Assembly (NCBI GenBank): GCA_036278915.1
Contig: DASUKB010000001.1
Coordinates: forward strand, 91,892 to 155,891
Length of the DNA stretch: 64,000 nt
Origin: Patescibacteria group bacterium
GTDB lineage: Bacteria; Patescibacteriota; Doudnabacteria; UBA920; O2-02-FULL-48-8
Direction of reading: 5' to 3'
A program made the translations under genes and the position numbers. Shown here piece by piece: positions 1 to 64,000 of the stretch (position 1 is the first letter of the stretch; every line of letters begins with the position of its first letter). The notes under the pieces were generated by a model. That model was not told the origin of the DNA and ran no database searches. It saw only the letters and a program-made list of their open reading frames with translations.

Positions 1-1863
1 ATCCTTTCCGTGGACGAAGTCAATGACCCAGACATCGTTGCCATAAATGCCGCATCCGCCGCTTTGTCCGGATCCAACATTCCGTTTGAAGGGCCGATTG
101 CAGCCGTGCGCGTGGGCCGGGTCAAGGGCGAATACGTCATCAATCCCAATTACCAGGAGCGCGAAGAAGGCGATTTGGATTTGGTAGTTTCCGGCACCAA
201 GGAGCACATTATGATGGTGGAAGCCGGCGCCAAACAAATCACCGAAGCCGATATGATAGGCGCCATTAAGTTTGCAAAAGATTACCTGTCGCAGCTTTTC
301 GATTTGCAGATGGAACTCATAAACAAAGTCAAAGTCCCCAAAGCCGAAGTCGTATATATTTTGCCGGACAAAGACATTTACGCCGAAGTAGAAAAATCTC
401 AAGCCAAACTTGAGCAGGCTTTGTATGGCACATTCAGCAAAGAGATCCGCGAAAAGCAGGTGGACGAAGTCAAAAAGACAATCGTAGCGGAAATTACCGA
501 AGCGTATAAAGAAAAGCCCGAGATGAACGGGGAGAAAAACGCGAAATTGTCCTTTGACAAACTTCTCAAAAAAACCATCCGCAAAAATATTTTGGAATCA
601 GACAAGCGCATTGATTTGCGCCCGCTCAATGTCACCCGACCCGTGTCTTGCGAAGTTGGGGTGCTCCCGCGCACGCACGGCAGCGCTTTGTTTAACCGCG
701 GCGAAACTCAGATACTTACCACAGTGACTTTGGGCTCGGCTGGCGATGCGCAGATTCTGGACGGCATGGAAGACTTTGGCGTGGACGGCACAGTCAAACG
801 CTACATCCATCACTACAATTTCCCGGGCTACTCCGTGGGCGAAGTTGCTCCTATCCGCGGACCTGGCCGGCGCGAAGTCGGCCACGGTGCTCTGGCTGAG
901 CGCGCGGTGGAAGTGGTCATACCTGACAAAGAAAAGTTCCCGTACACCTTGCGCCTTGTTTCCGAAGCCTTGGGCAGCAACGGTTCTACATCCATGGGTT
1001 CAACCTGCGGTTCAACTCTGGCGCTTATGGATGCCGGCGTGCCAATTACAGATATGATCGGCGGCGTGGCCATGGGACTCATCCTTGATCCTGCCAGCGG
1101 CAAATACAAAGTTCTTACAGACATTCAGGGTATAGAAGACGGCAATGGCGACATGGATTTCAAAGTTACCGGTTCGGACAAAGGCATTACCGCCCTTCAG
1201 ATGGACAACAAGACCAAGGGCCTCACTGTAGAAATTTTGGAAAAGGCTTTGGCGCAGGCGCGCGAAGGCCGCATGCACATTCTGGACGTTATGAAAAAGA
1301 CAATTGATAAGCCGCGCGCGGAAATGTCGCCTCTGGCACCTCGCATCGAGACCATGCAGATTAATCCGGAAAAAATCCGCGACGTCATAGGCTCCGGCGG
1401 CAAGATTATAAACAAAATCATTGCCGACACTGGAGTTAAGATTGACATTGAAGATTCCGGTCTTGTGATGGTTGCCTCAAATAACGCCGAGGGTATGAAA
1501 AAGGCGCTTGAGATAATTCACAATCTGACGCGCGAGATTAAAGTCGGAGAAGTCTTTCACGGCAAAGTCAACCGCATTATGGACTTCGGCGCGTTTGTGG
1601 AACTGACCCCGGGCCACGACGGCCTCTGCCACGTTTCGGAACTTGCCTGGACTCACGTCAACAAAGTTGAAGACGTCGTGCACATCGGCGACGAGCTGGA
1701 CGTCAAAGTCGTGGAAATCGACCACATGGGCCGCATCAACCTTTCGCACAAAGTTTTACTCCCGCGCCCAGAAGGCGGCAGCATCGACGAGAGGCCCAGA
1801 CCTCCGAGAGGACCAGGGCATGACCACGGCCACGGCGGCAGGCATTTTGCATCCAGGCATTAA
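1..1863 (+). CDS. pnp: Polynucleotide phosphorylase (PNPase), 3' portion; gene starts upstream of the window
   Basis: Open frame from base 1. Second RNase PH core ([22 protein letters not shown]) followed by KH ([11 protein letters not shown]) and S1 ([15 protein letters not shown]) domains. Gly/His/Arg-rich C-terminal tail. Confidence 0.9.
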
Positions 1864-1883
1864 ATTAATTGAAAGGCAATTAA

Positions 1884-2099
1884 GTGAAAAAAATTCTTTG
1901 TTCGAACCTGGGCGGGCCGGCAGACTGCACCACAGTCATCACCGGCAACACCGCACAGGAGATGATCGACAGCGGTTGGAAGCACCTCCAGGAAACGCAT
2001 CCGGAGCAGGCCGAAAACATTATGAAGAACCCAAAAGAAGCCAATGACAAATGGATGGCGGAGTTCAAAGAAAAGTTCGACACTTTGGAAGACATGTAG
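1884..2099 (+). CDS. DUF1059 small metal-binding protein
   Basis: 71 aa, MKKILCSNLGGPADCTTVITGNTAQEM... matches the DUF1059 pattern (C-x-D/N-x-G-x-x-C, then TxxGxTEEE-like). Followed by a hairpin terminator at 2110-2142. Confidence 0.6.
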   Translation: MKKILCSNLGGPADCTTVITGNTAQEMIDSGWKHLQETHPEQAENIMKNPKEANDKWMAEFKEKFDTLEDM

Positions 2100-2196
2100 C
2101 AAAATCCAAAACAGTCCAGCAATTTCGCTGGGCTGTTTTATTTGTTTGTTTGGGTTGTTTGTGCAATACTTTTGGCAACAGGAACTGGAGGGCTTT

Positions 2197-2493
2197 ATGT
2201 GGAAACTGCTGCTGTTTTGTTCGTGCCCTCTGCTTGCGTATTGGGCATATGCGTCAAAACGGGCGCAGGACGAAGCCATGGCGACGCAAATACGCGAATG
2301 CGAAGCCTTGATTCTGTGCCATGACATGACCAGCAAAATTTCCGAACTAGCCGACGATCCGGACATAACCGAAAGCACATGGCGGGAATGGTTGCCGGTA
2401 GTAGAGGCTGCTGATGCGGAAATCAGCGCCAAATGCCCACGTCTGGAAATGGCGTCAATTGCGGACTTGGTCTATGCGGTAGTCGCTCATTGA
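2197..2493 (+). CDS. Hypothetical membrane-anchored small protein (paralog 1 of a pair)
   Basis: The ORF-track entry 2044..2493 overlaps the DUF1059 gene, so the internal ATG at 2197 (GGAGGG SD 5 nt upstream) is the likely start. N-terminal TM segment. C-terminal motif EW..LP..EAAD shared with 2647..2976. Confidence 0.45.
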   Translation: MWKLLLFCSCPLLAYWAYASKRAQDEAMATQIRECEALILCHDMTSKISELADDPDITESTWREWLPVVEAADAEISAKCPRLEMASIADLVYAVVAH

Positions 2494-2505
2494 TTCTGGA
2501 GCGCA

Positions 2506-2536
2506 GGCACTTCGTTTGAAACGAGGTGCCTTTTGT
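2506..2536 (+). terminator. Intrinsic terminator, member of GGCACTTCG...CGAGGTGCC hairpin family
   Basis: GGCACTTCG-tttgaaa-CGAGGTGCC plus TTTT. Related copies at 2992-3021 and 4233-4266. Confidence 0.55.
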
Positions 2537-2646
2537 ATTTGCGGCAGTAATTTGGCGAGTTGAGATGTTTTTTTTGAAAGCTTGATTTTTGCAATCGTTA
2601 GTGGCAAAATAGGGCAGATCGGAGTCTGCGTACCCAAGGAGGAGAC

Positions 2647-2976
2647 ATGAGATTGCTTTACTATATTCTTGGCGTGTTCACAATCCCTTGTGCTGTCGTT
2701 GTAATCAACGGGCTTGCACGCCATTTTTTCCGGCGCGAGGACATCAGCGTCGAGGACGCGGTCAGGCTCAATGTGGCCATGAGCCGCCAGATTGAGGATT
2801 TCTTGGCTGACCTTGATATGACTGTAGAGGAATGGAAAGCCACACTCCCGTATTTCGAAGCAGCCGACAGGCTCATACAAGAGACTCTGGATGAGATGCC
2901 TACCCATGTTCGGATGGTTCGGGAAATCATCTCACAGATGGAGGATGGAGAGCTGACTTATCCCACACCCGCATAG
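2647..2976 (+). CDS. Hypothetical membrane-anchored small protein (paralog 2 of a pair)
   Basis: GGAGG SD upstream of the ATG and an N-terminal TM helix. TVEEWKATLPYFEAAD aligns with TESTWREWLPVVEAAD of the 2197 gene. The same GGCACTTCG...CGAGGTGCC terminator follows both genes. Confidence 0.5.
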   Translation: MRLLYYILGVFTIPCAVVVINGLARHFFRREDISVEDAVRLNVAMSRQIEDFLADLDMTVEEWKATLPYFEAADRLIQETLDEMPTHVRMVREIISQMEDGELTYPTPA

Positions 2977-3189
2977 GGCATTCCCGACCAAGGCACTTCG
3001 CGCAAACGAGGTGCCTTTTTGTTTGACGGAGCGCAAGCAAAGTGTATAATTTAAACAAGCGGCACAAGGCCGCTATTTTCTTTTTCATAAAACCCCCCCG
3101 ATTTCGGCAAAGCCGAAATCTGCCCCCTCTTTAATAAAGAGGGGGCGGGTCAGCCCAGGGTCAGCGGGGGAGTTTAGTAGAATTAATCC

Positions 3190-3714
3190 ATGCCAGAAAT
3201 AAATTTGGAATTTAAATCCGGAAAATCTTACCGCAGACTTGCGATTCGCGTCTTCCCCAGCGGCCGGGTGGTGGTCACCAAACCGCGCAGGCTTAGCGTT
3301 TCCCAGGCGCAATTTTTCGTAGACAAAAAGATGCACTGGATCCGCAAAAAACTGGAATTCTACAAATCCGCGCACGTCTACGACTGGAAAGATTATGTGC
3401 CGGATTTGCCCAAATCCCTGGAATTCGTAAAGGGGAGGCTTGCGCACTTCAACCAGCACTACCAATTTGCCTACGGCATGGTGCGGGTAAAAAATCAGAA
3501 ATCCGTGTGGGGCACGTGCTCTGCCCGCAAAAATCTCAACTTCAATGCCAAAATAATTGCCCTGCCGCCAGAGCAGGCGGACTACATCATAGTCCACGAG
3601 CTTTGCCACACTCGCGAACTAAACCATTCGCAGAAATTTTGGGATTTGGTAGCCGAGCAAATCCCAGACTACAAACGCATCAAACAAGAGCTAAAACTAT
3701 ACTCTTTCGACTGA
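3190..3714 (+). CDS. YgjP-like/WLM (DUF45) HExxH metal-dependent hydrolase
   Basis: 174 aa. HELCH motif near the C-terminus (IIVHELCHTRELNHSQKFW) is typical of the YgjP/M48-like zinc hydrolase family. Confidence 0.65.
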   Translation: MPEINLEFKSGKSYRRLAIRVFPSGRVVVTKPRRLSVSQAQFFVDKKMHWIRKKLEFYKSAHVYDWKDYVPDLPKSLEFVKGRLAHFNQHYQFAYGMVRVKNQKSVWGTCSARKNLNFNAKIIALPPEQADYIIVHELCHTRELNHSQKFWDLVAEQIPDYKRIKQELKLYSFD

Positions 3715-3809
3715 TTTTCAGGCAGCCTGTCCGCCGAAGCTCGATAAGTTGGAAGCTTTACGCGAAGGCGGATTCGTGGCAAACTATGCCGGCAAGGAGG
3801 ATTTAGTAT

Positions 3810-4220
3810 ATGGCTACTCCGGAGTGGGATAAGCTGCTTTCTGCAGCCAACAAGGCGAGATTCAACGCCTATGCGCCTTACTCGGAATTTCTGGTGGGCG
3901 CTTCGGTACAGACAGTCGGCGGCGAAATTTTTTCCGGCTGTAACGTGGAGAACGCTTCCTACGGCCTCACCATCTGTGCCGAGCGCACGGCGCTGGTGAA
4001 AATGGTGTCCGAGATTGCCTTTCCGGTACTTGCGGCTGTCTGCGTCGTACTCAAGGGTGGCCACATGAAAGGCGGATCCCCTTGCGGCGCCTGCCGGCAG
4101 TTTATATGGGAGTTCTGCCGAGGCAACGAGGATGTGCCGGTGCTTATGACCGATCCGGATGACACCGGCAGAAGGTACAGCACTATCGGCCAACTGCTCC
4201 CCGAAGCGTTTGTGTTGTAA
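3810..4220 (+). CDS. cdd: Cytidine deaminase
   Basis: CAERTA (H/C-A-E zinc site) and PCGACRQ motifs. 136 aa, typical of homotetrameric Cdd. Confidence 0.85.
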   Translation: MATPEWDKLLSAANKARFNAYAPYSEFLVGASVQTVGGEIFSGCNVENASYGLTICAERTALVKMVSEIAFPVLAAVCVVLKGGHMKGGSPCGACRQFIWEFCRGNEDVPVLMTDPDDTGRRYSTIGQLLPEAFVL

Positions 4221-4801
4221 AACAACCCTAAGGGCACTTCGTCTCAGACGCGGTGCCTCTTTTATTTGGGTCAAAAAAATTTACAATTTATCATTTATAA
4301 TTTCTAATTTCTCATCTTTCGTCTGCACGAGGTACAAAAAAACAGTCCAGGCTTTCGCTGAACTGTTATCATGTTTTCGCAATCCTCGTTTGTTGCGCTG
4401 CGGCCGGGCAGTAGGAGGCCTTATTCACCTCAACAGGTGCTTTTTGTCACGGGACTAGGTAGTCATTCCTCGGTCCCCACGACATCCATCCGATCCACTT
4501 CCCGGATGTTTTGACAAAAATGAGCTCTAGGCGATTTTTCACGCCATACCCTCCAACCCGGCCCCAAGCGCTTTGTTCACAAATATGTTACCTCGAAATC
4601 CCAAACTCCGCAACGAAAGCTTATCAGGTTAATTCCCCACACCCGTATGGGGCGCTAAAAACGAGTTGACAGTGGATGCTTTTAGATGTAGGATCAGGGT
4701 GTTCGAAATCCACAAGGAGATCATAGCTAGGTCACGCAGACCGAGGTTATTCAGGTTCTTCCTGTGAAATCCTTGATGGGTTTCACTAAAAAGGAGGAGT
4801 T

Positions 4802-5044
4802 ATGAGTTACTCTCCGGTCTCAATATGCATCTATTGCATGTTGCGTAGATTTTGGCAGGTGGATCGTCGCGGGCTGAACAAGCTCGAGGCGATGGGCATC
4901 CTCACGGTTGCCACCATTTGTCAAAAGACTCGCCGCGACCTCAGGCAGATACGAGGTGTGGGCAATCTGACGATTGCGGAGGTTGAGCGAATACTCGCCA
5001 TCTTCAACGAGAAGTTGAAAGAAGATCTTCCACTCTTCAGATAA
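4802..5044 (+). CDS. Small helix-hairpin-helix DNA-binding protein (RNAP alpha-CTD-like)
   Basis: 80 aa. The DLRQIRGVGNLTIAEVERIL motif is HhH-like. Strong AAGGAGGAG SD. GC-rich hairpin terminator at 5056-5087. Confidence 0.45.
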   Translation: MSYSPVSICIYCMLRRFWQVDRRGLNKLEAMGILTVATICQKTRRDLRQIRGVGNLTIAEVERILAIFNEKLKEDLPLFR

Positions 5045-5159
5045 CCCTACCCGAAGGCGCTCGCCCTTTGAGCGCCTTTTTCTTTTTGTGTCAAGAGACT
5101 AGGGTCTTGACCTTAGGATTGCTCAGGTCTACGTTTTAGTTGTAATTAACAATAACCAT

Positions 5160-5720
5160 ATGAGTCCCTATAGTCCCCAATATCATAATAGTTCTTGGTT
5201 TGGTGACTGGTGGTGGGTGATAGTCCTTGTGATTGTAGGAATTGCTGCCGCAATATATTTAATTTACACGGAGCTTGGCCGACGACATTCAACACGTTTA
5301 TTTTTGCGGAACCAAAAAGTACCACAAATAATGAAAGACCTCACTCCCTTGTCCTTTGAAATTTGGGTGAGGGGATTATTTATAAATATTGGAGCAGACG
5401 CCATACTTTCCAAACGAGAATCAAAAACCGGTTTTGATCACGGGATTGATTTAGTCGCGCATTACAAAGGTCAGAAAATTTGTATTCAATGCAAGAAATA
5501 TTTCCCGAACAGATTGGTCGATGAAACAATTTTGCGAGATTTATATGGAGCAATGGAGTATGGCAAATACGACAAAGCGGTACTTGTCACCACCAGCAGT
5601 TTTACTCGCCGCGCGCGAGAGTGGGCGGAGAAGGCTGATGATATGATTTTGATAAACGGTGAACTCCTCCAAAAGATGCGAGACAATACAGGAATCCTGA
5701 TAAACCTTTTAAATAAATAA
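5160..5720 (+). CDS. Membrane-anchored Mrr_cat (restriction-endonuclease-like) domain protein
   Basis: N-terminal TM helix (WWWVIVLVIVGIAAAIYLIY). The Mrr_cat pattern follows: LSFEIW..., ...GFDHGIDLVA..., ...ICIQCKKY..., ...VLVTTSSFTRRAREWA. Located in the AT-rich island. Confidence 0.6.
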   Translation: MSPYSPQYHNSSWFGDWWWVIVLVIVGIAAAIYLIYTELGRRHSTRLFLRNQKVPQIMKDLTPLSFEIWVRGLFINIGADAILSKRESKTGFDHGIDLVAHYKGQKICIQCKKYFPNRLVDETILRDLYGAMEYGKYDKAVLVTTSSFTRRAREWAEKADDMILINGELLQKMRDNTGILINLLNK

Positions 5721-5884
5721 CGCCCCACACTCCTATGGGGCGTTAAAATTTGACAAAATGCCCATTTGGCTATAAACTTTAGGAAAGATATAATTTTTTA
5801 GAGCGGCTTTTGCCGCTTTTTTTGTCTTAATTCCATATTGCCCTTGACGTCTTTTTTTGCCTATAGTAATATTTTATTACCTAT

Positions 5885-6211
5885 ATGCAAATAAGTAAAC
5901 TAGTCAAAAATTTAAGAGACCAAAGTGAGTTCACACTCGACGTTCTAGCAAAGAAGACCGGGTTATCTGCAGGTTTTCTATCTAGATTAGAAAAGGGCAA
6001 TTACGATAACAAGAACATACAATTGGAGACAATTATACGCTTGGCGAATGGTTTGGGACAAAAGTTAAAAGATTTTTTGGACAACTTGCAGATTATAGAC
6101 CAGAATGAATTACCTCCTTTGAATCTATACCTGAGAGAAAAGTATAAGATAAAAAAAGATTCAGATATAAAAACTATCGAAGACATAATTAATAAGTTTA
6201 CTGATGAGTAA
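5885..6211 (+). CDS. XRE-family helix-turn-helix transcriptional regulator
   Basis: FTLDVLAKKTGLSAGFLSRLEKGN is a canonical Cro/C1 HTH. Overlaps the next gene by 8 nt. Confidence 0.8.
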   Translation: MQISKLVKNLRDQSEFTLDVLAKKTGLSAGFLSRLEKGNYDNKNIQLETIIRLANGLGQKLKDFLDNLQIIDQNELPPLNLYLREKYKIKKDSDIKTIEDIINKFTDE

Positions 6212-6776
6212 TTCCATAATACAAACTATAAATTCTGATGCAGAAAAAATCGCTGCAGCAATAATAGACTCGATCAATTATGGAGAAAATCCGCCACTTG
6301 GAAAGTTAATTGGTTGGTTAGAAGATAATCTACGCTCTCAGATTGATCTTAAACATATCGATTTGGGTTCTACTCCTGTTTGCGGTCTCACGTATCATGT
6401 TTTTTCAAAAGATATGTATGTGGTCCGTGTTGACAAAACCAATCCATACACAAGACAAAAATTTACGGTTGCTCACGAACTAGGACACATAATAGGAGAC
6501 TTGCAGTTAACAGCTATAGCTGGTTATTTCGACGGCGAATTGGAAAATGTAAAAAGTGGTTTGGAAAGATTTTGCAATAGATTTGCCGCAGCTTATTTAA
6601 TGCCACCAGAAATATTTAAAAGGATTTGGTCCATGTCTGGAGATAAGAATTCAACACAAATAACGAAGATGCTTTATGTTGCTTCAAGATTTGGTGTTTC
6701 CGAAGAGGCGGCCAGGTATAGAGCTATCGAACTTGGATTACTAAATTACAGTAAACGGGACAACGACCGAAATTAG
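6204..6776 (+). CDS. ImmA/IrrE-family metallopeptidase (DUF955)
   Basis: HEXXH in FTVAHELGHIIGD. Classic XRE+ImmA/IrrE pair arrangement. Confidence 0.75.
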   Translation: MSNSIIQTINSDAEKIAAAIIDSINYGENPPLGKLIGWLEDNLRSQIDLKHIDLGSTPVCGLTYHVFSKDMYVVRVDKTNPYTRQKFTVAHELGHIIGDLQLTAIAGYFDGELENVKSGLERFCNRFAAAYLMPPEIFKRIWSMSGDKNSTQITKMLYVASRFGVSEEAARYRAIELGLLNYSKRDNDRN

Positions 6777-6800
6777 CGTTGTAGAAAGGACGAAACAAAA

Positions 6801-7091
6801 ATGATCAGAATTACTTGTATCAACAAAGATAACGGTAATCATGAAAACCCACATTTGGCCATTACCTACTTAGGTTGGATAGAAGACGGTACTAATGCGG
6901 TAGGAAAATGGGCTCGATTACAGTTATATAGATGGATCAAGGAGCAAGGCGGGATTGCGTATGTTATGGATGCTATTAAGAACCGCGTATACGTAAAACC
7001 TGCCGTTTCTGTAATGGGGAATCCTTATGTTCGGACTGAATCCGATGGCAAGGTTACAAATAATTTACTCTCGTTAATTGAGTGTAAATAG
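6801..7091 (+). CDS. DUF3892 domain protein
   Basis: 96 aa. The C-terminal ...VRTESDGKVTNNLLSLIEC matches the conserved DUF3892 signature (T..D....NNLL.LP.C). Confidence 0.55.
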   Translation: MIRITCINKDNGNHENPHLAITYLGWIEDGTNAVGKWARLQLYRWIKEQGGIAYVMDAIKNRVYVKPAVSVMGNPYVRTESDGKVTNNLLSLIECK

Positions 7092-7190
7092 CAAAGACCC
7101 GAATATAATTCGGGTCCATACTCGAATTATATCACAAAAAGCGGCACTAGTGCCGCTTTTTGCTTTTTTGAATTAAAAATGTCAAAATAA

Positions 7191-8042
7191 ATGAAAGATT
7201 TAAATCAACTAGCCTTGAAATTAAAGACCAAAATTGACGCCCAGCCCTTTATAAAGTGGGCTGGCGGTAAAAGACAGCTTTTAGATGAGCTTGAGAAGCA
7301 CAAGCCTAAATGGTTCAATAGATACTTTGAACCATTTGTTGGCGGTGGAGCTTTATATTTTCGGATTCAGCCAGGGCAAAGTTTTCTGTCGGATATAAAT
7401 CCTGAATTAGTAAATCTATATTTAATAATTCAAAGTAAAGTTGATGAATTAATTTCTGAACTCAAAAAATTAAAAGTATCGGAGAAAGAATTTTATAAAA
7501 TAAGAAATATTGACAGAAAACCGGAATATAGAGAATGGAATAACATAAAAAAAGCTGCAAGATTTATATATCTAAATAAAACTTGCTTTAATGGATTGTA
7601 CAGAATGAACTCCAAAGGCCATTTTAATGTTCCTTATGGTAACCAAAACAATCCAAAAATTCTTGACGAATATAATCTCCGGCAAGTAAATAAATTATTG
7701 CAAAATTCTGATATCAAATGTCAATCCTATTCTGGAATAGAAAAAAATGTAAAGAAAGGTGACTTTGTCTACTTTGATCCTCCTTATGCTCCATTAAACA
7801 AATCTTCTTTTACGAAGTACTTTAAAGACGATTTTGATATTAAAATGCAGGTTGATCTACGAGATTTATGCGACCGTTTAGATAAAAAGGGTGTTTATTT
7901 TATGATTTCAAATTCTCATACATCCTTGATTTTTGGATTGTATAAAAACTATGATATCAAGGTAGTTGACGCAATCAGAGCTATCAACTGCAAGGGTTCT
8001 GGTAGAGGAAAAGTGAAGGAAGTCTTAATAACGAATTACTGA
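7191..8042 (+). CDS. Dam-family (D12 class) N6-adenine DNA methyltransferase
   Basis: The N-terminal SAM motif (KWAGGKRQLL, FEPFVGGGALYF) and the catalytic DPPY (VYFDPPYAP) match the alpha-group m6A MTases of the Dam/DpnM/T4Dam family. Confidence 0.85.
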   Translation: MKDLNQLALKLKTKIDAQPFIKWAGGKRQLLDELEKHKPKWFNRYFEPFVGGGALYFRIQPGQSFLSDINPELVNLYLIIQSKVDELISELKKLKVSEKEFYKIRNIDRKPEYREWNNIKKAARFIYLNKTCFNGLYRMNSKGHFNVPYGNQNNPKILDEYNLRQVNKLLQNSDIKCQSYSGIEKNVKKGDFVYFDPPYAPLNKSSFTKYFKDDFDIKMQVDLRDLCDRLDKKGVYFMISNSHTSLIFGLYKNYDIKVVDAIRAINCKGSGRGKVKEVLITNY

Positions 8043-8043
8043 A

Positions 8044-9297
8044 ATGTCCAACCGAGAACTATGGTCAAAGGTGTTTGAAATAAAAAAATTTGATCTAAAT
8101 AAAGATATTCATTTTATTACCGCAAAGGAGATAAAGCAGATCACTGGCCAAGAGCCAAGGAATATGGCTAAGATGGATAGCACTGCAGATCTGCCGTCTA
8201 TTTTCAAAAATAACGGTTATTTTTTATTACCAATTGAAAATGGGAGATATGAAATTATACGAGGTGAGGGATATCATAAATTAGAAAAAAATAAAAAGAC
8301 AGGTGAATATGATGCAGATATTAAATTTTCTATTACGACTGCTGCCAGGGGTGCAAGTGAGATGGAATATTTAGATTACTCAATTTATACAGGAGTGCTT
8401 GAGAAAATTTTGGGTCTAGGTTCCATGTACCCATCCATCCGAGGGCGTGGCCGAAGCCGAAGTTTTAATTTTTTTGTTAACCGTCATCAAGTGGATGTTT
8501 CAGGTGTCCAACTGGAAGTAGATTCAGGTTTAGAAGCGGAGCATGCCATAGTTCTTATTGAAGCCAAAATGGAGACTCCTGAGGATTTTATTGTCCGACA
8601 ACTTTATTATCCATATAGACATTTTGGCTTGATCTCGCCTTATAAAAAAATTGTCCCAACTTTTTTTACTTATGATTTAGGCAATAAAGTTTATAAATAT
8701 TGGGTTTATGATTTTAAAAACGATGTAGATTACAATTCTATATATTTAAAATCCGTCCATGCTTTTAAAATCATAAGTACCGAACCAGTGGAACTAAGCG
8801 AGCTAAAACCTTTGGAAAACACGCAGATCGCTGATATTCCACAGGCCAATGATCTTGATAAAATTATAACTATGGTTTTTGGTGTTAATGAAAAGATTGA
8901 TGATTATAAAAAAATTGCAAAATATTTTGAGTTTAATGAGCGTCAGAGTAGCTACTATAGACAGGCTGCTGAGTCTTTAGGGTTAATCTCTTCTCATAAA
9001 GGTAAGTATTATCTTACCGATAAAGGGCAGAAATTGATTAAATTGTCTACTTCTGAGAGAAATATATTTTTTATTAAGCTCATCTCGGAATACGAGCTTG
9101 TGAAAAGTAGTTTGGATATTCTTCAGCATAAGTCGGTTTTGACCGATGGAGATTTAGTTAAGCTTGTCCGCCAAAACCATAAAATAAGTGGCAGCACTGT
9201 TATCCGACGCGCTCAATCATTGAAATCTTGGTTAAATTGGATCGCTGAGAGGACAAATACGTTTATAAAAGAAGATAACAAATTTATAGTCTCATAA
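8044..9297 (+). CDS. Putative PD-(D/E)xK restriction-endonuclease-like protein with C-terminal winged-helix domain (probable partner of the Dam-family MTase)
   Basis: Start codon 1 nt after the MTase stop (translational coupling). Candidate nuclease motif ...QLEVDSG...AIVLIEAKME (D...ExK). The C-terminal ~130 aa look wHTH-like (YYRQAAESLGLISSHKGKYYLT). No family can be assigned without a search. Confidence 0.4.
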   Translation: MSNRELWSKVFEIKKFDLNKDIHFITAKEIKQITGQEPRNMAKMDSTADLPSIFKNNGYFLLPIENGRYEIIRGEGYHKLEKNKKTGEYDADIKFSITTAARGASEMEYLDYSIYTGVLEKILGLGSMYPSIRGRGRSRSFNFFVNRHQVDVSGVQLEVDSGLEAEHAIVLIEAKMETPEDFIVRQLYYPYRHFGLISPYKKIVPTFFTYDLGNKVYKYWVYDFKNDVDYNSIYLKSVHAFKIISTEPVELSELKPLENTQIADIPQANDLDKIITMVFGVNEKIDDYKKIAKYFEFNERQSSYYRQAAESLGLISSHKGKYYLTDKGQKLIKLSTSERNIFFIKLISEYELVKSSLDILQHKSVLTDGDLVKLVRQNHKISGSTVIRRAQSLKSWLNWIAERTNTFIKEDNKFIVS

Positions 9298-9319
9298 TTT
9301 TATCCAATAATTTAAATCT

Positions 9320-9649
9320 ATGTCCAATTTGATGTATTTGGTTATCGGAATTGTGGTTGGGTATGTGATTGCCAGGGTTCAGCGCAATTTTGCTGCAAGA
9401 AAAGATTCTTCGCCTGCGGCTCAGAATGATAATTCTCTCAATCAACAACGGGCCGTGGAGCATCAGGCACATCTCGATAAAATTCTTGCAAGTTTCAATT
9501 CTGGAGATGAGATTACCAATGACAAAGTCCAGGCGTTGCTTGGGGTTTCTGATACAACTACTGGTAGATATTTGGAAGAACTAGAGAAGCAGGGGAAGCT
9601 GCAACAGATCGGTACTTTGGGGAAATATGTTAAATATCGAAAAATCTAA
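9320..9649 (+). CDS. Small membrane-anchored winged-helix protein
   Basis: N-terminal TM helix (LVIGIVVGYVIARV), then a predicted helical region ending in a wHTH-like segment (ALLGVSDTTTGRYLEELEKQGKLQQIGTLGKYVKY). Confidence 0.4.
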   Translation: MSNLMYLVIGIVVGYVIARVQRNFAARKDSSPAAQNDNSLNQQRAVEHQAHLDKILASFNSGDEITNDKVQALLGVSDTTTGRYLEELEKQGKLQQIGTLGKYVKYRKI

Positions 9650-9787
9650 CGCCCCATACGGGTGTGGAGAGTTAGAAGAAAAAAATCACTGATTTAAATT
9701 ACTTTCATTTTTATTAAATATACAAATTCAATTGATGAAGCAGATTACACCACATCTTTGGTACGATAAGCAGGCAAGAGGAGTATT

Positions 9788-10288
9788 ATGAACATACTAT
9801 ATGATGTAGCGGCGTGGGGGGCATTCTTTATGGCTGTAGCCGGAGCCGGGGCGGCTCTCACCGGACTTGTATTTGTAAGTATCACTTTGAATTTACAAAA
9901 AATCGTGGGGTCCGCCCGGTTGGTGGGGCGCGCAGAAGAAGCAGTGCTGCATTTGCTCTCAACTGTTATACTTTCTCTCGTCTGTCTTATGCCTGGCATA
10001 TCGGCTAAGCTTACCGGCATATTTGTACTCATACTTATAATCCCGACGTGGATTTTCTTAACTGACCTGCACCGCCGGGCTTACGCGGAGCAAAAGCAGG
10101 AAAACATGCGCTCGTTTATGTCGCGGTTCGTGCCAGCGCAGGTGGCGCTGGTGCCGATTATAATTTCTGGCATAAGCCTTATGGCGCATGGCGGCGGCGG
10201 TTTGGGCTGGCTGGCATTTGGACTTATGGCATCGGTGACAGTGGGCGTGGTGGATGCCTGGGTTTTGACTATAGAGATCATAAGATAA
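9788..10288 (+). CDS. Hypothetical polytopic membrane protein
   Basis: 166 aa with about 5 hydrophobic segments. No recognisable family. Confidence 0.4.
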   Translation: MNILYDVAAWGAFFMAVAGAGAALTGLVFVSITLNLQKIVGSARLVGRAEEAVLHLLSTVILSLVCLMPGISAKLTGIFVLILIIPTWIFLTDLHRRAYAEQKQENMRSFMSRFVPAQVALVPIIISGISLMAHGGGGLGWLAFGLMASVTVGVVDAWVLTIEIIR

Positions 10289-10290
10289 GC

Positions 10291-10548
10291 ATGAGCCCGT
10301 TTTTTGTATACATTATCAAGTGCAAAGACGGGACGCTTTATACCGGCATCACTACGGATTTGGACCGAAGGATTGCGGAGCATAATTCGTCCAAGCTTGG
10401 CGCCAAATACACCCGCGCGCGCCGGCCCGTAAAACTGGCTTATTCCCAAAAATTCCTCACTCGCTCTGCTGCCTGCCGGCAAGAAGCGAGAATCAAGCAA
10501 TTTACGCGTGTGGAAAAGCTTGCGCTCATAAAAAAGAAAAGGCGATAA
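10291..10548 (+). CDS. GIY-YIG nuclease superfamily protein (YhbQ/UPF0213-like)
   Basis: FFVYIIKCKDGTLYTGITTDLDRRIAEHN...AKYTRARRPVKLAY is the GIY-YIG core. Confidence 0.75.
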   Translation: MSPFFVYIIKCKDGTLYTGITTDLDRRIAEHNSSKLGAKYTRARRPVKLAYSQKFLTRSAACRQEARIKQFTRVEKLALIKKKRR

Positions 10549-10620
10549 TTAGAAATTTTTATGGTTATTCGTTGACATGCGTGGTGGTTTTGCTAGAATT
10601 CTCTTTGTGAAGGAGGGTTC

Positions 10621-10830
10621 ATGCAACAGGTCCATTATTTCCACAGCCGAAAGCTTATGGAAGCTTTGGAATTTGCGCGCAAGTCCGGATTCCCCGTAAG
10701 GCTGGCTCCGGCGTGCGCGTACGGTGGATGGGTGAAGCTTGCGGACAACGAAGAAGAGTTCAAGACCCTGTTCAAGAAGGCGGCCCGCAGGTCGCCCGGC
10801 AACGAAGTCGAGGTGCAAATCCTCGCATAG
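10621..10830 (+). pseudogene. Isolated ATP-grasp domain fragment (GC-rich, own promoter/SD/terminator)
   Basis: 69 aa. FPVRLAPACAYGGWVKLADNEEEF...NEVEVQ resembles the B-domain of ATP-grasp carboxylases. The rest of the enzyme is absent. Promoter-like TTGACA-16-TAGAAT at ~10572-10600, a GAAGGAGG SD, and a terminator at ~10841-10875. Confidence 0.3.
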
Positions 10831-10949
10831 ACCAATTTCTGGAAGGTGTCCACCGTGGGCGCCTTCCTTTTTATTTGTGGAAATTACAATTGTCAGTGAA
10901 TTATTTTCTTTGTATGATAAACACAAGCAATTAAGCTGAAGGGATATAT

Positions 10950-11252
10950 ATGTATATAGTGCGCGAAGTGTTTACGGCCAAACCGGGCAATGCGTCCAAA
11001 ATGGCCAAACTTATGAAAAAAGCATTTAAAGCCGACGCTAAAGCTCGCGTGATGACCGACATGGTGGGTCCATACAATACCGTGGTGGTGGAGACAGAAG
11101 TCAAAACCCTGGCGGAGTGGGAACAAACAATGCTGGACATGAAGGCGGGCAAGCCGGACCCAAACATGGACGAGGAAGCCATGAAGGAGATGGCCAACTA
11201 CACCGAGATGTATATGAAAGGCCGACGCGAAATTTATCAGATCCTGGAATAA
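10950..11252 (+). CDS. Small dimeric alpha+beta-barrel-like protein (NIPSNAP/ABM-like)
   Basis: 100 aa. The N-terminal MYIVREVFTAKPG motif resembles NIPSNAP/ABM-fold stress proteins. Weak assignment. Confidence 0.3.
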   Translation: MYIVREVFTAKPGNASKMAKLMKKAFKADAKARVMTDMVGPYNTVVVETEVKTLAEWEQTMLDMKAGKPDPNMDEEAMKEMANYTEMYMKGRREIYQILE

Positions 11253-11256
11253 TTTT

Positions 11257-11619
11257 ATGATTGCAGATTTGGGACGATACGCCAGTCTAGGGTTTTGGGT
11301 GATGCAGGCCGTGGTCGGCATAATTTTTATATACCACAGCGGGTTTAAGATAAAACATCCGTCGCAGATTGCCTCGGCTTACGGCGCACCGGCGTTTGTG
11401 GGCTTGGCCCACGGATTGGTGGAATTGGTAGGCGGGGCTTTGCTGGTGGTAAACTTTTACGCGCAGCCTGTGGCGTTTATATTTGGGCTCATCATGCTTG
11501 GGGCCATATACATGAAGATGTTCAAATGGAACGTCGGGTTCTTCGCGCACGACAAAACCGGCTGGGAATTTGACCTCATCCTGCTGGCCTGTTGTGTGGC
11601 CATAGTCACCAGAGTTTGA
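11257..11619 (+). CDS. DoxX-family membrane protein
   Basis: 120 aa. The hydrophobic pattern with GLVELVGGALLV and the terminal MKMFKW is typical of DoxX. Confidence 0.6.
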   Translation: MIADLGRYASLGFWVMQAVVGIIFIYHSGFKIKHPSQIASAYGAPAFVGLAHGLVELVGGALLVVNFYAQPVAFIFGLIMLGAIYMKMFKWNVGFFAHDKTGWEFDLILLACCVAIVTRV

Positions 11620-11660
11620 TTTACAATTGACAAATCATGTTTGCTTGTTAAAATAAATTT

Positions 11661-12245
11661 ATGATTACGTGGTTTAAAGTAATTGTGTTCTTGCATATAA
11701 TTTCTGCTATCATCTGGATCGGCGCGGTGATCGTGTTGGAAATTTTGGAATGGCAAACCGTGCACGCCACCAGGCGCGAGCAGATCGCATCGCAAACTCA
11801 CCGCCAGAATTGGTTTGGCAAGCGCGTGTTTGCTCCGGCATCTATAGCAACCATTGTGACTGGACTTATTGCTGTGGCTATAGGCAATCCGGCCTTTAAA
11901 CAGTTTTGGGTGATAGTGGCTTTGGTGGGCGTGGCTGTGGCTTTGGGACTTGGCGCGGGCGTCATCGGCCGCACCATGGGTAAGATTTCACAGATGCTGG
12001 CGAATCCGGCCACCACAGATGAACAAATTGAACAGCAGTTTCAGTTCCTTAAGCCGTTTACGTTTCTGGATCTGGCGGTGCTCATATATATTTTGTTTGA
12101 TATGGTTATGCGGCCGGCAACTGCAAACACCGGATTCCTGGGTGTGACTGTCGTATACTTTGCGATCGTGCTTGTATCCATCGCTCTTGCCCGCGCAAAA
12201 TCCCACAGACCAAAAATAGAATTTCACGACCAACCGCACACCTAA
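11661..12245 (+). CDS. Hypothetical integral membrane protein (DUF2269-like)
   Basis: 194 aa with 4-5 TM helices. Terminator hairpin at ~12231-12258. Confidence 0.35.
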   Translation: MITWFKVIVFLHIISAIIWIGAVIVLEILEWQTVHATRREQIASQTHRQNWFGKRVFAPASIATIVTGLIAVAIGNPAFKQFWVIVALVGVAVALGLGAGVIGRTMGKISQMLANPATTDEQIEQQFQFLKPFTFLDLAVLIYILFDMVMRPATANTGFLGVTVVYFAIVLVSIALARAKSHRPKIEFHDQPHT

Positions 12246-12321
12246 CGTGCGGTTTTTTTGACACCCTAAGCGCTTTTTATATTTGTTTGCCAAGCCCTAG
12301 CAATGGTATAATTTTATCAGT

Positions 12322-12588
12322 ATGAAGAAGAATACATTAGTTCTAATAGTTCTCATAATTCTGCCGGTTTTTTTGATAAATGTACTTCAAAACCTAAACA
12401 ATAAATATAAATTCGTATTACTAATAGTTTCTATCTTGTCCAGCTTATGGATTGTTATAAGATCAGCAAGATTTACGAATATAAGAGGTAAGATTATTTG
12501 GATGTCTGTAGGGGGAATATTAGCAGCCTTATTGATTCTATATTTTTGGATTGCTTATTCCTGGGTTCACGCTAATTTTATTTTATAA
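12322..12588 (+). CDS. Small 3-TM protein, tandem paralog 1 (type A, C-term WVHANFIL)
   Basis: MKKNTLVLIVLIILPV... Preceded by a TGgTATAAT extended -10 (12305-12312) and TTGCCA (12287-12292). No SD; likely a leaderless or short-leader mRNA. Confidence 0.55.
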   Translation: MKKNTLVLIVLIILPVFLINVLQNLNNKYKFVLLIVSILSSLWIVIRSARFTNIRGKIIWMSVGGILAALLILYFWIAYSWVHANFIL

Positions 12589-12627
12589 TTATTTGCCAAG
12601 CCCTAGCAATGGTATAATTCTATCTGT

Positions 12628-12906
12628 ATGAAGAAGAATACATTAATCCTTTTATTTTTGATCCTTCTGCCAGTGGGTTTGGGTTTTGCCTATGACGCTT
12701 CTGGTATGTATGACCATACTACTGGAACTAAATTTACGCTCTTATCCATAGCGCTACTTTCTAGCATTTATTTATTTTTTAGATCTTTATCATTAGAAAA
12801 AAGTAACGTCAAGAACTTTTGGGTTGCCATTTCATGTATCTTAATTGCTACTTTATTACTTTTCATTATGGCAGGATATTCGTTTACTAGCCTAGAAATT
12901 GGATAA
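12628..12906 (+). CDS. Small 3-TM protein, tandem paralog 2 (type B, C-term SLEIG)
   Basis: Its 60-nt upstream region is nearly identical to that of paralog 1 (TTGCCA 12593-98, TATAAT 12613-18). Body diverged. Confidence 0.55.
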   Translation: MKKNTLILLFLILLPVGLGFAYDASGMYDHTTGTKFTLLSIALLSSIYLFFRSLSLEKSNVKNFWVAISCILIATLLLFIMAGYSFTSLEIG

Positions 12907-12948
12907 ATGTAAATAATTATTTCGCCACCTAGGGTATATTCTATTGGC

Positions 12949-13221
12949 ATGAAGAAGAATATAATCATATTAATATTTCTTGTTGTGCTACCTACTGTAC
13001 TAGAATTGTTGCCGTTAAACCCAACGGATTATAGCAATAGGACCGCATACAGCCTTTTGACTGTGTCGTTGGTATCGAGCATATGGATATTTGTGCGTAC
13101 ATTAGCATATGAAAAATCTTGGACTAAGTACGCATGGGTAACTGTTTCAGTTATATCAATATTATTTTTTGTAACTTGGATATATATTGGCTACTCGCTG
13201 TCCCATATAGAAATAGGATAA
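12949..13221 (+). CDS. Small 3-TM protein, tandem paralog 3 (type B, C-term HIEIG)
   Basis: MKKNIIILIFLVVLPTV... Upstream GGTATATT -10-like box. Confidence 0.5.
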   Translation: MKKNIIILIFLVVLPTVLELLPLNPTDYSNRTAYSLLTVSLVSSIWIFVRTLAYEKSWTKYAWVTVSVISILFFVTWIYIGYSLSHIEIG

Positions 13222-13273
13222 ATTAAAAAAACAAAATAGCCGAAGGACTTTTTCTAAATTGATATCTAATATT

Positions 13274-13546
13274 ATGAAAATGAAAAGGAATATCTTGATT
13301 TTTATCTTTTTGGTAGTTCTGCCACTCGTTTTGGTAAAAATTATACCAAATCTTAGTAACGAATATAGCTTTGTTGCATTATCGATATCCATATTAGCGA
13401 GTATTTGGATAGTAATAAGGTCTATAAAATTACCAAGTTCCAAAATTAGAATTACTTGGATAATTATAGGAGCATTATTGGTAATTGTATTGAGTTTATA
13501 TTTTTGGCTTGCGTATGCTTGGGTCCATGCAGACTATATTTTATAA
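13274..13546 (+). CDS. Small 3-TM protein, tandem paralog 4 (type A, C-term WVHADYIL)
   Basis: The ORF-track start (13259) is a TTG. The ATG at 13274 (MKMKRNILIF...) aligns with the other copies. Confidence 0.5.
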   Translation: MKMKRNILIFIFLVVLPLVLVKIIPNLSNEYSFVALSISILASIWIVIRSIKLPSSKIRITWIIIGALLVIVLSLYFWLAYAWVHADYIL

Positions 13547-13624
13547 AATTTCATTAAATCATAAATAAAATAGCCATAGGGTCGGTTGTTTGACAAGCCC
13601 CAGCAATGGGTATATTTTATCGAT

Positions 13625-13873
13625 ATGAAGAAAAAGTTGATTATATTTCTAAGTTTGGTAGTACTACCCGATTTAATTGGTTATTGGTTTTATAATACAA
13701 GAATTTATACTGTAACTTCATGGGTTTCGATTCTGGCGTCACTGTGGTTGTTAGTTTTAAGTATTAAAGAGAGAAATTGGGTTCATTTTAGTATTTTTCT
13801 TTTAATCTTTGTTGCGGCAGTAATGTATTTCTTAATTGGTATATCGATTAGTCACATAGAAATAGGCGGATAA
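13625..13873 (+). CDS. Small 3-TM protein, tandem paralog 5 (type B, C-term HIEIGG)
   Basis: The ORF-track start at 13586 lies inside the promoter (TTGACA 13589-94, 16-nt spacer, TATATT 13611-16). The ATG at 13625 (MKKKLIIF...) aligns with the family. Terminator ~13896-13925. Confidence 0.5.
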   Translation: MKKKLIIFLSLVVLPDLIGYWFYNTRIYTVTSWVSILASLWLLVLSIKERNWVHFSIFLLIFVAAVMYFLIGISISHIEIGG

Positions 13874-13945
13874 AATACCGAAAACAAAAAACCAAAACAA
13901 AAATAGCCACAGGGGCTATTTTTTTCGTAATTAATTTCTAATTTT

Positions 13946-16690
13946 ATGAAACATACTTTGAAAATATTAATACCAGCAGTTTTTGTATGTTTGTTTTTTG
14001 CCCACACTGCCAACGCGCAAGTCAACTTCCGTATCCATAGCTTCGGCATGATCTTGCAGCCAAATGACGCGCCAGGCCAGTACACCTTTTTGATTAAACA
14101 AAAGATTAATGGCGAGTATGTGGACCTTATAAACAAGCCCTTGGATGTTCACCTTACTGATCTTGTAAGCTTGTTCGCATCTCTTGATAATGAAGATTAC
14201 CTTATTACGATGGATTTGCCGCCCGGTGCGGTGCTGGACAGCGTGGATTGTACGGATTCGAATTCTTTAAGTACGTTCATCCCAATCCCGGGAGGTGTAC
14301 ACGCGCTCCCGCAAGGTACGGGTAATCTTCTTTGTACTTTTACTACTTCAAAAGCTGCGACAAGCAAGACACCTGTTCTAATCGTTCCAGGAGTACTTGG
14401 AACTAATATTAAAAAAGGTGACGATGTCCTATGGCTAAATCCACTTAAGTCAATAGTGGATCCAGCTGATCATTTCATGAATTCTTTGTCTTTCAGCACT
14501 GATTTAAATCCGGTCGATCCCGATGTAACCTTTGGATCTGTCATAGGTAAGGTTGGCGTGGGTAGAATTAGTTATGATTACACTCAAAGTTTACGGCAAG
14601 AGTTGATAGACCAGCATTATACCGAAGGTGTTGATCTGTTTACCTTTCCATATGATTGGCGTTATGGCGTTTCTGGTAAAGATTCAAGTGGAGATTTTGT
14701 AAATCTCAAGGCATTTGAGGGCCAGATGAATTATATTTTGACACAGACCGGTGCGGGCAGGTCAGCTGGTAAGGTGGATGTAATTGCCCATTCAACAGGC
14801 GGTTTAATCGTTAAGTAGTATATTCAAGAACATCCGTCGGATAATCATATAGATAAGGCTGTTTTTGTGGGTACCCCAAACTTAGGCGCACCCAAAGCTT
14901 ACAAAGTTCTTATCGCTGGAGATAACTTTACTATACAGGGATTGAGCGATAGTGAGATGAAATTTTTGGCTCAAAACATGCCAGTAGTTTACGATTTAGC
15001 CGCAGACCAGAATTATTATAATCTGGCGGGTAGTCCAATGACTATCCATTTCGACCCAGCGTTAGGTAAACCAGATACTCAGGATACTCTAACCGAAATG
15101 ACTAACCAGTTAGAAAATAATGATCTAATTAACTCATTGGCGATGTCGGATAGTCAGGTCTTACATGACTCTTTGGATAATTTGGATATTTCTAGCACGA
15201 ATGTGGATACTTACAATATTATTGGTTGCAAAACAGGTACTTTTGGAAGTTTTACAGCAAATTTGGGTATAAATAATGATATAGAATCGTTTGATTTTCC
15301 TAAAATCACGCCTGGTGATGGGACGGTCCCGCTTTTGAGCGCTAAAAGTATAAATGCTTCCGATGATCATACCTTTTATGCGCCGGGGGTTCAGCATAGT
15401 AGTTTACTTTCTGCTGATGGACCAATGCAGGAGATCGTAAATATTGTAAGCGGCAGTAATTTGGATGTCGGCAAGGTTGTATCGCAATCCAGCCTTAATG
15501 ATGACCCTTCTCAATGCCAACTCAAGAAAGGGAAATTTTTGGGAATCTTCAGCCCTGTTTCTATAAGCATTACGGATCAGGAAGGGCAGATTTCGCAAGT
15601 TCTAGATGACGGCAGCATAGAAAATGACATTCCCGGAGCAGATTATGAAGTCTGGGGCGAACATAAGTATATTTATCTTCCCACAGATGCCGGCCAGCAG
15701 TATTCGATTGAACTGACAGGCACAGGAACCGGGACTTTTACTCTCAAGGATGAGGATATTGAAGATAATAATGTTACTGGAACGGAGGTGTTCAGTAATC
15801 TGCCAGTGACGACCAGCCTCAAAGGCCAGGTCGTGTTAGCTGATACCTCTTCGCTTGAATTGGATAACAATGGGGATGGTGTATTTGATCAAACACTCTT
15901 GCCGACTTCGGTTGTAAATGGCGAGCAATCCGACGATATAACTCCTCCCATTACCTCGGCGGATATTTCTGGCATCCAAGGACAGCCAAATTATTTCCGC
16001 AGTAACGTTGCTATCAAATTATCCGCGCAGGATTTTGTGGATCCGGCCAAGCCAAATCAAACCTCCGGCATGCTGAATACGCACTTCAGTTTAGACGGAT
16101 CAGAGATAGAAAATTACCAAGTACCAATTACCGTTTCTTCGGAAGGCGCGCACACAATCCGATTTTTCTCAACGGATCGGGCAGGGAACAATGAGCCCGA
16201 GCAAACAATCAACTTTGTTGTGGACAAAACTGCGCCTGAATTTAGTATCCAATTTGATCCCAGCAGCCAAGATATTAAATTTACGGGCACAGACAATTTG
16301 ACTCCGGCTGAAAATGTAAGCCTCCAGGACAATGATGATCAGATAATAATTAGCGATCAAGCCGGCAACACTTCAGAAATTATCCTGTCGAGCAAGGATC
16401 GCAAGAAAAAAATGACTGCCGAGATTGAAGGACTTTTGTATAACGGCGTGGCGGCGGATTTGAGCAAAAATAAATTTAGTTTCAGCTGGCAGTACGACAA
16501 ACAAGGCCAGCTCAAAAAACTTACGCAAAGCGCGCAGGATAAGAAAAACTTTAGAATTGATGCCACTTTCGACGGGCAGCAAACCCGTTTTCGCGGAAAT
16601 GGCAACCAAGGAAAAATAAACGAGCTGCGGCCTGGACTAGTCTCCCTAAAAATTCGCACGCAGACAGGGGATCTGATGTGGTCGTATTAA
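13946..16690 (+). pseudogene. Secreted LCAT/PGAP1-like alpha/beta-hydrolase (lipase/acyltransferase) with C-terminal beta-rich domains, interrupted by one in-frame TAG (14816-14818)
   Basis: Signal peptide MKHTLKILIPAVFVCLFFAHTANA. PVLIVPGVLGTNIKKGDDVLWLNP (the LCAT-family PVvLvPG motif). Nucleophile elbow AHSTGGLIVK, then TAG, then YIQEHP...KAVFVGTPNLGAPKAYK in the same frame. Later GDGTVPLLSAKS and HSSLLS. The two ORF-track entries (13946..14818, 14867..16690) share one frame. Confidence 0.6.
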
Positions 16691-16762
16691 TTGCTTGCGT
16701 AAATATTTGAATAAAAACATCTGCTTGACCGCGGGTGTTTTTATTTGTGCTAATATAAATGT

Positions 16763-18010
16763 ATGCTGAGCAAACAAAAACAAATTCTTACATTTGACCA
16801 AAGGCTGGAGGCGCTCAAACCCAGTGCGCAGGAATTGCTGCTCAAAAACCGCCGGTTTGAAGGCGAGCACCAGTACACCGTGCCGTCGCCTGCGACATAT
16901 CCGTACCAGTGGCTCTGGGATTCGTGTTTCCATGCCATAGTCCTCACGCATTTCAATGCCGAGGATGCCAAAAAAGAATTATTATCCCTGGTGGCGCGGC
17001 AGTTTCCAAACGGCATGATCCCGCATATGATCTACTGGAAAATGGCGGAAGTTATACGCGTGGCGTGGGGCACGGAGGGCACTTCAAGCATCACCCAGCC
17101 GCCGCTTCTGGCCCAGGCTGTGGAGCGCATTTGGAATTTGGACCACGACAAAGCATTTTTGGAAAATATCTACCCGCATCTTTATCATTTTTACAATTAT
17201 CTGCTCACTGACCGCGACCCCAGGCACCATCACCTTATCGGCATTATAAATCCGGATGAGTCGGGGGAGGATAATTCGCCGCGGTTTGACATACCGCTGG
17301 GCATGGGGCCGAAACAGACGCTGGAGGAAAATTTCCAAAGGCGCATGGAGCTTATAGACAAAAATAAAGATTGCAAATTTGACGCGCCGTTCTGCATGAA
17401 GAATTTTTTCTGGGTCAAGGATGTGCCGTACAATGCGATTATGATAGTAAATTTGCGCGCTCTGGCTTCGCTTGCAGCCGCGCTGGGCAATGCTGATGAC
17501 GAAGTTTACTTCGGCCAGCAGGCCGACGAGGTGGCGCTCTCCATGCGCGCGCGCATGTTTGAAGATGGTTTGTTCTGGTCCACGTATGGCCAGGATTACA
17601 AAAAAATTAAAGTCAAAACCTGGGCCATATTTGCGCCATTGATTGCCAAAGTCCTCACGCAGGATGAGGCGGAAAAACTTGTGACCGAATATTTGTTTAA
17701 TCCCCGCGAATTTGGCGCCAGGTTTGGCGTGCCTACAGTGTCCAAGTCCGAACCCTCGTATGACCCGAAGGGTTTTTGGCGCGGCCCCACGTGGATAGCC
17801 ATAAATTGGTTTATCTATCACGGCCTGCTGAATTATAATTTTCAGGCAGCGGCAGACCGCGTGCGAGACGCAAGCTTGCGGCTGGTGGAGGCTTCGGGAT
17901 TCCGCGAACAATTCCACCCGGACACAGGCGAGGGGGCCGGCGCTTTGGAATTCACCTGGGGCACTTTGGTTTTGGATATGACTCCAAAAATTAATCCAAA
18001 CACTTTATGA
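16763..18010 (+). CDS. (alpha/alpha)6-barrel glycoside hydrolase, GH63-like (mannosyl-/glucosyl-glycerate hydrolase family)
   Basis: YPYQWLWDSCFHAI is the WDSxF motif of GH63/MGH-type enzymes. 415 aa. Confidence 0.5.
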   Translation: MLSKQKQILTFDQRLEALKPSAQELLLKNRRFEGEHQYTVPSPATYPYQWLWDSCFHAIVLTHFNAEDAKKELLSLVARQFPNGMIPHMIYWKMAEVIRVAWGTEGTSSITQPPLLAQAVERIWNLDHDKAFLENIYPHLYHFYNYLLTDRDPRHHHLIGIINPDESGEDNSPRFDIPLGMGPKQTLEENFQRRMELIDKNKDCKFDAPFCMKNFFWVKDVPYNAIMIVNLRALASLAAALGNADDEVYFGQQADEVALSMRARMFEDGLFWSTYGQDYKKIKVKTWAIFAPLIAKVLTQDEAEKLVTEYLFNPREFGARFGVPTVSKSEPSYDPKGFWRGPTWIAINWFIYHGLLNYNFQAAADRVRDASLRLVEASGFREQFHPDTGEGAGALEFTWGTLVLDMTPKINPNTL

Positions 18011-18486
18011 ACATTGCCATAGATCTTATAGCTGCCGTACTTATAATTTTCGGCACCATAGGTTCAGTGTTGCCGTTTCTGCCAGGGCTGCCTCTGGCCT
18101 GGCTCGGGCTTTTGGTGTACGCCTGGTACTGGGACTTTGCCCGCATCGGGGCTTTGGGACTTTTGGTGTTTGCGATTCTTATAATCTTAAGCCTGGTGGT
18201 GGACGTGGCGGCTCCAGCAATTGCAGCTCGCGGCCATAGGGCCTCGCGTTACGGCTTGGTAGGTGCAAGTTTGGGCGGAATTCTCGGCGTAATTTTCCTG
18301 GGACCGATCGGCGTGCTGTTTGGGCCGTTTGTGGGATCGTTTGTGGGCGAGGTAATGCATGCCAAAACCACAAAACAGGCTTTGCGCGTGGCTTGGGCAT
18401 CCCTGGGCGGGCTCATTATAAGTTCCGGCTTTAAATTGATCATCGGTTTCAGCATGCTGGTGTATTTTGTAATCAAACTTTTTTGA
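18007..18486 (+). CDS. DUF456-family membrane protein
   Basis: IIFGTIGSVLPFLPGLPLAWLGLLVYAW matches DUF456. 4 TM segments. Confidence 0.65.
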   Translation: MNIAIDLIAAVLIIFGTIGSVLPFLPGLPLAWLGLLVYAWYWDFARIGALGLLVFAILIILSLVVDVAAPAIAARGHRASRYGLVGASLGGILGVIFLGPIGVLFGPFVGSFVGEVMHAKTTKQALRVAWASLGGLIISSGFKLIIGFSMLVYFVIKLF

Positions 18487-18487
18487 G

Positions 18488-19093
18488 ATGGAACTTTCGG
18501 CCAGGGAACAGCGGATATTTAAAAAATTAAATACGCCGGCAAAAATTCAGGATTTTGTGCATCGGATTCCCACCAATTTTGAAAAGCACGGGCAGACGCT
18601 GCATTCTCCTCGAGTTTTGCTGGAGAAAAATGTGGCCCACTGCATGGAGGCCGCGCTTTTTTCCGCCGCCGTGCTTTGGTATCATGGGCAGCCGCCGCAG
18701 CTTTTGGATTTGCGCACCATCAAAGGCGACTTCGACCACGTGGTGGCGCTGTTTCGTTATCGGGGCCGGTGGGGCGCGATAAGCAAATCCAACCACGCGG
18801 TCCTGCTTTATCGCGATCCTATATACAAAACGGTGCGCGAGCTGGCCGTGTCGTATTTCCATGAATATTTCCTGCAGGACGGCCGCAAGACTCTGCGCGA
18901 ATATTCTGATGCCTTTAATTTGCGCCGATTTGGGCAGGATTGGATTACGGCCGAAGACGACCTTTGGCATTTGGACCGCGCGCTGGATAAATCTCCCCAT
19001 CATAAGCTTTTGGACCGCGACCATATACTACAACTTCGGCCAGCGGACCGAATTCAAATCCGCGCCGGAAATTTGGAAATATTCCATAAATAA
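18488..19093 (+). CDS. Transglutaminase-like cysteine-peptidase-fold protein
   Basis: Putative Cys-His-Asp triad: C in NVAHCMEAALFSAAVL, H/D in DFDHVVALFRYRGRWGAISKSN. Confidence 0.45.
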   Translation: MELSAREQRIFKKLNTPAKIQDFVHRIPTNFEKHGQTLHSPRVLLEKNVAHCMEAALFSAAVLWYHGQPPQLLDLRTIKGDFDHVVALFRYRGRWGAISKSNHAVLLYRDPIYKTVRELAVSYFHEYFLQDGRKTLREYSDAFNLRRFGQDWITAEDDLWHLDRALDKSPHHKLLDRDHILQLRPADRIQIRAGNLEIFHK

Positions 19094-19162
19094 AGCGGTG
19101 GTTCATTCTCCGGAAATTTGTTATGATACTTTTGGGTTTAGTATTAAAACGGAGAATTTTCT

Positions 19163-19882
19163 ATGAAATACAAGATAAAGCTCGTAAAAAAAGAAGAGGT
19201 GGCTGAAGGCACGATGGCGTTTTTTTATACCAAACCAGAAGGGTTTGTTTTTAAGTCCGGACAGACCATGGATTTAACTCTTATAAATCCGGCGGAAACG
19301 GATGCGGAAGGCAACACCCGCACTTTTTCCATAATCCAAACTCCGCTTGAAGAGACGCTCGGCAATGCCACGCGCATGCGCGACACGGCATTTAAGCGCG
19401 TGCTCAAAAATATGCCGGAAGGTACGGAGCTCGAGATGGAAGGGCCGTTTGGATCGTTTACGCTGCACAATGATTCCAGCAAACCGGCCGTGATTTTGGC
19501 CGGGGGAATCGGAATTACGCCTTTTTATAGCATTGCCAAATTTGCCGCGGCCCAAAAATTACCCCACAAAATTTATCTGTTTTATTCCAATCGCAGGCCC
19601 GAGGACTCAGCGTTCCTGTCGCAGCTGCAAGAACTGCAAACGCAGAACCCCAACTTCAAGCTTGTCGCAACCATGACCGATATGGAAAAAAGCTCGCAGA
19701 AGTGGGACGGGGAAACGGGTTACATAACCAAAGAAATGATCGCAAAATATGTACCGGATTTGCCAAGCGCTATTTCTTACATCGCCGGGCCGCCGAGCAT
19801 GGTGGCCGCTATGCGCAAAATTCTAAACGATGCGCAAGTTAACGACGACAACATCCGAACCGAGGAATTTACCGGCTACTAA
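19163..19882 (+). CDS. FAD/NAD(P)-binding oxidoreductase (ferredoxin-NADP reductase-like)
   Basis: RTFSI (the RxYS FAD motif), ILAGGIGITP (the NAD-binding GGxGxxP) and a C-terminal EEFTGY. Confidence 0.7.
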   Translation: MKYKIKLVKKEEVAEGTMAFFYTKPEGFVFKSGQTMDLTLINPAETDAEGNTRTFSIIQTPLEETLGNATRMRDTAFKRVLKNMPEGTELEMEGPFGSFTLHNDSSKPAVILAGGIGITPFYSIAKFAAAQKLPHKIYLFYSNRRPEDSAFLSQLQELQTQNPNFKLVATMTDMEKSSQKWDGETGYITKEMIAKYVPDLPSAISYIAGPPSMVAAMRKILNDAQVNDDNIRTEEFTGY

Positions 19883-19896
19883 TTTTAAGGAGGAGT

Positions 19897-20784
19897 ATGG
19901 AAAGTATGGAACACGAACCTAAACGAGATTTTGCAACAGAGTTTGCCAATTACGAAAAAAAGAAAGAGCAGCAAGCGCAGTCAGCGGAAATCCCCGGATA
20001 CAAAACGGAGCAAGATAATTCCGCCAAGTTTGACGTGGAGCCGATAGGCAACAGCTGGACGCGGAAACTCTATGACGGTGATTTTTTCCAGATGCGCGCG
20101 GACTCCAAATTTCCCGCTTTGAATACGGTGTTTGTGCAGACGCGAGATCTCAATACCGGTGCGGACAATCCCGGTGATCTGGGCGGCGGGGAGACGGATA
20201 AGCACCTCATCTACGAAGGGCTGTCTCGCGTGGCTGCGGATGCGGTCATGGCCGGCGCCAACACGATCCGCGGCTCCGGAGTGGTGCTTTCGGTTTGGCA
20301 TCCGGAACTGGTGGCCTTGCGACGCGAATTGGGATTGCCCAGGCATCCGGCGCAAATCGTGGTCACGGAGTCAGGCAGAGTTGATATGGATTCGGAGCTG
20401 ATGTTCAATATCCCGCAGGTGCCGGTGTACGTGCTCACGTCATCCCGTGGCGCGGAAGTGCTCAAACCATATGTGGAGTCCCGGCCATGGGTACGCGTCT
20501 ATTCCGATGAAACGGTAGACATGAGCAAGCTGCTGGCGCAATTATCTGCCGAACAGAAGATTTCCAGAATTTCGGTAATCGGCGGCCGGACTCTGACATC
20601 TTCTCTTATCGATGGCGGGTTGGTGAAGGATTTGTATCTCACGACTTCGGCCATCAACGGGGGCGAACCGCACACTCCGTTTTACATCGGCCAGAAGATA
20701 CTCCGGATGGACCGGGTACTGCGCAAAACTGGACTTGGCAAAGAAGAAGGCGTGGTGTTTGAACACCTTTCACTTGTTCCCTAA
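19897..20784 (+). CDS. RibD C-terminal domain (dihydrofolate-reductase-like) protein
   Basis: The pattern ...GRTL.SSLIDGGLVKDLYLTTS...G resembles the RibD_C/DHFR-like reductase fold. Weak. Confidence 0.4.
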   Translation: MESMEHEPKRDFATEFANYEKKKEQQAQSAEIPGYKTEQDNSAKFDVEPIGNSWTRKLYDGDFFQMRADSKFPALNTVFVQTRDLNTGADNPGDLGGGETDKHLIYEGLSRVAADAVMAGANTIRGSGVVLSVWHPELVALRRELGLPRHPAQIVVTESGRVDMDSELMFNIPQVPVYVLTSSRGAEVLKPYVESRPWVRVYSDETVDMSKLLAQLSAEQKISRISVIGGRTLTSSLIDGGLVKDLYLTTSAINGGEPHTPFYIGQKILRMDRVLRKTGLGKEEGVVFEHLSLVP

Positions 20785-20857
20785 TACTTCCAACTGGCCG
20801 CAAGAACCTATCTCTTGCGGCTTTTCTTTTTGTCATATAAAAGTTAGAATAAGCATT

Positions 20858-22003
20858 ATGAGTTTTGAAATTTCCAAAAAAGATGAAAGCACTAAGGCCC
20901 GGACCGGAATTATTCACACCGCGCATGGAGACGTGCATACGCCCGTGTTTTTGCCCATCGGCACCAAGGGCGCCATCAAATCCATAGCCGCCGAGGAGCT
21001 CAAGTTTTGGGGCGCAGAAATGATTCTGGCAAACACTTACCATCTCTGGCAGCGTCCAGGAGACGCACTTATTGCCAAAGCAGGCGGCCTGCATAAATTT
21101 ATGAACTGGAAAGGGGCTATATTCACGGACTCCGGCGGGTTTCAGGTTTTTTCACTTGCCAAAATGGTAAAAGTCACAGACACCGGCGTAACGTTCCAAT
21201 CCGATATCGACGGTTCTACGCATACGCTTACGCCAGAGTCATCGGTACAGATCCAGCTCAATTTGGGATCAGATGTGGCACTCGTGCTGGATGAATTTCC
21301 CGGATTTCCCGCCACCGAAAAACACGTAAAAGAAACCGTAGCCAGGACCACGGCCTGGGCAAAGCGCGCCGCGCTGGAACACAACAAGCTTGCTGGCTCT
21401 TCGCTTAATCCCGGCCAGATGCTGTGGGGCATAATACAAGGCGCGACTTTCAAAAAACTGCGCAAACAATCCGCGGAAGAAATTTCTGCCATCGGTTTCC
21501 CAGGATTCGCCATAGGCGGCGTGGCTGTGGGGGAACCGCCCGAAAAAATGTACCAAGCCGTGGAGGACTCAATTCCTTATCTGGATGAAGATAAACCAAA
21601 GCATTTGCTGGGCGTGGGCACGCCGGAACAAATTGTGCAAGGGGTTGCCCGTGGCTGCGACAGTTTTGACTGCGTCATCCCCACGCGCGAAGCCCGCCAC
21701 GGCAAACTTTATATAAACCTCAAACCAGGCGAAGGCGAAGGTTATACTACCATCAATATCGATAATGAAAAATTCAAAGAAGATTTTTCCGCGGTAGACA
21801 ACACCTGCAATTGTTATTTGTGCATGAATTTCACGCGAGCGTACTTGCGGCATTTGTTTGCCACCAAAGAGCCTTTGGGAATTCGCCTGGCGACCATGCA
21901 CAATCTGCGGTTTTATTTAAACCTTATGCAGACCGTGCGCACGGCCATCGAAACCGGAGGCTTTGACCACTTGCACAAGAGTTATAAGGAGCATAATATT
22001 TAG
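20858..22003 (+). CDS. tgt: Queuine tRNA-ribosyltransferase
   Basis: ARTGIIHTAHGDVHTPVFLPIGTKGAIKS, zinc site CNCYLC, and LGIRLATMHNLRFY. The ATG at 20858 (MSFEISKK) is preferred over the extended ORF-track start at 20735. Confidence 0.9.
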   Translation: MSFEISKKDESTKARTGIIHTAHGDVHTPVFLPIGTKGAIKSIAAEELKFWGAEMILANTYHLWQRPGDALIAKAGGLHKFMNWKGAIFTDSGGFQVFSLAKMVKVTDTGVTFQSDIDGSTHTLTPESSVQIQLNLGSDVALVLDEFPGFPATEKHVKETVARTTAWAKRAALEHNKLAGSSLNPGQMLWGIIQGATFKKLRKQSAEEISAIGFPGFAIGGVAVGEPPEKMYQAVEDSIPYLDEDKPKHLLGVGTPEQIVQGVARGCDSFDCVIPTREARHGKLYINLKPGEGEGYTTINIDNEKFKEDFSAVDNTCNCYLCMNFTRAYLRHLFATKEPLGIRLATMHNLRFYLNLMQTVRTAIETGGFDHLHKSYKEHNI

Positions 22004-22024
22004 GTCAATAAGGAGGTTGCTGAT

Positions 22025-22402
22025 ATGCGCGTTGACTGGGACCGCTACAACGGGCTCGTGTCTATGACTATCACCGGCAAACTCGGTCGGGAAACGGATC
22101 CGCAGCAAAAGGATTTATCGGAATATGTTTCCGACCTTTCCGAAGCAGACCGCAAGGCTCTGGTGTTTGATCTATCCAATGTGACCGGCATCGATACCTA
22201 CGGCATAGGCCAGATGATCTACTGTCAGCAGCTGATTCTCGAATCCGGCGGGAAATCCTGCTGGGTCCTGCCCAAAGAATCAGCCTCGTACGCCAAACTC
22301 CGGCATTTGTTGGACCGGATGCAACTATCAAAGGTGTTCATCTTCTGCGACACCATCCAAGACGGCTACCAGAAGATGTCTGCCAACAAAGGAACCGCTT
22401 AG
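22025..22402 (+). CDS. STAS-domain protein (anti-sigma-factor antagonist-like)
   Basis: VFDLSNVTGIDTYGIGQMI is the SpoIIAA-like STAS core. Terminator at 22393-22433. Confidence 0.6.
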   Translation: MRVDWDRYNGLVSMTITGKLGRETDPQQKDLSEYVSDLSEADRKALVFDLSNVTGIDTYGIGQMIYCQQLILESGGKSCWVLPKESASYAKLRHLLDRMQLSKVFIFCDTIQDGYQKMSANKGTA

Positions 22403-22525
22403 GCCCCTAAGGAGCAGAAGCGGTTTTATTTTTCTGTCGTACATGTTAGACTATATGCAAATAAGAAGTGGCGCAGCCAGCCTGGCTTAAAGTCAGGCAA
22501 CCAGTGTCATATTCAAAAGGAATTT

Positions 22526-22642
22526 ATGCAAGAATCAAAATTTGATCTGATGGACAAAGTAATCTCGCTTGCCAAAAGACGGGCCGCCCACAAATCTAAT
22601 CCTTTGACGGGCGAGCCTCGTCTTTTTGTTTTTAAAAAATAA
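22526..22642 (+). other. 38-codon upstream ORF re-encoding the GlyRS N-terminus, followed by a terminator hairpin
   Basis: MQESKFDLMDKVISLAKRR... versus GlyRS MKQEQKFDLMDKVISLAKRR... Ten synonymous differences and one nonsynonymous over 18 aligned codons. A hairpin plus T-run lies at ~22598-22635. Confidence 0.4.
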
Positions 22643-22647
22643 ATTTT

Positions 22648-23982
22648 ATGAAACAAGAACAAAAATTCGACTTGATGGATAAAGTGATTAGTCTAGCAAA
22701 AAGGCGGGGTTTTATTTTTCCTGGAAGCGAAATTTATGGAGGGCTAGCCAACAGCTGGGACTACGGCCCGCTTGGCGTAGAGCTGAAAAATAATATCAAA
22801 AAACTTTGGTGGAAAATGTTTGTGCAGGAGCGCAGCGATATGGTAGGCATAGACGCAAGCTTGATTATGAACACAAAAGTCTGGGAAGCTTCGGGACACC
22901 TTCAAAACTTTACCGATCCGCTGGTGGAATGCAAAAAATGCCATACTCGATATCGGGAAGATCAGAAACCAGACGAATGTCCGGTTTGTGGTTTCAGCGA
23001 ATTCACACCAGCCCAGCAATTTAATTTGATGCTCAAAACATTTTTAGGACCAACGGAAGAGAAAGCCAATGAAGTCTTTTTTCGCCCGGAAACGGCTCAG
23101 GCGATTTTTGTAGACTTCAAACAGATTTTGGAAACTTCCCGCCAAAGAATTCCTTTCGGCGTGGCGCAGATTGGTAAAGCTTTCCGAAACGAAATCACTC
23201 CAGGCAACTTTATATTTCGCACGCGCGAATTTGAGCAGATGGAAATAGAATACTTCATCCAGGCTGAAGAATGGGAAAAACATTTTGAAAATTGGCTGAC
23301 GGAACTCAAAAAATGGATTAAGGCTGTGGGAATCGACGAGAAAAAAGTCCATTATGAAGAAATTGGCGAGGCTGACCGTGCATTTTATAGCAAGCGCACT
23401 ATAGACGTAGAATTTGAATACCCGTTTGGACAAAAGGAATTGTACGGCTTGGCTTATCGTACCGATTATGACCTGACTCAACATCAGAAATTTTCCGGCA
23501 AGGATTTGTCTTTCTTGGACCCAACGACAAACGAAAAATTCATACCGCACGTCATAGAGCCTTCGCTGGGCGTAGATCGTACTGTTTTGGCGGTATTGCT
23601 TTCATGTTATTCCGAATCCGAAGCGCGATCAGGCAAAGAAGATGCCGTGCACGAGACAGAAGTGACTTTGAGATTGCCGAAAAAAATTGCGCCAATCAAA
23701 ATCGCCGTGCTGCCGCTTTCCAAAAAAGACGAATTAACGGGTCCCGCGCACGAAATTGTAAATAGCTTGCACAAAACTTGGATGTGCCAGTATGATGAGA
23801 CAGCCTCAATCGGCAAGCGCTACCGAAGGCAGGACGAAATCGGCACGCCGTACTGCGTGACAGTGGATTTCGAAACCGCCAAAGATGAGTCGGTAACGGT
23901 GCGCGACCGCGACACCATGCAGCAGGATCGAATCAAAATTTCTGACTTGGAAAAATATTTTAAAGATAAATTGCAGCGCTGA
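22648..23982 (+). CDS. glyQS: Glycyl-tRNA synthetase, alpha2 (eukaryote/archaeal-like) type
   Basis: 444 aa, a single-chain class II aaRS with the FRNEITPGNFIFRTREFEQMEIEYF motif 2 region. Confidence 0.9.
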   Translation: MKQEQKFDLMDKVISLAKRRGFIFPGSEIYGGLANSWDYGPLGVELKNNIKKLWWKMFVQERSDMVGIDASLIMNTKVWEASGHLQNFTDPLVECKKCHTRYREDQKPDECPVCGFSEFTPAQQFNLMLKTFLGPTEEKANEVFFRPETAQAIFVDFKQILETSRQRIPFGVAQIGKAFRNEITPGNFIFRTREFEQMEIEYFIQAEEWEKHFENWLTELKKWIKAVGIDEKKVHYEEIGEADRAFYSKRTIDVEFEYPFGQKELYGLAYRTDYDLTQHQKFSGKDLSFLDPTTNEKFIPHVIEPSLGVDRTVLAVLLSCYSESEARSGKEDAVHETEVTLRLPKKIAPIKIAVLPLSKKDELTGPAHEIVNSLHKTWMCQYDETASIGKRYRRQDEIGTPYCVTVDFETAKDESVTVRDRDTMQQDRIKISDLEKYFKDKLQR

Positions 23983-24118
23983 ACTTGCATCCGCACCATT
24001 CGCTCGGCAAACTGTTTTTTCTGCGGCACGTCCGATTAACGGACTAAATTCTCTGCCTTTGGAATGGCCTCGAAGTTGCCTTGGAAAGAACAGTTTACCT
24101 CGCTGATACAGATTATTT

Positions 24119-25399
24119 ATGTCTATACCTTCTTTATATACCAAAAAGGTTCTCCAAAATGGTTTAACCTTGCTCATGGTGCCCATAGAGACGGCCTCGT
24201 CTGTAACGATGTCGATTTTTGTGAAAGTCGGCTCGCGCTACGAAGAAAAAAAGCTAAGCGGCATTTCTCATTTTTTGGAACACTTGCACTTCAAAGGTTC
24301 GCAAAAATTCCCTAGCGCCAAAAAACTTTCGGAGATCGTGGACTCAATCGGCGGCGAATTTAACGCCAACACTGGCAAGGAGCATACTCAATACTATATC
24401 CGCGCCGCATATGAGCATATGGATTTGGTGTTTAACGTGCTCACCGACATGCTTCAGCATCCGCTGTTTGCGGAAAAAGAAATCAACCGCGAGCGGGGAG
24501 TCATCATTGAAGAAATCAACATGTACAAAGACAATCCGCAGTTTAGCGTGGATACATTGTTTGAAGAAATGCTCTGGCCCAACCAGCCGCTGGGCCGCGA
24601 CATTCCCGGTACCGCTGATGTCATCTCTGCCATTTCGCGCAAAGATATTTTGCAGTACCGCGAAAAGTTTTATACGCCGGGGAATATGATTATTGCCGTG
24701 GCCGGACAATTTGACACACGCAAACTGGAAGATCTTGTGGCCAAATACTGGACCAAACTTCCCGGACACAAGAGCGCGACATTCAAACCCGCGGCGTCAA
24801 ATCAAAAACTGCCGCAGATACAGATTCAAACCAAAACTACGGAGCAGGCGTATATGATGCTTGGCTTCCATGGCTACTCGTACCGCAGTCGCAACAATGC
24901 AGCCCTAAGGATTCTATCCGCGGTTTTGGGCGGCGGCATGAGTTCCAGGCTTTTTTTGCGCATCCGCGAGCGCTTGGGTTTGGCTTACTATATCAGCACC
25001 TCCTTTAACAATTATTTGGATGCGGGTAATTTTGCAGTATCCGCAGGACTCAAAATCCAAAACGTCAATCAGGCCCTGCAAATTACGCTTGAGGAGTTGC
25101 GCAAAGTCCGCGATCACGGCATTTCCCGCGCGGAATTGGCCAAGGCCAAAGATTACATTAAGGGTAAAATCGCACTGGCTATGGAGGACCCGCACGACAA
25201 ATTGGAATGGTATCTCGGCCAGGAAGCATTCAATGGCAAAATCAAAACTATCAAGCAGTCGTTTGAAGAGCTGGATCGCGTAACGCTTCAACAGGTGGCC
25301 AAAGTTGGGCATGACATTATCCGCAATGAATGTATGAATTTGGCGTTGGTCGGACCATTTGAAGATAAATCCATTTTTGAAAAGAAACTAAAACTATAA
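24119..25399 (+). CDS. M16-family (insulinase/pitrilysin-like) zinc peptidase
   Basis: The inverted zinc motif HFLEHLHFKGS (HxxEH). Confidence 0.85.
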   Translation: MSIPSLYTKKVLQNGLTLLMVPIETASSVTMSIFVKVGSRYEEKKLSGISHFLEHLHFKGSQKFPSAKKLSEIVDSIGGEFNANTGKEHTQYYIRAAYEHMDLVFNVLTDMLQHPLFAEKEINRERGVIIEEINMYKDNPQFSVDTLFEEMLWPNQPLGRDIPGTADVISAISRKDILQYREKFYTPGNMIIAVAGQFDTRKLEDLVAKYWTKLPGHKSATFKPAASNQKLPQIQIQTKTTEQAYMMLGFHGYSYRSRNNAALRILSAVLGGGMSSRLFLRIRERLGLAYYISTSFNNYLDAGNFAVSAGLKIQNVNQALQITLEELRKVRDHGISRAELAKAKDYIKGKIALAMEDPHDKLEWYLGQEAFNGKIKTIKQSFEELDRVTLQQVAKVGHDIIRNECMNLALVGPFEDKSIFEKKLKL

Positions 25400-25404
25400 C
25401 TGGC

Positions 25405-27864
25405 GTGATTATCGTCATCCCAACATATAATGAGCGGGAAAATATCGAACCCACAGTTCGGGGAATCCGCAGCACCGTTCCTGATTCCCAGATTTTGTTT
25501 GTGGACGACGCCTCTCCGGACGGCACGGCCGAAGAAATTAAAAGAATCCAAAACACGGATCCAAAAATCTTGCTTCTGGAACGCAGCGGCAAGCTTGGCT
25601 TAGGTTCGGCGTACGTGGAGGCCTTCGAAAAAATTTTAGCGGACAATTCCACCGACGTGATTGTGACCATGGATGCCGATTTGTCCCATCCGTTTGAAAC
25701 GCTCATCGCTTTTGAGGAAAAAATTAAGAATTACGAGCTTGTGGTAGGTTCGCGGTATGTACGCGGTGGAAGCATTTCCAACTGGAGCTTCATCCGGCGG
25801 GTGATTAGCCGCGTGGGCAACTGGTACGAACGCACGTTTAATAACTTGCCGCTTCGAGATGTATCGTCGGGGTTTATGTGCATCCGGACCGAAACTTTGG
25901 CTCGGACAAATTATCGCAAAATCCGAGCGCGCGGGTATGCATTTTTGGTGGAACTCAAACATGTCTTGGTGCGCGCAGGCGCGAGTACATGCGAGGTGCC
26001 AATTACGTTTTCAGAACGCCGCGCCGGCCATTCTAAATTCTCGATCAAAATTATGGTCGAAGCGATGTTTTTGCCGGCGCGTTTGAATCCAAAAACTCTG
26101 TTTGGCGCGTTTGTGTTCTTGTTCAGCCTGGCGGTGTACATTCAAACGGCGCCGCGAACGATCTTTCTGAATGACAACGCCGAATTTATAACCGCGGGCA
26201 AGGTTTTGGGCATACCGCACCCGACTGGGTATCCGCTGTATGTTATGCTTTCCAAACTTTTTAGCTACCTGCCCATAGGGCCTTTGCCGTTTAGGATTAA
26301 CTTTCTTTCTATTCTTGCCGCGAGTTTTTCGCTGCTGGTGCTTTTTTTGTGGCTATGCAAAGTCCTCAAAAAGTTAAGCCGGGACCCGCAAGGGGTTTGG
26401 GTTTGGCTGGTGGCCGCGGCAACTTCTTTATCTGCCGGATTTTCGCTTATGTTTTGGTCGCAGGCTGTGAGTGCCAAAACCTACACCCTTCATTTTTTAA
26501 TTTTGTCCTGCATCCTGCTAGCGCTTTGGCAATGGTGGGAGACCGCCGAACATAAATATTTTTACTGGGTTTGTTTTTTGACGGCCTTAGGCGTGGCAAA
26601 CCACCTGCTTATGCTCGCGTTTGCTCCCGCAATTTTTTTGGGCTTGCTGTATGACATCAAACGTACCAATTGGAAAATCTGGCTCAAAGGATTTTTATTT
26701 GTGATTTTGGGTTTGAGTCCGTTTTTGTACTTGCCAATCCGTGCCGCACAGAATCCAATTTACGCCTGGGCTCCAGGAGTCAGCTCCCTGCGTTCCTTCT
26801 GGGATTATATTTTTCCCGCGCATTATTATGGTTTGGGTACCGGACTAAACTTGAGCGGACGTTTGGCATTTTTGTCGGACTTCGGGTCCCAGCTTGCAAG
26901 GGAATTGGGGTTGTTACTCGTTATGTCCTTAGTCGGAATTATTTGGATAGCGCTCAAGCATAAAAAATTATTTTTTGTCCTAGCTTTGGCCGTGCTGGGA
27001 AATATTTCTGGAATTTTATTCTTGCGCCACTTTGGATTTTCGCTGGAGAACGCTTATTTTTACTCCTTTTATTACTTGTCGGCTATTGTGCTAATGTTTG
27101 TCTTTATGGGATTCGGACTTTACTTTATCTATGATTTGCTCAAAAACAGAATTGGTCCCAAGGTGAGTGCTTTAGTACTGGTCTATATTTTGATTCCCGT
27201 ACTGCTTCTGGCAGTAAATTTTGGATCCAGTAATTTACGCGGATTTGATTTCGTGGAAAATTATACTAAGAGTATGCTCGAAAGCCTGCCACCAAACGCG
27301 GTGCTGATTTTTTCTGCTGACGGACCGGGCGAGGATACGGAAATTTTTGGTCTGCTTTATCAGCAAGTTGCGGCCAAAATTCGGCCCGACGTAAAAATTA
27401 TTGGTTTGCCAGGAGTGGTGGTGGTGCCGGATCCCCAAAAACTTACAGATGTGTATAGGCAGCCGGATCTGGAAAAGATGCGCGAAGGGCTAATTGAGTA
27501 TGCGCTCAACGAGCCGAGCCTGGCGAACCGGCCGATCTATACGACTTATTTGGCAGTGGGTCCGGAAATTTCTGTTCATAGCTTTTCGAACGGCTTGGCG
27601 TACAAGCTGGAAACTGGAAATGCGGATCCTTATAATTTACCCGAAACTGTAAACTTAAGTCCGCAAGATGAGAAAATTCTCAATGCTGATTTGGCCGGAT
27701 CCGATATGCTGGCCGGATATTATTACGCGCAGGCCGCCTATTTTCTGGATCATGGGGACAGCAAACAATCCGAAAATAATTTCATCCAGGGGATTAATTA
27801 CGATTATAATGTTTATGGTTTAGACAAGACTAACTTTATGAGTTATAGGAATTCAAAAAAATGA
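25405..27864 (+). CDS. GT2 (DPM1-like) glycosyltransferase fused to a large polytopic membrane domain (GT-C/DUF2723-like)
   Basis: GTG start. IVIPTYNE...DADLSHP is the GT-A DxD region over ~230 aa. The following ~590 aa contain many TM helices. Confidence 0.7.
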   Translation: MIIVIPTYNERENIEPTVRGIRSTVPDSQILFVDDASPDGTAEEIKRIQNTDPKILLLERSGKLGLGSAYVEAFEKILADNSTDVIVTMDADLSHPFETLIAFEEKIKNYELVVGSRYVRGGSISNWSFIRRVISRVGNWYERTFNNLPLRDVSSGFMCIRTETLARTNYRKIRARGYAFLVELKHVLVRAGASTCEVPITFSERRAGHSKFSIKIMVEAMFLPARLNPKTLFGAFVFLFSLAVYIQTAPRTIFLNDNAEFITAGKVLGIPHPTGYPLYVMLSKLFSYLPIGPLPFRINFLSILAASFSLLVLFLWLCKVLKKLSRDPQGVWVWLVAAATSLSAGFSLMFWSQAVSAKTYTLHFLILSCILLALWQWWETAEHKYFYWVCFLTALGVANHLLMLAFAPAIFLGLLYDIKRTNWKIWLKGFLFVILGLSPFLYLPIRAAQNPIYAWAPGVSSLRSFWDYIFPAHYYGLGTGLNLSGRLAFLSDFGSQLARELGLLLVMSLVGIIWIALKHKKLFFVLALAVLGNISGILFLRHFGFSLENAYFYSFYYLSAIVLMFVFMGFGLYFIYDLLKNRIGPKVSALVLVYILIPVLLLAVNFGSSNLRGFDFVENYTKSMLESLPPNAVLIFSADGPGEDTEIFGLLYQQVAAKIRPDVKIIGLPGVVVVPDPQKLTDVYRQPDLEKMREGLIEYALNEPSLANRPIYTTYLAVGPEISVHSFSNGLAYKLETGNADPYNLPETVNLSPQDEKILNADLAGSDMLAGYYYAQAAYFLDHGDSKQSENNFIQGINYDYNVYGLDKTNFMSYRNSKK

Positions 27865-28718
27865 GAATTGGAACCCATGTTTCTATCGCCAAAGGCGTTT
27901 GGAATGCTCCGGGCAATGCGGCTAAAGTAGGCGCGGAGGTTTTCCAGATTTTCAGCCGGTCGCCTCACGGCGGTGCTGTTGTACCCATCACCAAGGATAT
28001 ACAAAACAAGTTTGCCCAAGAAATGGACAAATATAAGTTTGATACATTTTACATCCACGCGCCGTACTTTATAAATTTTTCGTCGGTGAAGGGCAATATT
28101 TATTACGGTTCCATTTCGGTGGTTCGGCAAGAATTGGAGCGAGGCACGCTGCTCGGGGCAAAAGCTTTGATGACGCATTTGGGCAGTTTCGGCGAACTGA
28201 CGGACGAGGAGGGCATCGAACGGCAGGTGAAAGCAATTATTAAAGTCATGGAAGGCTACCATGGCACCACCCAATTGCTTTTGGAAATCTCCGCTGGCGC
28301 CGGACGGGTGGTGGGCGATACCTTCGAGGAACTGGCATGGATTTTGGACGACAAGCGACTTAAAGATTTTGACCTTGGCGTTTGTCTGGACACATGCCAC
28401 TTGTTTGCTTCTGGCTACGACATCCGCGATAAAAAATCCGTGGACAAAATGACCAAACAGCTGGAGAAAGTCTTGGGACTTAAACGAGTAGTCCTTTTGC
28501 ATGCCAACGATTCCAAAGGCGATTTCGGCAATCATTTAGACAGGCACGAAAACATTGGTGAGGGAAAAATCGGACTTGAAGGATTTAAAGCTTTGGCATC
28601 GCAGAAATTTTTTAGCCAATTGGATTGGATTTTGGAAACTCCGAAAGATAACCCGGCGGATGACCCCAAAAATATAGCGGTCCTTACAAATTTACGAAAA
28701 ATTAGTAAAAATAAATGA
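27861..28718 (+). CDS. nfo: Endonuclease IV (AP endonuclease family 2)
   Basis: MRIGTHVSIAKG...FQIFSRSPHGG...HAPYFINFS. Overlaps the flanking genes by 4 nt on each side. Confidence 0.85.
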   Translation: MRIGTHVSIAKGVWNAPGNAAKVGAEVFQIFSRSPHGGAVVPITKDIQNKFAQEMDKYKFDTFYIHAPYFINFSSVKGNIYYGSISVVRQELERGTLLGAKALMTHLGSFGELTDEEGIERQVKAIIKVMEGYHGTTQLLLEISAGAGRVVGDTFEELAWILDDKRLKDFDLGVCLDTCHLFASGYDIRDKKSVDKMTKQLEKVLGLKRVVLLHANDSKGDFGNHLDRHENIGEGKIGLEGFKALASQKFFSQLDWILETPKDNPADDPKNIAVLTNLRKISKNK

Positions 28719-30400
28719 AATTTCAAAATCTCAAGGCGCTGCTGCTCTTTATTGTGTTGGTTGTGGCGTTCACATGGCCGCTTACTCCGCATATGGCCAC
28801 GCATTACCCATCCACGCTTTGGTACGAAGGCGGTGACCCCAACCTCTACATCTCTGTAATGAATCTTGTCGCGCAAAAAGCGGCTAATTGGCATTTCCAC
28901 CCCAGCCAAATGATTTATTACCCGGCCGGTATGAATTTTTTGGCCGGGTATGAGGCGCCGCTGATCTTTGTCGTGAGCACGCCTGTAATTCTGGTTTCTC
29001 ATAATCCGATATTGGCTTATAACATCATCCTCCTGCTGGCGTTTGTGCTGACCTGTTATGCGGCTTACGCTTTGATCCGGTATCTTACGAAATCGTACTT
29101 TGCGGCGTTGATTGCGGGCGGAAGTTTTGGACTTTCGCCGTATATGATGGTCCGTGGTACGCAGCATCTCGATTTGCTCCTGTTGTTTTGCGTGCCGTTT
29201 TCCATACTGCTTGGTTTTAAATTTGTCGAAAATCCGAACTGCCGCAATGCTATCCTGCTGGCGCTGTCCGTGCTCATTGCATCGCTTACGGCCTGGTATT
29301 ATCTGCTGGGGATCCTGATTTTCCTGGGGTTGCTGTTTCTTTTTAATATTCGCAAAGCCGAGCCTTACAAAAAACAATATTTATTCGCCATGATTTTGGT
29401 TTTTTTTGCCGTAGCTATTCCGGCCTTGCCAATGTTTATATACCGGAATCCGGATTCGTTTAAATACGTAAGTTATTTGGTGGATACGCGCGGCGCTGAC
29501 CCTTTGAATTTTTTTATACCACATCCATATATGCAGCCGTGGACTGGAAATATTTACAATTATTTTATCTCGCCATATGAAGCCACAAGTTATTATGGAA
29601 TTATCGGGATAATCGCGATTTTGGTGCTGGTGCTTATGCGCCGCCGAATTGTAATTCCATACCGGAGGTTATGGATCACCACGATTATTTTGTTTATCGT
29701 CATTGCCATGGGTAATTATTTTTCAGCGTTTCATCATCAGATTAAGCTGCCGTTTTATTATCTGAGCCGGTTTTTGCCCTTTGATCGTTTGCGCGCCCCA
29801 AACAGATTCTTTATATTTTCTTACCTCGGAGTTACGGTTGTATTTGGGTACTTCCTGGCATATATGCGGAATTGGTTCCAAAAGATCAGCGGGCTTGCCA
29901 TGTTTACTATTCCGCTGCTTGCATTGCTTTGTGCGGAGCGGATGATCATTCCGTATCCTGTCATACAGCTTTCAGTGCCTAAATTCTACATGGACATTGG
30001 CCAGGATAATTCCAATTATGCCATCGCTGACATACCATTCGTGGATCCAGGATTGAGTATTTATAATTTTTACCAAATCTACCACAAAAAGCCGATTGCC
30101 GACGGAGAATATTTTTGGACGGCATACAATTACGATACGTTTGATTTTGCGCGCAGCAACGCACTGCTCGTCAATTCGGTCCCGACCTTAAACGATATCC
30201 GCCCGCCCGCACCAGTGGACGCGAAGCTTGCGCTCAAGCAGCTGGCGTACGCCAATATCAAGTACGTCGTCGTGCACAATCTCATACTCCATGCGGATAA
30301 AGACGAGGCACTCACGGCTTTTATCCATAATTTTTTCCGAGACCAAAAATCAGTCTACGCCGACGGGGCGATTACAGTTTATTCCACCAGTCCAGAATAA
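28715..30400 (+). CDS. Large polytopic membrane protein, putative GT-C-fold glycosyltransferase (YfhO/ArnT-like)
   Basis: 561 aa with more than 10 TM helices. Operonic with nfo and the GT2 fusion. No specific family can be recognised from the sequence alone. Confidence 0.4.
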   Translation: MKFQNLKALLLFIVLVVAFTWPLTPHMATHYPSTLWYEGGDPNLYISVMNLVAQKAANWHFHPSQMIYYPAGMNFLAGYEAPLIFVVSTPVILVSHNPILAYNIILLLAFVLTCYAAYALIRYLTKSYFAALIAGGSFGLSPYMMVRGTQHLDLLLLFCVPFSILLGFKFVENPNCRNAILLALSVLIASLTAWYYLLGILIFLGLLFLFNIRKAEPYKKQYLFAMILVFFAVAIPALPMFIYRNPDSFKYVSYLVDTRGADPLNFFIPHPYMQPWTGNIYNYFISPYEATSYYGIIGIIAILVLVLMRRRIVIPYRRLWITTIILFIVIAMGNYFSAFHHQIKLPFYYLSRFLPFDRLRAPNRFFIFSYLGVTVVFGYFLAYMRNWFQKISGLAMFTIPLLALLCAERMIIPYPVIQLSVPKFYMDIGQDNSNYAIADIPFVDPGLSIYNFYQIYHKKPIADGEYFWTAYNYDTFDFARSNALLVNSVPTLNDIRPPAPVDAKLALKQLAYANIKYVVVHNLILHADKDEALTAFIHNFFRDQKSVYADGAITVYSTSPE

Positions 30401-30443
30401 GCTATTGCGTGATTAATGCTTTGGCTTTACACTTAATATATAT

Positions 30444-31451
30444 ATGAAGGACGAGAAAATAGTCAACATCTCCACCATTACCGTGCTGAAAGTGCTGTTT
30501 ATCGTGCTTTTGGTGTGGTTTTTGTTTGCCATCCGCGAGATCCTATTGCTATTTATTATCGCTATCATTATCTCCGCGGCCATGGATCCGATCGCCGATT
30601 ATTTCAGCAAATGGAAAATTCCCCGTGGAATCTCCGTGCTTTTGGTTTATGTTTTGCTCCTAAGTTTGATCGGACTCATCGGTTATCTGCTAGTGCCGAC
30701 TATGGTGGACCAGTTTCAGGCTGTACAGTCTGGAAACTTCGTGAGCGCAATCCAATCCAAAATTGGCCCTTACCAGCAGACGCTGGACCGTTTCGGCGTA
30801 TCCAAGAGCTTCAACGATACCATAAATGAATTTCGCTCGGGTCTTGCCGGCAATCTCTTCCGCACCACCAAAGGCGTGGTTACGGGTATTGTCTCGTTCA
30901 TTACAATCCTTGTGATTTCTTTTTACCTCACGGCCGAAGAGGCGGGCATGAAAAATTTTATCCGGCATTTGGCGCCATACAAACACCAGACCTACATCAC
31001 GGGCTTGGTTACAAAAATTCAGCGCAAAATGGGTTATTGGCTTCTGGGACAGCTGATTTTATCCGTAGTGATTTTTGGCATTGTCTATATTGGCCTGACA
31101 GTACTTCATGTCCAGTACGCGCTGCTTTTGGCGCTCATTGCCGGAGTATTGGAAATTATCCCATACATAGGTCCGTTTATCGCGGGAGCGGTTACGGCAT
31201 TCTTTGCTTTTTTGCAAAGCCCTGGTCTGGCGCTGGCCGCAGTAATATTTTTTATAATTGTCCAGGAATTGGAAGGTCATGTGCTGGTGCCAGTCATTAT
31301 GAGCAAAAGCGTAGGTCTGAATCCGGTCATGGTCATTTTGGCAATTCTCATCGGCGGCTCTTTGGGTGGAATCACAGGCGCACTCATTGCTGTGCCGATT
31401 GCCTCTGGCGTTTCTGTTTTCGTGACGGACATCATGGAACAATACACTTAG
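30444..31451 (+). CDS. AI-2E family transporter (UPF0118/PerM-like)
   Basis: TM topology and the N-terminal ...LFIIAIIISAAMDP motif typical of PF01594. Confidence 0.7.
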   Translation: MKDEKIVNISTITVLKVLFIVLLVWFLFAIREILLLFIIAIIISAAMDPIADYFSKWKIPRGISVLLVYVLLLSLIGLIGYLLVPTMVDQFQAVQSGNFVSAIQSKIGPYQQTLDRFGVSKSFNDTINEFRSGLAGNLFRTTKGVVTGIVSFITILVISFYLTAEEAGMKNFIRHLAPYKHQTYITGLVTKIQRKMGYWLLGQLILSVVIFGIVYIGLTVLHVQYALLLALIAGVLEIIPYIGPFIAGAVTAFFAFLQSPGLALAAVIFFIIVQELEGHVLVPVIMSKSVGLNPVMVILAILIGGSLGGITGALIAVPIASGVSVFVTDIMEQYT

Positions 31452-31516
31452 ATAAAAAATTCGACCCCGGCTCTGTAAAAGAGTCGGGGTCTTTTCATTC
31501 CTCAAATCGTTAGGCT

Positions 31517-31885
31517 TCAGGCACGTTTGTCACGGATCTGGTCGCCGAGCGGAAACATCGGGGGTTTTGGCTGTTCGGGCTTCTGATCAGTCTCCTGTTT
31601 TCTCACCAGTGTGGGCAGCTCGATCTCAGCGCGCTTGCGGAAGTAATTCCCCAGATAAAAGGCGACACGGTTGCCGAGTTCTCCTTTGCGGTTGATCCGG
31701 ACCTTGACCTGAACCCGGAATGGCCCACTTGTGCGCGGCAGATTCCGAATCTCCAACAGCTGGAGATCGAACCCTTGGGAGCGCAACAGGGATTTGACAT
31801 CATGTTCCGTGACTGGCGCTTCGGGTCTGCTCGTCAGGGAAATGAGGGTAATCGGCAGGATCCTGTCCGGAAAATCGTCTGGCAT
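31517..31885 (-). CDS. Hypothetical protein in a GC-rich insert
   Basis: 122 aa. AAGGAGG SD 8 nt upstream of the ATG (read on the minus strand). Composition looks clearly more GC-rich than the flanks. No family recognised. Confidence 0.4.
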   Translation of the reverse strand: MPDDFPDRILPITLISLTSRPEAPVTEHDVKSLLRSQGFDLQLLEIRNLPRTSGPFRVQVKVRINRKGELGNRVAFYLGNYFRKRAEIELPTLVRKQETDQKPEQPKPPMFPLGDQIRDKRA

Positions 31886-32053
31886 TACGCATGCCTCCTT
31901 GAATGTAGGGTGATTATAACAGATTGGCCGCGTTAGGCAACTGCCAGCAAATTATGGTACAATTATTTGGCTGAAAGGGCTTTTTTATTAAGAAACCTAG
32001 CCGCCTCACCCTCTTATCCCTCTCCTAAAAGGAGAGGGAAGTTCTAAAATTGT

Positions 32054-33490
32054 ATGGATATTGAACGCAAGAAATTTTATATTACAACTCCGATTTATTA
32101 TGTGAACGACAAACCGCACATAGGACACGCCTATACGACTATAGCCGCGGATGTTTTGGCGCGCCTTCACAGAAGTTTGGGCGAAGACGTTTTTTTCCTG
32201 ACCGGGACCGACGAGCATGGAGCCAAAATTGCCGCGTCCGCCGAAAAGGCAGGCAAATCGCCACAGGAATTTGTAGATGAAATCTCAGCGAAATATTCGC
32301 TGACCTGGGACCAGCTGGGTATTGCGCCCGACAAATTTATAAGGACCACCGATCCGGAACATTTGGACGCCGTAAAAGTCTTTTTGGAAAAACTGAAAGC
32401 TTCAGGCAAATTATATGAAGGCGAATACGAAGGCCTATACTGCATCGGTCACGAAGCATTTATCAAGGAATCGGAGCTGGTGAATGGCCTTTGCCCGGAG
32501 CATAAGACCAAACCTGAATTGGTCAAGGAGCAGAATTGGTTTTTTAAACTGTCCGATTACCAAAAAATTCTTGCGGAAAAAATTGAAGATGATGATATAT
32601 TGATCCGGCCGCAAACTCGAAAAAACGAAGTTTTGTCTTTCATACGACAAGGTTTGGAAGATATCGCAATTTCTCGCCCGAACGTAAAGTGGGGGATTCC
32701 TCTTCCCTGGGACGATAAGCAAACTGTCTACGTTTGGGTGGAGGCGTTGTTCAATTACTGCTCGGCCATAGGGTACGTCTCGGATCCCGAACAGTTCCAA
32801 AAATACTGGCCCGCCGACCTGCATATGGTTGGTAAAGAAATAATTAAATTCCATTGCATCATATGGCCGGCTTTACTTCTGGCCATAAAAGAAGAATTGC
32901 CCAAAGCAATTTTTGCAAACGGGTTTTTTACGATCAACGGCGAAAAAATCAGCAAAACAATCGGCAATGTCATAGACCCTACAGATTGGGCAGCCAAATA
33001 CGGCGCGGATGCTGTGCGCTACTTCGTGCTGCGCGAAGTGCCGTTTGGTCAGGATGGCGACGTCAGCGAAGACAAACTCAAGGCTCGCTATAACGGAGAT
33101 TTGGCCAATGGTTTGGGTAATTTGTTTTCGCGCACGACAAACATGATAGAGAAATATCTGGATGGCGATGTTGAGTCTTTGCAGAAGTCGCCGAAAGATC
33201 TGAATGATGCCTGGGAGGCATTCAATTCGCTGAATTTTTCCGAAGGCTTGGCCAGAATTTGGGAAGAGATTGCCTGGGCCAACCAGCTTATTGATCGTGC
33301 TAAGCCCTGGGACTTGGCGAAAACTGACCTGGAGAAAGTCAAAGAGTTGCTGGTGAATTTGGCGTCGTTGCTTTATGATATCGCGCAAAAACTGTCGCCG
33401 ATTATGCCGGAGGCTTCAAACAAGATCCGACAGGTCCTGGAGTCCGGCGATATAAAAAAGCCCGAACCGTTGTTTGCAAAAATTGATTAG
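32054..33490 (+). CDS. metG: Methionyl-tRNA synthetase (short form, no C-terminal dimerisation domain)
   Basis: HIGH-type motif PHIGHAYTTIAADVLAR, KMSKS-type motif KISKTIGN, and an anticodon-binding helical domain. Confidence 0.9.
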   Translation: MDIERKKFYITTPIYYVNDKPHIGHAYTTIAADVLARLHRSLGEDVFFLTGTDEHGAKIAASAEKAGKSPQEFVDEISAKYSLTWDQLGIAPDKFIRTTDPEHLDAVKVFLEKLKASGKLYEGEYEGLYCIGHEAFIKESELVNGLCPEHKTKPELVKEQNWFFKLSDYQKILAEKIEDDDILIRPQTRKNEVLSFIRQGLEDIAISRPNVKWGIPLPWDDKQTVYVWVEALFNYCSAIGYVSDPEQFQKYWPADLHMVGKEIIKFHCIIWPALLLAIKEELPKAIFANGFFTINGEKISKTIGNVIDPTDWAAKYGADAVRYFVLREVPFGQDGDVSEDKLKARYNGDLANGLGNLFSRTTNMIEKYLDGDVESLQKSPKDLNDAWEAFNSLNFSEGLARIWEEIAWANQLIDRAKPWDLAKTDLEKVKELLVNLASLLYDIAQKLSPIMPEASNKIRQVLESGDIKKPEPLFAKID

Positions 33491-33519
33491 ACAATCGGGT
33501 CCTGCCACGTTCGTATAGG

Positions 33520-33627
33520 GCTCGGGTCAGCATTTTTTCTCGGACACGTCCGCCTTGGCGGCGGATTAAAGTGCTCGACATTGGAAAGTCTCGCACGTTG
33601 TCCTCGAAAAATATGCCGACCCTCGCT
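33520..33627 (+). repeat. Conserved ~105-nt structured intergenic element, copy 1 (upstream of tatD)
   Basis: About 80-85% identical over ~105 nt to 43046-43148 and 51765-51872. Shared core TAAAGTGCTCGACATTGGAAGGTCTCGCACGTTGTCCTC. T6/A6 outer arms. An inner hairpin varies between copies with compensatory changes. Confidence 0.6.
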
Positions 33628-33640
33628 AATTAAATTTTTT

Positions 33641-34396
33641 ATGCTATTTGATACCCATACACATGTAAATTTTCCGGAATTTGACGCGGATCGAGAGGAA
33701 ATTTTAACGAAAGCTCAAGCGGGCGGACTTTGGATCACCAACGTCGGCTGTGATTTTGCATCGTCCAAATCTGCGGTAGAACTTGCTGCAAAATTTGAAA
33801 AAGGAGTCCTTGCCACTGTTGGCCAGCATCCGACTGATTCCAAAGAAGAATTTGATGAAGAAAAGTACGCTCAACTTATCACACCCAAAGTTGTGGCAGT
33901 AGGCGAGTGCGGACTGGATTATTACCATGAGAAGCAGGAAGAAGGAATCCGCAAGCAAAAATCAGAATTCGTAAAGCAAATCCATTTTGCGCAAAAATTG
34001 AACTTGCCGCTCGTGATCCATTGTCGTGAGGCCTACGGTGATTTGATTGAGATTATGAAATCCGAATATAATGGTCTGGCAATTATTCATTCATTTACGG
34101 ATTCCTGGGACACAGCCAAAAAGTTTTTGGACATGGGTTACTATATTGCTCTAAACGCGATTTTGATATTTGATAAAACGGGGAAATTGCCGGAAGTGGC
34201 AAAGCTTGCGCCTTCTGATAGAATACTTATAGAAACCGACGCGCCATTTTTGTCCCCCGTGCGCGGCAGAAGGAACGAACCAAGTAATGTAGTTAAGGTT
34301 GCAGAAAAAATCGCCGAATTGCGAGGAGAAAGCTTGGAACAGGTTTCGGAATATACATTCAATAATGCGTTGAAGATTTATGGCCTACGATCATAA
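33641..34396 (+). CDS. tatD: TatD-family metal-dependent DNase/hydrolase
   Basis: MLFDTHTHVNF...ECGLDYY...HCR...ETDAPF. The ORF-track start at 33581 overlaps the repeat element; the ATG at 33641 is preferred. Confidence 0.85.
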   Translation: MLFDTHTHVNFPEFDADREEILTKAQAGGLWITNVGCDFASSKSAVELAAKFEKGVLATVGQHPTDSKEEFDEEKYAQLITPKVVAVGECGLDYYHEKQEEGIRKQKSEFVKQIHFAQKLNLPLVIHCREAYGDLIEIMKSEYNGLAIIHSFTDSWDTAKKFLDMGYYIALNAILIFDKTGKLPEVAKLAPSDRILIETDAPFLSPVRGRRNEPSNVVKVAEKIAELRGESLEQVSEYTFNNALKIYGLRS

Positions 34397-36800
34397 AGAA
34401 ATAGAAAGCAAATGGCAGGGAGCTTGGGATAAAGCAGCGAATTTTTCCCAGGACTTTTCGGATAAGCCCAAAAAATACATTTTAGTAGAATTTCCGTATC
34501 CGTCCGGGGCAGGATTGCATATGGGTCACTTGCGTTCATATGTGGCAGCGGATGTCATTTCGCGTTTTCTGCGCGCGGGCGGGTCCAACGTTATGTTTCC
34601 AATCGGCTGGGATGCGTTTGGCCTCCCGGCAGAAAATTACGCTATCAAAATGGGAGTCAAACCACAGGCATCTATTGCGGAGAATATTGGAAATTTTCGG
34701 AAACAGCTGGACGCGTTGGGTTTAAGTTTTGACTGGTCACGAGAAGTAAACACCACTGACCCCGATTATTACAAATGGACCCAGTGGATCTTTTTGCAGT
34801 TCTTCAAAGCTGGTTTAGCTTACGAAGCCACTGGGTTTATCAACTGGTGTCCCAAAGACAAAACCGGCTTGGCCAATGAGGAAGTCATAGACGGCCGGTG
34901 CGAGCGCTGCGGTACGCTGGTGGAAAAAAAGGAACTGCGCCAGTGGTATCTTAAAATCACCGCATATGCAGACAAACTGCTTGACGGGCTTAAAGATCTG
35001 GACTGGCCAGACGCGGTAAAACTCCAGCAGCAAAATTGGATTGGTAAATCTGAGGGGGCCGAAATTGATTTTAAATTGGTCTTTAAGAAAAACCCCGGCG
35101 ACAATTCTTGGGTCGATAAGGACGGAAATCCTGCTCACATAAGCGTATTCACCACGAGACCCGATACAATTTTTGGCGCAACTTATTTGGTGCTGGCACC
35201 CGAGCATCCGTGGGTTCGGCTGGCCACAGATGCGGATCACGATGCGCTCCTCAACAGAAAAAAAGTTTTGGATTTTATCGAAAGCGTCAGAAATAAACCT
35301 GAAATGGAGCGTATAGCGCAAGATCGTGAAAAATCCGGCGTGGAGCTGGAAGGGGTTACAGCTATCAATCCTGCCACAGGCAAGGAAATATCGGTTTGGA
35401 TTGCCGACTACGTCTTGGCAAATTACGGCACGGGCGCGGTCATGGCTGTGCCGGCGCATGACGAGCGTGATTTCTCATTCGCCAAAAAATACAATCTGGG
35501 AATAATCAAAGTCATAAAGCCCGACCATGAGATAGACGAGTGCTACAGCGGAGAAGGAATGCTCATCGATTCGGGTGAATTTACATCCATAAGTTCGTCC
35601 ACGGCCAAATCTGAGATGGCGGCAAAATTTGGACGGGTAAAAGTTTTCTACAAACTACGAGATTGGGTATTCTCGCGCCAGCGCTACTGGGGCGAGCCGA
35701 TTCCGCTCATTCACTGCAAGCAATGCGGCATTGTGCCCGTGCCCGACAATCAATTGCCTGTTAAATTGCCTGACGTCGATAAATACGAGCCCACCGGAAC
35801 TGGTGAGTCGCCGCTTGCATCTATTGCTGATTGGGTAAATATAAAGTGTCCGAAATGCGGGGGAGAGGCTAAACGCGAGACCAACACCATGCCCCAATGG
35901 GCGGGCAGTTCTTGGTATTGGCTGCGTTATACCGATCCCAAAGATGCCGAGCAGTTTGCGGCTAAGAAAAACCAGGAGTACTGGACCCCAGTGGACACAT
36001 ACTTCGGCGGCATGGAGCACACGACTTTGCACTTGCTGTATGCGCGTTTTTGGAATAGATTTTTATTTGACCAGGGATTTGTAAGCGCTCCCGAGCCATT
36101 TCTTAGACGCATTCCGCACGGCATCGTGCTGGCATCAGACGGCGAGAAAATGAGCAAGTCGCGCGGCAATGTCGTAAATCCCGACGATCTGATATCAAAA
36201 TTTGGCGCGGATGCCACGCGCATGTACGAAATGTTCCTTGGACCGCACGAACTTTCTGTGTCGTGGAATGAGCGGGGCATCGTGGGCGTCAAAAGATTTT
36301 TGGACAAAATCTACCGTTTCGGAGAATCCGGCGAGTTCGGCGCGGATAATGCCAAGATCCATAAATTGGTCCAAAAAATTACATCCGACATAGAGCATAT
36401 TAAATTCAATACCGCGGTGGCCGCGTTTATGGAATTTTTCAATGACTTTGGCACTATGAGCCGCGCTGATTGGGAAAAGTTTCTGAAACTTTTGTCGCCC
36501 TTCGCACCTTATATTACCGAAGAGCTCTGGCACATGCTGGGCCACACGGATTCTGTGCACACGCAACCTTGGCCGCAATACGACGAAAGCTTGATCAAGG
36601 ACGAAACAGTGGAAATCGTGATTTCGGTTAATGGCAAGAAGAGGGGAACTATAAGGCTTCCTGCGGGTCTGGAAGGCAATGACTTGAAGCAAGCCGTAGA
36701 CAGCTCGGAGCTTTACGCAAAGCTTGGTTTAAAGGATAAGAAAAAAGAAAAAATTATCACGGTTCCAGACAAATTAGTTAACTTTGTGATCAAAGAATGA
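34380..36800 (+). CDS. leuS: Leucyl-tRNA synthetase
   Basis: 806 aa. HMGH (HIGH) at PYPSGAGLHMGHL and KMSKS at EKMSKSRGN. Overlaps the tatD stop. Confidence 0.95.
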   Translation: MAYDHKEIESKWQGAWDKAANFSQDFSDKPKKYILVEFPYPSGAGLHMGHLRSYVAADVISRFLRAGGSNVMFPIGWDAFGLPAENYAIKMGVKPQASIAENIGNFRKQLDALGLSFDWSREVNTTDPDYYKWTQWIFLQFFKAGLAYEATGFINWCPKDKTGLANEEVIDGRCERCGTLVEKKELRQWYLKITAYADKLLDGLKDLDWPDAVKLQQQNWIGKSEGAEIDFKLVFKKNPGDNSWVDKDGNPAHISVFTTRPDTIFGATYLVLAPEHPWVRLATDADHDALLNRKKVLDFIESVRNKPEMERIAQDREKSGVELEGVTAINPATGKEISVWIADYVLANYGTGAVMAVPAHDERDFSFAKKYNLGIIKVIKPDHEIDECYSGEGMLIDSGEFTSISSSTAKSEMAAKFGRVKVFYKLRDWVFSRQRYWGEPIPLIHCKQCGIVPVPDNQLPVKLPDVDKYEPTGTGESPLASIADWVNIKCPKCGGEAKRETNTMPQWAGSSWYWLRYTDPKDAEQFAAKKNQEYWTPVDTYFGGMEHTTLHLLYARFWNRFLFDQGFVSAPEPFLRRIPHGIVLASDGEKMSKSRGNVVNPDDLISKFGADATRMYEMFLGPHELSVSWNERGIVGVKRFLDKIYRFGESGEFGADNAKIHKLVQKITSDIEHIKFNTAVAAFMEFFNDFGTMSRADWEKFLKLLSPFAPYITEELWHMLGHTDSVHTQPWPQYDESLIKDETVEIVISVNGKKRGTIRLPAGLEGNDLKQAVDSSELYAKLGLKDKKKEKIITVPDKLVNFVIKE

Positions 36801-37399
36801 AATCAGGACTCAGACAAGCTCTTGAGGTTCTCAAATCGGGCGGTGTGGTGGTTTGTCCCACTGACACCGCTTATGGTATGGCGGTGGATGCCACCAATCC
36901 TTCTGCCGTCAAAAAATTATACCAACTCAAAGGCCGCGATTTCAAAAAACCCATTCATGTGATTCCTCCTACTAAGGCCTGGGTGGAAAAGTTGGTTAAA
37001 TTAAATTCTCCAGCCAAACTTCTTATCGACGAGTTAATGCCGGGTCCGATTACTCTCGTGCTGCCGCTAAAAGCCAAGGGAGAAGTTTATAAATTGTTAT
37101 CCGCCGGAACAAAGTCCTTGGGAATTCGCAGGCCAAAAAATAAAATAGCTTTAGATCTTGCCATGCTTTGCGGCAAGCCCATAACCGCCACTTCGGCCAA
37201 TGTTTCGGGTCAGCCAAATTGCTATTCGGTAGCACAAGTAAAGAAACAATTTGGGAAAAAGGCTTCAGAATTATATTTTTTGGATGCCGGGAAGCTTCCA
37301 AAAGTTGCTCCATCCACAGTTGTGGCAATCCGCGGTAAAAATGTTACAATACTCAGAGAAGGTCCAGTGTCCAAAGCGGCGATAATGAAAGCAATATGA
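36797..37399 (+). CDS. tsaC: L-threonylcarbamoyladenylate synthase (YrdC/Sua5 family)
   Basis: VVVCPTDTAYGMAVDATNPSAV is the YrdC fold core. 200 aa. Confidence 0.8.
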   Translation: MKSGLRQALEVLKSGGVVVCPTDTAYGMAVDATNPSAVKKLYQLKGRDFKKPIHVIPPTKAWVEKLVKLNSPAKLLIDELMPGPITLVLPLKAKGEVYKLLSAGTKSLGIRRPKNKIALDLAMLCGKPITATSANVSGQPNCYSVAQVKKQFGKKASELYFLDAGKLPKVAPSTVVAIRGKNVTILREGPVSKAAIMKAI

Positions 37400-38631
37400 G
37401 TTTAAAATCAAATGACCCCGAAATATATGATTTGATCGGCAAGGAACGGAAGCGCCAGGCCGATTGTTTGGAATTGATAGCATCCGAAAACTACGCCTCC
37501 GAGGAAGTTTTGGAAGCTCTGGGGTCAATCCTCAACAACAAATATGCCGAAGGCTACGCCGGCCGCAGGTATTATGCTGGCAACGAAATCATAGACCAGG
37601 TAGAGCGCCTGGCTATAGATCGCACGAAAGAAACATTTCGCCTGCCGGAGAACTGGCACGTGAATGTACAGCCCTACTCGGGCAGTCCTATGAATTTGGA
37701 AGTTTATTTTGCCTTACTTGAACCTGGTGCCACCGTGCTTTCGCTGGATCTAGCCCACGGCGGACATCTTACCCATGGTTCACGGGTAAATGCGTCGGGT
37801 AGGACATACAACTTTGTACATTACGGCGTAGATGCCAAAACCGAGCGGCTGGACTACACAGAAATTCTCAAAATCGCGGACAAGGTTAAACCCAAACTTA
37901 TAGTCTCGGGCTTTACTGCTTATCCGCGCGAAATTGACTTCAAAAAATTCCATGAAATCGCGGAAAAAGTCAATGCTGTTTCCATGGCCGACATTTCGCA
38001 CATCGCGGGTTTGGTCGCGGCAGGAGTGCACCAGTCACCGATTCCTTTTTTTGACGTCGTCACGACAACAACTCACAAAACTTTGCGCGGCCCCAGAGGT
38101 GGCATCATAATGTGCAAAGACAAGTTTGCCACGACCATAGACAAAGCTGTATTTCCGGGCATGCAGGGTGGTCCGCACGAAAACGCCATTGCTGGCATTG
38201 CGGTGGCTCTGAAGGAAGCCAATACGCCCGCGTTTCGCAAGTACGCTGAACAGATCGTAAAAAATTGCAAAGCGCTGGCTAAATCCTTGCAGGACTTCGG
38301 GTTCCGCGTGGTCTCCGGCGGCACGGACAATCATCTTATGCTTGTGGATTTGACCAACAAAAACATCGGCGGCAAAGATGCGCAAAACCTTTTGGAATCC
38401 GCAGGTATAGTGCTCAACCGCAACATGGTCCCGTTTGACAAACGCAGCCCTATGGATCCATCCGGCCTGCGCATCGGCACCGCGGCCGTCACCAGCCGCG
38501 GTATGAAAGAAAAAGAAATGAGCAAAATCGCGTCTTGGATTGCAGCTGTAATTACCGACCAGACGGTTGCACCGCAAGTGAAAGAGGAAATCAAAAGATT
38601 TACCAAAAATTTCCCAGCTCCGGGAATTTGA
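37396..38631 (+). CDS. glyA: Serine hydroxymethyltransferase
   Basis: VQPYSGSPMNLEVYFAL and TTTTHKTLRGPRGG, with the PLP lysine in THKTLRG. Confidence 0.95.
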   Translation: MSLKSNDPEIYDLIGKERKRQADCLELIASENYASEEVLEALGSILNNKYAEGYAGRRYYAGNEIIDQVERLAIDRTKETFRLPENWHVNVQPYSGSPMNLEVYFALLEPGATVLSLDLAHGGHLTHGSRVNASGRTYNFVHYGVDAKTERLDYTEILKIADKVKPKLIVSGFTAYPREIDFKKFHEIAEKVNAVSMADISHIAGLVAAGVHQSPIPFFDVVTTTTHKTLRGPRGGIIMCKDKFATTIDKAVFPGMQGGPHENAIAGIAVALKEANTPAFRKYAEQIVKNCKALAKSLQDFGFRVVSGGTDNHLMLVDLTNKNIGGKDAQNLLESAGIVLNRNMVPFDKRSPMDPSGLRIGTAAVTSRGMKEKEMSKIASWIAAVITDQTVAPQVKEEIKRFTKNFPAPGI

Positions 38632-38647
38632 GGTTATATTTAAAATT

Positions 38648-39163
38648 ATGACTTTAGATCACAATTTATTCCTAACTATCAATGGTTGGGCCGGCCATTC
38701 GGCGATACTCGATAAAATCGGCACATTTGTCGGCGGCGATTATTTTTTGTATTTGTTCGGTTTGGCGGTAATACTTTTATGGTTTAACAAAAGGCTGCGC
38801 AAAAATGTTTATTTGGCAATTGTTTCGGGCATTCTAGCGCGCGGAATTATTGCCGAGGTTCTTAAACGATTGGTGCACCGGCCAAGGCCATTCCAAGTGC
38901 TCAAGGTCCACCAACTGATTGTAGACAACGAAGCTGGAAATTCGTTTCCATCCGGGCACGCTGTGGCGTACTTTGTATTTGCGTTTGCATTCTTAGGCAC
39001 CGAATATTTCTGGCCATTTTTCGTGGCCGCATGCATCGGCTCTCTGGGCCGGGTGTTTGTGGGTGTGCATTATCCGCTGGATGTGATTGCTGGGGCAATT
39101 ATCGGAGCCGCTATTACTTGGATAATACAAAAGTCCTTTAAATATTTTTCTAAGCCAAATTAA
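38648..39163 (+). CDS. PAP2-family phosphatase (undecaprenyl-diphosphatase-like)
   Basis: PAP2 motifs KRLVHRPRP, SFPSGHA and GVHYPLDVIAGAIIG. Confidence 0.8.
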   Translation: MTLDHNLFLTINGWAGHSAILDKIGTFVGGDYFLYLFGLAVILLWFNKRLRKNVYLAIVSGILARGIIAEVLKRLVHRPRPFQVLKVHQLIVDNEAGNSFPSGHAVAYFVFAFAFLGTEYFWPFFVAACIGSLGRVFVGVHYPLDVIAGAIIGAAITWIIQKSFKYFSKPN

Positions 39164-39188
39164 AAAGCCCGAACTTCCGGGTTTAATT

Positions 39189-39273
39189 TGGTGGCCGAGG
39201 AGGGAGTCGAACCCTCATGAGGAAACCTCGCGCGATTTTGAGTCGCGTGCGTCTGCCATTCCGCCACTCGGCC
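39189..39273 (-). tRNA. tRNA-Leu (anticodon CAA), class II with long variable arm, CCA encoded
   Basis: The reverse complement folds as acceptor GGCCGAG/CTCGGCC, an anticodon stem CGCGA/TCGCG with loop CTCAAAA, a long variable arm, a T-loop GTTCGACTC, and a terminal ACCA. Confidence 0.85.
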
Positions 39274-39364
39274 ATTTGTAAACGTATTATGTAAAAAGTC
39301 CGAACAGCAGTATTTTAGCGGAAAAAACCTTTTTTGGAAAGAGCTAAGACTTTGCAAAAACACA

Positions 39365-40090
39365 ATGCCTAGAAACCTAAACCGATTTAAAATTTATAAA
39401 AACCGAGCGCATGTTGCGGCCACGATTGCCATTGTCGCCCTGCCATTTTTATTTTTGCTGCTGTTTTCGCAAGTTGCAAAAATCGCGTCCAGCGAGCTTT
39501 TTTATGATGTATTCATCTCCGTCTTTCGTCTGGCTATAGCCTACGCAGTGGCCGCGGCCACGGGCTGGCTTCTGGCTGTTTGGTTTTATCACGGCCAAAG
39601 GTCGCATATCGCTCTACCGCTCTTTGACGTATTGCAGAGTTTCCCGACATTTGCCGCAGTACCGCTGGCCACGCTCTACTGGGGAGCCACGGATTTTACT
39701 GTTATATTTTTTTTGGCAGTTACTATCATCTGGCCCATTTGCTTCAATGTCATATCGTCGCTTAGGTCCGCGCGCCGCGACTGGACCGAGGCTGTGGAAA
39801 TGTCCAGGCTTACCGGCTGGAATTATTTGAGATATTACCTCTGGCCTGTGACTGTGCCGGGATTTGTCACGGGATCTATAATTTCTCTTGGCGAAGGCTG
39901 GGAAGCGCTGGTGGCCACGGAAATTATTATCCAAGTAAAACCCGGGCTGGGGAATTTTTTCCAGGCTTACTCGGTACACCCGGGAATAATCTTTTTTGGC
40001 ATCCTCGCCCTTTTGCTCATAGTTTTTTCGCTTAACAAAATTATCTGGAGTCCGTTGCTTGAAAAAAGCCACCTTATGACCGAAGAATAA
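39365..40090 (+). CDS. ABC transporter permease (NitT/TauT-family-like)
   Basis: 241 aa with 6 TM segments and an EAA-like loop region (SLRSARRDWTEAVEMSRLTGW). Confidence 0.7.
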   Translation: MPRNLNRFKIYKNRAHVAATIAIVALPFLFLLLFSQVAKIASSELFYDVFISVFRLAIAYAVAAATGWLLAVWFYHGQRSHIALPLFDVLQSFPTFAAVPLATLYWGATDFTVIFFLAVTIIWPICFNVISSLRSARRDWTEAVEMSRLTGWNYLRYYLWPVTVPGFVTGSIISLGEGWEALVATEIIIQVKPGLGNFFQAYSVHPGIIFFGILALLLIVFSLNKIIWSPLLEKSHLMTEE

Positions 40091-40837
40091 ATGAAACCAA
40101 TCATTAAAATTTCCAACTTAACTAAATTTTACGAGGAGGCGCCGCGTAAGCACCTTTTGGCTTTGGAAGATGTATCGCTCAATATAAATGAGGGAGAATT
40201 TTTCGTAATCTTGGGGCCGTCCGGTTCCGGCAAATCCACGCTCCTGCGCTCAATTTCCGGCCTGGACCGGGAATTTGAAGGACAAATTTACATTGCGCCA
40301 TCGATTAATCCGTCGGATTTGAGCTTTGTGTTCCAACAGTTTGCACTTCTGCCATGGCTGACTGTGCGCGAAAATATCGAACTCGGTTTAATCGGCCGGA
40401 ACGCGCCCGTTTCGCATCGTCGCGAAATAGTCAAACGCGAACTGGATCAGTTCGGCTTGCATAAATTTGCCGCGAGTTTTCCGCACGAGCTTTCTGGCGG
40501 CATGCGACAGCGAGTGGGGATTGCGCGAGCGCTGGCTACGGATCCCAAAATTATTTTTTTGGATGAGCCGTTCTCGGAACTGGATTTCTTCACCGCCGAA
40601 ACGCTCCGGCACGAACTTTTGGACATCTGGCGGGAGCGGAACTTAACTGTAATTATGGTCTCGCATATCATTCAGGAGGCGCTGGAATTGTCCGACCGCA
40701 TGGCTGTGCTCACGGCCCGGCCCGGCCGTATCAACAAAATTATCAAAAACACTCTGCCCCGGCCGCGCAATATGCGCACCGAGGAGTTCTTTAAGCTGGA
40801 GGATTATGTTTACCATCTGCTCAAAGCCCAAAGTTAA
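40091..40837 (+). CDS. ABC transporter ATP-binding protein
   Basis: Walker A GPSGSGKST, ABC signature LSGGMRQRVGIARAL, and Walker B IIFLDEPFS. Confidence 0.9.
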   Translation: MKPIIKISNLTKFYEEAPRKHLLALEDVSLNINEGEFFVILGPSGSGKSTLLRSISGLDREFEGQIYIAPSINPSDLSFVFQQFALLPWLTVRENIELGLIGRNAPVSHRREIVKRELDQFGLHKFAASFPHELSGGMRQRVGIARALATDPKIIFLDEPFSELDFFTAETLRHELLDIWRERNLTVIMVSHIIQEALELSDRMAVLTARPGRINKIIKNTLPRPRNMRTEEFFKLEDYVYHLLKAQS

Positions 40838-40858
40838 ACTGTGGTATAATCTTTAAGT

Positions 40859-41791
40859 ATGGACGAAATTCAAGACCCAACCCAAATTCCGAATCAGATA
40901 AGTCCCGAAGCAGTCAGCAATGTCACAACCGAACCCGAAGCTCCGGTAACTATGACCCAGGCTCCTGTGACGTCCGACATTCCGCTTTTGCCCGCGCATT
41001 TTACGGAAATAGACATCAATCTCATAAAGCCCAATCCCTGGCAGCCGCGCAAAATTTTTAAGGAACAGGAATTAGCCGAGCTTTCTGCATCCATAAAAGA
41101 GCATGGCATCCTTCAGCCATTGGTGGTGGTGCCTGACACGGAGGGCACTTACCAGCTTATAGTGGGGGAGAGGCGATTGCGCGCGTCCAAACTGGCCGGA
41201 CTGACCATGGTGCCGGTGATCATCCGTGATGCTATGGAAGAGCGCCAAAAGTTGGAATTGGCGCTTATTGAGAATATTCAGCGGCACAACCTTGACCCCA
41301 TCGAAGAAGCCACGGCCTACCAGCAGCTCATAGACTCCTACCAACTGACGCAAGACCAGGTGTCGCAGAAAGTCGGCAAGAACCGCACCACTGTCACCAA
41401 CACGCTCCGGCTTCTCAATTTGCCGCTCAAAATTCAGCGTGCCATAGCAGAAGAAATAATTTCCGAAGGACACGGACGGGCTATTCTAGGCGTCACCGGC
41501 ATGGAGCGCCAATTGGCTTTGTTTGATGAAGTTGTGGCCGGCGGGTTTACGGTGCGACAAGTAGAGGCGCGCGCCCGCGAAATTATGCAGCGGCCCAAGA
41601 TGCTAAAGATGCCCAAGGCCGTGGCTCCCAAAGACGCCGAAACCGAAGCGCTGGAAAACGAACTTCGCGGCAAGCTTGGGACCAAGGTCAAAGTCCAAAA
41701 AAGCGGCGAGACCGGCAAAATTATGATTGAATTTTTCACAGCCGAGGAACTCAATAATTTTTTGGATAAGGTCCACCGTTTGGAAAATTGA
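40859..41791 (+). CDS. parB: ParB/Spo0J-family partition protein (with ~50-aa N-terminal extension)
   Basis: GILQPLVVVP...YQLIVGERRLRASKLAGL and the Spo0J-type C-terminus GKIMIEFFTAEELNNFLDKV. No parA next to it. Confidence 0.85.
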   Translation: MDEIQDPTQIPNQISPEAVSNVTTEPEAPVTMTQAPVTSDIPLLPAHFTEIDINLIKPNPWQPRKIFKEQELAELSASIKEHGILQPLVVVPDTEGTYQLIVGERRLRASKLAGLTMVPVIIRDAMEERQKLELALIENIQRHNLDPIEEATAYQQLIDSYQLTQDQVSQKVGKNRTTVTNTLRLLNLPLKIQRAIAEEIISEGHGRAILGVTGMERQLALFDEVVAGGFTVRQVEARAREIMQRPKMLKMPKAVAPKDAETEALENELRGKLGTKVKVQKSGETGKIMIEFFTAEELNNFLDKVHRLEN

Positions 41792-41976
41792 CTTGACTAA
41801 ACTTTTTGGTAGGGCTAAACTATCTGTGTTATGAATCTAACCTCTCACATTAACTACTGGTTTATTCTTCGCTCCACTGGTGTGGCTGGGTAGGTTCGTA
41901 TTGCGATTTTGACCCGGCCGCACGTGGCCGGTTTTTTGTTGAGTACATCGTTTGAAAGTTTCCAGGAGGAGACAGA

Positions 41977-42174
41977 ATGGAGATCAGGCCCGAGAACCAT
42001 CCGCAGGTAAAACGGCTCCTTCGCAAAATCGAAGTTGCCCAGAAGCACCCGGAGACACCCCAAGTGCTGGCGGCGATTGCCCGGCATCAGGACGAAATCC
42101 GCCGGCATCTGGGACTGCCGAGACTTCCCCGGCCGGTTCCGACGACCGACAGGGAATACCGCTTGTTCGTGTAG
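41977..42174 (+). CDS. Small hypothetical protein, GC-rich cassette gene 1
   Basis: 65 aa. Strong SD CCAGGAGGAGACAGA before the ATG. Upstream terminator at ~41912-41940. Confidence 0.35.
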   Translation: MEIRPENHPQVKRLLRKIEVAQKHPETPQVLAAIARHQDEIRRHLGLPRLPRPVPTTDREYRLFV

Positions 42175-42183
42175 GAGCCCAAG

Positions 42184-42456
42184 GTGTGCGTGCATAACTT
42201 CCTCCAGCAAGCACTGGATAAGCTCCGAGCAGCCGGCCGCCGTGCGGTCATCAATCTCACTCATGTTCCGAACCTGAATCAACCCGAGATGACCGTAGCC
42301 CTCTATCTTGACGAGCTGAGGTATTATTTCCTCGGCGAAGACTTTCGTCCTTCGTGCTCGGAAATTGCAAGTCGCCGGACGATAGTGTTGGCTATTTTCC
42401 CCCAGAGCATCACGGTAAGGGGAGTTGTCAGCATGGCAGAAAAGAAAGTTGCCTAA
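42184..42456 (+). CDS. Small hypothetical protein, GC-rich cassette gene 2
   Basis: 90 aa. GTG start with a TAGGAG SD 6 nt upstream. Confidence 0.35.
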   Translation: MCVHNFLQQALDKLRAAGRRAVINLTHVPNLNQPEMTVALYLDELRYYFLGEDFRPSCSEIASRRTIVLAIFPQSITVRGVVSMAEKKVA

Positions 42457-42469
42457 GGAGGCAGATCAA

Positions 42470-42631
42470 ATGGAAGAGAAGAAAGAGGAGCAGCCCGACA
42501 AGCTTGTGCCCGCGAAATTCCCGAATGTGGAACCGCCGCAGCGCACAGACGTGCCAATCAACTACGGCAGGCCGGTGAAGTTCGATCCGGATCCGGCTCC
42601 CAAGCCCACGACCCGCACCTTCCGCTCGTGA
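42470..42631 (+). CDS. Small hypothetical Pro/Lys-rich protein, GC-rich cassette gene 3
   Basis: The ATG at 42470 (AAGGAGG 9 nt upstream) is preferred over the ORF-track start at 42425. Followed by a perfect 14-bp-stem terminator at 42644-42687. Confidence 0.35.
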   Translation: MEEKKEEQPDKLVPAKFPNVEPPQRTDVPINYGRPVKFDPDPAPKPTTRTFRS

Positions 42632-42643
42632 ACGGCACCGAGG

Positions 42644-42687
42644 CCTGGAACTTATGCTATCGCATAAGTTCCAGGTCTTTTATTTTT
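42644..42687 (+). terminator. Intrinsic terminator closing the GC-rich three-gene cassette
   Basis: A 14-bp perfect stem CCTGGAACTTATGC / GCATAAGTTCCAGG, then a T-run. Confidence 0.7.
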
Positions 42688-42965
42688 GGCAAACAAAAAG
42701 ACCATGCACAAATTACGTTGCATGGCCTTTGGGCAATTGCTTGGGAGTGATACGTACTTCCGTGATTTTTTTGCCGTCGGGTGTGCGGAAATCAAGGAAT
42801 ACTCCCGGATTGTTGCGGTAAGCTTCCCTTACGAATTCAATATCCATTTCTTGCCTGTGCCACCGATGCCAGAAAACAATTCTCGTCTCCACAGAATCCT
42901 CCTTGCAGGTTAAATATAGTCATTTCACAAAAATTGTAAAGGCTAGTACAATACTTTCGGATCGG

Positions 42966-43039
42966 CGGGGTGTAGTATACCGGTAGTACGCGCCCATGGG
43001 GTGGGTGTAGACCGGGTTCAATTCCCGGCATCCCGACCA
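42966..43039 (+). tRNA. tRNA-Pro (anticodon GGG), CCA encoded
   Basis: Acceptor CGGGGTG/CATCCCG (C1:G72, typical of bacterial tRNA-Pro). U8 A9. D-arm GTAT/GTAC. Anticodon stem CGCCC/GGGTG with loop ATGGGGT. T-arm CCGGG-TTCAATT-CCCGG. Discriminator A plus CCA. Confidence 0.75.
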
Positions 43040-43045
43040 AAATAC

Positions 43046-43148
43046 GCTCGGACATCAGTTTTTTTCGGACACGGCCGCTTCGGGCGGCCTAAAGTGCTCG
43101 ACATTGGAAGGTCTCGCACGTTGTCCTCAAAAAACTGCTGTCCTCGCT
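43046..43148 (+). repeat. Conserved ~105-nt structured intergenic element, copy 2 (downstream of tRNA-Pro)
   Basis: Aligns with the 33520-33627 and 51765-51872 copies. The inner hairpin GGCCGC-ttcgg-GCGGCC has a UUCG-like loop. A classical terminator (43154-43180) follows directly. Confidence 0.6.
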
Positions 43149-43153
43149 TCTAG

Positions 43154-43180
43154 AAAAAAACCACTTCGGTGGGTTTTTTT
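43154..43180 (+). terminator. Intrinsic terminator with UUCG tetraloop (potentially bidirectional)
   Basis: AAAAAAACCAC-TTCG-GTGGGTTTTTTT. Confidence 0.7.
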
Positions 43181-43244
43181 CGTTTGCAAGCAATTATGTT
43201 TTCGTTTATACTTAAACAAAGGAAAATTAACCTAAACCTCTCAA

Positions 43245-43994
43245 ATGGACACACAAAATCCGGGCCAAATGCCCGCAAGCAGTCCCGAGACACCCAATCC
43301 GGAGCCTGCAAAAAATTGGTTTGCAGCTCACAAGGCTCTCGTGATTATAATTGTGGTCGCGGTTCTTGCCGCCGCAGGAGCGTCTGCGTACTTTATCATG
43401 ACTAGCAAGGTTAGTCCTATAGCTCTGCAACCAGTGGTGCACCAGGAGAAAGCAGACACGTCTGCGAAAGTTTATACAAATTCCAAATATGGTTTTGAAT
43501 TTTCGTATCCCGGAAAGTATTTCCTAGCAAGTCCATTGATTGAACAACCGAACGGCCAGCTGGATTTCGATGCCCAGACAAAACAGCTTAACAGCGGGCT
43601 TCCGGAAAATGCGGAATTTCTTAATGTAGAAACTCAAGATTACGCAGAATTGAAGCCTGCCGTCTCGTGTAGCGCCGGTGAATTATGTGAAGCATCCCAA
43701 ACTGATTTTAATTCCAATATTAAGATTATAAATAACGCACAATTGGGTGATACGGTTAATATGCAACAAATTAACGGTACGGTGGTTTCGATTGGTGGCC
43801 AGAAGGGGTTGCGTACTAACTATTTCAATCCCACTGGCGGAGATTGGGATTTAGCAGTCATCCTATATGATAAAAACAAAAATCAGATTTGGCTGAGCTT
43901 TAGCATCCCAGCGGCTAGCAAAGAAGAAGCCTTAGCCAGTGCGGAATACAAAGATATGACTTCGATAATTTCCACCTTCAAATTCACAAACTAA
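43245..43994 (+). CDS. Hypothetical signal-anchored/secreted protein
   Basis: Pro-rich N-terminus, then the TM segment ALVIIIVVAVLAAAGASAYFIM. No family recognised. Confidence 0.4.
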   Translation: MDTQNPGQMPASSPETPNPEPAKNWFAAHKALVIIIVVAVLAAAGASAYFIMTSKVSPIALQPVVHQEKADTSAKVYTNSKYGFEFSYPGKYFLASPLIEQPNGQLDFDAQTKQLNSGLPENAEFLNVETQDYAELKPAVSCSAGELCEASQTDFNSNIKIINNAQLGDTVNMQQINGTVVSIGGQKGLRTNYFNPTGGDWDLAVILYDKNKNQIWLSFSIPAASKEEALASAEYKDMTSIISTFKFTN

Positions 43995-44020
43995 TTAAGT
44001 ATGTTGTTTAGTACGTTGTT

Positions 44021-44206
44021 ATGGCTAGACCTATAAATAACATTCGCAAACTTACAAAAGTTTCCAGAACTTCATTGGCCGTAGTGATCCCGTCTGATCT
44101 CATCCGGCAGCTTGGGTGGAGGGAGCGGCAGCGGGTGATAGTAAAAAAGATGCCGCGGGGGATACAGATAATTGATGCAATAACGAAAGTTAGAAGTAAG
44201 AAGTGA
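44021..44206 (+). CDS. AbrB/MazE/SpoVT-type swapped-hairpin DNA-binding protein
   Basis: 61 aa. The KVSRTSLAVVIPSDLIRQLGW...RVIV pattern. Its 3' end runs into an AGAAG-rich low-complexity tract. Confidence 0.45.
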   Translation: MARPINNIRKLTKVSRTSLAVVIPSDLIRQLGWRERQRVIVKKMPRGIQIIDAITKVRSKK

Positions 44207-44279
44207 GAAGGCGGAAGAAAGTTGGAAGTTGATGTGAGAAGTCAGAAGAATTAAAAGTTATAATTCAGAAGGCAGAAGC

Positions 44280-44522
44280 ATGCAGAATGGCAGATATAAA
44301 ACGGATTTGCGTCAAAGGTGCTATCAATTTGGTTTAGCTGTTCTAAAATTGACCGACAATTTGCCCAATAAACGTAGCGCTTGGGTCATCCAAGATCAAG
44401 TGATCAGATCAGCTACATCCATTGGAGCAAATCTGGTTGAAGGTATTCTAACTTCTAACTTATCACTTCTAACTTTATGTTCAAGGAATTTAAAGAATTT
44501 GCTGTCAAAGGCAATGCCATAG
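44280..44522 (+). pseudogene. Truncated four-helix-bundle protein (23S rRNA intervening-sequence protein family, PF05635)
   Basis: LRQRCYQFGLAVLKLTDNLPNKRSAWVIQDQVIRSATSIGANLVEG matches the family N-terminal half. The frame then diverges and overlaps mscL, and the expected C-terminal half is missing. Confidence 0.45.
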
Positions 44523-44869
44523 ATTTGGCTGTGGGCATAGTGATCGGCGCGGCGTTTACGCAAGTTGTAAATTCGCTGGTGTCGGACGTCATCTCACCGC
44601 CGTTGGGCGCCATTACCGGCCGGGTGAATTTTGCCAATCTGAAGATTCACCTTTACGGCGGCACGTTTTTAACTTACGGAGCGTTTTTGAACACGATCAT
44701 AAATTTTGTTATCGTGTCTTTTGCCATATTCCTCATTGTCCGGCAAATAAATCGCTTCCGCCGCAAGCCAAATGCTTTGCCCACGGAAAAAACGTGCCCG
44801 TTCTGCCAGACTTTGATCCCGATTGCCGCGGTTAAGTGTCCGAACTGCACGTCTAATCTCCAGCAATAA
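44477..44869 (+). CDS. mscL: Large-conductance mechanosensitive channel MscL with C-terminal CxxC...CxxC zinc-ribbon-like tail
   Basis: MFKEFKEFAVKGNAIDLAVGIVIGAAF is the canonical MscL N-terminus. The C-terminus reads TCPFCQTLIPIAAVKCPNCTSNL. Confidence 0.8.
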   Translation: MFKEFKEFAVKGNAIDLAVGIVIGAAFTQVVNSLVSDVISPPLGAITGRVNFANLKIHLYGGTFLTYGAFLNTIINFVIVSFAIFLIVRQINRFRRKPNALPTEKTCPFCQTLIPIAAVKCPNCTSNLQQ

Positions 44870-45027
44870 AAAATTTTTGTGTAAACTGCACAAATTGTCG
44901 TACGTTTATCCGCAAGTTTTTGTGCATCATCTTTGTAGGAATTTCCGCTTGGTAAGTCTATATTTTCTAGGTGGCTTGGAAGACCTCTAAATTAACCTCT
45001 CCGAATTCCAGGCTTTTTTAAAGACTT

Positions 45028-47574
45028 ATGTTTGAAAATAAAGAAATTGCTGATTCACAGTTTGACTTTGACCAGTTTTTCAACAAATCAAATCTCAACC
45101 CACATCTCTACGAAATTTTGCAGGCCCTTACAGACGGGGTTATAGTTCAGGATCGCATGCGAAAGGTTTTGTTTGCCAACGAAGCCGGCGCGCATATGAT
45201 GGGCTTTCGAACAGCCAATGAAATTTTGGAGCGGCCGGTTTCCAATTCCGTGGGCAAGTTTGAAATCATGGATGAAAATGGCAACGCGCTGGATCTGGAT
45301 CATCTGCCGGCGCAAGTGGTGCTAGACGGCGCCGAAATTTGCACCAAAATTATGTTTAGCAAAAACCGAGAGACAGGCGTGGGGATCTGGTCGGAAGTTA
45401 AGGCACGTGCCATCCGCGACGAGGACGGATCGGTGAAGTTTGCCGTAAGTTTGTTTCGCGACATCACCTCGGAGAAGCTAATCCAAGCCGAATACGAACG
45501 CAGCAACCGCCGGAGCCAGCACATTTTGGAAAGCATTACCGACGGCTTTTTTGCGTTTGATAAAAATTGGAATTTCACTTACATCAACAAAGCCGCGGAG
45601 CAGTTTCTGGACCGGTTGCGCGAACAACTCTTGGGTAAAAATCTTCTGGAAGAATTCAAAAATGTCGGACAGAACGAGGCATTTATAAGACTCAAAACGG
45701 CGGCGGAAAAGGGAGAAACCATCCGGTTTGAGCAGCAGTCGCGGCAAGGATTGTGGTTTGAGTTGTCGCTTTATCCGTCCCGGGACGGATCTTCGGTGTA
45801 TTTCCGCGAAATTACGGACAAGAAAAAATCCGAAGAGTATAACCTCAAGCTCCTGGCAAGCGAGGAGCGCTACCGGGCCATGATTGAGAATTCATCCGAC
45901 GGCATTGTTATGCTTAATGCCGATGGCACTATAACTTATGTTACGCACCCAATCGAACGAATTTTGGGATTTTCCGAGCAGGAAATCGTCGGTATGGTGG
46001 CTTTTGATCTCATCCACCCAGAGGATTTACCTCTGGTAATGGAAATTTTTGGCAACATGCTAAGAGCCCCGAATGCTACTAGTTCGGCGCAATTCCGCGC
46101 CCGACACAAAGATGGCACCTACCGCTGGATTGAGGGCGTGGGAACTAATCTTTTGCAGCATCCGAGCATTCAGTCTATAGTTGCCAATTTCCGCGATGTT
46201 TCGCAGCGCAAAAAAGCCGAGGACACGCTTGCTTACCATTACCAGCACGATGTACTTACGGATTTGCCCAACCGGACGTATCTGACGTCCAGGTTTGCAG
46301 AAAGCCTGCAGGAGTCCGATCGTGCGCGCAAGTCCGTGGCGCTTATGCTCATTGATTTGGACAGATTTAAGCAGATCAACGAATCTCTGGGGCACGCCCT
46401 CGGTGACCGCCTGATCCAGGAGGTAAGTTTGCGGCTTCGGGCGTGCATGAGTGAATCATGCGTTTTGGCGCGCTTGGGCGGAGATGAATTTGGCATTCTG
46501 ATCTGCAACCTGGAGCGGGAAGAGGATGAAGTGGCGAAACTTTGCAACAAGATTCTGGAGGATTTCAAGCCAGCATTTTATTTGGATGCGCACGAACTTT
46601 ATATAAGCCCCTCGATTGGCATTTCGCTGTACCCTTACGATGGCCGCGAGCCGGCTATGCTTTTCAAAAACGCAGAGACCGCGCTCTACCGCGCCAAAGA
46701 TTACGGCCGCAACACGTACCAGTTCTACACGCAAACTATGAACGCCACGGCCTACGAACGCCTGGCTATGGAGTCTAAACTTCGACATGCCATAGAGAAT
46801 AATGAGTTGGTGCTGTTTTATCAACCGCAAATTGAAGTGGTCTCGGGCAAAATTGTGGGCGCTGAAGAACTTATCCGCTGGCAGCAGCCGGACGGAAGAT
46901 TGGTGGCGCCGGATCGGTTCATACCTCTGGCCGAAGCCAATGGACTCATCGAACCCATAGGCGAATTTGTCTTGCAACAATCTTTAATCCAGGCAAAAAT
47001 TTGGCATGACGCTGGGTTTAAGCTGATTATCGCGATCAATCTTTCCGCGCGGCAGTTTAAGCAGAAAAATTTTGAAAAAATTCTCACAAATATAATTGAA
47101 GAATCGCAGCTTGATCCAAAGTTCATCGAGCTTGAGCTGACAGAAACCGTGCTGGCGGAAAACCAAGACACCGTGTTTGGAATTATGAACGGCTTGCGCG
47201 GCCGCGGCGTGCGGTTCTGCCTGGATGATTTTTCAACCGGTTACTCGTCGCTTAAATACCTCAAACAGTTTCCGGTGGACATGCTCAAAATCGAGCGCAA
47301 CTTTATGAAGGGCATCCCAGGCGACATCCAAAACGCGGCCATCGCCAAATCAATCATTACGCTTGGCCAGTCACTCGGCATGGAAGTCACGGCCGAGGGA
47401 GTGGAATCCAAACGCCAGCTGGAATTTTTGCGCGATAATCTTTGCAACCGCGCGCAAGGGTATCTTTTCAACGGCGCCATGCCGGCGCATAGCCTGTCTG
47501 AAATCCTCGGAGAACACCGGTATTTGTCCGTGGTAAAAAATTTGGACAACCAACCCAAGGCTGGACGCCCCTGA
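45028..47574 (+). CDS. Multi-PAS sensor diguanylate cyclase/phosphodiesterase (PAS-PAS-PAS-GGDEF-EAL)
   Basis: GGDEF site RLGGDEFGIL. EAL domain motifs (EELIRW, QPQIE, ELTE, DDFSTGYSSL, KIERNF). Confidence 0.85.
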   Translation: MFENKEIADSQFDFDQFFNKSNLNPHLYEILQALTDGVIVQDRMRKVLFANEAGAHMMGFRTANEILERPVSNSVGKFEIMDENGNALDLDHLPAQVVLDGAEICTKIMFSKNRETGVGIWSEVKARAIRDEDGSVKFAVSLFRDITSEKLIQAEYERSNRRSQHILESITDGFFAFDKNWNFTYINKAAEQFLDRLREQLLGKNLLEEFKNVGQNEAFIRLKTAAEKGETIRFEQQSRQGLWFELSLYPSRDGSSVYFREITDKKKSEEYNLKLLASEERYRAMIENSSDGIVMLNADGTITYVTHPIERILGFSEQEIVGMVAFDLIHPEDLPLVMEIFGNMLRAPNATSSAQFRARHKDGTYRWIEGVGTNLLQHPSIQSIVANFRDVSQRKKAEDTLAYHYQHDVLTDLPNRTYLTSRFAESLQESDRARKSVALMLIDLDRFKQINESLGHALGDRLIQEVSLRLRACMSESCVLARLGGDEFGILICNLEREEDEVAKLCNKILEDFKPAFYLDAHELYISPSIGISLYPYDGREPAMLFKNAETALYRAKDYGRNTYQFYTQTMNATAYERLAMESKLRHAIENNELVLFYQPQIEVVSGKIVGAEELIRWQQPDGRLVAPDRFIPLAEANGLIEPIGEFVLQQSLIQAKIWHDAGFKLIIAINLSARQFKQKNFEKILTNIIEESQLDPKFIELELTETVLAENQDTVFGIMNGLRGRGVRFCLDDFSTGYSSLKYLKQFPVDMLKIERNFMKGIPGDIQNAAIAKSIITLGQSLGMEVTAEGVESKRQLEFLRDNLCNRAQGYLFNGAMPAHSLSEILGEHRYLSVVKNLDNQPKAGRP

Positions 47575-47616
47575 ATTACTCTGTTACAATTGGGCGGACA
47601 TTAATCGTCTGACTTC

Positions 47617-48330
47617 ATGAAAAACTATATTAAAACTATTATTCTGGTCGTGGTGCTTTTGGCAGTGGGGTATTTCCTCTTGCCTTATGTCAAAAATTAT
47701 CCCAAACATCCAACTCCAAGCTCGCAGACCTCCAGCACCTCAGGCACCAATTCGTCATCTTCTAATTCTTCAAGCTCTACAAGTTCCAGCAATGGCATTC
47801 AGACTTTTACGTCCAGCAATTTGGGCGTAAGTTTTCAGTATAATCCGGATCAGGACGGCGACGGCACAGCTGACACCACAGCAGCCGAATCGGGCGACAA
47901 GGTTTATGTTTACTACACTGCAAGCCCGATGGAGCAGGGACAATGGGTTGAGAAATTTACGAAGGATCCGTCCATGAGTTTGGCCGATGCGATTCAAAAA
48001 CAATTCTTGTCCGGCGTCTCAAGCACTGATTGCTTCGTTGCGGATATGGATTCTTTCTACACCCAGTATGGCGCGCAGGCGCCGGCTTCACCGCAGAACT
48101 TTGAGCGGGACATAATTGCGTATCCGTTTCCCACAGACCCCAACCAGCCGTTTGATGCCAATGCCAGCAAATGCCCGGCCACATACAGCCTAAGCAGCAG
48201 CGGATTGAGCTACTTTGCGATGGACAAAAATCACCCGGATCAATACTATTTCTTCAACATAGGGCAGTACGCGATAACTGCCGACACACAAGGTCAGCTG
48301 GCTTGGCAGGACACATTTGAGATAAAATAA
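47617..48330 (+). CDS. Hypothetical secreted protein with Ser-rich low-complexity linker
   Basis: Signal/TM segment IILVVVLLAVGYFLL, then SSTSGTNSSSSNSSSSTSSSNG, then a globular C-terminal domain. Confidence 0.4.
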   Translation: MKNYIKTIILVVVLLAVGYFLLPYVKNYPKHPTPSSQTSSTSGTNSSSSNSSSSTSSSNGIQTFTSSNLGVSFQYNPDQDGDGTADTTAAESGDKVYVYYTASPMEQGQWVEKFTKDPSMSLADAIQKQFLSGVSSTDCFVADMDSFYTQYGAQAPASPQNFERDIIAYPFPTDPNQPFDANASKCPATYSLSSSGLSYFAMDKNHPDQYYFFNIGQYAITADTQGQLAWQDTFEIK

Positions 48331-48404
48331 TCAGAGTCCAAAAAATGGATACCAACATTGAATTTTGGGAATTAAAAAACTCTTCTGGTTTCCAGAAGAG
48401 TTTT

Positions 48405-48590
48405 TTACTTGGTGGCCATGGCCAATTTATGGTTGCGGGTCCGGATGCACTTGGTGCAGGCGCGGATTCTACCGTGTTCAACTTTAAGCCATTGGAGATT
48501 GGGATAGAGTTTGACTTTGGTAGCGCGCATGGAGTGGGAGCGCCGGACAGAGTTGAGGTAGCCTTTGCCGCAGATTTCACATTTTCGCAT
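48405..48590 (-). CDS. rpmB: 50S ribosomal protein L28
   Basis: MRKCEICGKGYLNSVRRSHSMRATKVKLYPNLQ...CTKCIR matches the L28 zinc-ribbon pattern. The ORF-track start at 48635 is an upstream extension. Confidence 0.7.
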   Translation of the reverse strand: MRKCEICGKGYLNSVRRSHSMRATKVKLYPNLQWLKVEHGRIRACTKCIRTRNHKLAMATK

Positions 48591-48659
48591 ATGCGTTCCT
48601 TTTGCTACAATTAAGGTACTGACAAAGTTTAGCATTAAATTGACCGCAAGTCAACCTTT

Positions 48660-49301
48660 ATGGATCTTTTGAGCATTGTGATTTTAATTTTGATTTTGCT
48701 TTTTTCCGTGATATTCCACGAGGTGGCGCACGGCGTGGTCGCAGAACATTTGGGCGACCCAACCGCGCGGTATGCCGGAAGGCTCACGCTTAACCCTATC
48801 CCGCACATTGATTTGTTTGGGTCCATCTTGCTTCCTGCTATCTTGCTTATCTTCCATTCGCCGTTTTTGTTTGGCGCGGCCAAGCCCGTGCCAGTCAATT
48901 ACCAGAATTTGCGCAACTTCCGGAAGGACATGATACTCGTGGCGTTTGCAGGCCCGGCCACGAATTTCCTGCTTGCGATTATGGCCGCTATTGCGTACCG
49001 GCTGTTTCCCAATACATCGCCCCTGGCCGGGTCTATACTTTTGGAAGTCGTCATTCTCAATTTGGTGCTAGCCGTGTTTAACCTTATACCAATCCCGCCG
49101 CTGGACGGGTCCAAAATTTTGGCCTCGCTTCTGGGATTCGTGGACCGGGGGATTATGTACTGGATTTTGGAACTGGAACGCTACGGATTTATATTGATCA
49201 TATTGTTTTTATTTACGGGATTGTTCACGGCAATTTTGATTCCAACCGTGTCGTTCTTTGCCGGCCTCCTACTGGGCACCGGAGTAAATCTGGGATTTTA
49301 G
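48660..49301 (+). CDS. Site-2-protease-family (M50) intramembrane metalloprotease, small form
   Basis: HExxH in IFHEVAHGVVAEHLGD within a TM helix. LDGS(K) motif in the second half. Confidence 0.75.
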   Translation: MDLLSIVILILILLFSVIFHEVAHGVVAEHLGDPTARYAGRLTLNPIPHIDLFGSILLPAILLIFHSPFLFGAAKPVPVNYQNLRNFRKDMILVAFAGPATNFLLAIMAAIAYRLFPNTSPLAGSILLEVVILNLVLAVFNLIPIPPLDGSKILASLLGFVDRGIMYWILELERYGFILIILFLFTGLFTAILIPTVSFFAGLLLGTGVNLGF

Positions 49302-49360
49302 AAATAAAAAAGACCCACAAGCGGCACACACTTTCGTGTGTACACACTCATGGGACGTGA

Positions 49361-49762
49361 TTACGACCGGGTCTTCGGGAAAATTCCGGTCTCGATGCGT
49401 ACGAAGCCTTCTTCGGTCTGCTTCAGTATCAAATCGCAATGTTTGGACTTCTCCAGTCCTCCGAAGTAGGTCATAATTCCGATGGCCACCAGCTCTTCCG
49501 GTGTTGTCTTGCATCTGGTTGACAAGTCCGCCAGCATATCCGCCGCTTCATTCTTCACGTTGACCAGGATCGTGGTATCACCCGTGCTTGGGTGTAGCAG
49601 GAAGGGAAAAATTTCATCGCTATCCCGATCTTCCCAGTACAAGGGCTTGCCTACGATTTCCTGTTGCTTGCCGAGCAGGACAGCGCTCATAGCGTTCGAG
49701 ATTGTTTTTGAATCTCGGAGTTTGGCTTTCTGTTCCTGAGAAACTGCCACAACAAGTCTCAT
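49361..49762 (-). CDS. Hypothetical protein, GC-rich two-gene cassette, gene B
   Basis: The internal ATG (M19 of the ORF-track entry) carries a GGAGG SD. The longer ORF start would overlap the upstream repeat/terminator. No family recognised. Confidence 0.4.
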   Translation of the reverse strand: MRLVVAVSQEQKAKLRDSKTISNAMSAVLLGKQQEIVGKPLYWEDRDSDEIFPFLLHPSTGDTTILVNVKNEAADMLADLSTRCKTTPEELVAIGIMTYFGGLEKSKHCDLILKQTEEGFVRIETGIFPKTRS

Positions 49763-49834
49763 ATCTTCCTCCGTTAAAGAAAGACCCGCAAGCGGCACAC
49801 ACTTTCGTGTGTACACGCCTGCGGGTCGCGATCG

Positions 49835-50464
49835 TCAGATCAGGCTGCGGAATGCATCCGCTTCCTGCTTGCGCCGTTCCAGCATCAGCTGACGCTGATT
49901 CGTTGTATGCTGCAGGTTGCGCTCCGTGGCCTCGGCGTCGGCCTGGTTCTTCATCGCCCGCCTGTTGTTCTCAGCGATTACGGCACGCTTCCTGTCGCGC
50001 TTCTTCTGTTCGTCATCGGCCGCTTTGAGCGCATCGTGGACCATCGTGTAGGCCTCGACGCGGTTTTCAAACGTGCCGTTGGTCTCGGTGTGCACCGCTT
50101 CGACCGCCTTATTGAACTTCGACTTGAGGCCGGCGAGAAGGTCTTCGTCGTACTTCTCTCCTTCACGCTCTTCGAGCTGACGAGAGAAGTAGGATTTTCG
50201 CGAGATCTCGATGCCGTTGTCCGACACGACACGATCGAGAAATGCGTTGCGTATGAAAGCACCGAAGATGGCGTGGAGACCGTTGATGGCCTCGTTTGCC
50301 GCCCGAACCGCGTTCTGCTCGTCGCCCTTTTCGAGGTGGGAGGCGGTCATGTTGATGTTGGTCCTCACCGTGTCCGGGATACGGAACGATTCGATCTTCT
50401 TGACGGTTCCCAGGAGGGTTACGAGTTGTTCTTTCGCGTCTTGGATCGTGGTGGCTTTGGCCAT
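49835..50464 (-). CDS. Hypothetical helical/charged protein, GC-rich two-gene cassette, gene A
   Basis: 209 aa with an AAGGAG SD. A basic C-terminal stretch (KKRDRKRAVIAENNRRAMKNQ). No family recognised. Confidence 0.4.
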   Translation of the reverse strand: MAKATTIQDAKEQLVTLLGTVKKIESFRIPDTVRTNINMTASHLEKGDEQNAVRAANEAINGLHAIFGAFIRNAFLDRVVSDNGIEISRKSYFSRQLEEREGEKYDEDLLAGLKSKFNKAVEAVHTETNGTFENRVEAYTMVHDALKAADDEQKKRDRKRAVIAENNRRAMKNQADAEATERNLQHTTNQRQLMLERRKQEADAFRSLI

Positions 50465-50640
50465 CGCAATAACTCCTTGAAATTGTGTGAAAATCCCGCT
50501 AGGGCAGAATTGTCCCTTTTGGGAGGATTGGACTAGCTTTCTAGTCTAATTCTTCCAAAAGCGACCCAGTCTTATCCAGACAATACAGATTAGCATAAAA
50601 TATGGCATTTGTCAATAGCTTGGGTTTGATTTATACAGAG

Positions 50641-50669
50641 TTGACGCGCGATGCAAAACCTGTTATTAT
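50641..50669 (+). promoter_or_regulatory. Sigma70-like promoter of the str operon (TTGACG-17-TATTAT)
   Basis: Consensus-like hexamers with a 17-nt spacer, ~90 nt upstream of rpsL. Confidence 0.5.
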
Positions 50670-50713
50670 TTGCCAGTACAAGATATTTTAGTATTTAAGT
50701 CCGTTAGAGTTGC

Positions 50714-50740
50714 AACGGCAAGCCTTGCCGTTTTGTTTTG
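50714..50740 (+). promoter_or_regulatory. Terminator-like hairpin in the rpsL 5' leader (possible attenuator)
   Basis: AACGGCAAG/CTTGCCGTT stem, then TTTTGTTTTG, between the promoter and the rpsL ATG. Confidence 0.4.
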
Positions 50741-50756
50741 TAAGAATGTAATAATC

Positions 50757-51170
50757 ATGCCTACCATAAATCAGCTTGTCCGACACGGACGCACCAAATC
50801 AGTATATAAATCAAAGTCTCCAGCCCTGGAGCGCGTTTATAATTCGCTCAAAGGCGAGAACTACAACGTCGCCAAAGGTTCGCCGTTTAAGCGCGGCGTC
50901 TGTATAAAAGTCTCTACTATGACGCCGAAGAAGCCAAACTCGGCTATCCGCAAATTCGCCCGTGTGCGCTTGAGCAACGGCATGGAAGTCAACGCCTACA
51001 TCCCAGGGATAGGCCACAACTTGCAGGAGCACAGCGTGGTTATGATCCGCGGCGGCCGCGTGAAAGATTTGCCAGGTATGCGCTACCACATCGTAAGAGG
51101 CAAACTTGATGCCGGCGGAGTAGAAGGAAGAAAGAGATCAAGATCTAAATACGGAGCAAAGAAAAGTTAA
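50757..51170 (+). CDS. rpsL: 30S ribosomal protein S12
   Basis: [12 protein letters not shown]...[18 protein letters not shown]. The ORF-track start at 50670 is an upstream extension. Confidence 0.95.
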
Positions 51171-51245
51171 ATTGACCTAACTACTAATTGATCTAATTTC
51201 TAAACTTTAGGTCAATTAGAAATTAGTAATTAGAAATTTTATTTT

Positions 51246-51764
51246 ATGCCACGCAAAGCCAGATCATATGACCGCCATCCAGTGGATGCGGATCACAAAT
51301 ACAACAGCGTTAAGCTGTCTAAGTTTATAAACTACGTTATGACTCGCGGCAAAAAGACTGTTGCCGCTAAAGTCGTGTACGATGCCTTGGATATAATCGC
51401 AAAAGGAGCAACTCCCGCCGAAGGCGGATCCGCCTCCGGCGGAAAAGCCGACCCAAAGGTTTTGTTTGAACAGGCGGTACGGAATGTCTCGCCGATTTTG
51501 GAAGTTAAAGGCCGCCGCATCGGCGGTGCCAACTACCAGGTGCCTATGGAAGTTCAGGAGCCGCGCAAAACTACGCTTGGTATGAAATGGATTATAGACG
51601 CGGCCCGCGCCAAAAAGGGAAAACCCATGGCGGAAAAATTGGCATCCGAACTTATGGAAGCCTACAACAAAACCGGTTCGGCCATCAAAAAGCGCGAAGA
51701 CGTACACAAAATGGCTGAAGCCAACAAGGCTTTTGCGCATTTCGCAAGATTCCAGAGACGGTAG
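51246..51764 (+). CDS. rpsG: 30S ribosomal protein S7
   Basis: [22 protein letters not shown]...; carries an internal insertion ([17 protein letters not shown]). Confidence 0.9.
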
Positions 51765-51872
51765 ATCGCTCGGTCAGAAATTTTTTGTCGGACACGCCCG
51801 CTTAGGGCCGGCTAAAGTGCTCAACATTGGAAGGTTTCGCACGTTGTCCTCCAAAAAATTTCTGCCCTCGCT
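51765..51872 (+). repeat. Conserved ~105-nt structured intergenic element, copy 3 (rpsG-fusA spacer)
   Basis: Aligns with the other two copies. It carries the GAC:GTC to AAC:GTT compensatory change in the central helix and fills the usually short rpsG-fusA spacer. Confidence 0.6.
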
Positions 51873-51893
51873 AATAAACAATTTTAAAATTAC

Positions 51894-54026
51894 ATGGCCA
51901 GAGAATACTCATTAGAAAAAACCAGGAATATCGGAATTATTGCCCATATCGACGCCGGTAAGACCACGACTACCGAGTCTATTTTGTTTTACACGGGAAA
52001 AATTCACAAGATCGGCGAAGTCCACGAAGGCAACACGGCTATGGACTGGATGGAACAGGAACGCGAGCGCGGCATTACTATTACCGCGGCGGCCACGACT
52101 TCGTTTTGGTCCACCTCATTACAAAACGGCGGGGCTTCGCCTGACACACACCGCATAAACATCATAGATACTCCCGGCCACGTGGACTTTACGGTGGAAG
52201 TGGAACGGTCTTTGCGCGTGCTCGATGGCGCGATCGTAGTATTTGACGGCAAAATGGGTGTGGAGCCGCAGTCGGAGACCGTCTGGCGGCAGGCGGATAA
52301 ATATTCCGTGCCCCGTATGTGCTTTATAAATAAAATCAACCAAACTGGCGGGGATTTTTACAAGTCTCTGGATGCCATCCATAAGCGCTTGTCACCGAAC
52401 GCCTTTCCAATCCAACTTCCTATCGGATTTGAAAAAGACATCGTCGGCATTGTGGATTTGGTGAAGATGAAATCCTACACCTACAAAGAACATAAAGATA
52501 AGGGATTCACCGAGGGCGAAGTGCCGGCGGACATGGCTGAAAAAACAAAAGAGTATCGCATCAAACTCGTGGAAAAAGTCGTGGAAACCGATGACGCGCT
52601 TATGGAAAAATATCTGGCGGGACAGGAAATTTCAAATGACGAACTTATGAAAGCTATCCGCGCCGCAACCCTCACCGGCAAATTTTACCCGGTGCTGGGA
52701 GGTGATGGTCGGGGACTTATCGTAACCACGCTTCTGGACGGGGTAGTAAATTATTTGCCATCACCGTTGGACAAGCCTCCGGTTAAAGCCGTTGACATCA
52801 AAACCGGCGAGGAAATTTTACTGACGCCCAAAGACAGCGACAAATTTGTTGCGCTGGCGTTTAAGATTGCCACTGACCCATTTGTCGGGAAACTGGCGTT
52901 CTTCCGTGTTTACACAGGCACTCTTTCAGCCGGGTCATACATCCTCAACACTCGCTCTGGTAACAAGGAGCGTGTTGGACGATTGGTGCGTCTGCACGCG
53001 GACTCGCGCGAAGAAGTTAAGGAAGTTTATTCCGGAGATATTGCCGCACTAGTCGGGCCGAAAGATACTTTCACTGGCGACACGCTTTGCGACGCGGAGC
53101 ATCCGATCCAGCTAGAATCCATTAAATTTCCGGAGCCGGTTATTTCTGTCGCAATTGAGCCTAAGACCAAAGCCGACCAGGAAAAAATGGGCTTGGCTTT
53201 GCAGAAATTGGCGGAAGAAGATCCAACTTTCCGCGTCTCAACTGATGAGGAAGTCCAACAGACACTTATATCCGGAATGGGCGAATTGCATTTGGAAATT
53301 CTGGTGGATCGTATGAAACGAGAATTTAAAGTGGAAGCTAACGTCGGTAAACCGCAAGTGGCGTACAAAGAAACGATCAAGGGAAAATCCGAAGCCGAAG
53401 GCAAATACATCCGTCAGACCGGCGGCCGCGGCCAATATGGCCATGTTTATATTCGCATTGAACCGCAGGATGATCCCACCAAAGGCAATGAGTTTGTAAA
53501 CGAAATCGTGGGCGGTGTAATTCCCAAAGAATACATCAAACCGGTCGAAAAAGGCATTGCCGAAGCTGAAGACCGCGGGGTTATCGCAGGATTTCCGGTG
53601 CTCAATATCAAAACAACATTGTACGATGGTTCTTACCACGAAGTTGACTCCTCCGAAATCGCGTTTAAAATCGCAGGCTCAATGGCTTTCCAGGATGCAG
53701 TTAAAAAAGCCAACCCGATACTGCTGGAGCCGATTATGAAAGTTGAGGTCACAACTCCGGAGTCGTCCATGGGCGACGTTATTGGCGACCTTAACGCCAA
53801 GCGCGGCAAGATTTTGGAAATGACAGACCGCGGCAATCTCAAAATTATAGACGCAGAAGTGCCTTTGGCTGAAATGTTTGGCTACGCTACGCAGATTCGA
53901 TCCATGTCGCAAGGCCAGGCTTCCTATACCATGGAATTTCACCATTACGAAGAAGTTCCGCGCAATGTGGCGGAAAAAATCATTGGCGAGTCAGGTAAGA
54001 TCCGCGTCGGACAAGTTGGGAAATAA
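51894..54026 (+). CDS. fusA: Elongation factor G
   Basis: [23 protein letters not shown] and the domain IV/V motifs. 710 aa. Terminator at 54038-54062. Confidence 0.95.
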
Positions 54027-54037
54027 TTGTTAAATTA

Positions 54038-54062
54038 TCCCCGCGAAAGCGGGGATTTTTTT
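54038..54062 (+). terminator. Intrinsic terminator after fusA
   Basis: TCCCCGC-gaaa-GCGGGGA plus TTTTTTT. Confidence 0.75.
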
Positions 54063-54125
54063 GTCTTACCAGACGAGTGTCTATTTCTTTTCTAGAAAAG
54101 AAATAGACGAAAGAAAAGTCGCGAC

Positions 54126-54692
54126 CTAACGAAAAATTTCCGGGATTTCTATTGAGGAGATTGTTTCGCTTATAAATTTCGCTGCCTCTTGGACGGATTT
54201 TTCCAAGCCGCCGGGCTTAAAAGAATTTTTGATTACCAAATCAAATTGCAGATTGGATTGTTTTTCGCGTTCGTCATCCGCCTTTTCGCGCACCAGACTG
54301 CGGTCCAATTCCCAATCGCGGTCCGGAATAACTTTTATAAGCACCAGATGATAACCTTGAGCTCGCAGTGTGGGCACAGTGCTTTCTATGATTGCAAATA
54401 TGCCACAGTGGGAAATCAAACATTCGTCCAGGTTTTGTCTTTCGTATATGTAATGGTTGCCGCTATAGATTTCGTGGCTCAAGAATCCTGCTTGGTTTTG
54501 CCGGTCTTGCGCATACGCTTCGTCCACAAATTTATAAAAAAGATCATCGTAGTCGTCGCGTCTGGGCCTGGTGGACGTGGATTTAATAATTTGTAGGTGC
54601 GGTAAAAAGTTCAGAAGCTCTATCATAATGGTGGTTTTGCCAGAGCCGGATGCGCCTATAAACGCAAAAATTATATGTTTTTGGTTAGTCAT
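54126..54692 (-). CDS. Guanylate-kinase-like P-loop NTPase
   Basis: Walker A GASGSGKTT. STSTRPRRDDYDDLFYKFVDEAY...YSGNHY resembles the GMP-binding region of Gmk. Inserted between fusA and tuf on the opposite strand. Confidence 0.5.
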   Translation of the reverse strand: MTNQKHIIFAFIGASGSGKTTIMIELLNFLPHLQIIKSTSTRPRRDDYDDLFYKFVDEAYAQDRQNQAGFLSHEIYSGNHYIYERQNLDECLISHCGIFAIIESTVPTLRAQGYHLVLIKVIPDRDWELDRSLVREKADDEREKQSNLQFDLVIKNSFKPGGLEKSVQEAAKFISETISSIEIPEIFR

Positions 54693-54774
54693 ATAATATT
54701 TATAGCAAAAAGAAAACGGCTCGGATAGCTCGAGCCGTTAATAACGGCGAGTCCGGTCGGATTCGCTGTATTCG

Positions 54775-54963
54775 TTAGATCTTCTGGCCGAATTTTGCCA
54801 GGTACTTCTGGCGGCAATCACTGCAACCGCCGCGCAGATCACGGACGTGAGTGACGGCCCTGCCAGGAAGCACTGGCTTGAGGCCGTAGTAGCGCGGGCA
54901 CTTCTCGGTGAACTTCACGAGAGCAGTAAGCTTCGCGGAATTCAGGCCAGGCTCGTGATCCAA
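54775..54963 (-). CDS. Small hypothetical protein (possibly longer, non-canonical start) in GC-rich insert
   Basis: The open frame extends upstream to ~55080 without an ATG/GTG. The Cys-containing C-terminus reads CPRYYGL...GGCSDC. Confidence 0.2.
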   Translation of the reverse strand: MDHEPGLNSAKLTALVKFTEKCPRYYGLKPVLPGRAVTHVRDLRGGCSDCRQKYLAKFGQKI

Positions 54964-55104
54964 GACAGCGTCTTCGTCCTTTTTGTAGGTCTCCTGTTCC
55001 TGCTGTTTCAGGATTTCCAGGTAGACATTACTACTTTGGCTCCGAAAGTTCTTGAGCCTCGTACGAGCACTGCTGATATCAGTTTGTCTCGACAGATGAT
55101 CCTC

Positions 55105-55305
55105 CTATTGGAATGAAAGCCGGGCAGCGTACCCGAGGGCTGCTGCTGTGATCAGTAGGGAGAAGTAGAACGCCCTGATGATCAATCGGGGATGTTGAAC
55201 GTAGAAGTCGCGGCCAGCGGTCCCCAGGTGTGCCATGTGATAAAGCACAAATCCCAAAAGGATCATGACCGAGGCTGGGATAACGATAAGACAAACCCTT
55301 GCCAT
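55105..55305 (-). CDS. Small 2-TM hypothetical protein in GC-rich insert
   Basis: 66 aa with a GGAGGG SD. GC-rich relative to the flanks. Confidence 0.3.
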   Translation of the reverse strand: MARVCLIVIPASVMILLGFVLYHMAHLGTAGRDFYVQHPRLIIRAFYFSLLITAAALGYAARLSFQ

Positions 55306-55626
55306 AAACCCTCCGGTCCTACTTGTTTAAATAATTATGTTACCACCTGGAGGATTAGTCAAACGAGTATTCCGACAAGACTTTATCCACAACCCTTGAG
55401 GGACTTTACAATGTTAGTCAAATGCTTTATAATCTTAAAGCGTTTCAAATTAATTTATTAGCAGTTTTAAGCTCGGCGTCATCCTGATCTTGGCCAAATA
55501 CCAAAGTCGATAGGGTATTGGGCTAAGGATTCGGGAAGACTGGATACCACTTAGAGACTGCTTAAAAGGGATTTAGCCCTTCACTCCAAGGTTGAGAGAG
55601 GTTATAGTCCTGAAAGGAAGAAGCAA

Positions 55627-56814
55627 ATGGCGGAAAAATTTGACCGTTCCAAGCCGCACATCAACGTCGGTACCATTGGTCACGTCGACCATGGCAAAAC
55701 CACGCTGACTGCAGCCATCACCACTGTCTTGTCCAAGCAAGGCAAAGCCAAAGCGCGCGCTTATGATTCCATCGACAACGCTCCGGAAGAAAAGGCTCGC
55801 GGCATCACTATTAACACCTCCCACGCCGAATACGAAACCGACAAGCGTCACTACGCTCACGTCGACTGCCCGGGTCATGCTGACTATGTCAAAAACATGA
55901 TCACTGGCGCGGCCCAAATGGATGGTGCGATTTTGGTTGTGTCTGCAGCTGACGGCCCAATGCCCCAGACCCGCGAGCACATCTTGCTGGCCAAACAGGT
56001 CGGCGTGCCATACATTGTCGTTTATATGAACAAAGTGGATATGGTGGACGACAAAGAACTTCTGGACCTCGTGGAAGAGGAAATTCGCGATCTTTTGACC
56101 AAAAATGGATTTCCAGGAAAAGATACGCCTATCATCCGCGGTTCGGCATTGAAGGCTTTGGAAGGCGATACGTCAGAAATCGGCGAACCGTCGATCCTCA
56201 AGCTCGTGGACGCACTTGATACATACATCCCAGAACCAAAGCGCGAAACCGACAAGCCATTCCTCATGCCTATCGAAGACATTTTCTCAATTGAAGGCCG
56301 CGGCACCGTAGTTACCGGCCGTATTGAACGCGGTATCATCAAAGTCGGCGAAGAAATCGAAATTGTCGGCATCCGCCCAACCGTCAAGACTGTCGTCACT
56401 GGAATTGAAATGTTCAACAAGCAGTTGGATGAAGGTCGGGCTGGCGACAATGCAGGCATTCTGCTCCGCGGTACCAAGAAAGACGAAGTTGAACGCGGCC
56501 AGGTTTTGTGCAAGCCGGGTTCTGTGACCCCGCACACCGAATTTGACGCCGAAGTCTACATCCTCACCAAAGAAGAGGGCGGACGACACACCCCGTTCTT
56601 TAAAGGTTACAAGCCGCAGTTCTACATCCGTACCACAGACGTGACCGGAGAAGTTGAATTGCCAGCCGGCCAGGAAATGGTTATGCCGGGCGATACGGTA
56701 AGCTTGAAGATTAAACTCATCACCCCAGTAGCTATGGAAGACAAGATGCGGTTTGCTATCCGCGAAGGCGGACACACCGTGGGCGCGGGCGTGGTGCTCA
56801 AGATTACAAAATAA
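55627..56814 (+). CDS. tuf: Elongation factor Tu
   Basis: [27 protein letters not shown]. 395 aa. Confidence 0.97.
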
Positions 56815-57054
56815 GCCAAAAGCTACTTATCGAAAGATAGGTAGCTTTTTGTGCGAACTGAAAGATTTCTGGGCGGGTCCCCGCAAATTTGCCACCCGCC
56901 TGAAATTGGCCGTCGCAGTCCACGGGCTAGTTTGCCGCCAGGGCTCGCTCCAAGTCCTGAACCGCACCACCTAAAATGCTCTTGACTTTAGCTCCCAAAT
57001 TCGCTAATATATCCAAGTTGCTTAATAATTAGTCGTTATTTATTTACCAATTGA

Positions 57055-57378
57055 ATGCCCGCTGAAAAGACAGAAACTGCCAGAATCCGGATTAAGATTC
57101 GAGCCTATGACCACAAACTCATAGACCAGTCCGCCCGATCTATAGTAGATACTGCCAAACGCACAGGCGCCGAAGTTATAGGCCCAGTGCCGCTGCCTAC
57201 TGAAAAATCCAAGGTTACCGTGAATCGCTCGACATTCGTGCACAAGAATGCCAGAGAGCAGTTTGAAATGCGCATTCATAAGCGGCTTATCGATATTGCC
57301 TCTCCCACACCCAAAACAATTGATGCGCTTTCAAACCTCAATTTGCCAGCAGGCGTGGATATAGAGATTAAAATGTAA
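57055..57378 (+). CDS. rpsJ: 30S ribosomal protein S10
   Basis: [39 protein letters not shown]. Confidence 0.95.
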
Positions 57379-57430
57379 ACATGGTTTAGATTGGATTGAT
57401 CCCCGAGGATATCGCCAGTCACACGAAGCA

Positions 57431-57475
57431 CCATTCAGGCTTCTTGTTTCCGGGATCCTGAATGGTTTTTTGTTT
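57431..57475 (+). promoter_or_regulatory. Terminator-like hairpin between rpsJ and rplC (possible S10-operon attenuator)
   Basis: CCATTCAGG...CCTGAATGG 9-bp stem, then TTTTTTGTTT. Confidence 0.4.
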
Positions 57476-57488
57476 AAAGAAGTATCAA

Positions 57489-58097
57489 ATGTCAAAATTT
57501 CTGATGGCTGAAAAACTGCATATGTCGCAAATCTTTACCCCCGACGGTAAGGTTGTTCCGGTCACAATTCTTAAGGCTTCACCAAACAAGGTAACTCTTG
57601 TACGAAGTTTGGAAAAAGACAAGTATCAGGCAGTGCAGGTCGGATTTGGGCGCCGCAAAAAAGCTACCAAAGCTTTAGCTGGCCACACTAAGGAGCTTGG
57701 CAAATTTGCGCACCTTTCCGAATTCCGCGTGGATGATTCTTCCAAATTCAGCCGCGGCCAGGAGATTACAGTGGCGACATTTGCTGTGGGTGATAAGGTT
57801 AAAGTAACCGGCGAAATGAAAGGCCGGGGATTTGCCGGACCGATTAAGCGCCACGGTTTCCACGGAGCACCGGCTTCGCACGGTCACGATCACCCGCGAG
57901 CCGTGGGAGCAATCGGCGGCAGGTTTCCGCAGCACGTGCGCAAAGGCTTGCGCATGGCGGGGCACATGGCAGGTATTCGTACCGTTAAAAATTTGGAAGT
58001 CGTGGAAATAGACGCCAAGCGCAACCTCATAGCGGTCAAGGGCGCGGTGCCGGGCGCGCCGGGAAATGTTGTCAGGATACAGTTGTCCCTAAAGTAA
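57489..58097 (+). CDS. rplC: 50S ribosomal protein L3
   Basis: ...MSQIFTPDGKVVPVTIL...; the ATG at 57489 is preferred because the ORF-track start at 57462 lies inside the hairpin. Confidence 0.9.
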   Translation: MSKFLMAEKLHMSQIFTPDGKVVPVTILKASPNKVTLVRSLEKDKYQAVQVGFGRRKKATKALAGHTKELGKFAHLSEFRVDDSSKFSRGQEITVATFAVGDKVKVTGEMKGRGFAGPIKRHGFHGAPASHGHDHPRAVGAIGGRFPQHVRKGLRMAGHMAGIRTVKNLEVVEIDAKRNLIAVKGAVPGAPGNVVRIQLSLK

Positions 58098-58774
58098 TGT
58101 TTATAATTGCGCATCGCGGGGCTTCGGGACTTGAACCTGAAAACACCCTCCGTTCCTTCAAAAAAGCCGAAGAACTCGGCGCCGATCTCATCGAACTCGA
58201 TGTGCGAATTTCCAAAGACGGTGAATTGGTCATAAGCCACGATGCTGATATGTTGCGGCTGTTTGGTGATCCAAGATTGCTCAAACAACTTCCGCTTTCC
58301 GAGATCAAGCGAATAAGCGCTTTGCACAACCGGGAAATCCCAACACTTGCGGACGTAATTGCAAACGTAAATCGCGATTTGAATATTCATATCAAAAATC
58401 ACGGTATCGAGCGCCAAGTCTTGGAAGCTATAAAAAGTTTTCCGCACAGGGTCCTGATTTCCTCCACCTTTCCAGGGGTGCTTAAGAAGATCAGAGCTTT
58501 GGATGGAAAAATTGATCTGGGATTGATTATCGGACGAGGGGAACTCCACCTTTTGCCGGTTGCCAATTTCCTGACCCGAAATATCGGACTTTACTCAATT
58601 CATCCAAAAGCCACAATTATATCTTTGCCTATCGTAAAATTATTTAAACTTTCCGGACGCAAGGTTAATGTGTGGACAGTGAATACAAAAGAAGAATTTA
58701 TAAGAATGCAACGCTTGGGCGTGGACGGCATTATCACCGACCACCCGGAGCTTATGAAAATTTATGGCAATTAG
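58097..58774 (+). CDS. Glycerophosphodiester phosphodiesterase (GDPD family) inserted in the S10 operon
   Basis: IIAHRGASGLEPENTLRSFKKAEELGADLIELDVRISKDGELVISHD. Overlaps the rplC stop by 1 nt (TAATG) and rplD by 11 nt. Confidence 0.8.
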   Translation: MFIIAHRGASGLEPENTLRSFKKAEELGADLIELDVRISKDGELVISHDADMLRLFGDPRLLKQLPLSEIKRISALHNREIPTLADVIANVNRDLNIHIKNHGIERQVLEAIKSFPHRVLISSTFPGVLKKIRALDGKIDLGLIIGRGELHLLPVANFLTRNIGLYSIHPKATIISLPIVKLFKLSGRKVNVWTVNTKEEFIRMQRLGVDGIITDHPELMKIYGN

Positions 58775-59411
58775 AACCGCAGTCTACAATCAATCCGGAG
58801 AAAAGATTTCCGAGTTGGATCTCAATCCCAAAATTTTTGGTTTGGAAGATTTGGATGCGCATTTGGTGCATACTGCCGCAGTAGCGCAAGCCACCAATGC
58901 CCGCCATTCTATAGCCCACACCAAAAATCGCGGCGAAGTTGCCGGTTCCGGTAAAAAGCCTTGGAAACAGAAGGGTACCGGACGCGCACGCGCCGGTTCG
59001 GTTCGTTCCCCAATTTGGCGCCACGGCGGCATCACATTTGGCCCGAGAAATCAGGCCGACTGGTCCGTGAAGTTAAATCGCAGCGCATTCCGCAAGGCTC
59101 TATTTACGATTCTGACCGACAAGATGCGTGACAATAAATTAACTATTATTGATAAGCTGCCACAGGTTGAAAAAACTCGAGAATTGGCGGGGATTTTGGC
59201 TCGGATTGCCGCAAACGCCGGACTTGGCAAAAATTATTCATTGATTTTGGCTGTAAAGAATGCCGAGGTCGTGCGTGCGGGACGAAATCTTTCTCACGTG
59301 AAGATTATGTTTGCCGACCAGCTCAATATTTTGGACCTTGTGCAGTATGATCCAATTATCACTCAGGACGCGCTGGCTGTTATAGAGAAAATTTATTTAA
59401 AGAACTCCTAA
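58764..59411 (+). CDS. rplD: 50S ribosomal protein L4
   Basis: GSGKKPWKQKGTGRARAGSVRSPIWRHGG. Confidence 0.95.
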   Translation: MAIRTAVYNQSGEKISELDLNPKIFGLEDLDAHLVHTAAVAQATNARHSIAHTKNRGEVAGSGKKPWKQKGTGRARAGSVRSPIWRHGGITFGPRNQADWSVKLNRSAFRKALFTILTDKMRDNKLTIIDKLPQVEKTRELAGILARIAANAGLGKNYSLILAVKNAEVVRAGRNLSHVKIMFADQLNILDLVQYDPIITQDALAVIEKIYLKNS

Positions 59412-59415
59412 GAAT

Positions 59416-59856
59416 ATGAGTATTATAGACCGCATCAAAGGCAAGAAGGACGAAGCTCCGAAGAAAGCTTCCAAGAAATCCCCGAAAAAGCAAGAGGATG
59501 TTTTGTCCATGGTTCAGGAAGAAACTCCGACTGCGGAAAAAACCGAGACGGTGCTAAAAGAGGACACCGGCCGCGCGCATCATATCCTTTTAAATTATCA
59601 CTTGTCGGAAAAATCCAACCTTTTGTCTACTTTCGGTCGCTATGTGTTTAAGGTTTCGCGACATGCCAACAAGCTTGAGGTTCGAAAGGCGGTGGAAAAG
59701 GTATATGATGTACATGTCGTGAGCGTAAATATCGTTCGCAGCCGCGGCAAGGTTCGCAGATCGGGACGAGTTGTCGGCAAAACTTCCGACTGGAAAAAAG
59801 CTTATGTGACTCTTAAAGAAGGAGAAAAGATCAGCGGGTTAGCAGAAGGAGTATAA
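59416..59856 (+). CDS. rplW: 50S ribosomal protein L23 with ~50-aa Lys-rich N-terminal extension
   Basis: The core HILLNYHLSEKSN...KLEVRKAVEKVYDVHVVSVNI follows the extension KGKKDEAPKKASKKSPKKQ. Confidence 0.85.
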   Translation: MSIIDRIKGKKDEAPKKASKKSPKKQEDVLSMVQEETPTAEKTETVLKEDTGRAHHILLNYHLSEKSNLLSTFGRYVFKVSRHANKLEVRKAVEKVYDVHVVSVNIVRSRGKVRRSGRVVGKTSDWKKAYVTLKEGEKISGLAEGV

Positions 59857-59882
59857 ACAGTTTTTAATTACTAATTTCTAAG

Positions 59883-60713
59883 ATGGCTATCAAGATTTAC
59901 AAACCAACTTCAGCAGGACGCAGAATCCACTCGGTGACTGACTATTCCGTACTGACTAGAAACGCGAAGGCTCCGCGGAGTTTGGTTGTGTCCCAGAAGA
60001 ACTCTGCCGGACGAAACAACCAGGGCAAAATCACTATACGCCATCGCGGCGGCGGACATAAAACCCGCACACGGATAATTGATTTTATGCGCGAGAAGAT
60101 GAACATTCCGGCCCGTGTCCAGACTTTGGAATACGACCCGGGACGATCGGCTTTTATCTCGCTTTTGGCTTATAAAGATGGTGAGAAGCGCTATATTTTA
60201 GCACCCGACGGCACCAAAATCGGCGAAGTTTTGATGACTTCCGAACGCGCAGACATTAAACCCGGCAACCGGATGATGATGAAAAATATCCCGGTCGGCA
60301 CCAACATTCACAACATTGAACTGATCCAAGGCCGCGGCGGCCGCATGGCTCGCGCTGCTGGGACTTATGCTATAATTCAGTCTTCCGAAGGGGATTATGT
60401 GACTTTGAAGATGCCTTCAGGAGAAATTCGCAAAATTGCTTCGAATTGCTATGCTACTGTCGGTCAGGTTTCAAACACCGACTGGATGTACGTTCGTATC
60501 GGCAAAGCGGGCCGTACCAGGCATATGGGAATTCGCCCTACTGTGCGCGGCAAAGCCATGAACCCGATAGATCACCCGCATGGCGGCGGCGAAGGACACA
60601 ACCCGATTGGTTTGAAATATCCAAAAACGCCTTGGGGCAAACACGCATTGGGCGTGCGCACCCGCAACCCGAAGAAAGCTTCCGGCAAATTTATACTCCA
60701 GCGGAGAAAGTAA
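59883..60713 (+). CDS. rplB: 50S ribosomal protein L2
   Basis: GGGHKTRTR..., ...GRNPIDHPHGGGEG. Confidence 0.97.
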   Translation: MAIKIYKPTSAGRRIHSVTDYSVLTRNAKAPRSLVVSQKNSAGRNNQGKITIRHRGGGHKTRTRIIDFMREKMNIPARVQTLEYDPGRSAFISLLAYKDGEKRYILAPDGTKIGEVLMTSERADIKPGNRMMMKNIPVGTNIHNIELIQGRGGRMARAAGTYAIIQSSEGDYVTLKMPSGEIRKIASNCYATVGQVSNTDWMYVRIGKAGRTRHMGIRPTVRGKAMNPIDHPHGGGEGHNPIGLKYPKTPWGKHALGVRTRNPKKASGKFILQRRK

Positions 60714-60714
60714 T

Positions 60715-61179
60715 ATGAAATTTTTAATCTCAATTGTCGCTATATTGTTAGTTTCTGCCGCTTGCAACCAGCAGCCCACAGTAAGTCAGCAGAATAATTC
60801 AGATACGACTGCTGTTACTACAACGCAATCTACCCAAACATCTCAGCAATCTTCCGAGTCGTCCAACCAGACTAATGACCAAGGCCAAGCTTCTTCCGCC
60901 ACTGTCAGAATTGATTCACTTGCTCCAACTTCCGCAGCCATAGGAGCACAAGTTGCGGTCAAAGGCGCTGGATTTACCGAAACCGATAATACGATCAATG
61001 AAGGCGGTATAGAACTGACAGGAATTACTTCCAATGGCACCTCGCTTGTATTTACAGTTTCCAGCTGTCCGACCTACGCGCCAAGATGTCCAGGACATTT
61101 ATTGGCTGGGCCAATCCAAATATCTATTACAAACGCAAATGGCAATTCTAATTCAGTAACCCTCAACGTAACCGAATAA
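60715..61179 (+). CDS. Predicted lipoprotein with Ser/Thr/Gln-rich linker and IPT/TIG-like beta domain, inserted between rplB and rpsS
   Basis: Signal peptide with a lipobox-like LVSAAC. Low-complexity QQNNSDTTAVTTTQSTQTSQQSSESSNQTNDQ. A C-terminal beta-strand-rich domain. Confidence 0.55.
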   Translation: MKFLISIVAILLVSAACNQQPTVSQQNNSDTTAVTTTQSTQTSQQSSESSNQTNDQGQASSATVRIDSLAPTSAAIGAQVAVKGAGFTETDNTINEGGIELTGITSNGTSLVFTVSSCPTYAPRCPGHLLAGPIQISITNANGNSNSVTLNVTE

Positions 61180-61182
61180 TTT

Positions 61183-61506
61183 ATGTCACGATCACTTAAA
61201 AAAGGACCGTTTATAGATCCCAAGCTCTGGGAAAAAGTCAAAAATGCCAAACCGGGCATGAATACGCAGATTAAAACCTGGTCGCGCGATTCTACTATTT
61301 TCCCGGAAATGGTCGGCATGAGTTTTTTGGTGCATAACGGCAAGACTTTTATCACCGTCAGCTGCAGTGAAAATATGGTTGGACACAAGCTTGGTGAATT
61401 TTCCCCAACACGCAAATTTATCCGACACGGCGGCAAGATGGCCAAAGAAGAGGCTCAAGCCGCTGCGGCCAAGGAAGCTCCGGCTCCGGCAGCTCCCAAG
61501 AAATAA
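61183..61506 (+). CDS. rpsS: 30S ribosomal protein S19 with Ala/Lys-rich C-terminal extension
   Basis: [15 protein letters not shown]...HNGKTFITV...[13 protein letters not shown]. Confidence 0.95.
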
Positions 61507-61518
61507 TTTTTAATTTTT

Positions 61519-62133
61519 ATGGCACAAGAGGCAAGACTTAAAACCAATACCGCAACCTCCAAGACTGCTCCGATTGAAAAACAGCAGGTCAAGGCTTTTG
61601 CGCGTTTCATCCAGGTTTCGCCGCAGAAGATGCGGCTCTTGGCTGACATGGTGCGCAATACACCAGTGTCTTATGCTTTAGAACAGCTGGAATTTTCTCC
61701 TAAGAAAGCCTCCGTGCCAATGATTAAAGTTATAAATTCCGCGATTGCCAACGCCGTACACAACTTTAGTCTCCGTAAGGAAGATTTATTTATCAAAACC
61801 TTGACCGTGGATGGCGGACCGGTGCTCAAACGGTTCCGACCGCGCGCGCAGGGGCGTGCAGGTGCTATCCATAAACGAACCAGCCACATTAATGTTGTAT
61901 TGGAAGAGCGTGCTGGCGGCAAGCGCACAGCCAGATCAATATTTGCCCGTATCCGTCCAACCAAAACGACCCGCACACAGGAACACAAGCACGATCACGA
62001 TACGGAAGTTGAAGAAGGACAGACCTCCGCGCCAAAACAGCAGCACACTCAAGCTCCTAAAACTGGTGAAGCTAAAAAGACGCAGAAGATTTCACTCAAG
62101 CGAAGATTATTTAACCGCAAATCAGGACAATAG
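61519..62133 (+). CDS. rplV: 50S ribosomal protein L22 with ~85-aa C-terminal extension
   Basis: Core AKAFARFIQVSPQKMRLLADMVRN... plus a basic tail. Confidence 0.9.
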   Translation: MAQEARLKTNTATSKTAPIEKQQVKAFARFIQVSPQKMRLLADMVRNTPVSYALEQLEFSPKKASVPMIKVINSAIANAVHNFSLRKEDLFIKTLTVDGGPVLKRFRPRAQGRAGAIHKRTSHINVVLEERAGGKRTARSIFARIRPTKTTRTQEHKHDHDTEVEEGQTSAPKQQHTQAPKTGEAKKTQKISLKRRLFNRKSGQ

Positions 62134-62138
62134 ACTAT

Positions 62139-62801
62139 ATGGGACAGAAGGTTAACGCCAACAGCTTAAGACTTAACATTACCGATACTTGGAAATCCAG
62201 GTGGCTTTCCAAAACCAACTTTTCCAAATTTTTGGAAGAGGATACGCGAATCCGGGCATTCCTGTCAAAGGAACTTAAAAAAGCCGGACTGGTCAGAATT
62301 GATATCGAGCGTTTTGCCAATACTACTGCCATCACCATAAAGACTACAAAGCCAGGCATGATTATCGGCAAAGGCGGCGGCGGGATTGAAGACCTCAAGA
62401 AAAAGTTGGCCAAACACCTTGGTTACAAGCTAGATGTTAAGATCAATATTGAAGAAGTGCGGGACGTCAACTTGCAGGCACAGGTAATCGCCCAAGACAT
62501 AGCAGACCAGATCGAGCGCCGTATAGCATTTCGCCGCGCCATGAAGCAGTCTATTGAACGGATAATGGAAGCCGGTGCTTTGGGAGTGAAGATTGAATGC
62601 GCGGGCCGCCTGGGAGGCGCAGAAATTGCGCGCACTGAGCGGTTGTTTAAGGGAAAGCTGCCTTTGCATACCCTGCGGGCCAATATTGACTTTGCTCGGA
62701 TCACAGCCTACACCACTTATGGAACAATAGGTGTGAAGGTTTGGATCAATAAAGGCGAAGTGTTTGCACAAGGAAAGCCCGGAAAAATTTCTAATTCCTA
62801 A
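62139..62801 (+). CDS. rpsC: 30S ribosomal protein S3
   Basis: MGQKVNANSLRLNITDTWKSRW... and the KH-like and C-terminal domains. Confidence 0.97.
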   Translation: MGQKVNANSLRLNITDTWKSRWLSKTNFSKFLEEDTRIRAFLSKELKKAGLVRIDIERFANTTAITIKTTKPGMIIGKGGGGIEDLKKKLAKHLGYKLDVKINIEEVRDVNLQAQVIAQDIADQIERRIAFRRAMKQSIERIMEAGALGVKIECAGRLGGAEIARTERLFKGKLPLHTLRANIDFARITAYTTYGTIGVKVWINKGEVFAQGKPGKISNS

Positions 62802-62818
62802 TTTCTAATTGACCGATT

Positions 62819-63232
62819 ATGTTAATCCCCAAGAAAGTTAAACATCGCAAACAGCACCGCGGACGCTCGACTGGCAAAGCTATGTCCGGCAATTTCGTGG
62901 CGTTTGGGAGTTTCGGACTCAAGTCTATGGAAAATTCTTGGATTACAAGTCGGCAGATTGAAGCCGCGCGCCGCGCAATGACCCGCTATATTCAGCGTGG
63001 CGGCAAGGTTTGGATACGTATTTTTCCGGATAAATCTGTGACTTCGCACGGCAATGAATCTCCTATGGGCACCGGCAAAGGCGCGGTGGACCACTTTGTG
63101 GCTGTGGTGCAGAAAGGCCGGATACTATTTGAGATGGACGGCGTGACTGCCGAACAGGCCGCTGAAGCCATGCGATTAGCTTCTCACAAGCTGCCGGTGA
63201 AGACGAAATTTATACTCAGGAGTCAGCAATAA
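62819..63232 (+). CDS. rplP: 50S ribosomal protein L16
   Basis: [16 protein letters not shown]... Confidence 0.97.
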
Positions 63233-63233
63233 T

Positions 63234-63437
63234 ATGAAGATGAAAGAACTGCGAGCCCGAAACCAGAATGAACTGATTAAAACACTTTCGACCTTACGCG
63301 AACAGGTGCGCGACCTCAAATTTAAAGTCCATTCCAAGGAAGTTAAGGATTCCCACCGGCTGAAAAATGTCCGGCAGGATATTGCCAGAATTTTGACGAT
63401 TTTAAACGAGCCTGAATCGGACTCGCAGAAGGCATAA
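63234..63437 (+). CDS. rpmC: 50S ribosomal protein L29
   Basis: MKMKELRARNQNELIKTLSTLREQVRDLKFK. Confidence 0.9.
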   Translation: MKMKELRARNQNELIKTLSTLREQVRDLKFKVHSKEVKDSHRLKNVRQDIARILTILNEPESDSQKA

Positions 63438-63442
63438 ATTTT

Positions 63443-63682
63443 ATGAGCAAACGAACACTAATCGGCATAGTAGAATCCGCTAAAATGACCCAAACCGTGA
63501 TTGTGAAAGTGGGATCGATAAAAGTCCATCCCAAATACCACAAACGGTTCCAGGTCACGAAAAAATACCCGGCGCACAACGAACTTGCCGACATTAAAGC
63601 CGGAGACCGCGTGGAAATCGAGGAAAGCAAGCCGTACTCCAAAACAGTTAATTGGAACGTAGTTAAAAAGTTAGAAAGTTAA
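63443..63682 (+). CDS. rpsQ: 30S ribosomal protein S17
   Basis: [20 protein letters not shown]...HPKYHKR...HNE. Confidence 0.95.
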
Positions 63683-63734
63683 AAAGTTAGAAAGACTTTT
63701 AAACCTTCGAACTTTCAAACCTTTAAACATTCAT

Positions 63735-64000
63735 ATGATTCAGCTTAGAACCAGATTAAAAGTAGCAGACAACACTGGCGCCAGAGAATTGGCAGTGTTC
63801 GGCGTGTCCGGCAAGAATCACCGCCGCTGGGCTCGTTTGGGCGATGTTGTGGCCGCTTCCGTAAAGATCGCAAGCCCAAAAGGCCAGGTTAAAAAAGGCG
63901 ACAAAGTCTATGCTGTTATTGTCCGCACTCATAAAGAAGTTCGCCGACCCGACGGATCATATATACGGTTTGACGATAACGCTGCAGTGCTCGTGGCCAA
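63735..64000 (+). CDS. rplN: 50S ribosomal protein L14 (5' part; continues past window end)
   Basis: [19 protein letters not shown]... The open frame runs to the window edge. Confidence 0.9.

Follow-up and report, generated by a model that had tools for sequence, protein, structure and literature searches.

Non-ribosomal genes at junctions of the str and S10 clusters in one subclade of Candidatus Doudnabacteria

We analysed a 64,000-nucleotide stretch (the window) of contig DASUKB010000001.1 (GenBank assembly GCA_036278915.1), which derives from a Candidatus Doudnabacteria (CPR) genome. Doudnabacteria are tiny, host-dependent organisms. The gene order of the str and S10 clusters is canonical, as a preliminary description of this DNA had stated, with three interruptions: a guanylate kinase (Gmk)-like gene between fusA and tuf, a GDPD gene between rplC and rplD, and a lipoprotein gene between rplB and rpsS (Table 1). 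The loci of relatives were searched for with rplB as the query; their fusA and tuf genes are 83–93% and 90–95% identical to those of the window, respectively. The S10 operon is nearly devoid of Shine-Dalgarno motifs and has one junction style throughout, the native ribosomal protein gene junctions measuring 1 to 26 nt and those of the GDPD and lipoprotein genes being equally tight.

Table 1. Features of the str–S10 region, in window positions.
Feature	Position	Strand	Basis and remarks
rpsL	50757-51170
rpsG	51246-51764
fusA (EF-G)	51894-54026	+	ORF and translation; end of truncated str transcription unit rpsL-rpsG-fusA
Intrinsic-terminator-like hairpin with T7	54037-54056	+	Directly 3′ of fusA; 8-bp stem, 6 GC pairs, TTTTTTT tail
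Gmk-like P-loop NMP kinase, 188 aa	54126-54692	-	Convergent with fusA; Pfam Guanylate_kin, 27.1 bits (cut-off 25.2)
G+C-richer stretch (~54%, ~0.6 kb)	54740-55380	-	Short unconserved ORFs only; gene status uncertain
Short ORF with CxxC motif	54775-54963	-	ORF list; gene status uncertain
Short ORF with two hydrophobic helices	55105-55305	-	ORF list; gene status uncertain
tuf promoter region	55383-55433	+	TTATCCACA (DnaA-box-like), 55383-55391; TTTACA-17-TATAAT, 55405-55433
tuf 5′ leader RNA	55455-55569	+	Long bulged hairpin, internal-loop nucleotides invariant
tuf (EF-Tu)	55627-56814	+	ORF
rpsJ (S10)	57055-57378	+	Pfam Ribosomal_S10, on identical Logan contig
rpsJ-rplC intercistronic RNA	57389-57473	+	5′ hairpin domain, 57389-57420; terminator-type hairpin with U-run, 57423-57473
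rplC (L3)	57489-58097	+	Pfam Ribosomal_L3
GDPD, UgpQ-type, 225 aa	58097-58774	+	PF03009, E = 2.5e-43
rplD (L4)	58764-59411	+	Pfam Ribosomal_L4, E = 1.1e-51
rplW	between rplD and rplB
rplB (L2)	59883-60713	+	Pfam, on identical Logan contig
Lipoprotein, 154 aa	60715-61179	+	Signal peptide, lipobox (..LLVSAAC), Q/S/T-rich linker, one IPT/TIG domain
rpsS (S19)	61183-61506	+	Pfam Ribosomal_S19, E = 5.6e-34

The identity of the gene between rplC and rplD is clear: its intact ORF, which cannot be extended upstream, is predicted to encode a cytosolic UgpQ-type glycerophosphodiester phosphodiesterase. Like the cytosolic enzymes E. coli UgpQ, Thermoanaerobacter tengcongensis 2pz0 and Thermotoga 1o1z, which are of similar length, the protein has no signal peptide; it aligns over its full length with 2pz0, its closest PDB match (E = 1.3e-31), and the HR..EN..ExD..HD active-site motif of GDPDs (PMC4926365) is intact. 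It departs from these enzymes in the third metal ligand, which is Glu in characterised enzymes but His98 in the window and E, H or D across its clade, in the loss of a ~25-residue insertion subdomain from deep-branching clade members, and in gene context, which is ugp or glp for the known enzymes and a ribosomal protein operon here. Synonymous sites are saturated while amino-acid identity among the homologues is still 50–76%, and the dN of the gene is about that of rplD; together with the conserved catalytic motif, these values speak for selection on the GDPD. Given family membership and the intact active site, the enzyme most likely hydrolyses glycerophosphodiesters, possibly lysolipids, to sn-glycerol-3-phosphate; lysolipids are also hydrolysed by some GDPD relatives (PMC4926365).

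The stop codon of rplC overlaps the GDPD start codon (TAATG) and the 3′ end of the GDPD gene overlaps the start of rplD by 11 nt, both as initially described. The term ‘translationally fused’ used in that description holds in the sense of overlap and coupling but not of fusion, the genes being separate and in different frames. Scanning with an E. coli-type consensus, which may not suit CPR bacteria, we found no plus-strand terminator around either S10 insert and no strong promoter-like site flanking them, only weak 9/12 matches nearby. Since the junctions are tight and lack flanking plus-strand terminators and strong promoters, co-transcription and translational coupling are the natural reading, in agreement with the co-translation proposed earlier. 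A GDPD gene that starts at the rplC stop, overlaps the rplD start and lacks its own promoter and terminator is most likely transcribed together with L3 and L4. In relatives the spacing between rplC and the GDPD gene is mostly -1 to +8 nt, and the GDPD and rplD genes overlap or lie less than 10 nt apart. Tight coupling is not universal, since 86–142 nt separate rplC from the GDPD gene in L005, L007 and L009, and ~60 nt separate it from rplD in L002.

Wherever the flanks of a Doudnabacterial locus of this GDPD clade are visible, the gene sits at the rplC-rplD junction (5 genome loci, 15 metagenome loci, L162/163, L165 and a 580-kb JGI contig were counted). The arrangement recurs in ~17 independent contigs from different samples, all from one Doudnabacteria subclade; we found no copy of this clade outside the junction. 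A gene-sized insert at the same position was seen in 0 of the 75 other S10 operons among 80 sampled. As the synteny comparison proposed in the preliminary description reveals, the inserts are conserved only inside this subclade rather than throughout the phylum. The equally proposed GDPD phylogeny sets P0001–P0064 apart from all other GDPDs, and the next-closest ones (37–44% identity) occur in non-ribosomal contexts. In a tree of eight concatenated ribosomal proteins the carriers form one clade, within which L004 and L006 are nested with a clean rplC-rplD junction. This pattern points to one ancient capture followed by about two clean losses, a parsimony reading of a neighbour-joining tree that carries no support values.

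Could the inserts instead be chimeric joins produced by assembly or binning? Binning errors do occur in the source data, since L003 is filed as Verrucomicrobiia and L004 as Acidobacteriaceae. However, reading frames overlap at the junctions, a second assembly (a Logan contig from SRR25158533) is identical to the window in layout and sequence, and the homologous architecture recurs in the ~17 contigs, among many independently assembled relatives. Mis-assembly, which the preliminary description had raised as a concern, is thus effectively refuted, with next to no probability left to it.

The position of the GDPD gene could also mean that the fold has been recruited for a task in translation, for instance the processing of RNA or of ribosomes. 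Only the location, with predicted co-expression with L3 and L4, the Glu to His change of the third metal ligand and the loss of the insertion subdomain in deep-branching members speak for such a role, which we consider highly improbable, as the catalytic motif is fully conserved, the nearest solved structures are ordinary cytosolic GDPDs, the protein has no RNA-binding feature, and L004 and L006 dispense with the gene.

The gap between fusA and tuf is 1.6 kb long in the window and contains the minus-strand kinase gene reported earlier. With phage guanylate kinases (phrog_1815, E = 2.5e-17) and bacterial Gmk (TIGR03263) the product shares the P-loop, the S-T-T-R-x-x-R GMP-binding motif, which also aligns in matches to PDB Gmk structures (~1e-6), and a conserved Tyr and Glu, but it scores far under the equivalog cut-off of bacterial Gmk (44 versus 160 bits), the phage family being the better match. 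By homology, the kinase is a divergent member of the Gmk family. Homologues, in 13 clusters, occupy the same gap in relatives, antisense in L162–164 and co-directional in L165/166. The earlier statement that the kinase is inserted into the operon is therefore right as to location but not as to expression: the gene is antisense, lies behind the fusA terminator and is co-directional in L165. As judged from its arrangement, this phage-like gene lies outside the str transcript and is probably transcribed independently. The short ORFs of the G+C-richer stretch yielded no family matches and no homologues in relatives, and were apparently not called by the depositor, there being no spare locus tag between those of P0122 and P0121. 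Across the lineage the gap measures 0.4–5.5 kb and its gene content differs, which marks it as a lineage-wide insertion hot spot.

The TTTACA-17-TATAAT element upstream of tuf is the top promoter-like site in a 14-kb scan (11/12 matches to the E. coli-type consensus). The promoter block is conserved in relatives; its DnaA-box-like sequence occurs once in the window. The tuf leader that follows retains 71–82% nucleotide identity in relatives despite saturated synonymous sites, and each of the 11 distinct homologues, folded singly, gives this hairpin shape, with z between -2.8 and -6.1. In the alignment 86% of cells are paired, compared to 79.6 ± 1.0% in shuffles and 28–53% in slid controls, and 13 pairs are changed on both sides versus 7.6 in shuffles (0/500 shuffles). 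A second structured RNA, 75–86% identical in relatives, ends 16 nt upstream of rplC and hence upstream of both S10 inserts. Its minimum free energy is -35.8 kcal/mol (z = -3.4), RNAalifold, applied to 10 sequences aligned with plain MAFFT, predicts 31 pairs, 10 of them with compensatory changes, and 96.1% of cells are paired versus 87.5 ± 1.0% in shuffles (0/500) and 37–62% in slid controls. Neither RNA matched Rfam. We regard the rpsJ-rplC element as a candidate terminator-type attenuator.

The lipoprotein gene starts 1 nt after the rplB stop and ends 3 nt before the rpsS start codon. Although the protein itself falls below every Pfam threshold, its 459 remote homologues match Pfam TIG in the corresponding regions, and Foldseek aligned its AF2 model (pLDDT 77.6) with CGTase domain D and the IPT/TIG domains of EBF1/NFAT (TM ~0.7). 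Transitive homology and predicted structure together confirm an IPT/TIG mature domain (PF01833), with a conserved CPxxxPxCP cysteine pair, that falls in a family of small, secreted proteins with a single TIG domain; a Ser/Thr/Gln-rich lipoprotein with such a domain was what had been proposed for this position. In relatives, by contrast, the slot usually holds a PsbP-like lipoprotein of the PsbP_2 family (PF18933; L002, L008/L092, L086, L162/163 and, in the sister clade, L016) or is empty; the JGI contig has a 218-aa gene with no family assigned. Nucleotide homology between the window gene and the relatives' slot genes covers the signal-peptide codons and last 9 nt only, with breakpoints at ~60768 and ~61171. 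The window gene appears to be a chimera that joins the signal peptide of the ancestral slot gene to a TIG domain.

Genes may simply accumulate at ribosomal protein junctions as tolerated landing sites, with no link to translation and no selection on position. This neutral hitch-hiking, which we judge possible though rather doubtful as a general account, suits the GDPD less well than it does the lipoprotein and the kinase. The cargo of the fusA-tuf and tuf-rpsJ gaps is varied and changing, the lipoprotein slot is patchy with swapped contents, and a related lipoprotein lies between fusA and tuf in L012 but between rplB and rpsS in the 95%-identical L016; the clean losses of the GDPD gene and the insertion of unrelated genes between these operons in other phyla (PMC8046335) agree with it as well. 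Against it, the GDPD gene is fixed at exactly one junction down to 38% identity and was found at no other site; its rate of evolution is about as low as that of L4, and its 3′ end is built into the region where translation of rplD initiates.

The preliminary description had proposed that the inserts form a set for host-lipid acquisition, tied to growth rate through the ribosomal protein operons. GDPD chemistry does target lipid head-group diesters and, in some relatives, lysolipids, CPR bacteria are reported to lack membrane-lipid synthesis and to be enriched in lysolipids (bioRxiv 10.1101/465690), and the tight junctions fit co-expression with ribosomal proteins. However, the GDPD is predicted to be cytosolic and would act on glycerophosphodiesters already inside the cell rather than scavenge lipids; nothing ties the lipoprotein, whose domain is a generic IPT/TIG one in the window and an unrelated PsbP-like one in relatives, to lipids; and the antisense kinase gene has no relation to lipids either. 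The inserts differ in phylogenetic distribution and so are not one module. No lipid-uptake or acyltransferase genes were evident upstream of the str cluster (window positions 1–50600, judged from residues 1–60 of the ORFs that are 110 aa or longer). The proposal is speculative and, in our view, unlikely.

Taken together, these results make it probable that the inserts are passenger genes which one subclade of Candidatus Doudnabacteria acquired at junctions between cistrons of the str and S10 clusters and has since passed on vertically. A cytosolic GDPD gene would have been captured once between rplC and rplD and then kept as an integral S10 cistron; its transcript is most likely shared with L3 and L4, and its translation would rely on termination-reinitiation coupling. 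The unit from rplC onward lies downstream of the rpsJ-rplC terminator-type RNA, and any control exerted by this element would extend to the inserts. The rplB-rpsS junction is a second slot, which some members fill with a lipoprotein gene; the PsbP-like mature domain was presumably swapped for IPT/TIG in the window, with retention of the signal peptide. The fusA-tuf gap is a different case: it would uncouple tuf from str through the fusA terminator and tuf's own promoter and structured leader, and among the closest relatives of the window it holds the phage-like kinase, probably transcribed independently. The most economical reading of why the inserts are retained is that, in a small genome that has few regulators, they are expressed constitutively and at a level proportional to ribosome synthesis. 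Clean loss of the GDPD gene from L004 and L006, like the patchiness of the lipoprotein slot, shows that the inserts are dispensable. These inserts inside a normally invariant cluster are real and previously undescribed, though they amount to a small curiosity and establish no new principle.

The rpsJ-rplC element recalls the E. coli S10 leader, which mediates attenuation by L4: both have a conserved hairpin domain followed by a terminator-type hairpin and U-run upstream of the L3 and L4 genes. The E. coli leader, however, precedes rpsJ, and the element shows no sequence or Rfam similarity to it. The inserts themselves resemble secY-adk-map (along with infA and rpoA), embedded in the spc and alpha ribosomal protein operons of most bacteria, in that non-ribosomal genes share a transcript, here a predicted one, with ribosomal protein genes; secY encodes a membrane protein and adk a nucleoside-monophosphate kinase. 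Those passengers are ancient, nearly universal and located at distal operon ends, whereas the Doudnabacterial inserts are lineage-restricted and interior to S10 (rplC-rplD, rplB-rpsS), they encode an enzyme of metabolism and a lipoprotein that varies, and the Doudnabacterial kinase is antisense and outside the transcript. In other phyla, too, a few unrelated genes have invaded the conserved cluster, been inherited by descendants and sometimes been lost, but the sites invaded are the spaces between operons or the rpoBC operon, and such events tend to come before the operons separate (PMC8046335). The Doudnabacterial fusA-tuf gap behaves alike, while the GDPD and lipoprotein genes differ in being internal to the S10 operon, where codons overlap and which they have left unsplit.

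The genes singled out in the preliminary description were re-examined by listing ORFs, scanning with Pfam and reading the junctions directly, which together confirmed its account. The best matches to L2 assign the window to Candidatus Doudnabacteria, within the CPR/Patescibacteria. The gene order is rpsL, rpsG, fusA, a terminator, a minus-strand Gmk-like kinase gene, a ~0.9-kb stretch devoid of annotated genes, tuf, rpsJ and rplC, followed by the GDPD gene, rplD, rplW, rplB, the lipoprotein gene, rpsS, rplV, rpsC, rplP, rpmC and rpsQ (see table). The ATG of the GDPD gene is overlapped by the TAA of rplC, the GDPD and rplD reading frames overlap by 11 nt, and the lipoprotein gene is spaced 1 nt from rplB and 3 nt from rpsS. 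The native junctions of this S10 operon measure 1–26 nt, and a Shine-Dalgarno motif precedes almost none of its genes, the upstream regions being A/T-rich; tuf, with AAAGGA, is the exception. Given the tight spacing and near-absence of Shine-Dalgarno motifs in the native genes, the two S10 inserts share the junction style of the r-protein genes. A terminator scan found no plus-strand terminator flanking either of them, and the only promoter-like matches near both were weak ones (9/12). Lying on the strand of the S10 operon, with stop and start codons that overlap or abut and no intervening terminator or promoter, the GDPD and lipoprotein genes would be cistrons of that operon, co-transcribed and translationally coupled with their neighbours.

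Table. Positions in the window of the genes, RNA elements and sequence features discussed in the text.
Feature	Position	Strand	Remark
Membrane-anchored, S/T-rich protein	43245-43994		
Protein of similar layout	47617-48330		
rpsG-fusA spacer	51765-51893		
Direct repeat, first copy	53985-54005		fusA 3′ end
fusA terminator	54037-54056		
Gmk-like gene	54126-54692	minus	
Terminator-like hairpin	54715-54739	minus	
G+C-richer stretch	54740-55380		kinase to tuf promoter
Direct repeat, second copy	54746-54766		
DnaA-box-like TTATCCACA	55383-55391	plus	
tuf leader	55455-55569	plus	
S10 operon genes	57055-63682		
rpsJ-rplC element	57389-57473	plus	
GDPD gene	58097-58774	plus	between rplC and rplD
GDPD codon 98	58388-58390		
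L23 gene	59416-59856		
Lipoprotein gene	60715-61179	plus	between rplB and rpsS
S19 gene	61183-61506		
L22 gene	61519-62133		

Mis-assembly at these junctions, which would have created the arrangement artificially, was rejected: the SRR25158533 Logan assembly has the identical arrangement, and relatives carry homologous loci with the same layout. The inserts are neither artefact nor chance. Several r-proteins of the window are themselves extended, L23 by a Lys-rich N-terminal stretch of ~55 aa, L22 by a charged C-terminal stretch of ~90 aa and S19 by an Ala/Lys-rich tail.

To gauge how widely the inserts occur we fetched 80 loci around the L2 gene, one genome per species, and measured gaps by tblastn. 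A gene-sized rplC–rplD gap was present in only five of them (L002, L005, L007, L008 and L009; L numbers denote fetched loci and contigs of relatives), each of them closely related to the window, and GDPD fills it in every case. No gene-sized insert was found at this junction in the sister Doudnabacteria clade, other CPR or Chloroflexi among the 80 loci. Presence of the inserts throughout the phylum, which the preliminary description had named as the finding that would make them conserved rather than novel, was therefore rejected: in the sister clade and other CPR the sampled rplC–rplD junctions hold nothing gene-sized, and an rplB–rpsS insert occurs there only in L016. A metagenome scan with a GDPD alignment yielded 15 further loci of the Doudnabacterial type, each with the gene between rplC and rplD, and the next-best 65 GDPDs (37–44% identity) lie in unrelated contexts; the same layout recurs in contigs found through the kinase (L162/163, L165 and a 580-kb JGI contig).

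When eight r-proteins were concatenated for a neighbour-joining tree, the carriers grouped in a single subclade, in which L004 and L006 are nested yet have clean rplC–rplD junctions (-2 and +25 nt). In the GDPD phylogeny, a check that the preliminary description had proposed, the Doudnabacterial proteins (P0001–P0064) stand apart from all other GDPDs. One of the nearest outgroups adjoins gyrA in a bacterium and another adjoins archaeal genes; no donor can be named from this bacterial and archaeal mix at 37–40% identity. Since neither tree carries support values, we infer, as the most parsimonious reading, a single ancient capture of GDPD followed by vertical inheritance and about two losses. 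The tightness of the junctions has been kept in most relatives, the exceptions being L005, L007 and L009, with 86–142 nt between rplC and GDPD, and L002, with ~60 nt before rplD.

A defence-system or phage origin of the inserts was also rejected: PADLOC returned nothing, and PHROGs matched only the Gmk-like gene to phage guanylate kinases and GDPD to GDPD-domain tail fibres. A search for flanking repeats or target-site duplications around the inserts gave only short matches, likely due to chance. Separately, the window's rpsG–fusA spacer is unusually long and is predicted to form a long branched hairpin with an A/U clamp; its sole detectable homologue (71% over 121 nt) is L002:6596-6709, which lies between GDPD and rplD, the site where L002 is without a tight junction. 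Possibly the spacer represents a small, palindromic mobile element of intercistronic regions. We also noted Doudnabacteria- or CPR-like r-protein operons in MAGs labelled Verrucomicrobiia, Acidobacteriaceae and Gammaproteobacteria (L003 and L004, also L047, L058, L059 and L076), labels that probably reflect binning contamination or mislabelling.

The GDPD protein matches PF03009 with 149.4 bits (cut-off 23.6; E = 2.5e-43), residues 6–218 covering profile positions 1–243 of 244. The active-site motif of the family is HR(X)nEN(X)nEXD(X)nHD, in which two histidines are catalytic (PMC4926365). It is present in the window protein as H6 R7, E15 N16, E33 x D35 and H48 D49, is invariant or nearly so in the clade, and aligns to H17/R18, E44/D46 and H59 of 2pz0; both histidines of catalysis are intact, as are two metal ligands out of three. 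In ttGDPD, replacing any one of these three ligands with Ala abolishes activity (PMC4926365). The third ligand, the Glu of an E-x-K motif in characterised enzymes, is His98 in the window (NIHIK); across the clade this position is His in the window and about one third of members, Asp in some, and Glu in the deep branches and outgroups. Histidine is able to ligate metal, and the variation may correspond to a shifted metal preference. The insertion subdomain (~25 residues) is absent from the deep-branching GDPDs of the clade.

The protein starts MFIIAHRG with no in-frame upstream start, and hence has no signal peptide. It aligns end to end with the cytosolic GDPDs 2pz0 (E = 1.3e-31) and 1o1z, and GlpQ-type entries match it over the first ~50 residues only. 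By these sequence features it is a cytosolic enzyme of the UgpQ type and not a periplasmic one of the GlpQ type. Amino-acid identity within the clade is 50–76% despite saturated synonymous sites in all pairs (dS > 1.6 or not computable), which leaves as usable measures an upper bound on dN/dS of ~0.2 and a comparison of dN with rplC and rplD; between the window and L163, dN is 0.175 for GDPD and 0.196 for rplD. Taken together, the saturated synonymous sites, the retained identity and the rplD-like dN indicate purifying selection on GDPD. Its function as a cytosolic glycerophosphodiesterase, converting glycerophosphodiesters into G3P and an alcohol, is a prediction well supported by homology.

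The rplB–rpsS junction is filled in the window, L002, L008/L092, L086, L162/163 and the JGI contig, as well as in L016 of the sister clade, and is empty in L005, L007, L009, L091, L094, L096 and L165. The occupants in relatives whose sequence is available (every one except the JGI contig's 218-aa gene) form one family, called PsbP_2 by Pfam, with the pattern MKKxL..AAACNKQ...WKTYTN.KYGF.F.YP...STFKFTK. The window protein begins with a signal peptide ending in a lipobox with the invariant Cys (MKFLISIVAILLVSAAC), a sequence that conforms to the PROSITE-type lipobox rule; NCBIfam lipoprotein N-terminal models match it weakly. It has the signal peptide, lipobox and Q/S/T linker in common with the PsbP_2 proteins of this slot, and nothing more. 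Nucleotide homology to relatives runs from rplB through ~60768 and resumes at 61171, and from these breakpoints the window gene appears to descend from the ancestral occupant of the slot, a different mature domain having been substituted.

The preliminary description had assigned this domain to the IPT/TIG type. A direct Pfam search matched neither TIG (PF01833) nor any other family, even at E ≤ 10. The domain has 459 remote homologues, and phmmer matches (E down to 8e-28) lie on Pfam TIG regions in nine of the ten proteins checked. A single-sequence AF2 model was uninformative (pLDDT 50), and we used an alignment-based model instead (pLDDT 77.6), which resembles domain D of CGTase and the TIG domains of EBF1 and NFAT (TM 0.6–0.76). 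Homology and model together point to an IPT/TIG domain with an Ig-like E-set fold, whose family is made up of small, secreted proteins that carry a single TIG domain and conserve a pair of cysteines in the pattern CPxxxPxCP. L012, the nearest relative of L016 (95% L2 identity), has no rplB–rpsS insert; its fusA–tuf gap holds a lipoprotein that, as judged by eye, matches the slot family in signal peptide, lipobox and Q-rich linker. The L016 and L012 lipoproteins indicate that such genes land in r-protein gaps repeatedly. Elsewhere in the window there is a membrane-anchored, S/T-rich paralogue of the PsbP_2-like slot lipoproteins, ending ...STFKFTN, and a second protein of similar layout with a marginal PsbP_2 match (E = 0.059).

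Gaps of 0.4–5.5 kb with varied cargo are the rule between fusA and tuf in Doudnabacteria. A conserved, co-directional gene of ~110–130 aa (MANLQDLINLAKADGGKFFVIDE...), with weak RelB-like similarity only, occupies this gap in 25 of the 34 CPR loci in which it exceeds 300 bp (loci within L010–L078, for example L012:2964-3323, coordinates being those of the locus); neither the GDPD subclade nor the 64-kb window has it. Sister-clade gaps also contain, as judged by eye, a HicB/HicA-like pair and GIY-YIG-like small genes (L012:3345-3780, L030:2845-3135, L014:3106-3573), which fits a gap that gathers small selfish genes.

The Gmk-like gene is confined to the closest relatives of the window, with 13 homologue clusters at 37–69% identity, and is antisense in L162–164 and the JGI contig and co-directional in L165/166. 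It scores 44.4 bits against the TIGR03263 equivalog, below the cut-off of 160.45, and 27.1 bits against the Pfam family, just over the cut-off of 25.2; phage guanylate kinases (phrog_1815, 2.5e-17) fit it better than bacterial Gmk models. In the alignment to Gmk, the P-loop (GASGSGKT) matches, and so do the GMP-binding segment S/T-T-R-x-x-R (STSTRPRR) and the Tyr and Glu positions; the residues aligned with YG(T/S) differ, as does the one aligned with an acidic residue that serves as a guanine-specificity determinant. With the fusA terminator on one side and, on the other, a promoter-like site ahead of tuf that scores highest in the region, the kinase gene is an independent unit that separates tuf from str and lies outside the operon. 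The proposal that it is inserted into an operon, as GDPD and the lipoprotein gene are, was thus not borne out, a conclusion with which its variable orientation agrees; nor do the three inserts form one set, their histories being different.

An imperfect 21-nt direct repeat (81%) flanks the kinase gene and could be an insertion relic or a chance match. A minus-strand terminator-like hairpin lies just upstream of the kinase start. The stretch from there to the tuf promoter has a G+C content of ~54% against ~45% nearby, is not conserved in relatives and is apparently without annotated genes in the deposited record. The ORFs it holds are all short and on the minus strand; one has a CxxC motif, another two hydrophobic helices, and no family and no homologues were found for them. 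In relatives, small ORFs with HxxxCxxC motifs accompany the kinase without detectable homology, the weak CxxC motif being all that they have in common with those of the window.

Two non-coding segments of the locus are conserved in the subclade. The 110-nt rpsJ–rplC spacer, 75–86% identical across it, contains an element composed of a 5′ hairpin domain and a long hairpin with U6 that ends 16 nt before rplC. When 10 sequences are aligned by MAFFT alone, the cells that pair amount to 96.1%, compared with 87.5 ± 1.0 in shuffles and 37–62% in slid controls, and compensatory changes occur in 10 pairs, a strong covariation signal. The element is thus a stable hairpin followed by a U-run, as in terminators and attenuators, and by eye a hairpin and U-run stand just before rplC in all Doudnabacteria examined. 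There is no room for a promoter between hairpin and rplC in the window, so transcription of rplC–GDPD–rplD and of everything after them must read through the hairpin, which makes it a candidate attenuator of the rplC-to-rpsQ unit that holds both inserts.

The second segment is the 170 nt upstream of tuf, which remain 71–82% identical across the subclade crown despite saturated synonymous sites. This block comprises the DnaA-box-like TTATCCACA, a promoter and a leader of ~115 nt. TTATCCACA is a perfect DnaA-box consensus 14 nt upstream of the tuf -35 hexamer, occurs once in the 64-kb window and, by eye, is kept at the same position in most relatives (at least four exact, the rest with 1–2 mismatches); it might be a transcription-factor binding site. 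The leader folds into a long hairpin with bulges, in whose internal loop the nucleotides GGCGUCA / GGACUGGAUACC are invariant, and all 11 distinct homologues fold on their own to the same hairpin (z = -2.8 to -6.1). RNAalifold missed the outer helix because the MAFFT alignment was out of register; the helix was recovered by single-sequence folds, by a comparison of cognate and non-cognate duplexes and by a CM-based alignment. Its sequence varies between lineages with complementarity retained, cognate duplexes averaging -11.9 kcal/mol and non-cognate ones -6.9. In the CM-based alignment, which is fitted to the model and favours the structure, 86% of cells pair, compared with 79.6 ± 1.0 in shuffles and 28–53% in slid controls, and two-sided changes occur in 13 pairs, compared with 7.6 in shuffles (0/500). 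The CM located the leader upstream of tuf only, in the crown of the GDPD subclade. It might bind a protein, be cut by RNase III or stabilise the mRNA. Neither the tuf leader nor the rpsJ–rplC element matched Rfam at E < 4 in a focused scan or at E ≤ 1 in a 14-kb scan.

Collectively, the observation is real, lineage-conserved and correctly described, while the physiological meaning first proposed for it, growth-rate-coupled expression of host-lipid acquisition functions, is unproven and only partly supported: the GDPD is placed inside the cell, and the lipoprotein, which can be replaced, shows no obvious link to lipids. A broader reading, which taken as a whole we consider improbable, is that in Doudnabacteria, and perhaps in other CPR, junctions of r-protein operons serve as slots from which envelope and lipid-salvage genes are expressed. 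On that same long shot, lipoprotein genes would be captured repeatedly at rplB–rpsS and fusA–tuf, with mature domains swapped behind a fixed signal peptide, GDPD would be wired into L4 translation, and previously unseen, lineage-specific RNAs (the rpsJ–rplC attenuator and the tuf leader) would govern the whole set. If true, envelope and lipid functions would be tied directly to the feedback control of ribosome synthesis, and surface proteins would be exchanged as cassettes.

Few bacterial gene orders are as conserved as that of S10, which is used as a phylogenetic marker set for CPR genomes. A GDPD long resident in the operon provides a clean synapomorphy for a Doudnabacteria subclade, and its presence would mislead pipelines that assume contiguous r-protein blocks. 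It also offers a natural experiment in which a reduced, regulator-poor genome would rely on the transcription, translational coupling and probable feedback control of r-proteins to express a metabolic enzyme, and a tractable protein for studying how CPR handle scavenged lipid head groups. To our knowledge, essentially no RNA regulation has been characterised in Patescibacteria, a phylum for which the two structured RNAs are candidate lineage-specific cis-regulators.

Our literature search found no report of a GDPD or lipoprotein gene in the S10 operon, nor of these leaders, and a metabolic enzyme and a lipoprotein embedded there through overlapping codons appear unreported in the literature searched. 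Non-ribosomal genes within r-protein operons are classically represented by secY-adk-map, infA and rpoA, which the inserts resemble in this respect. Lineage-specific r-protein leaders are likewise a known type of element, to which the tuf leader and the rpsJ–rplC element add new candidates. In Proteobacteria and Bacilli, unrelated genes are inserted between r-protein operons and tend to precede operon separation (PMC8046335). The fusA–tuf gap fits that pattern. Finally, the rpsJ–rplC element, as a candidate attenuator, would follow a logic like that of the L4-controlled S10 leader of E. coli, from which it differs in position and sequence.
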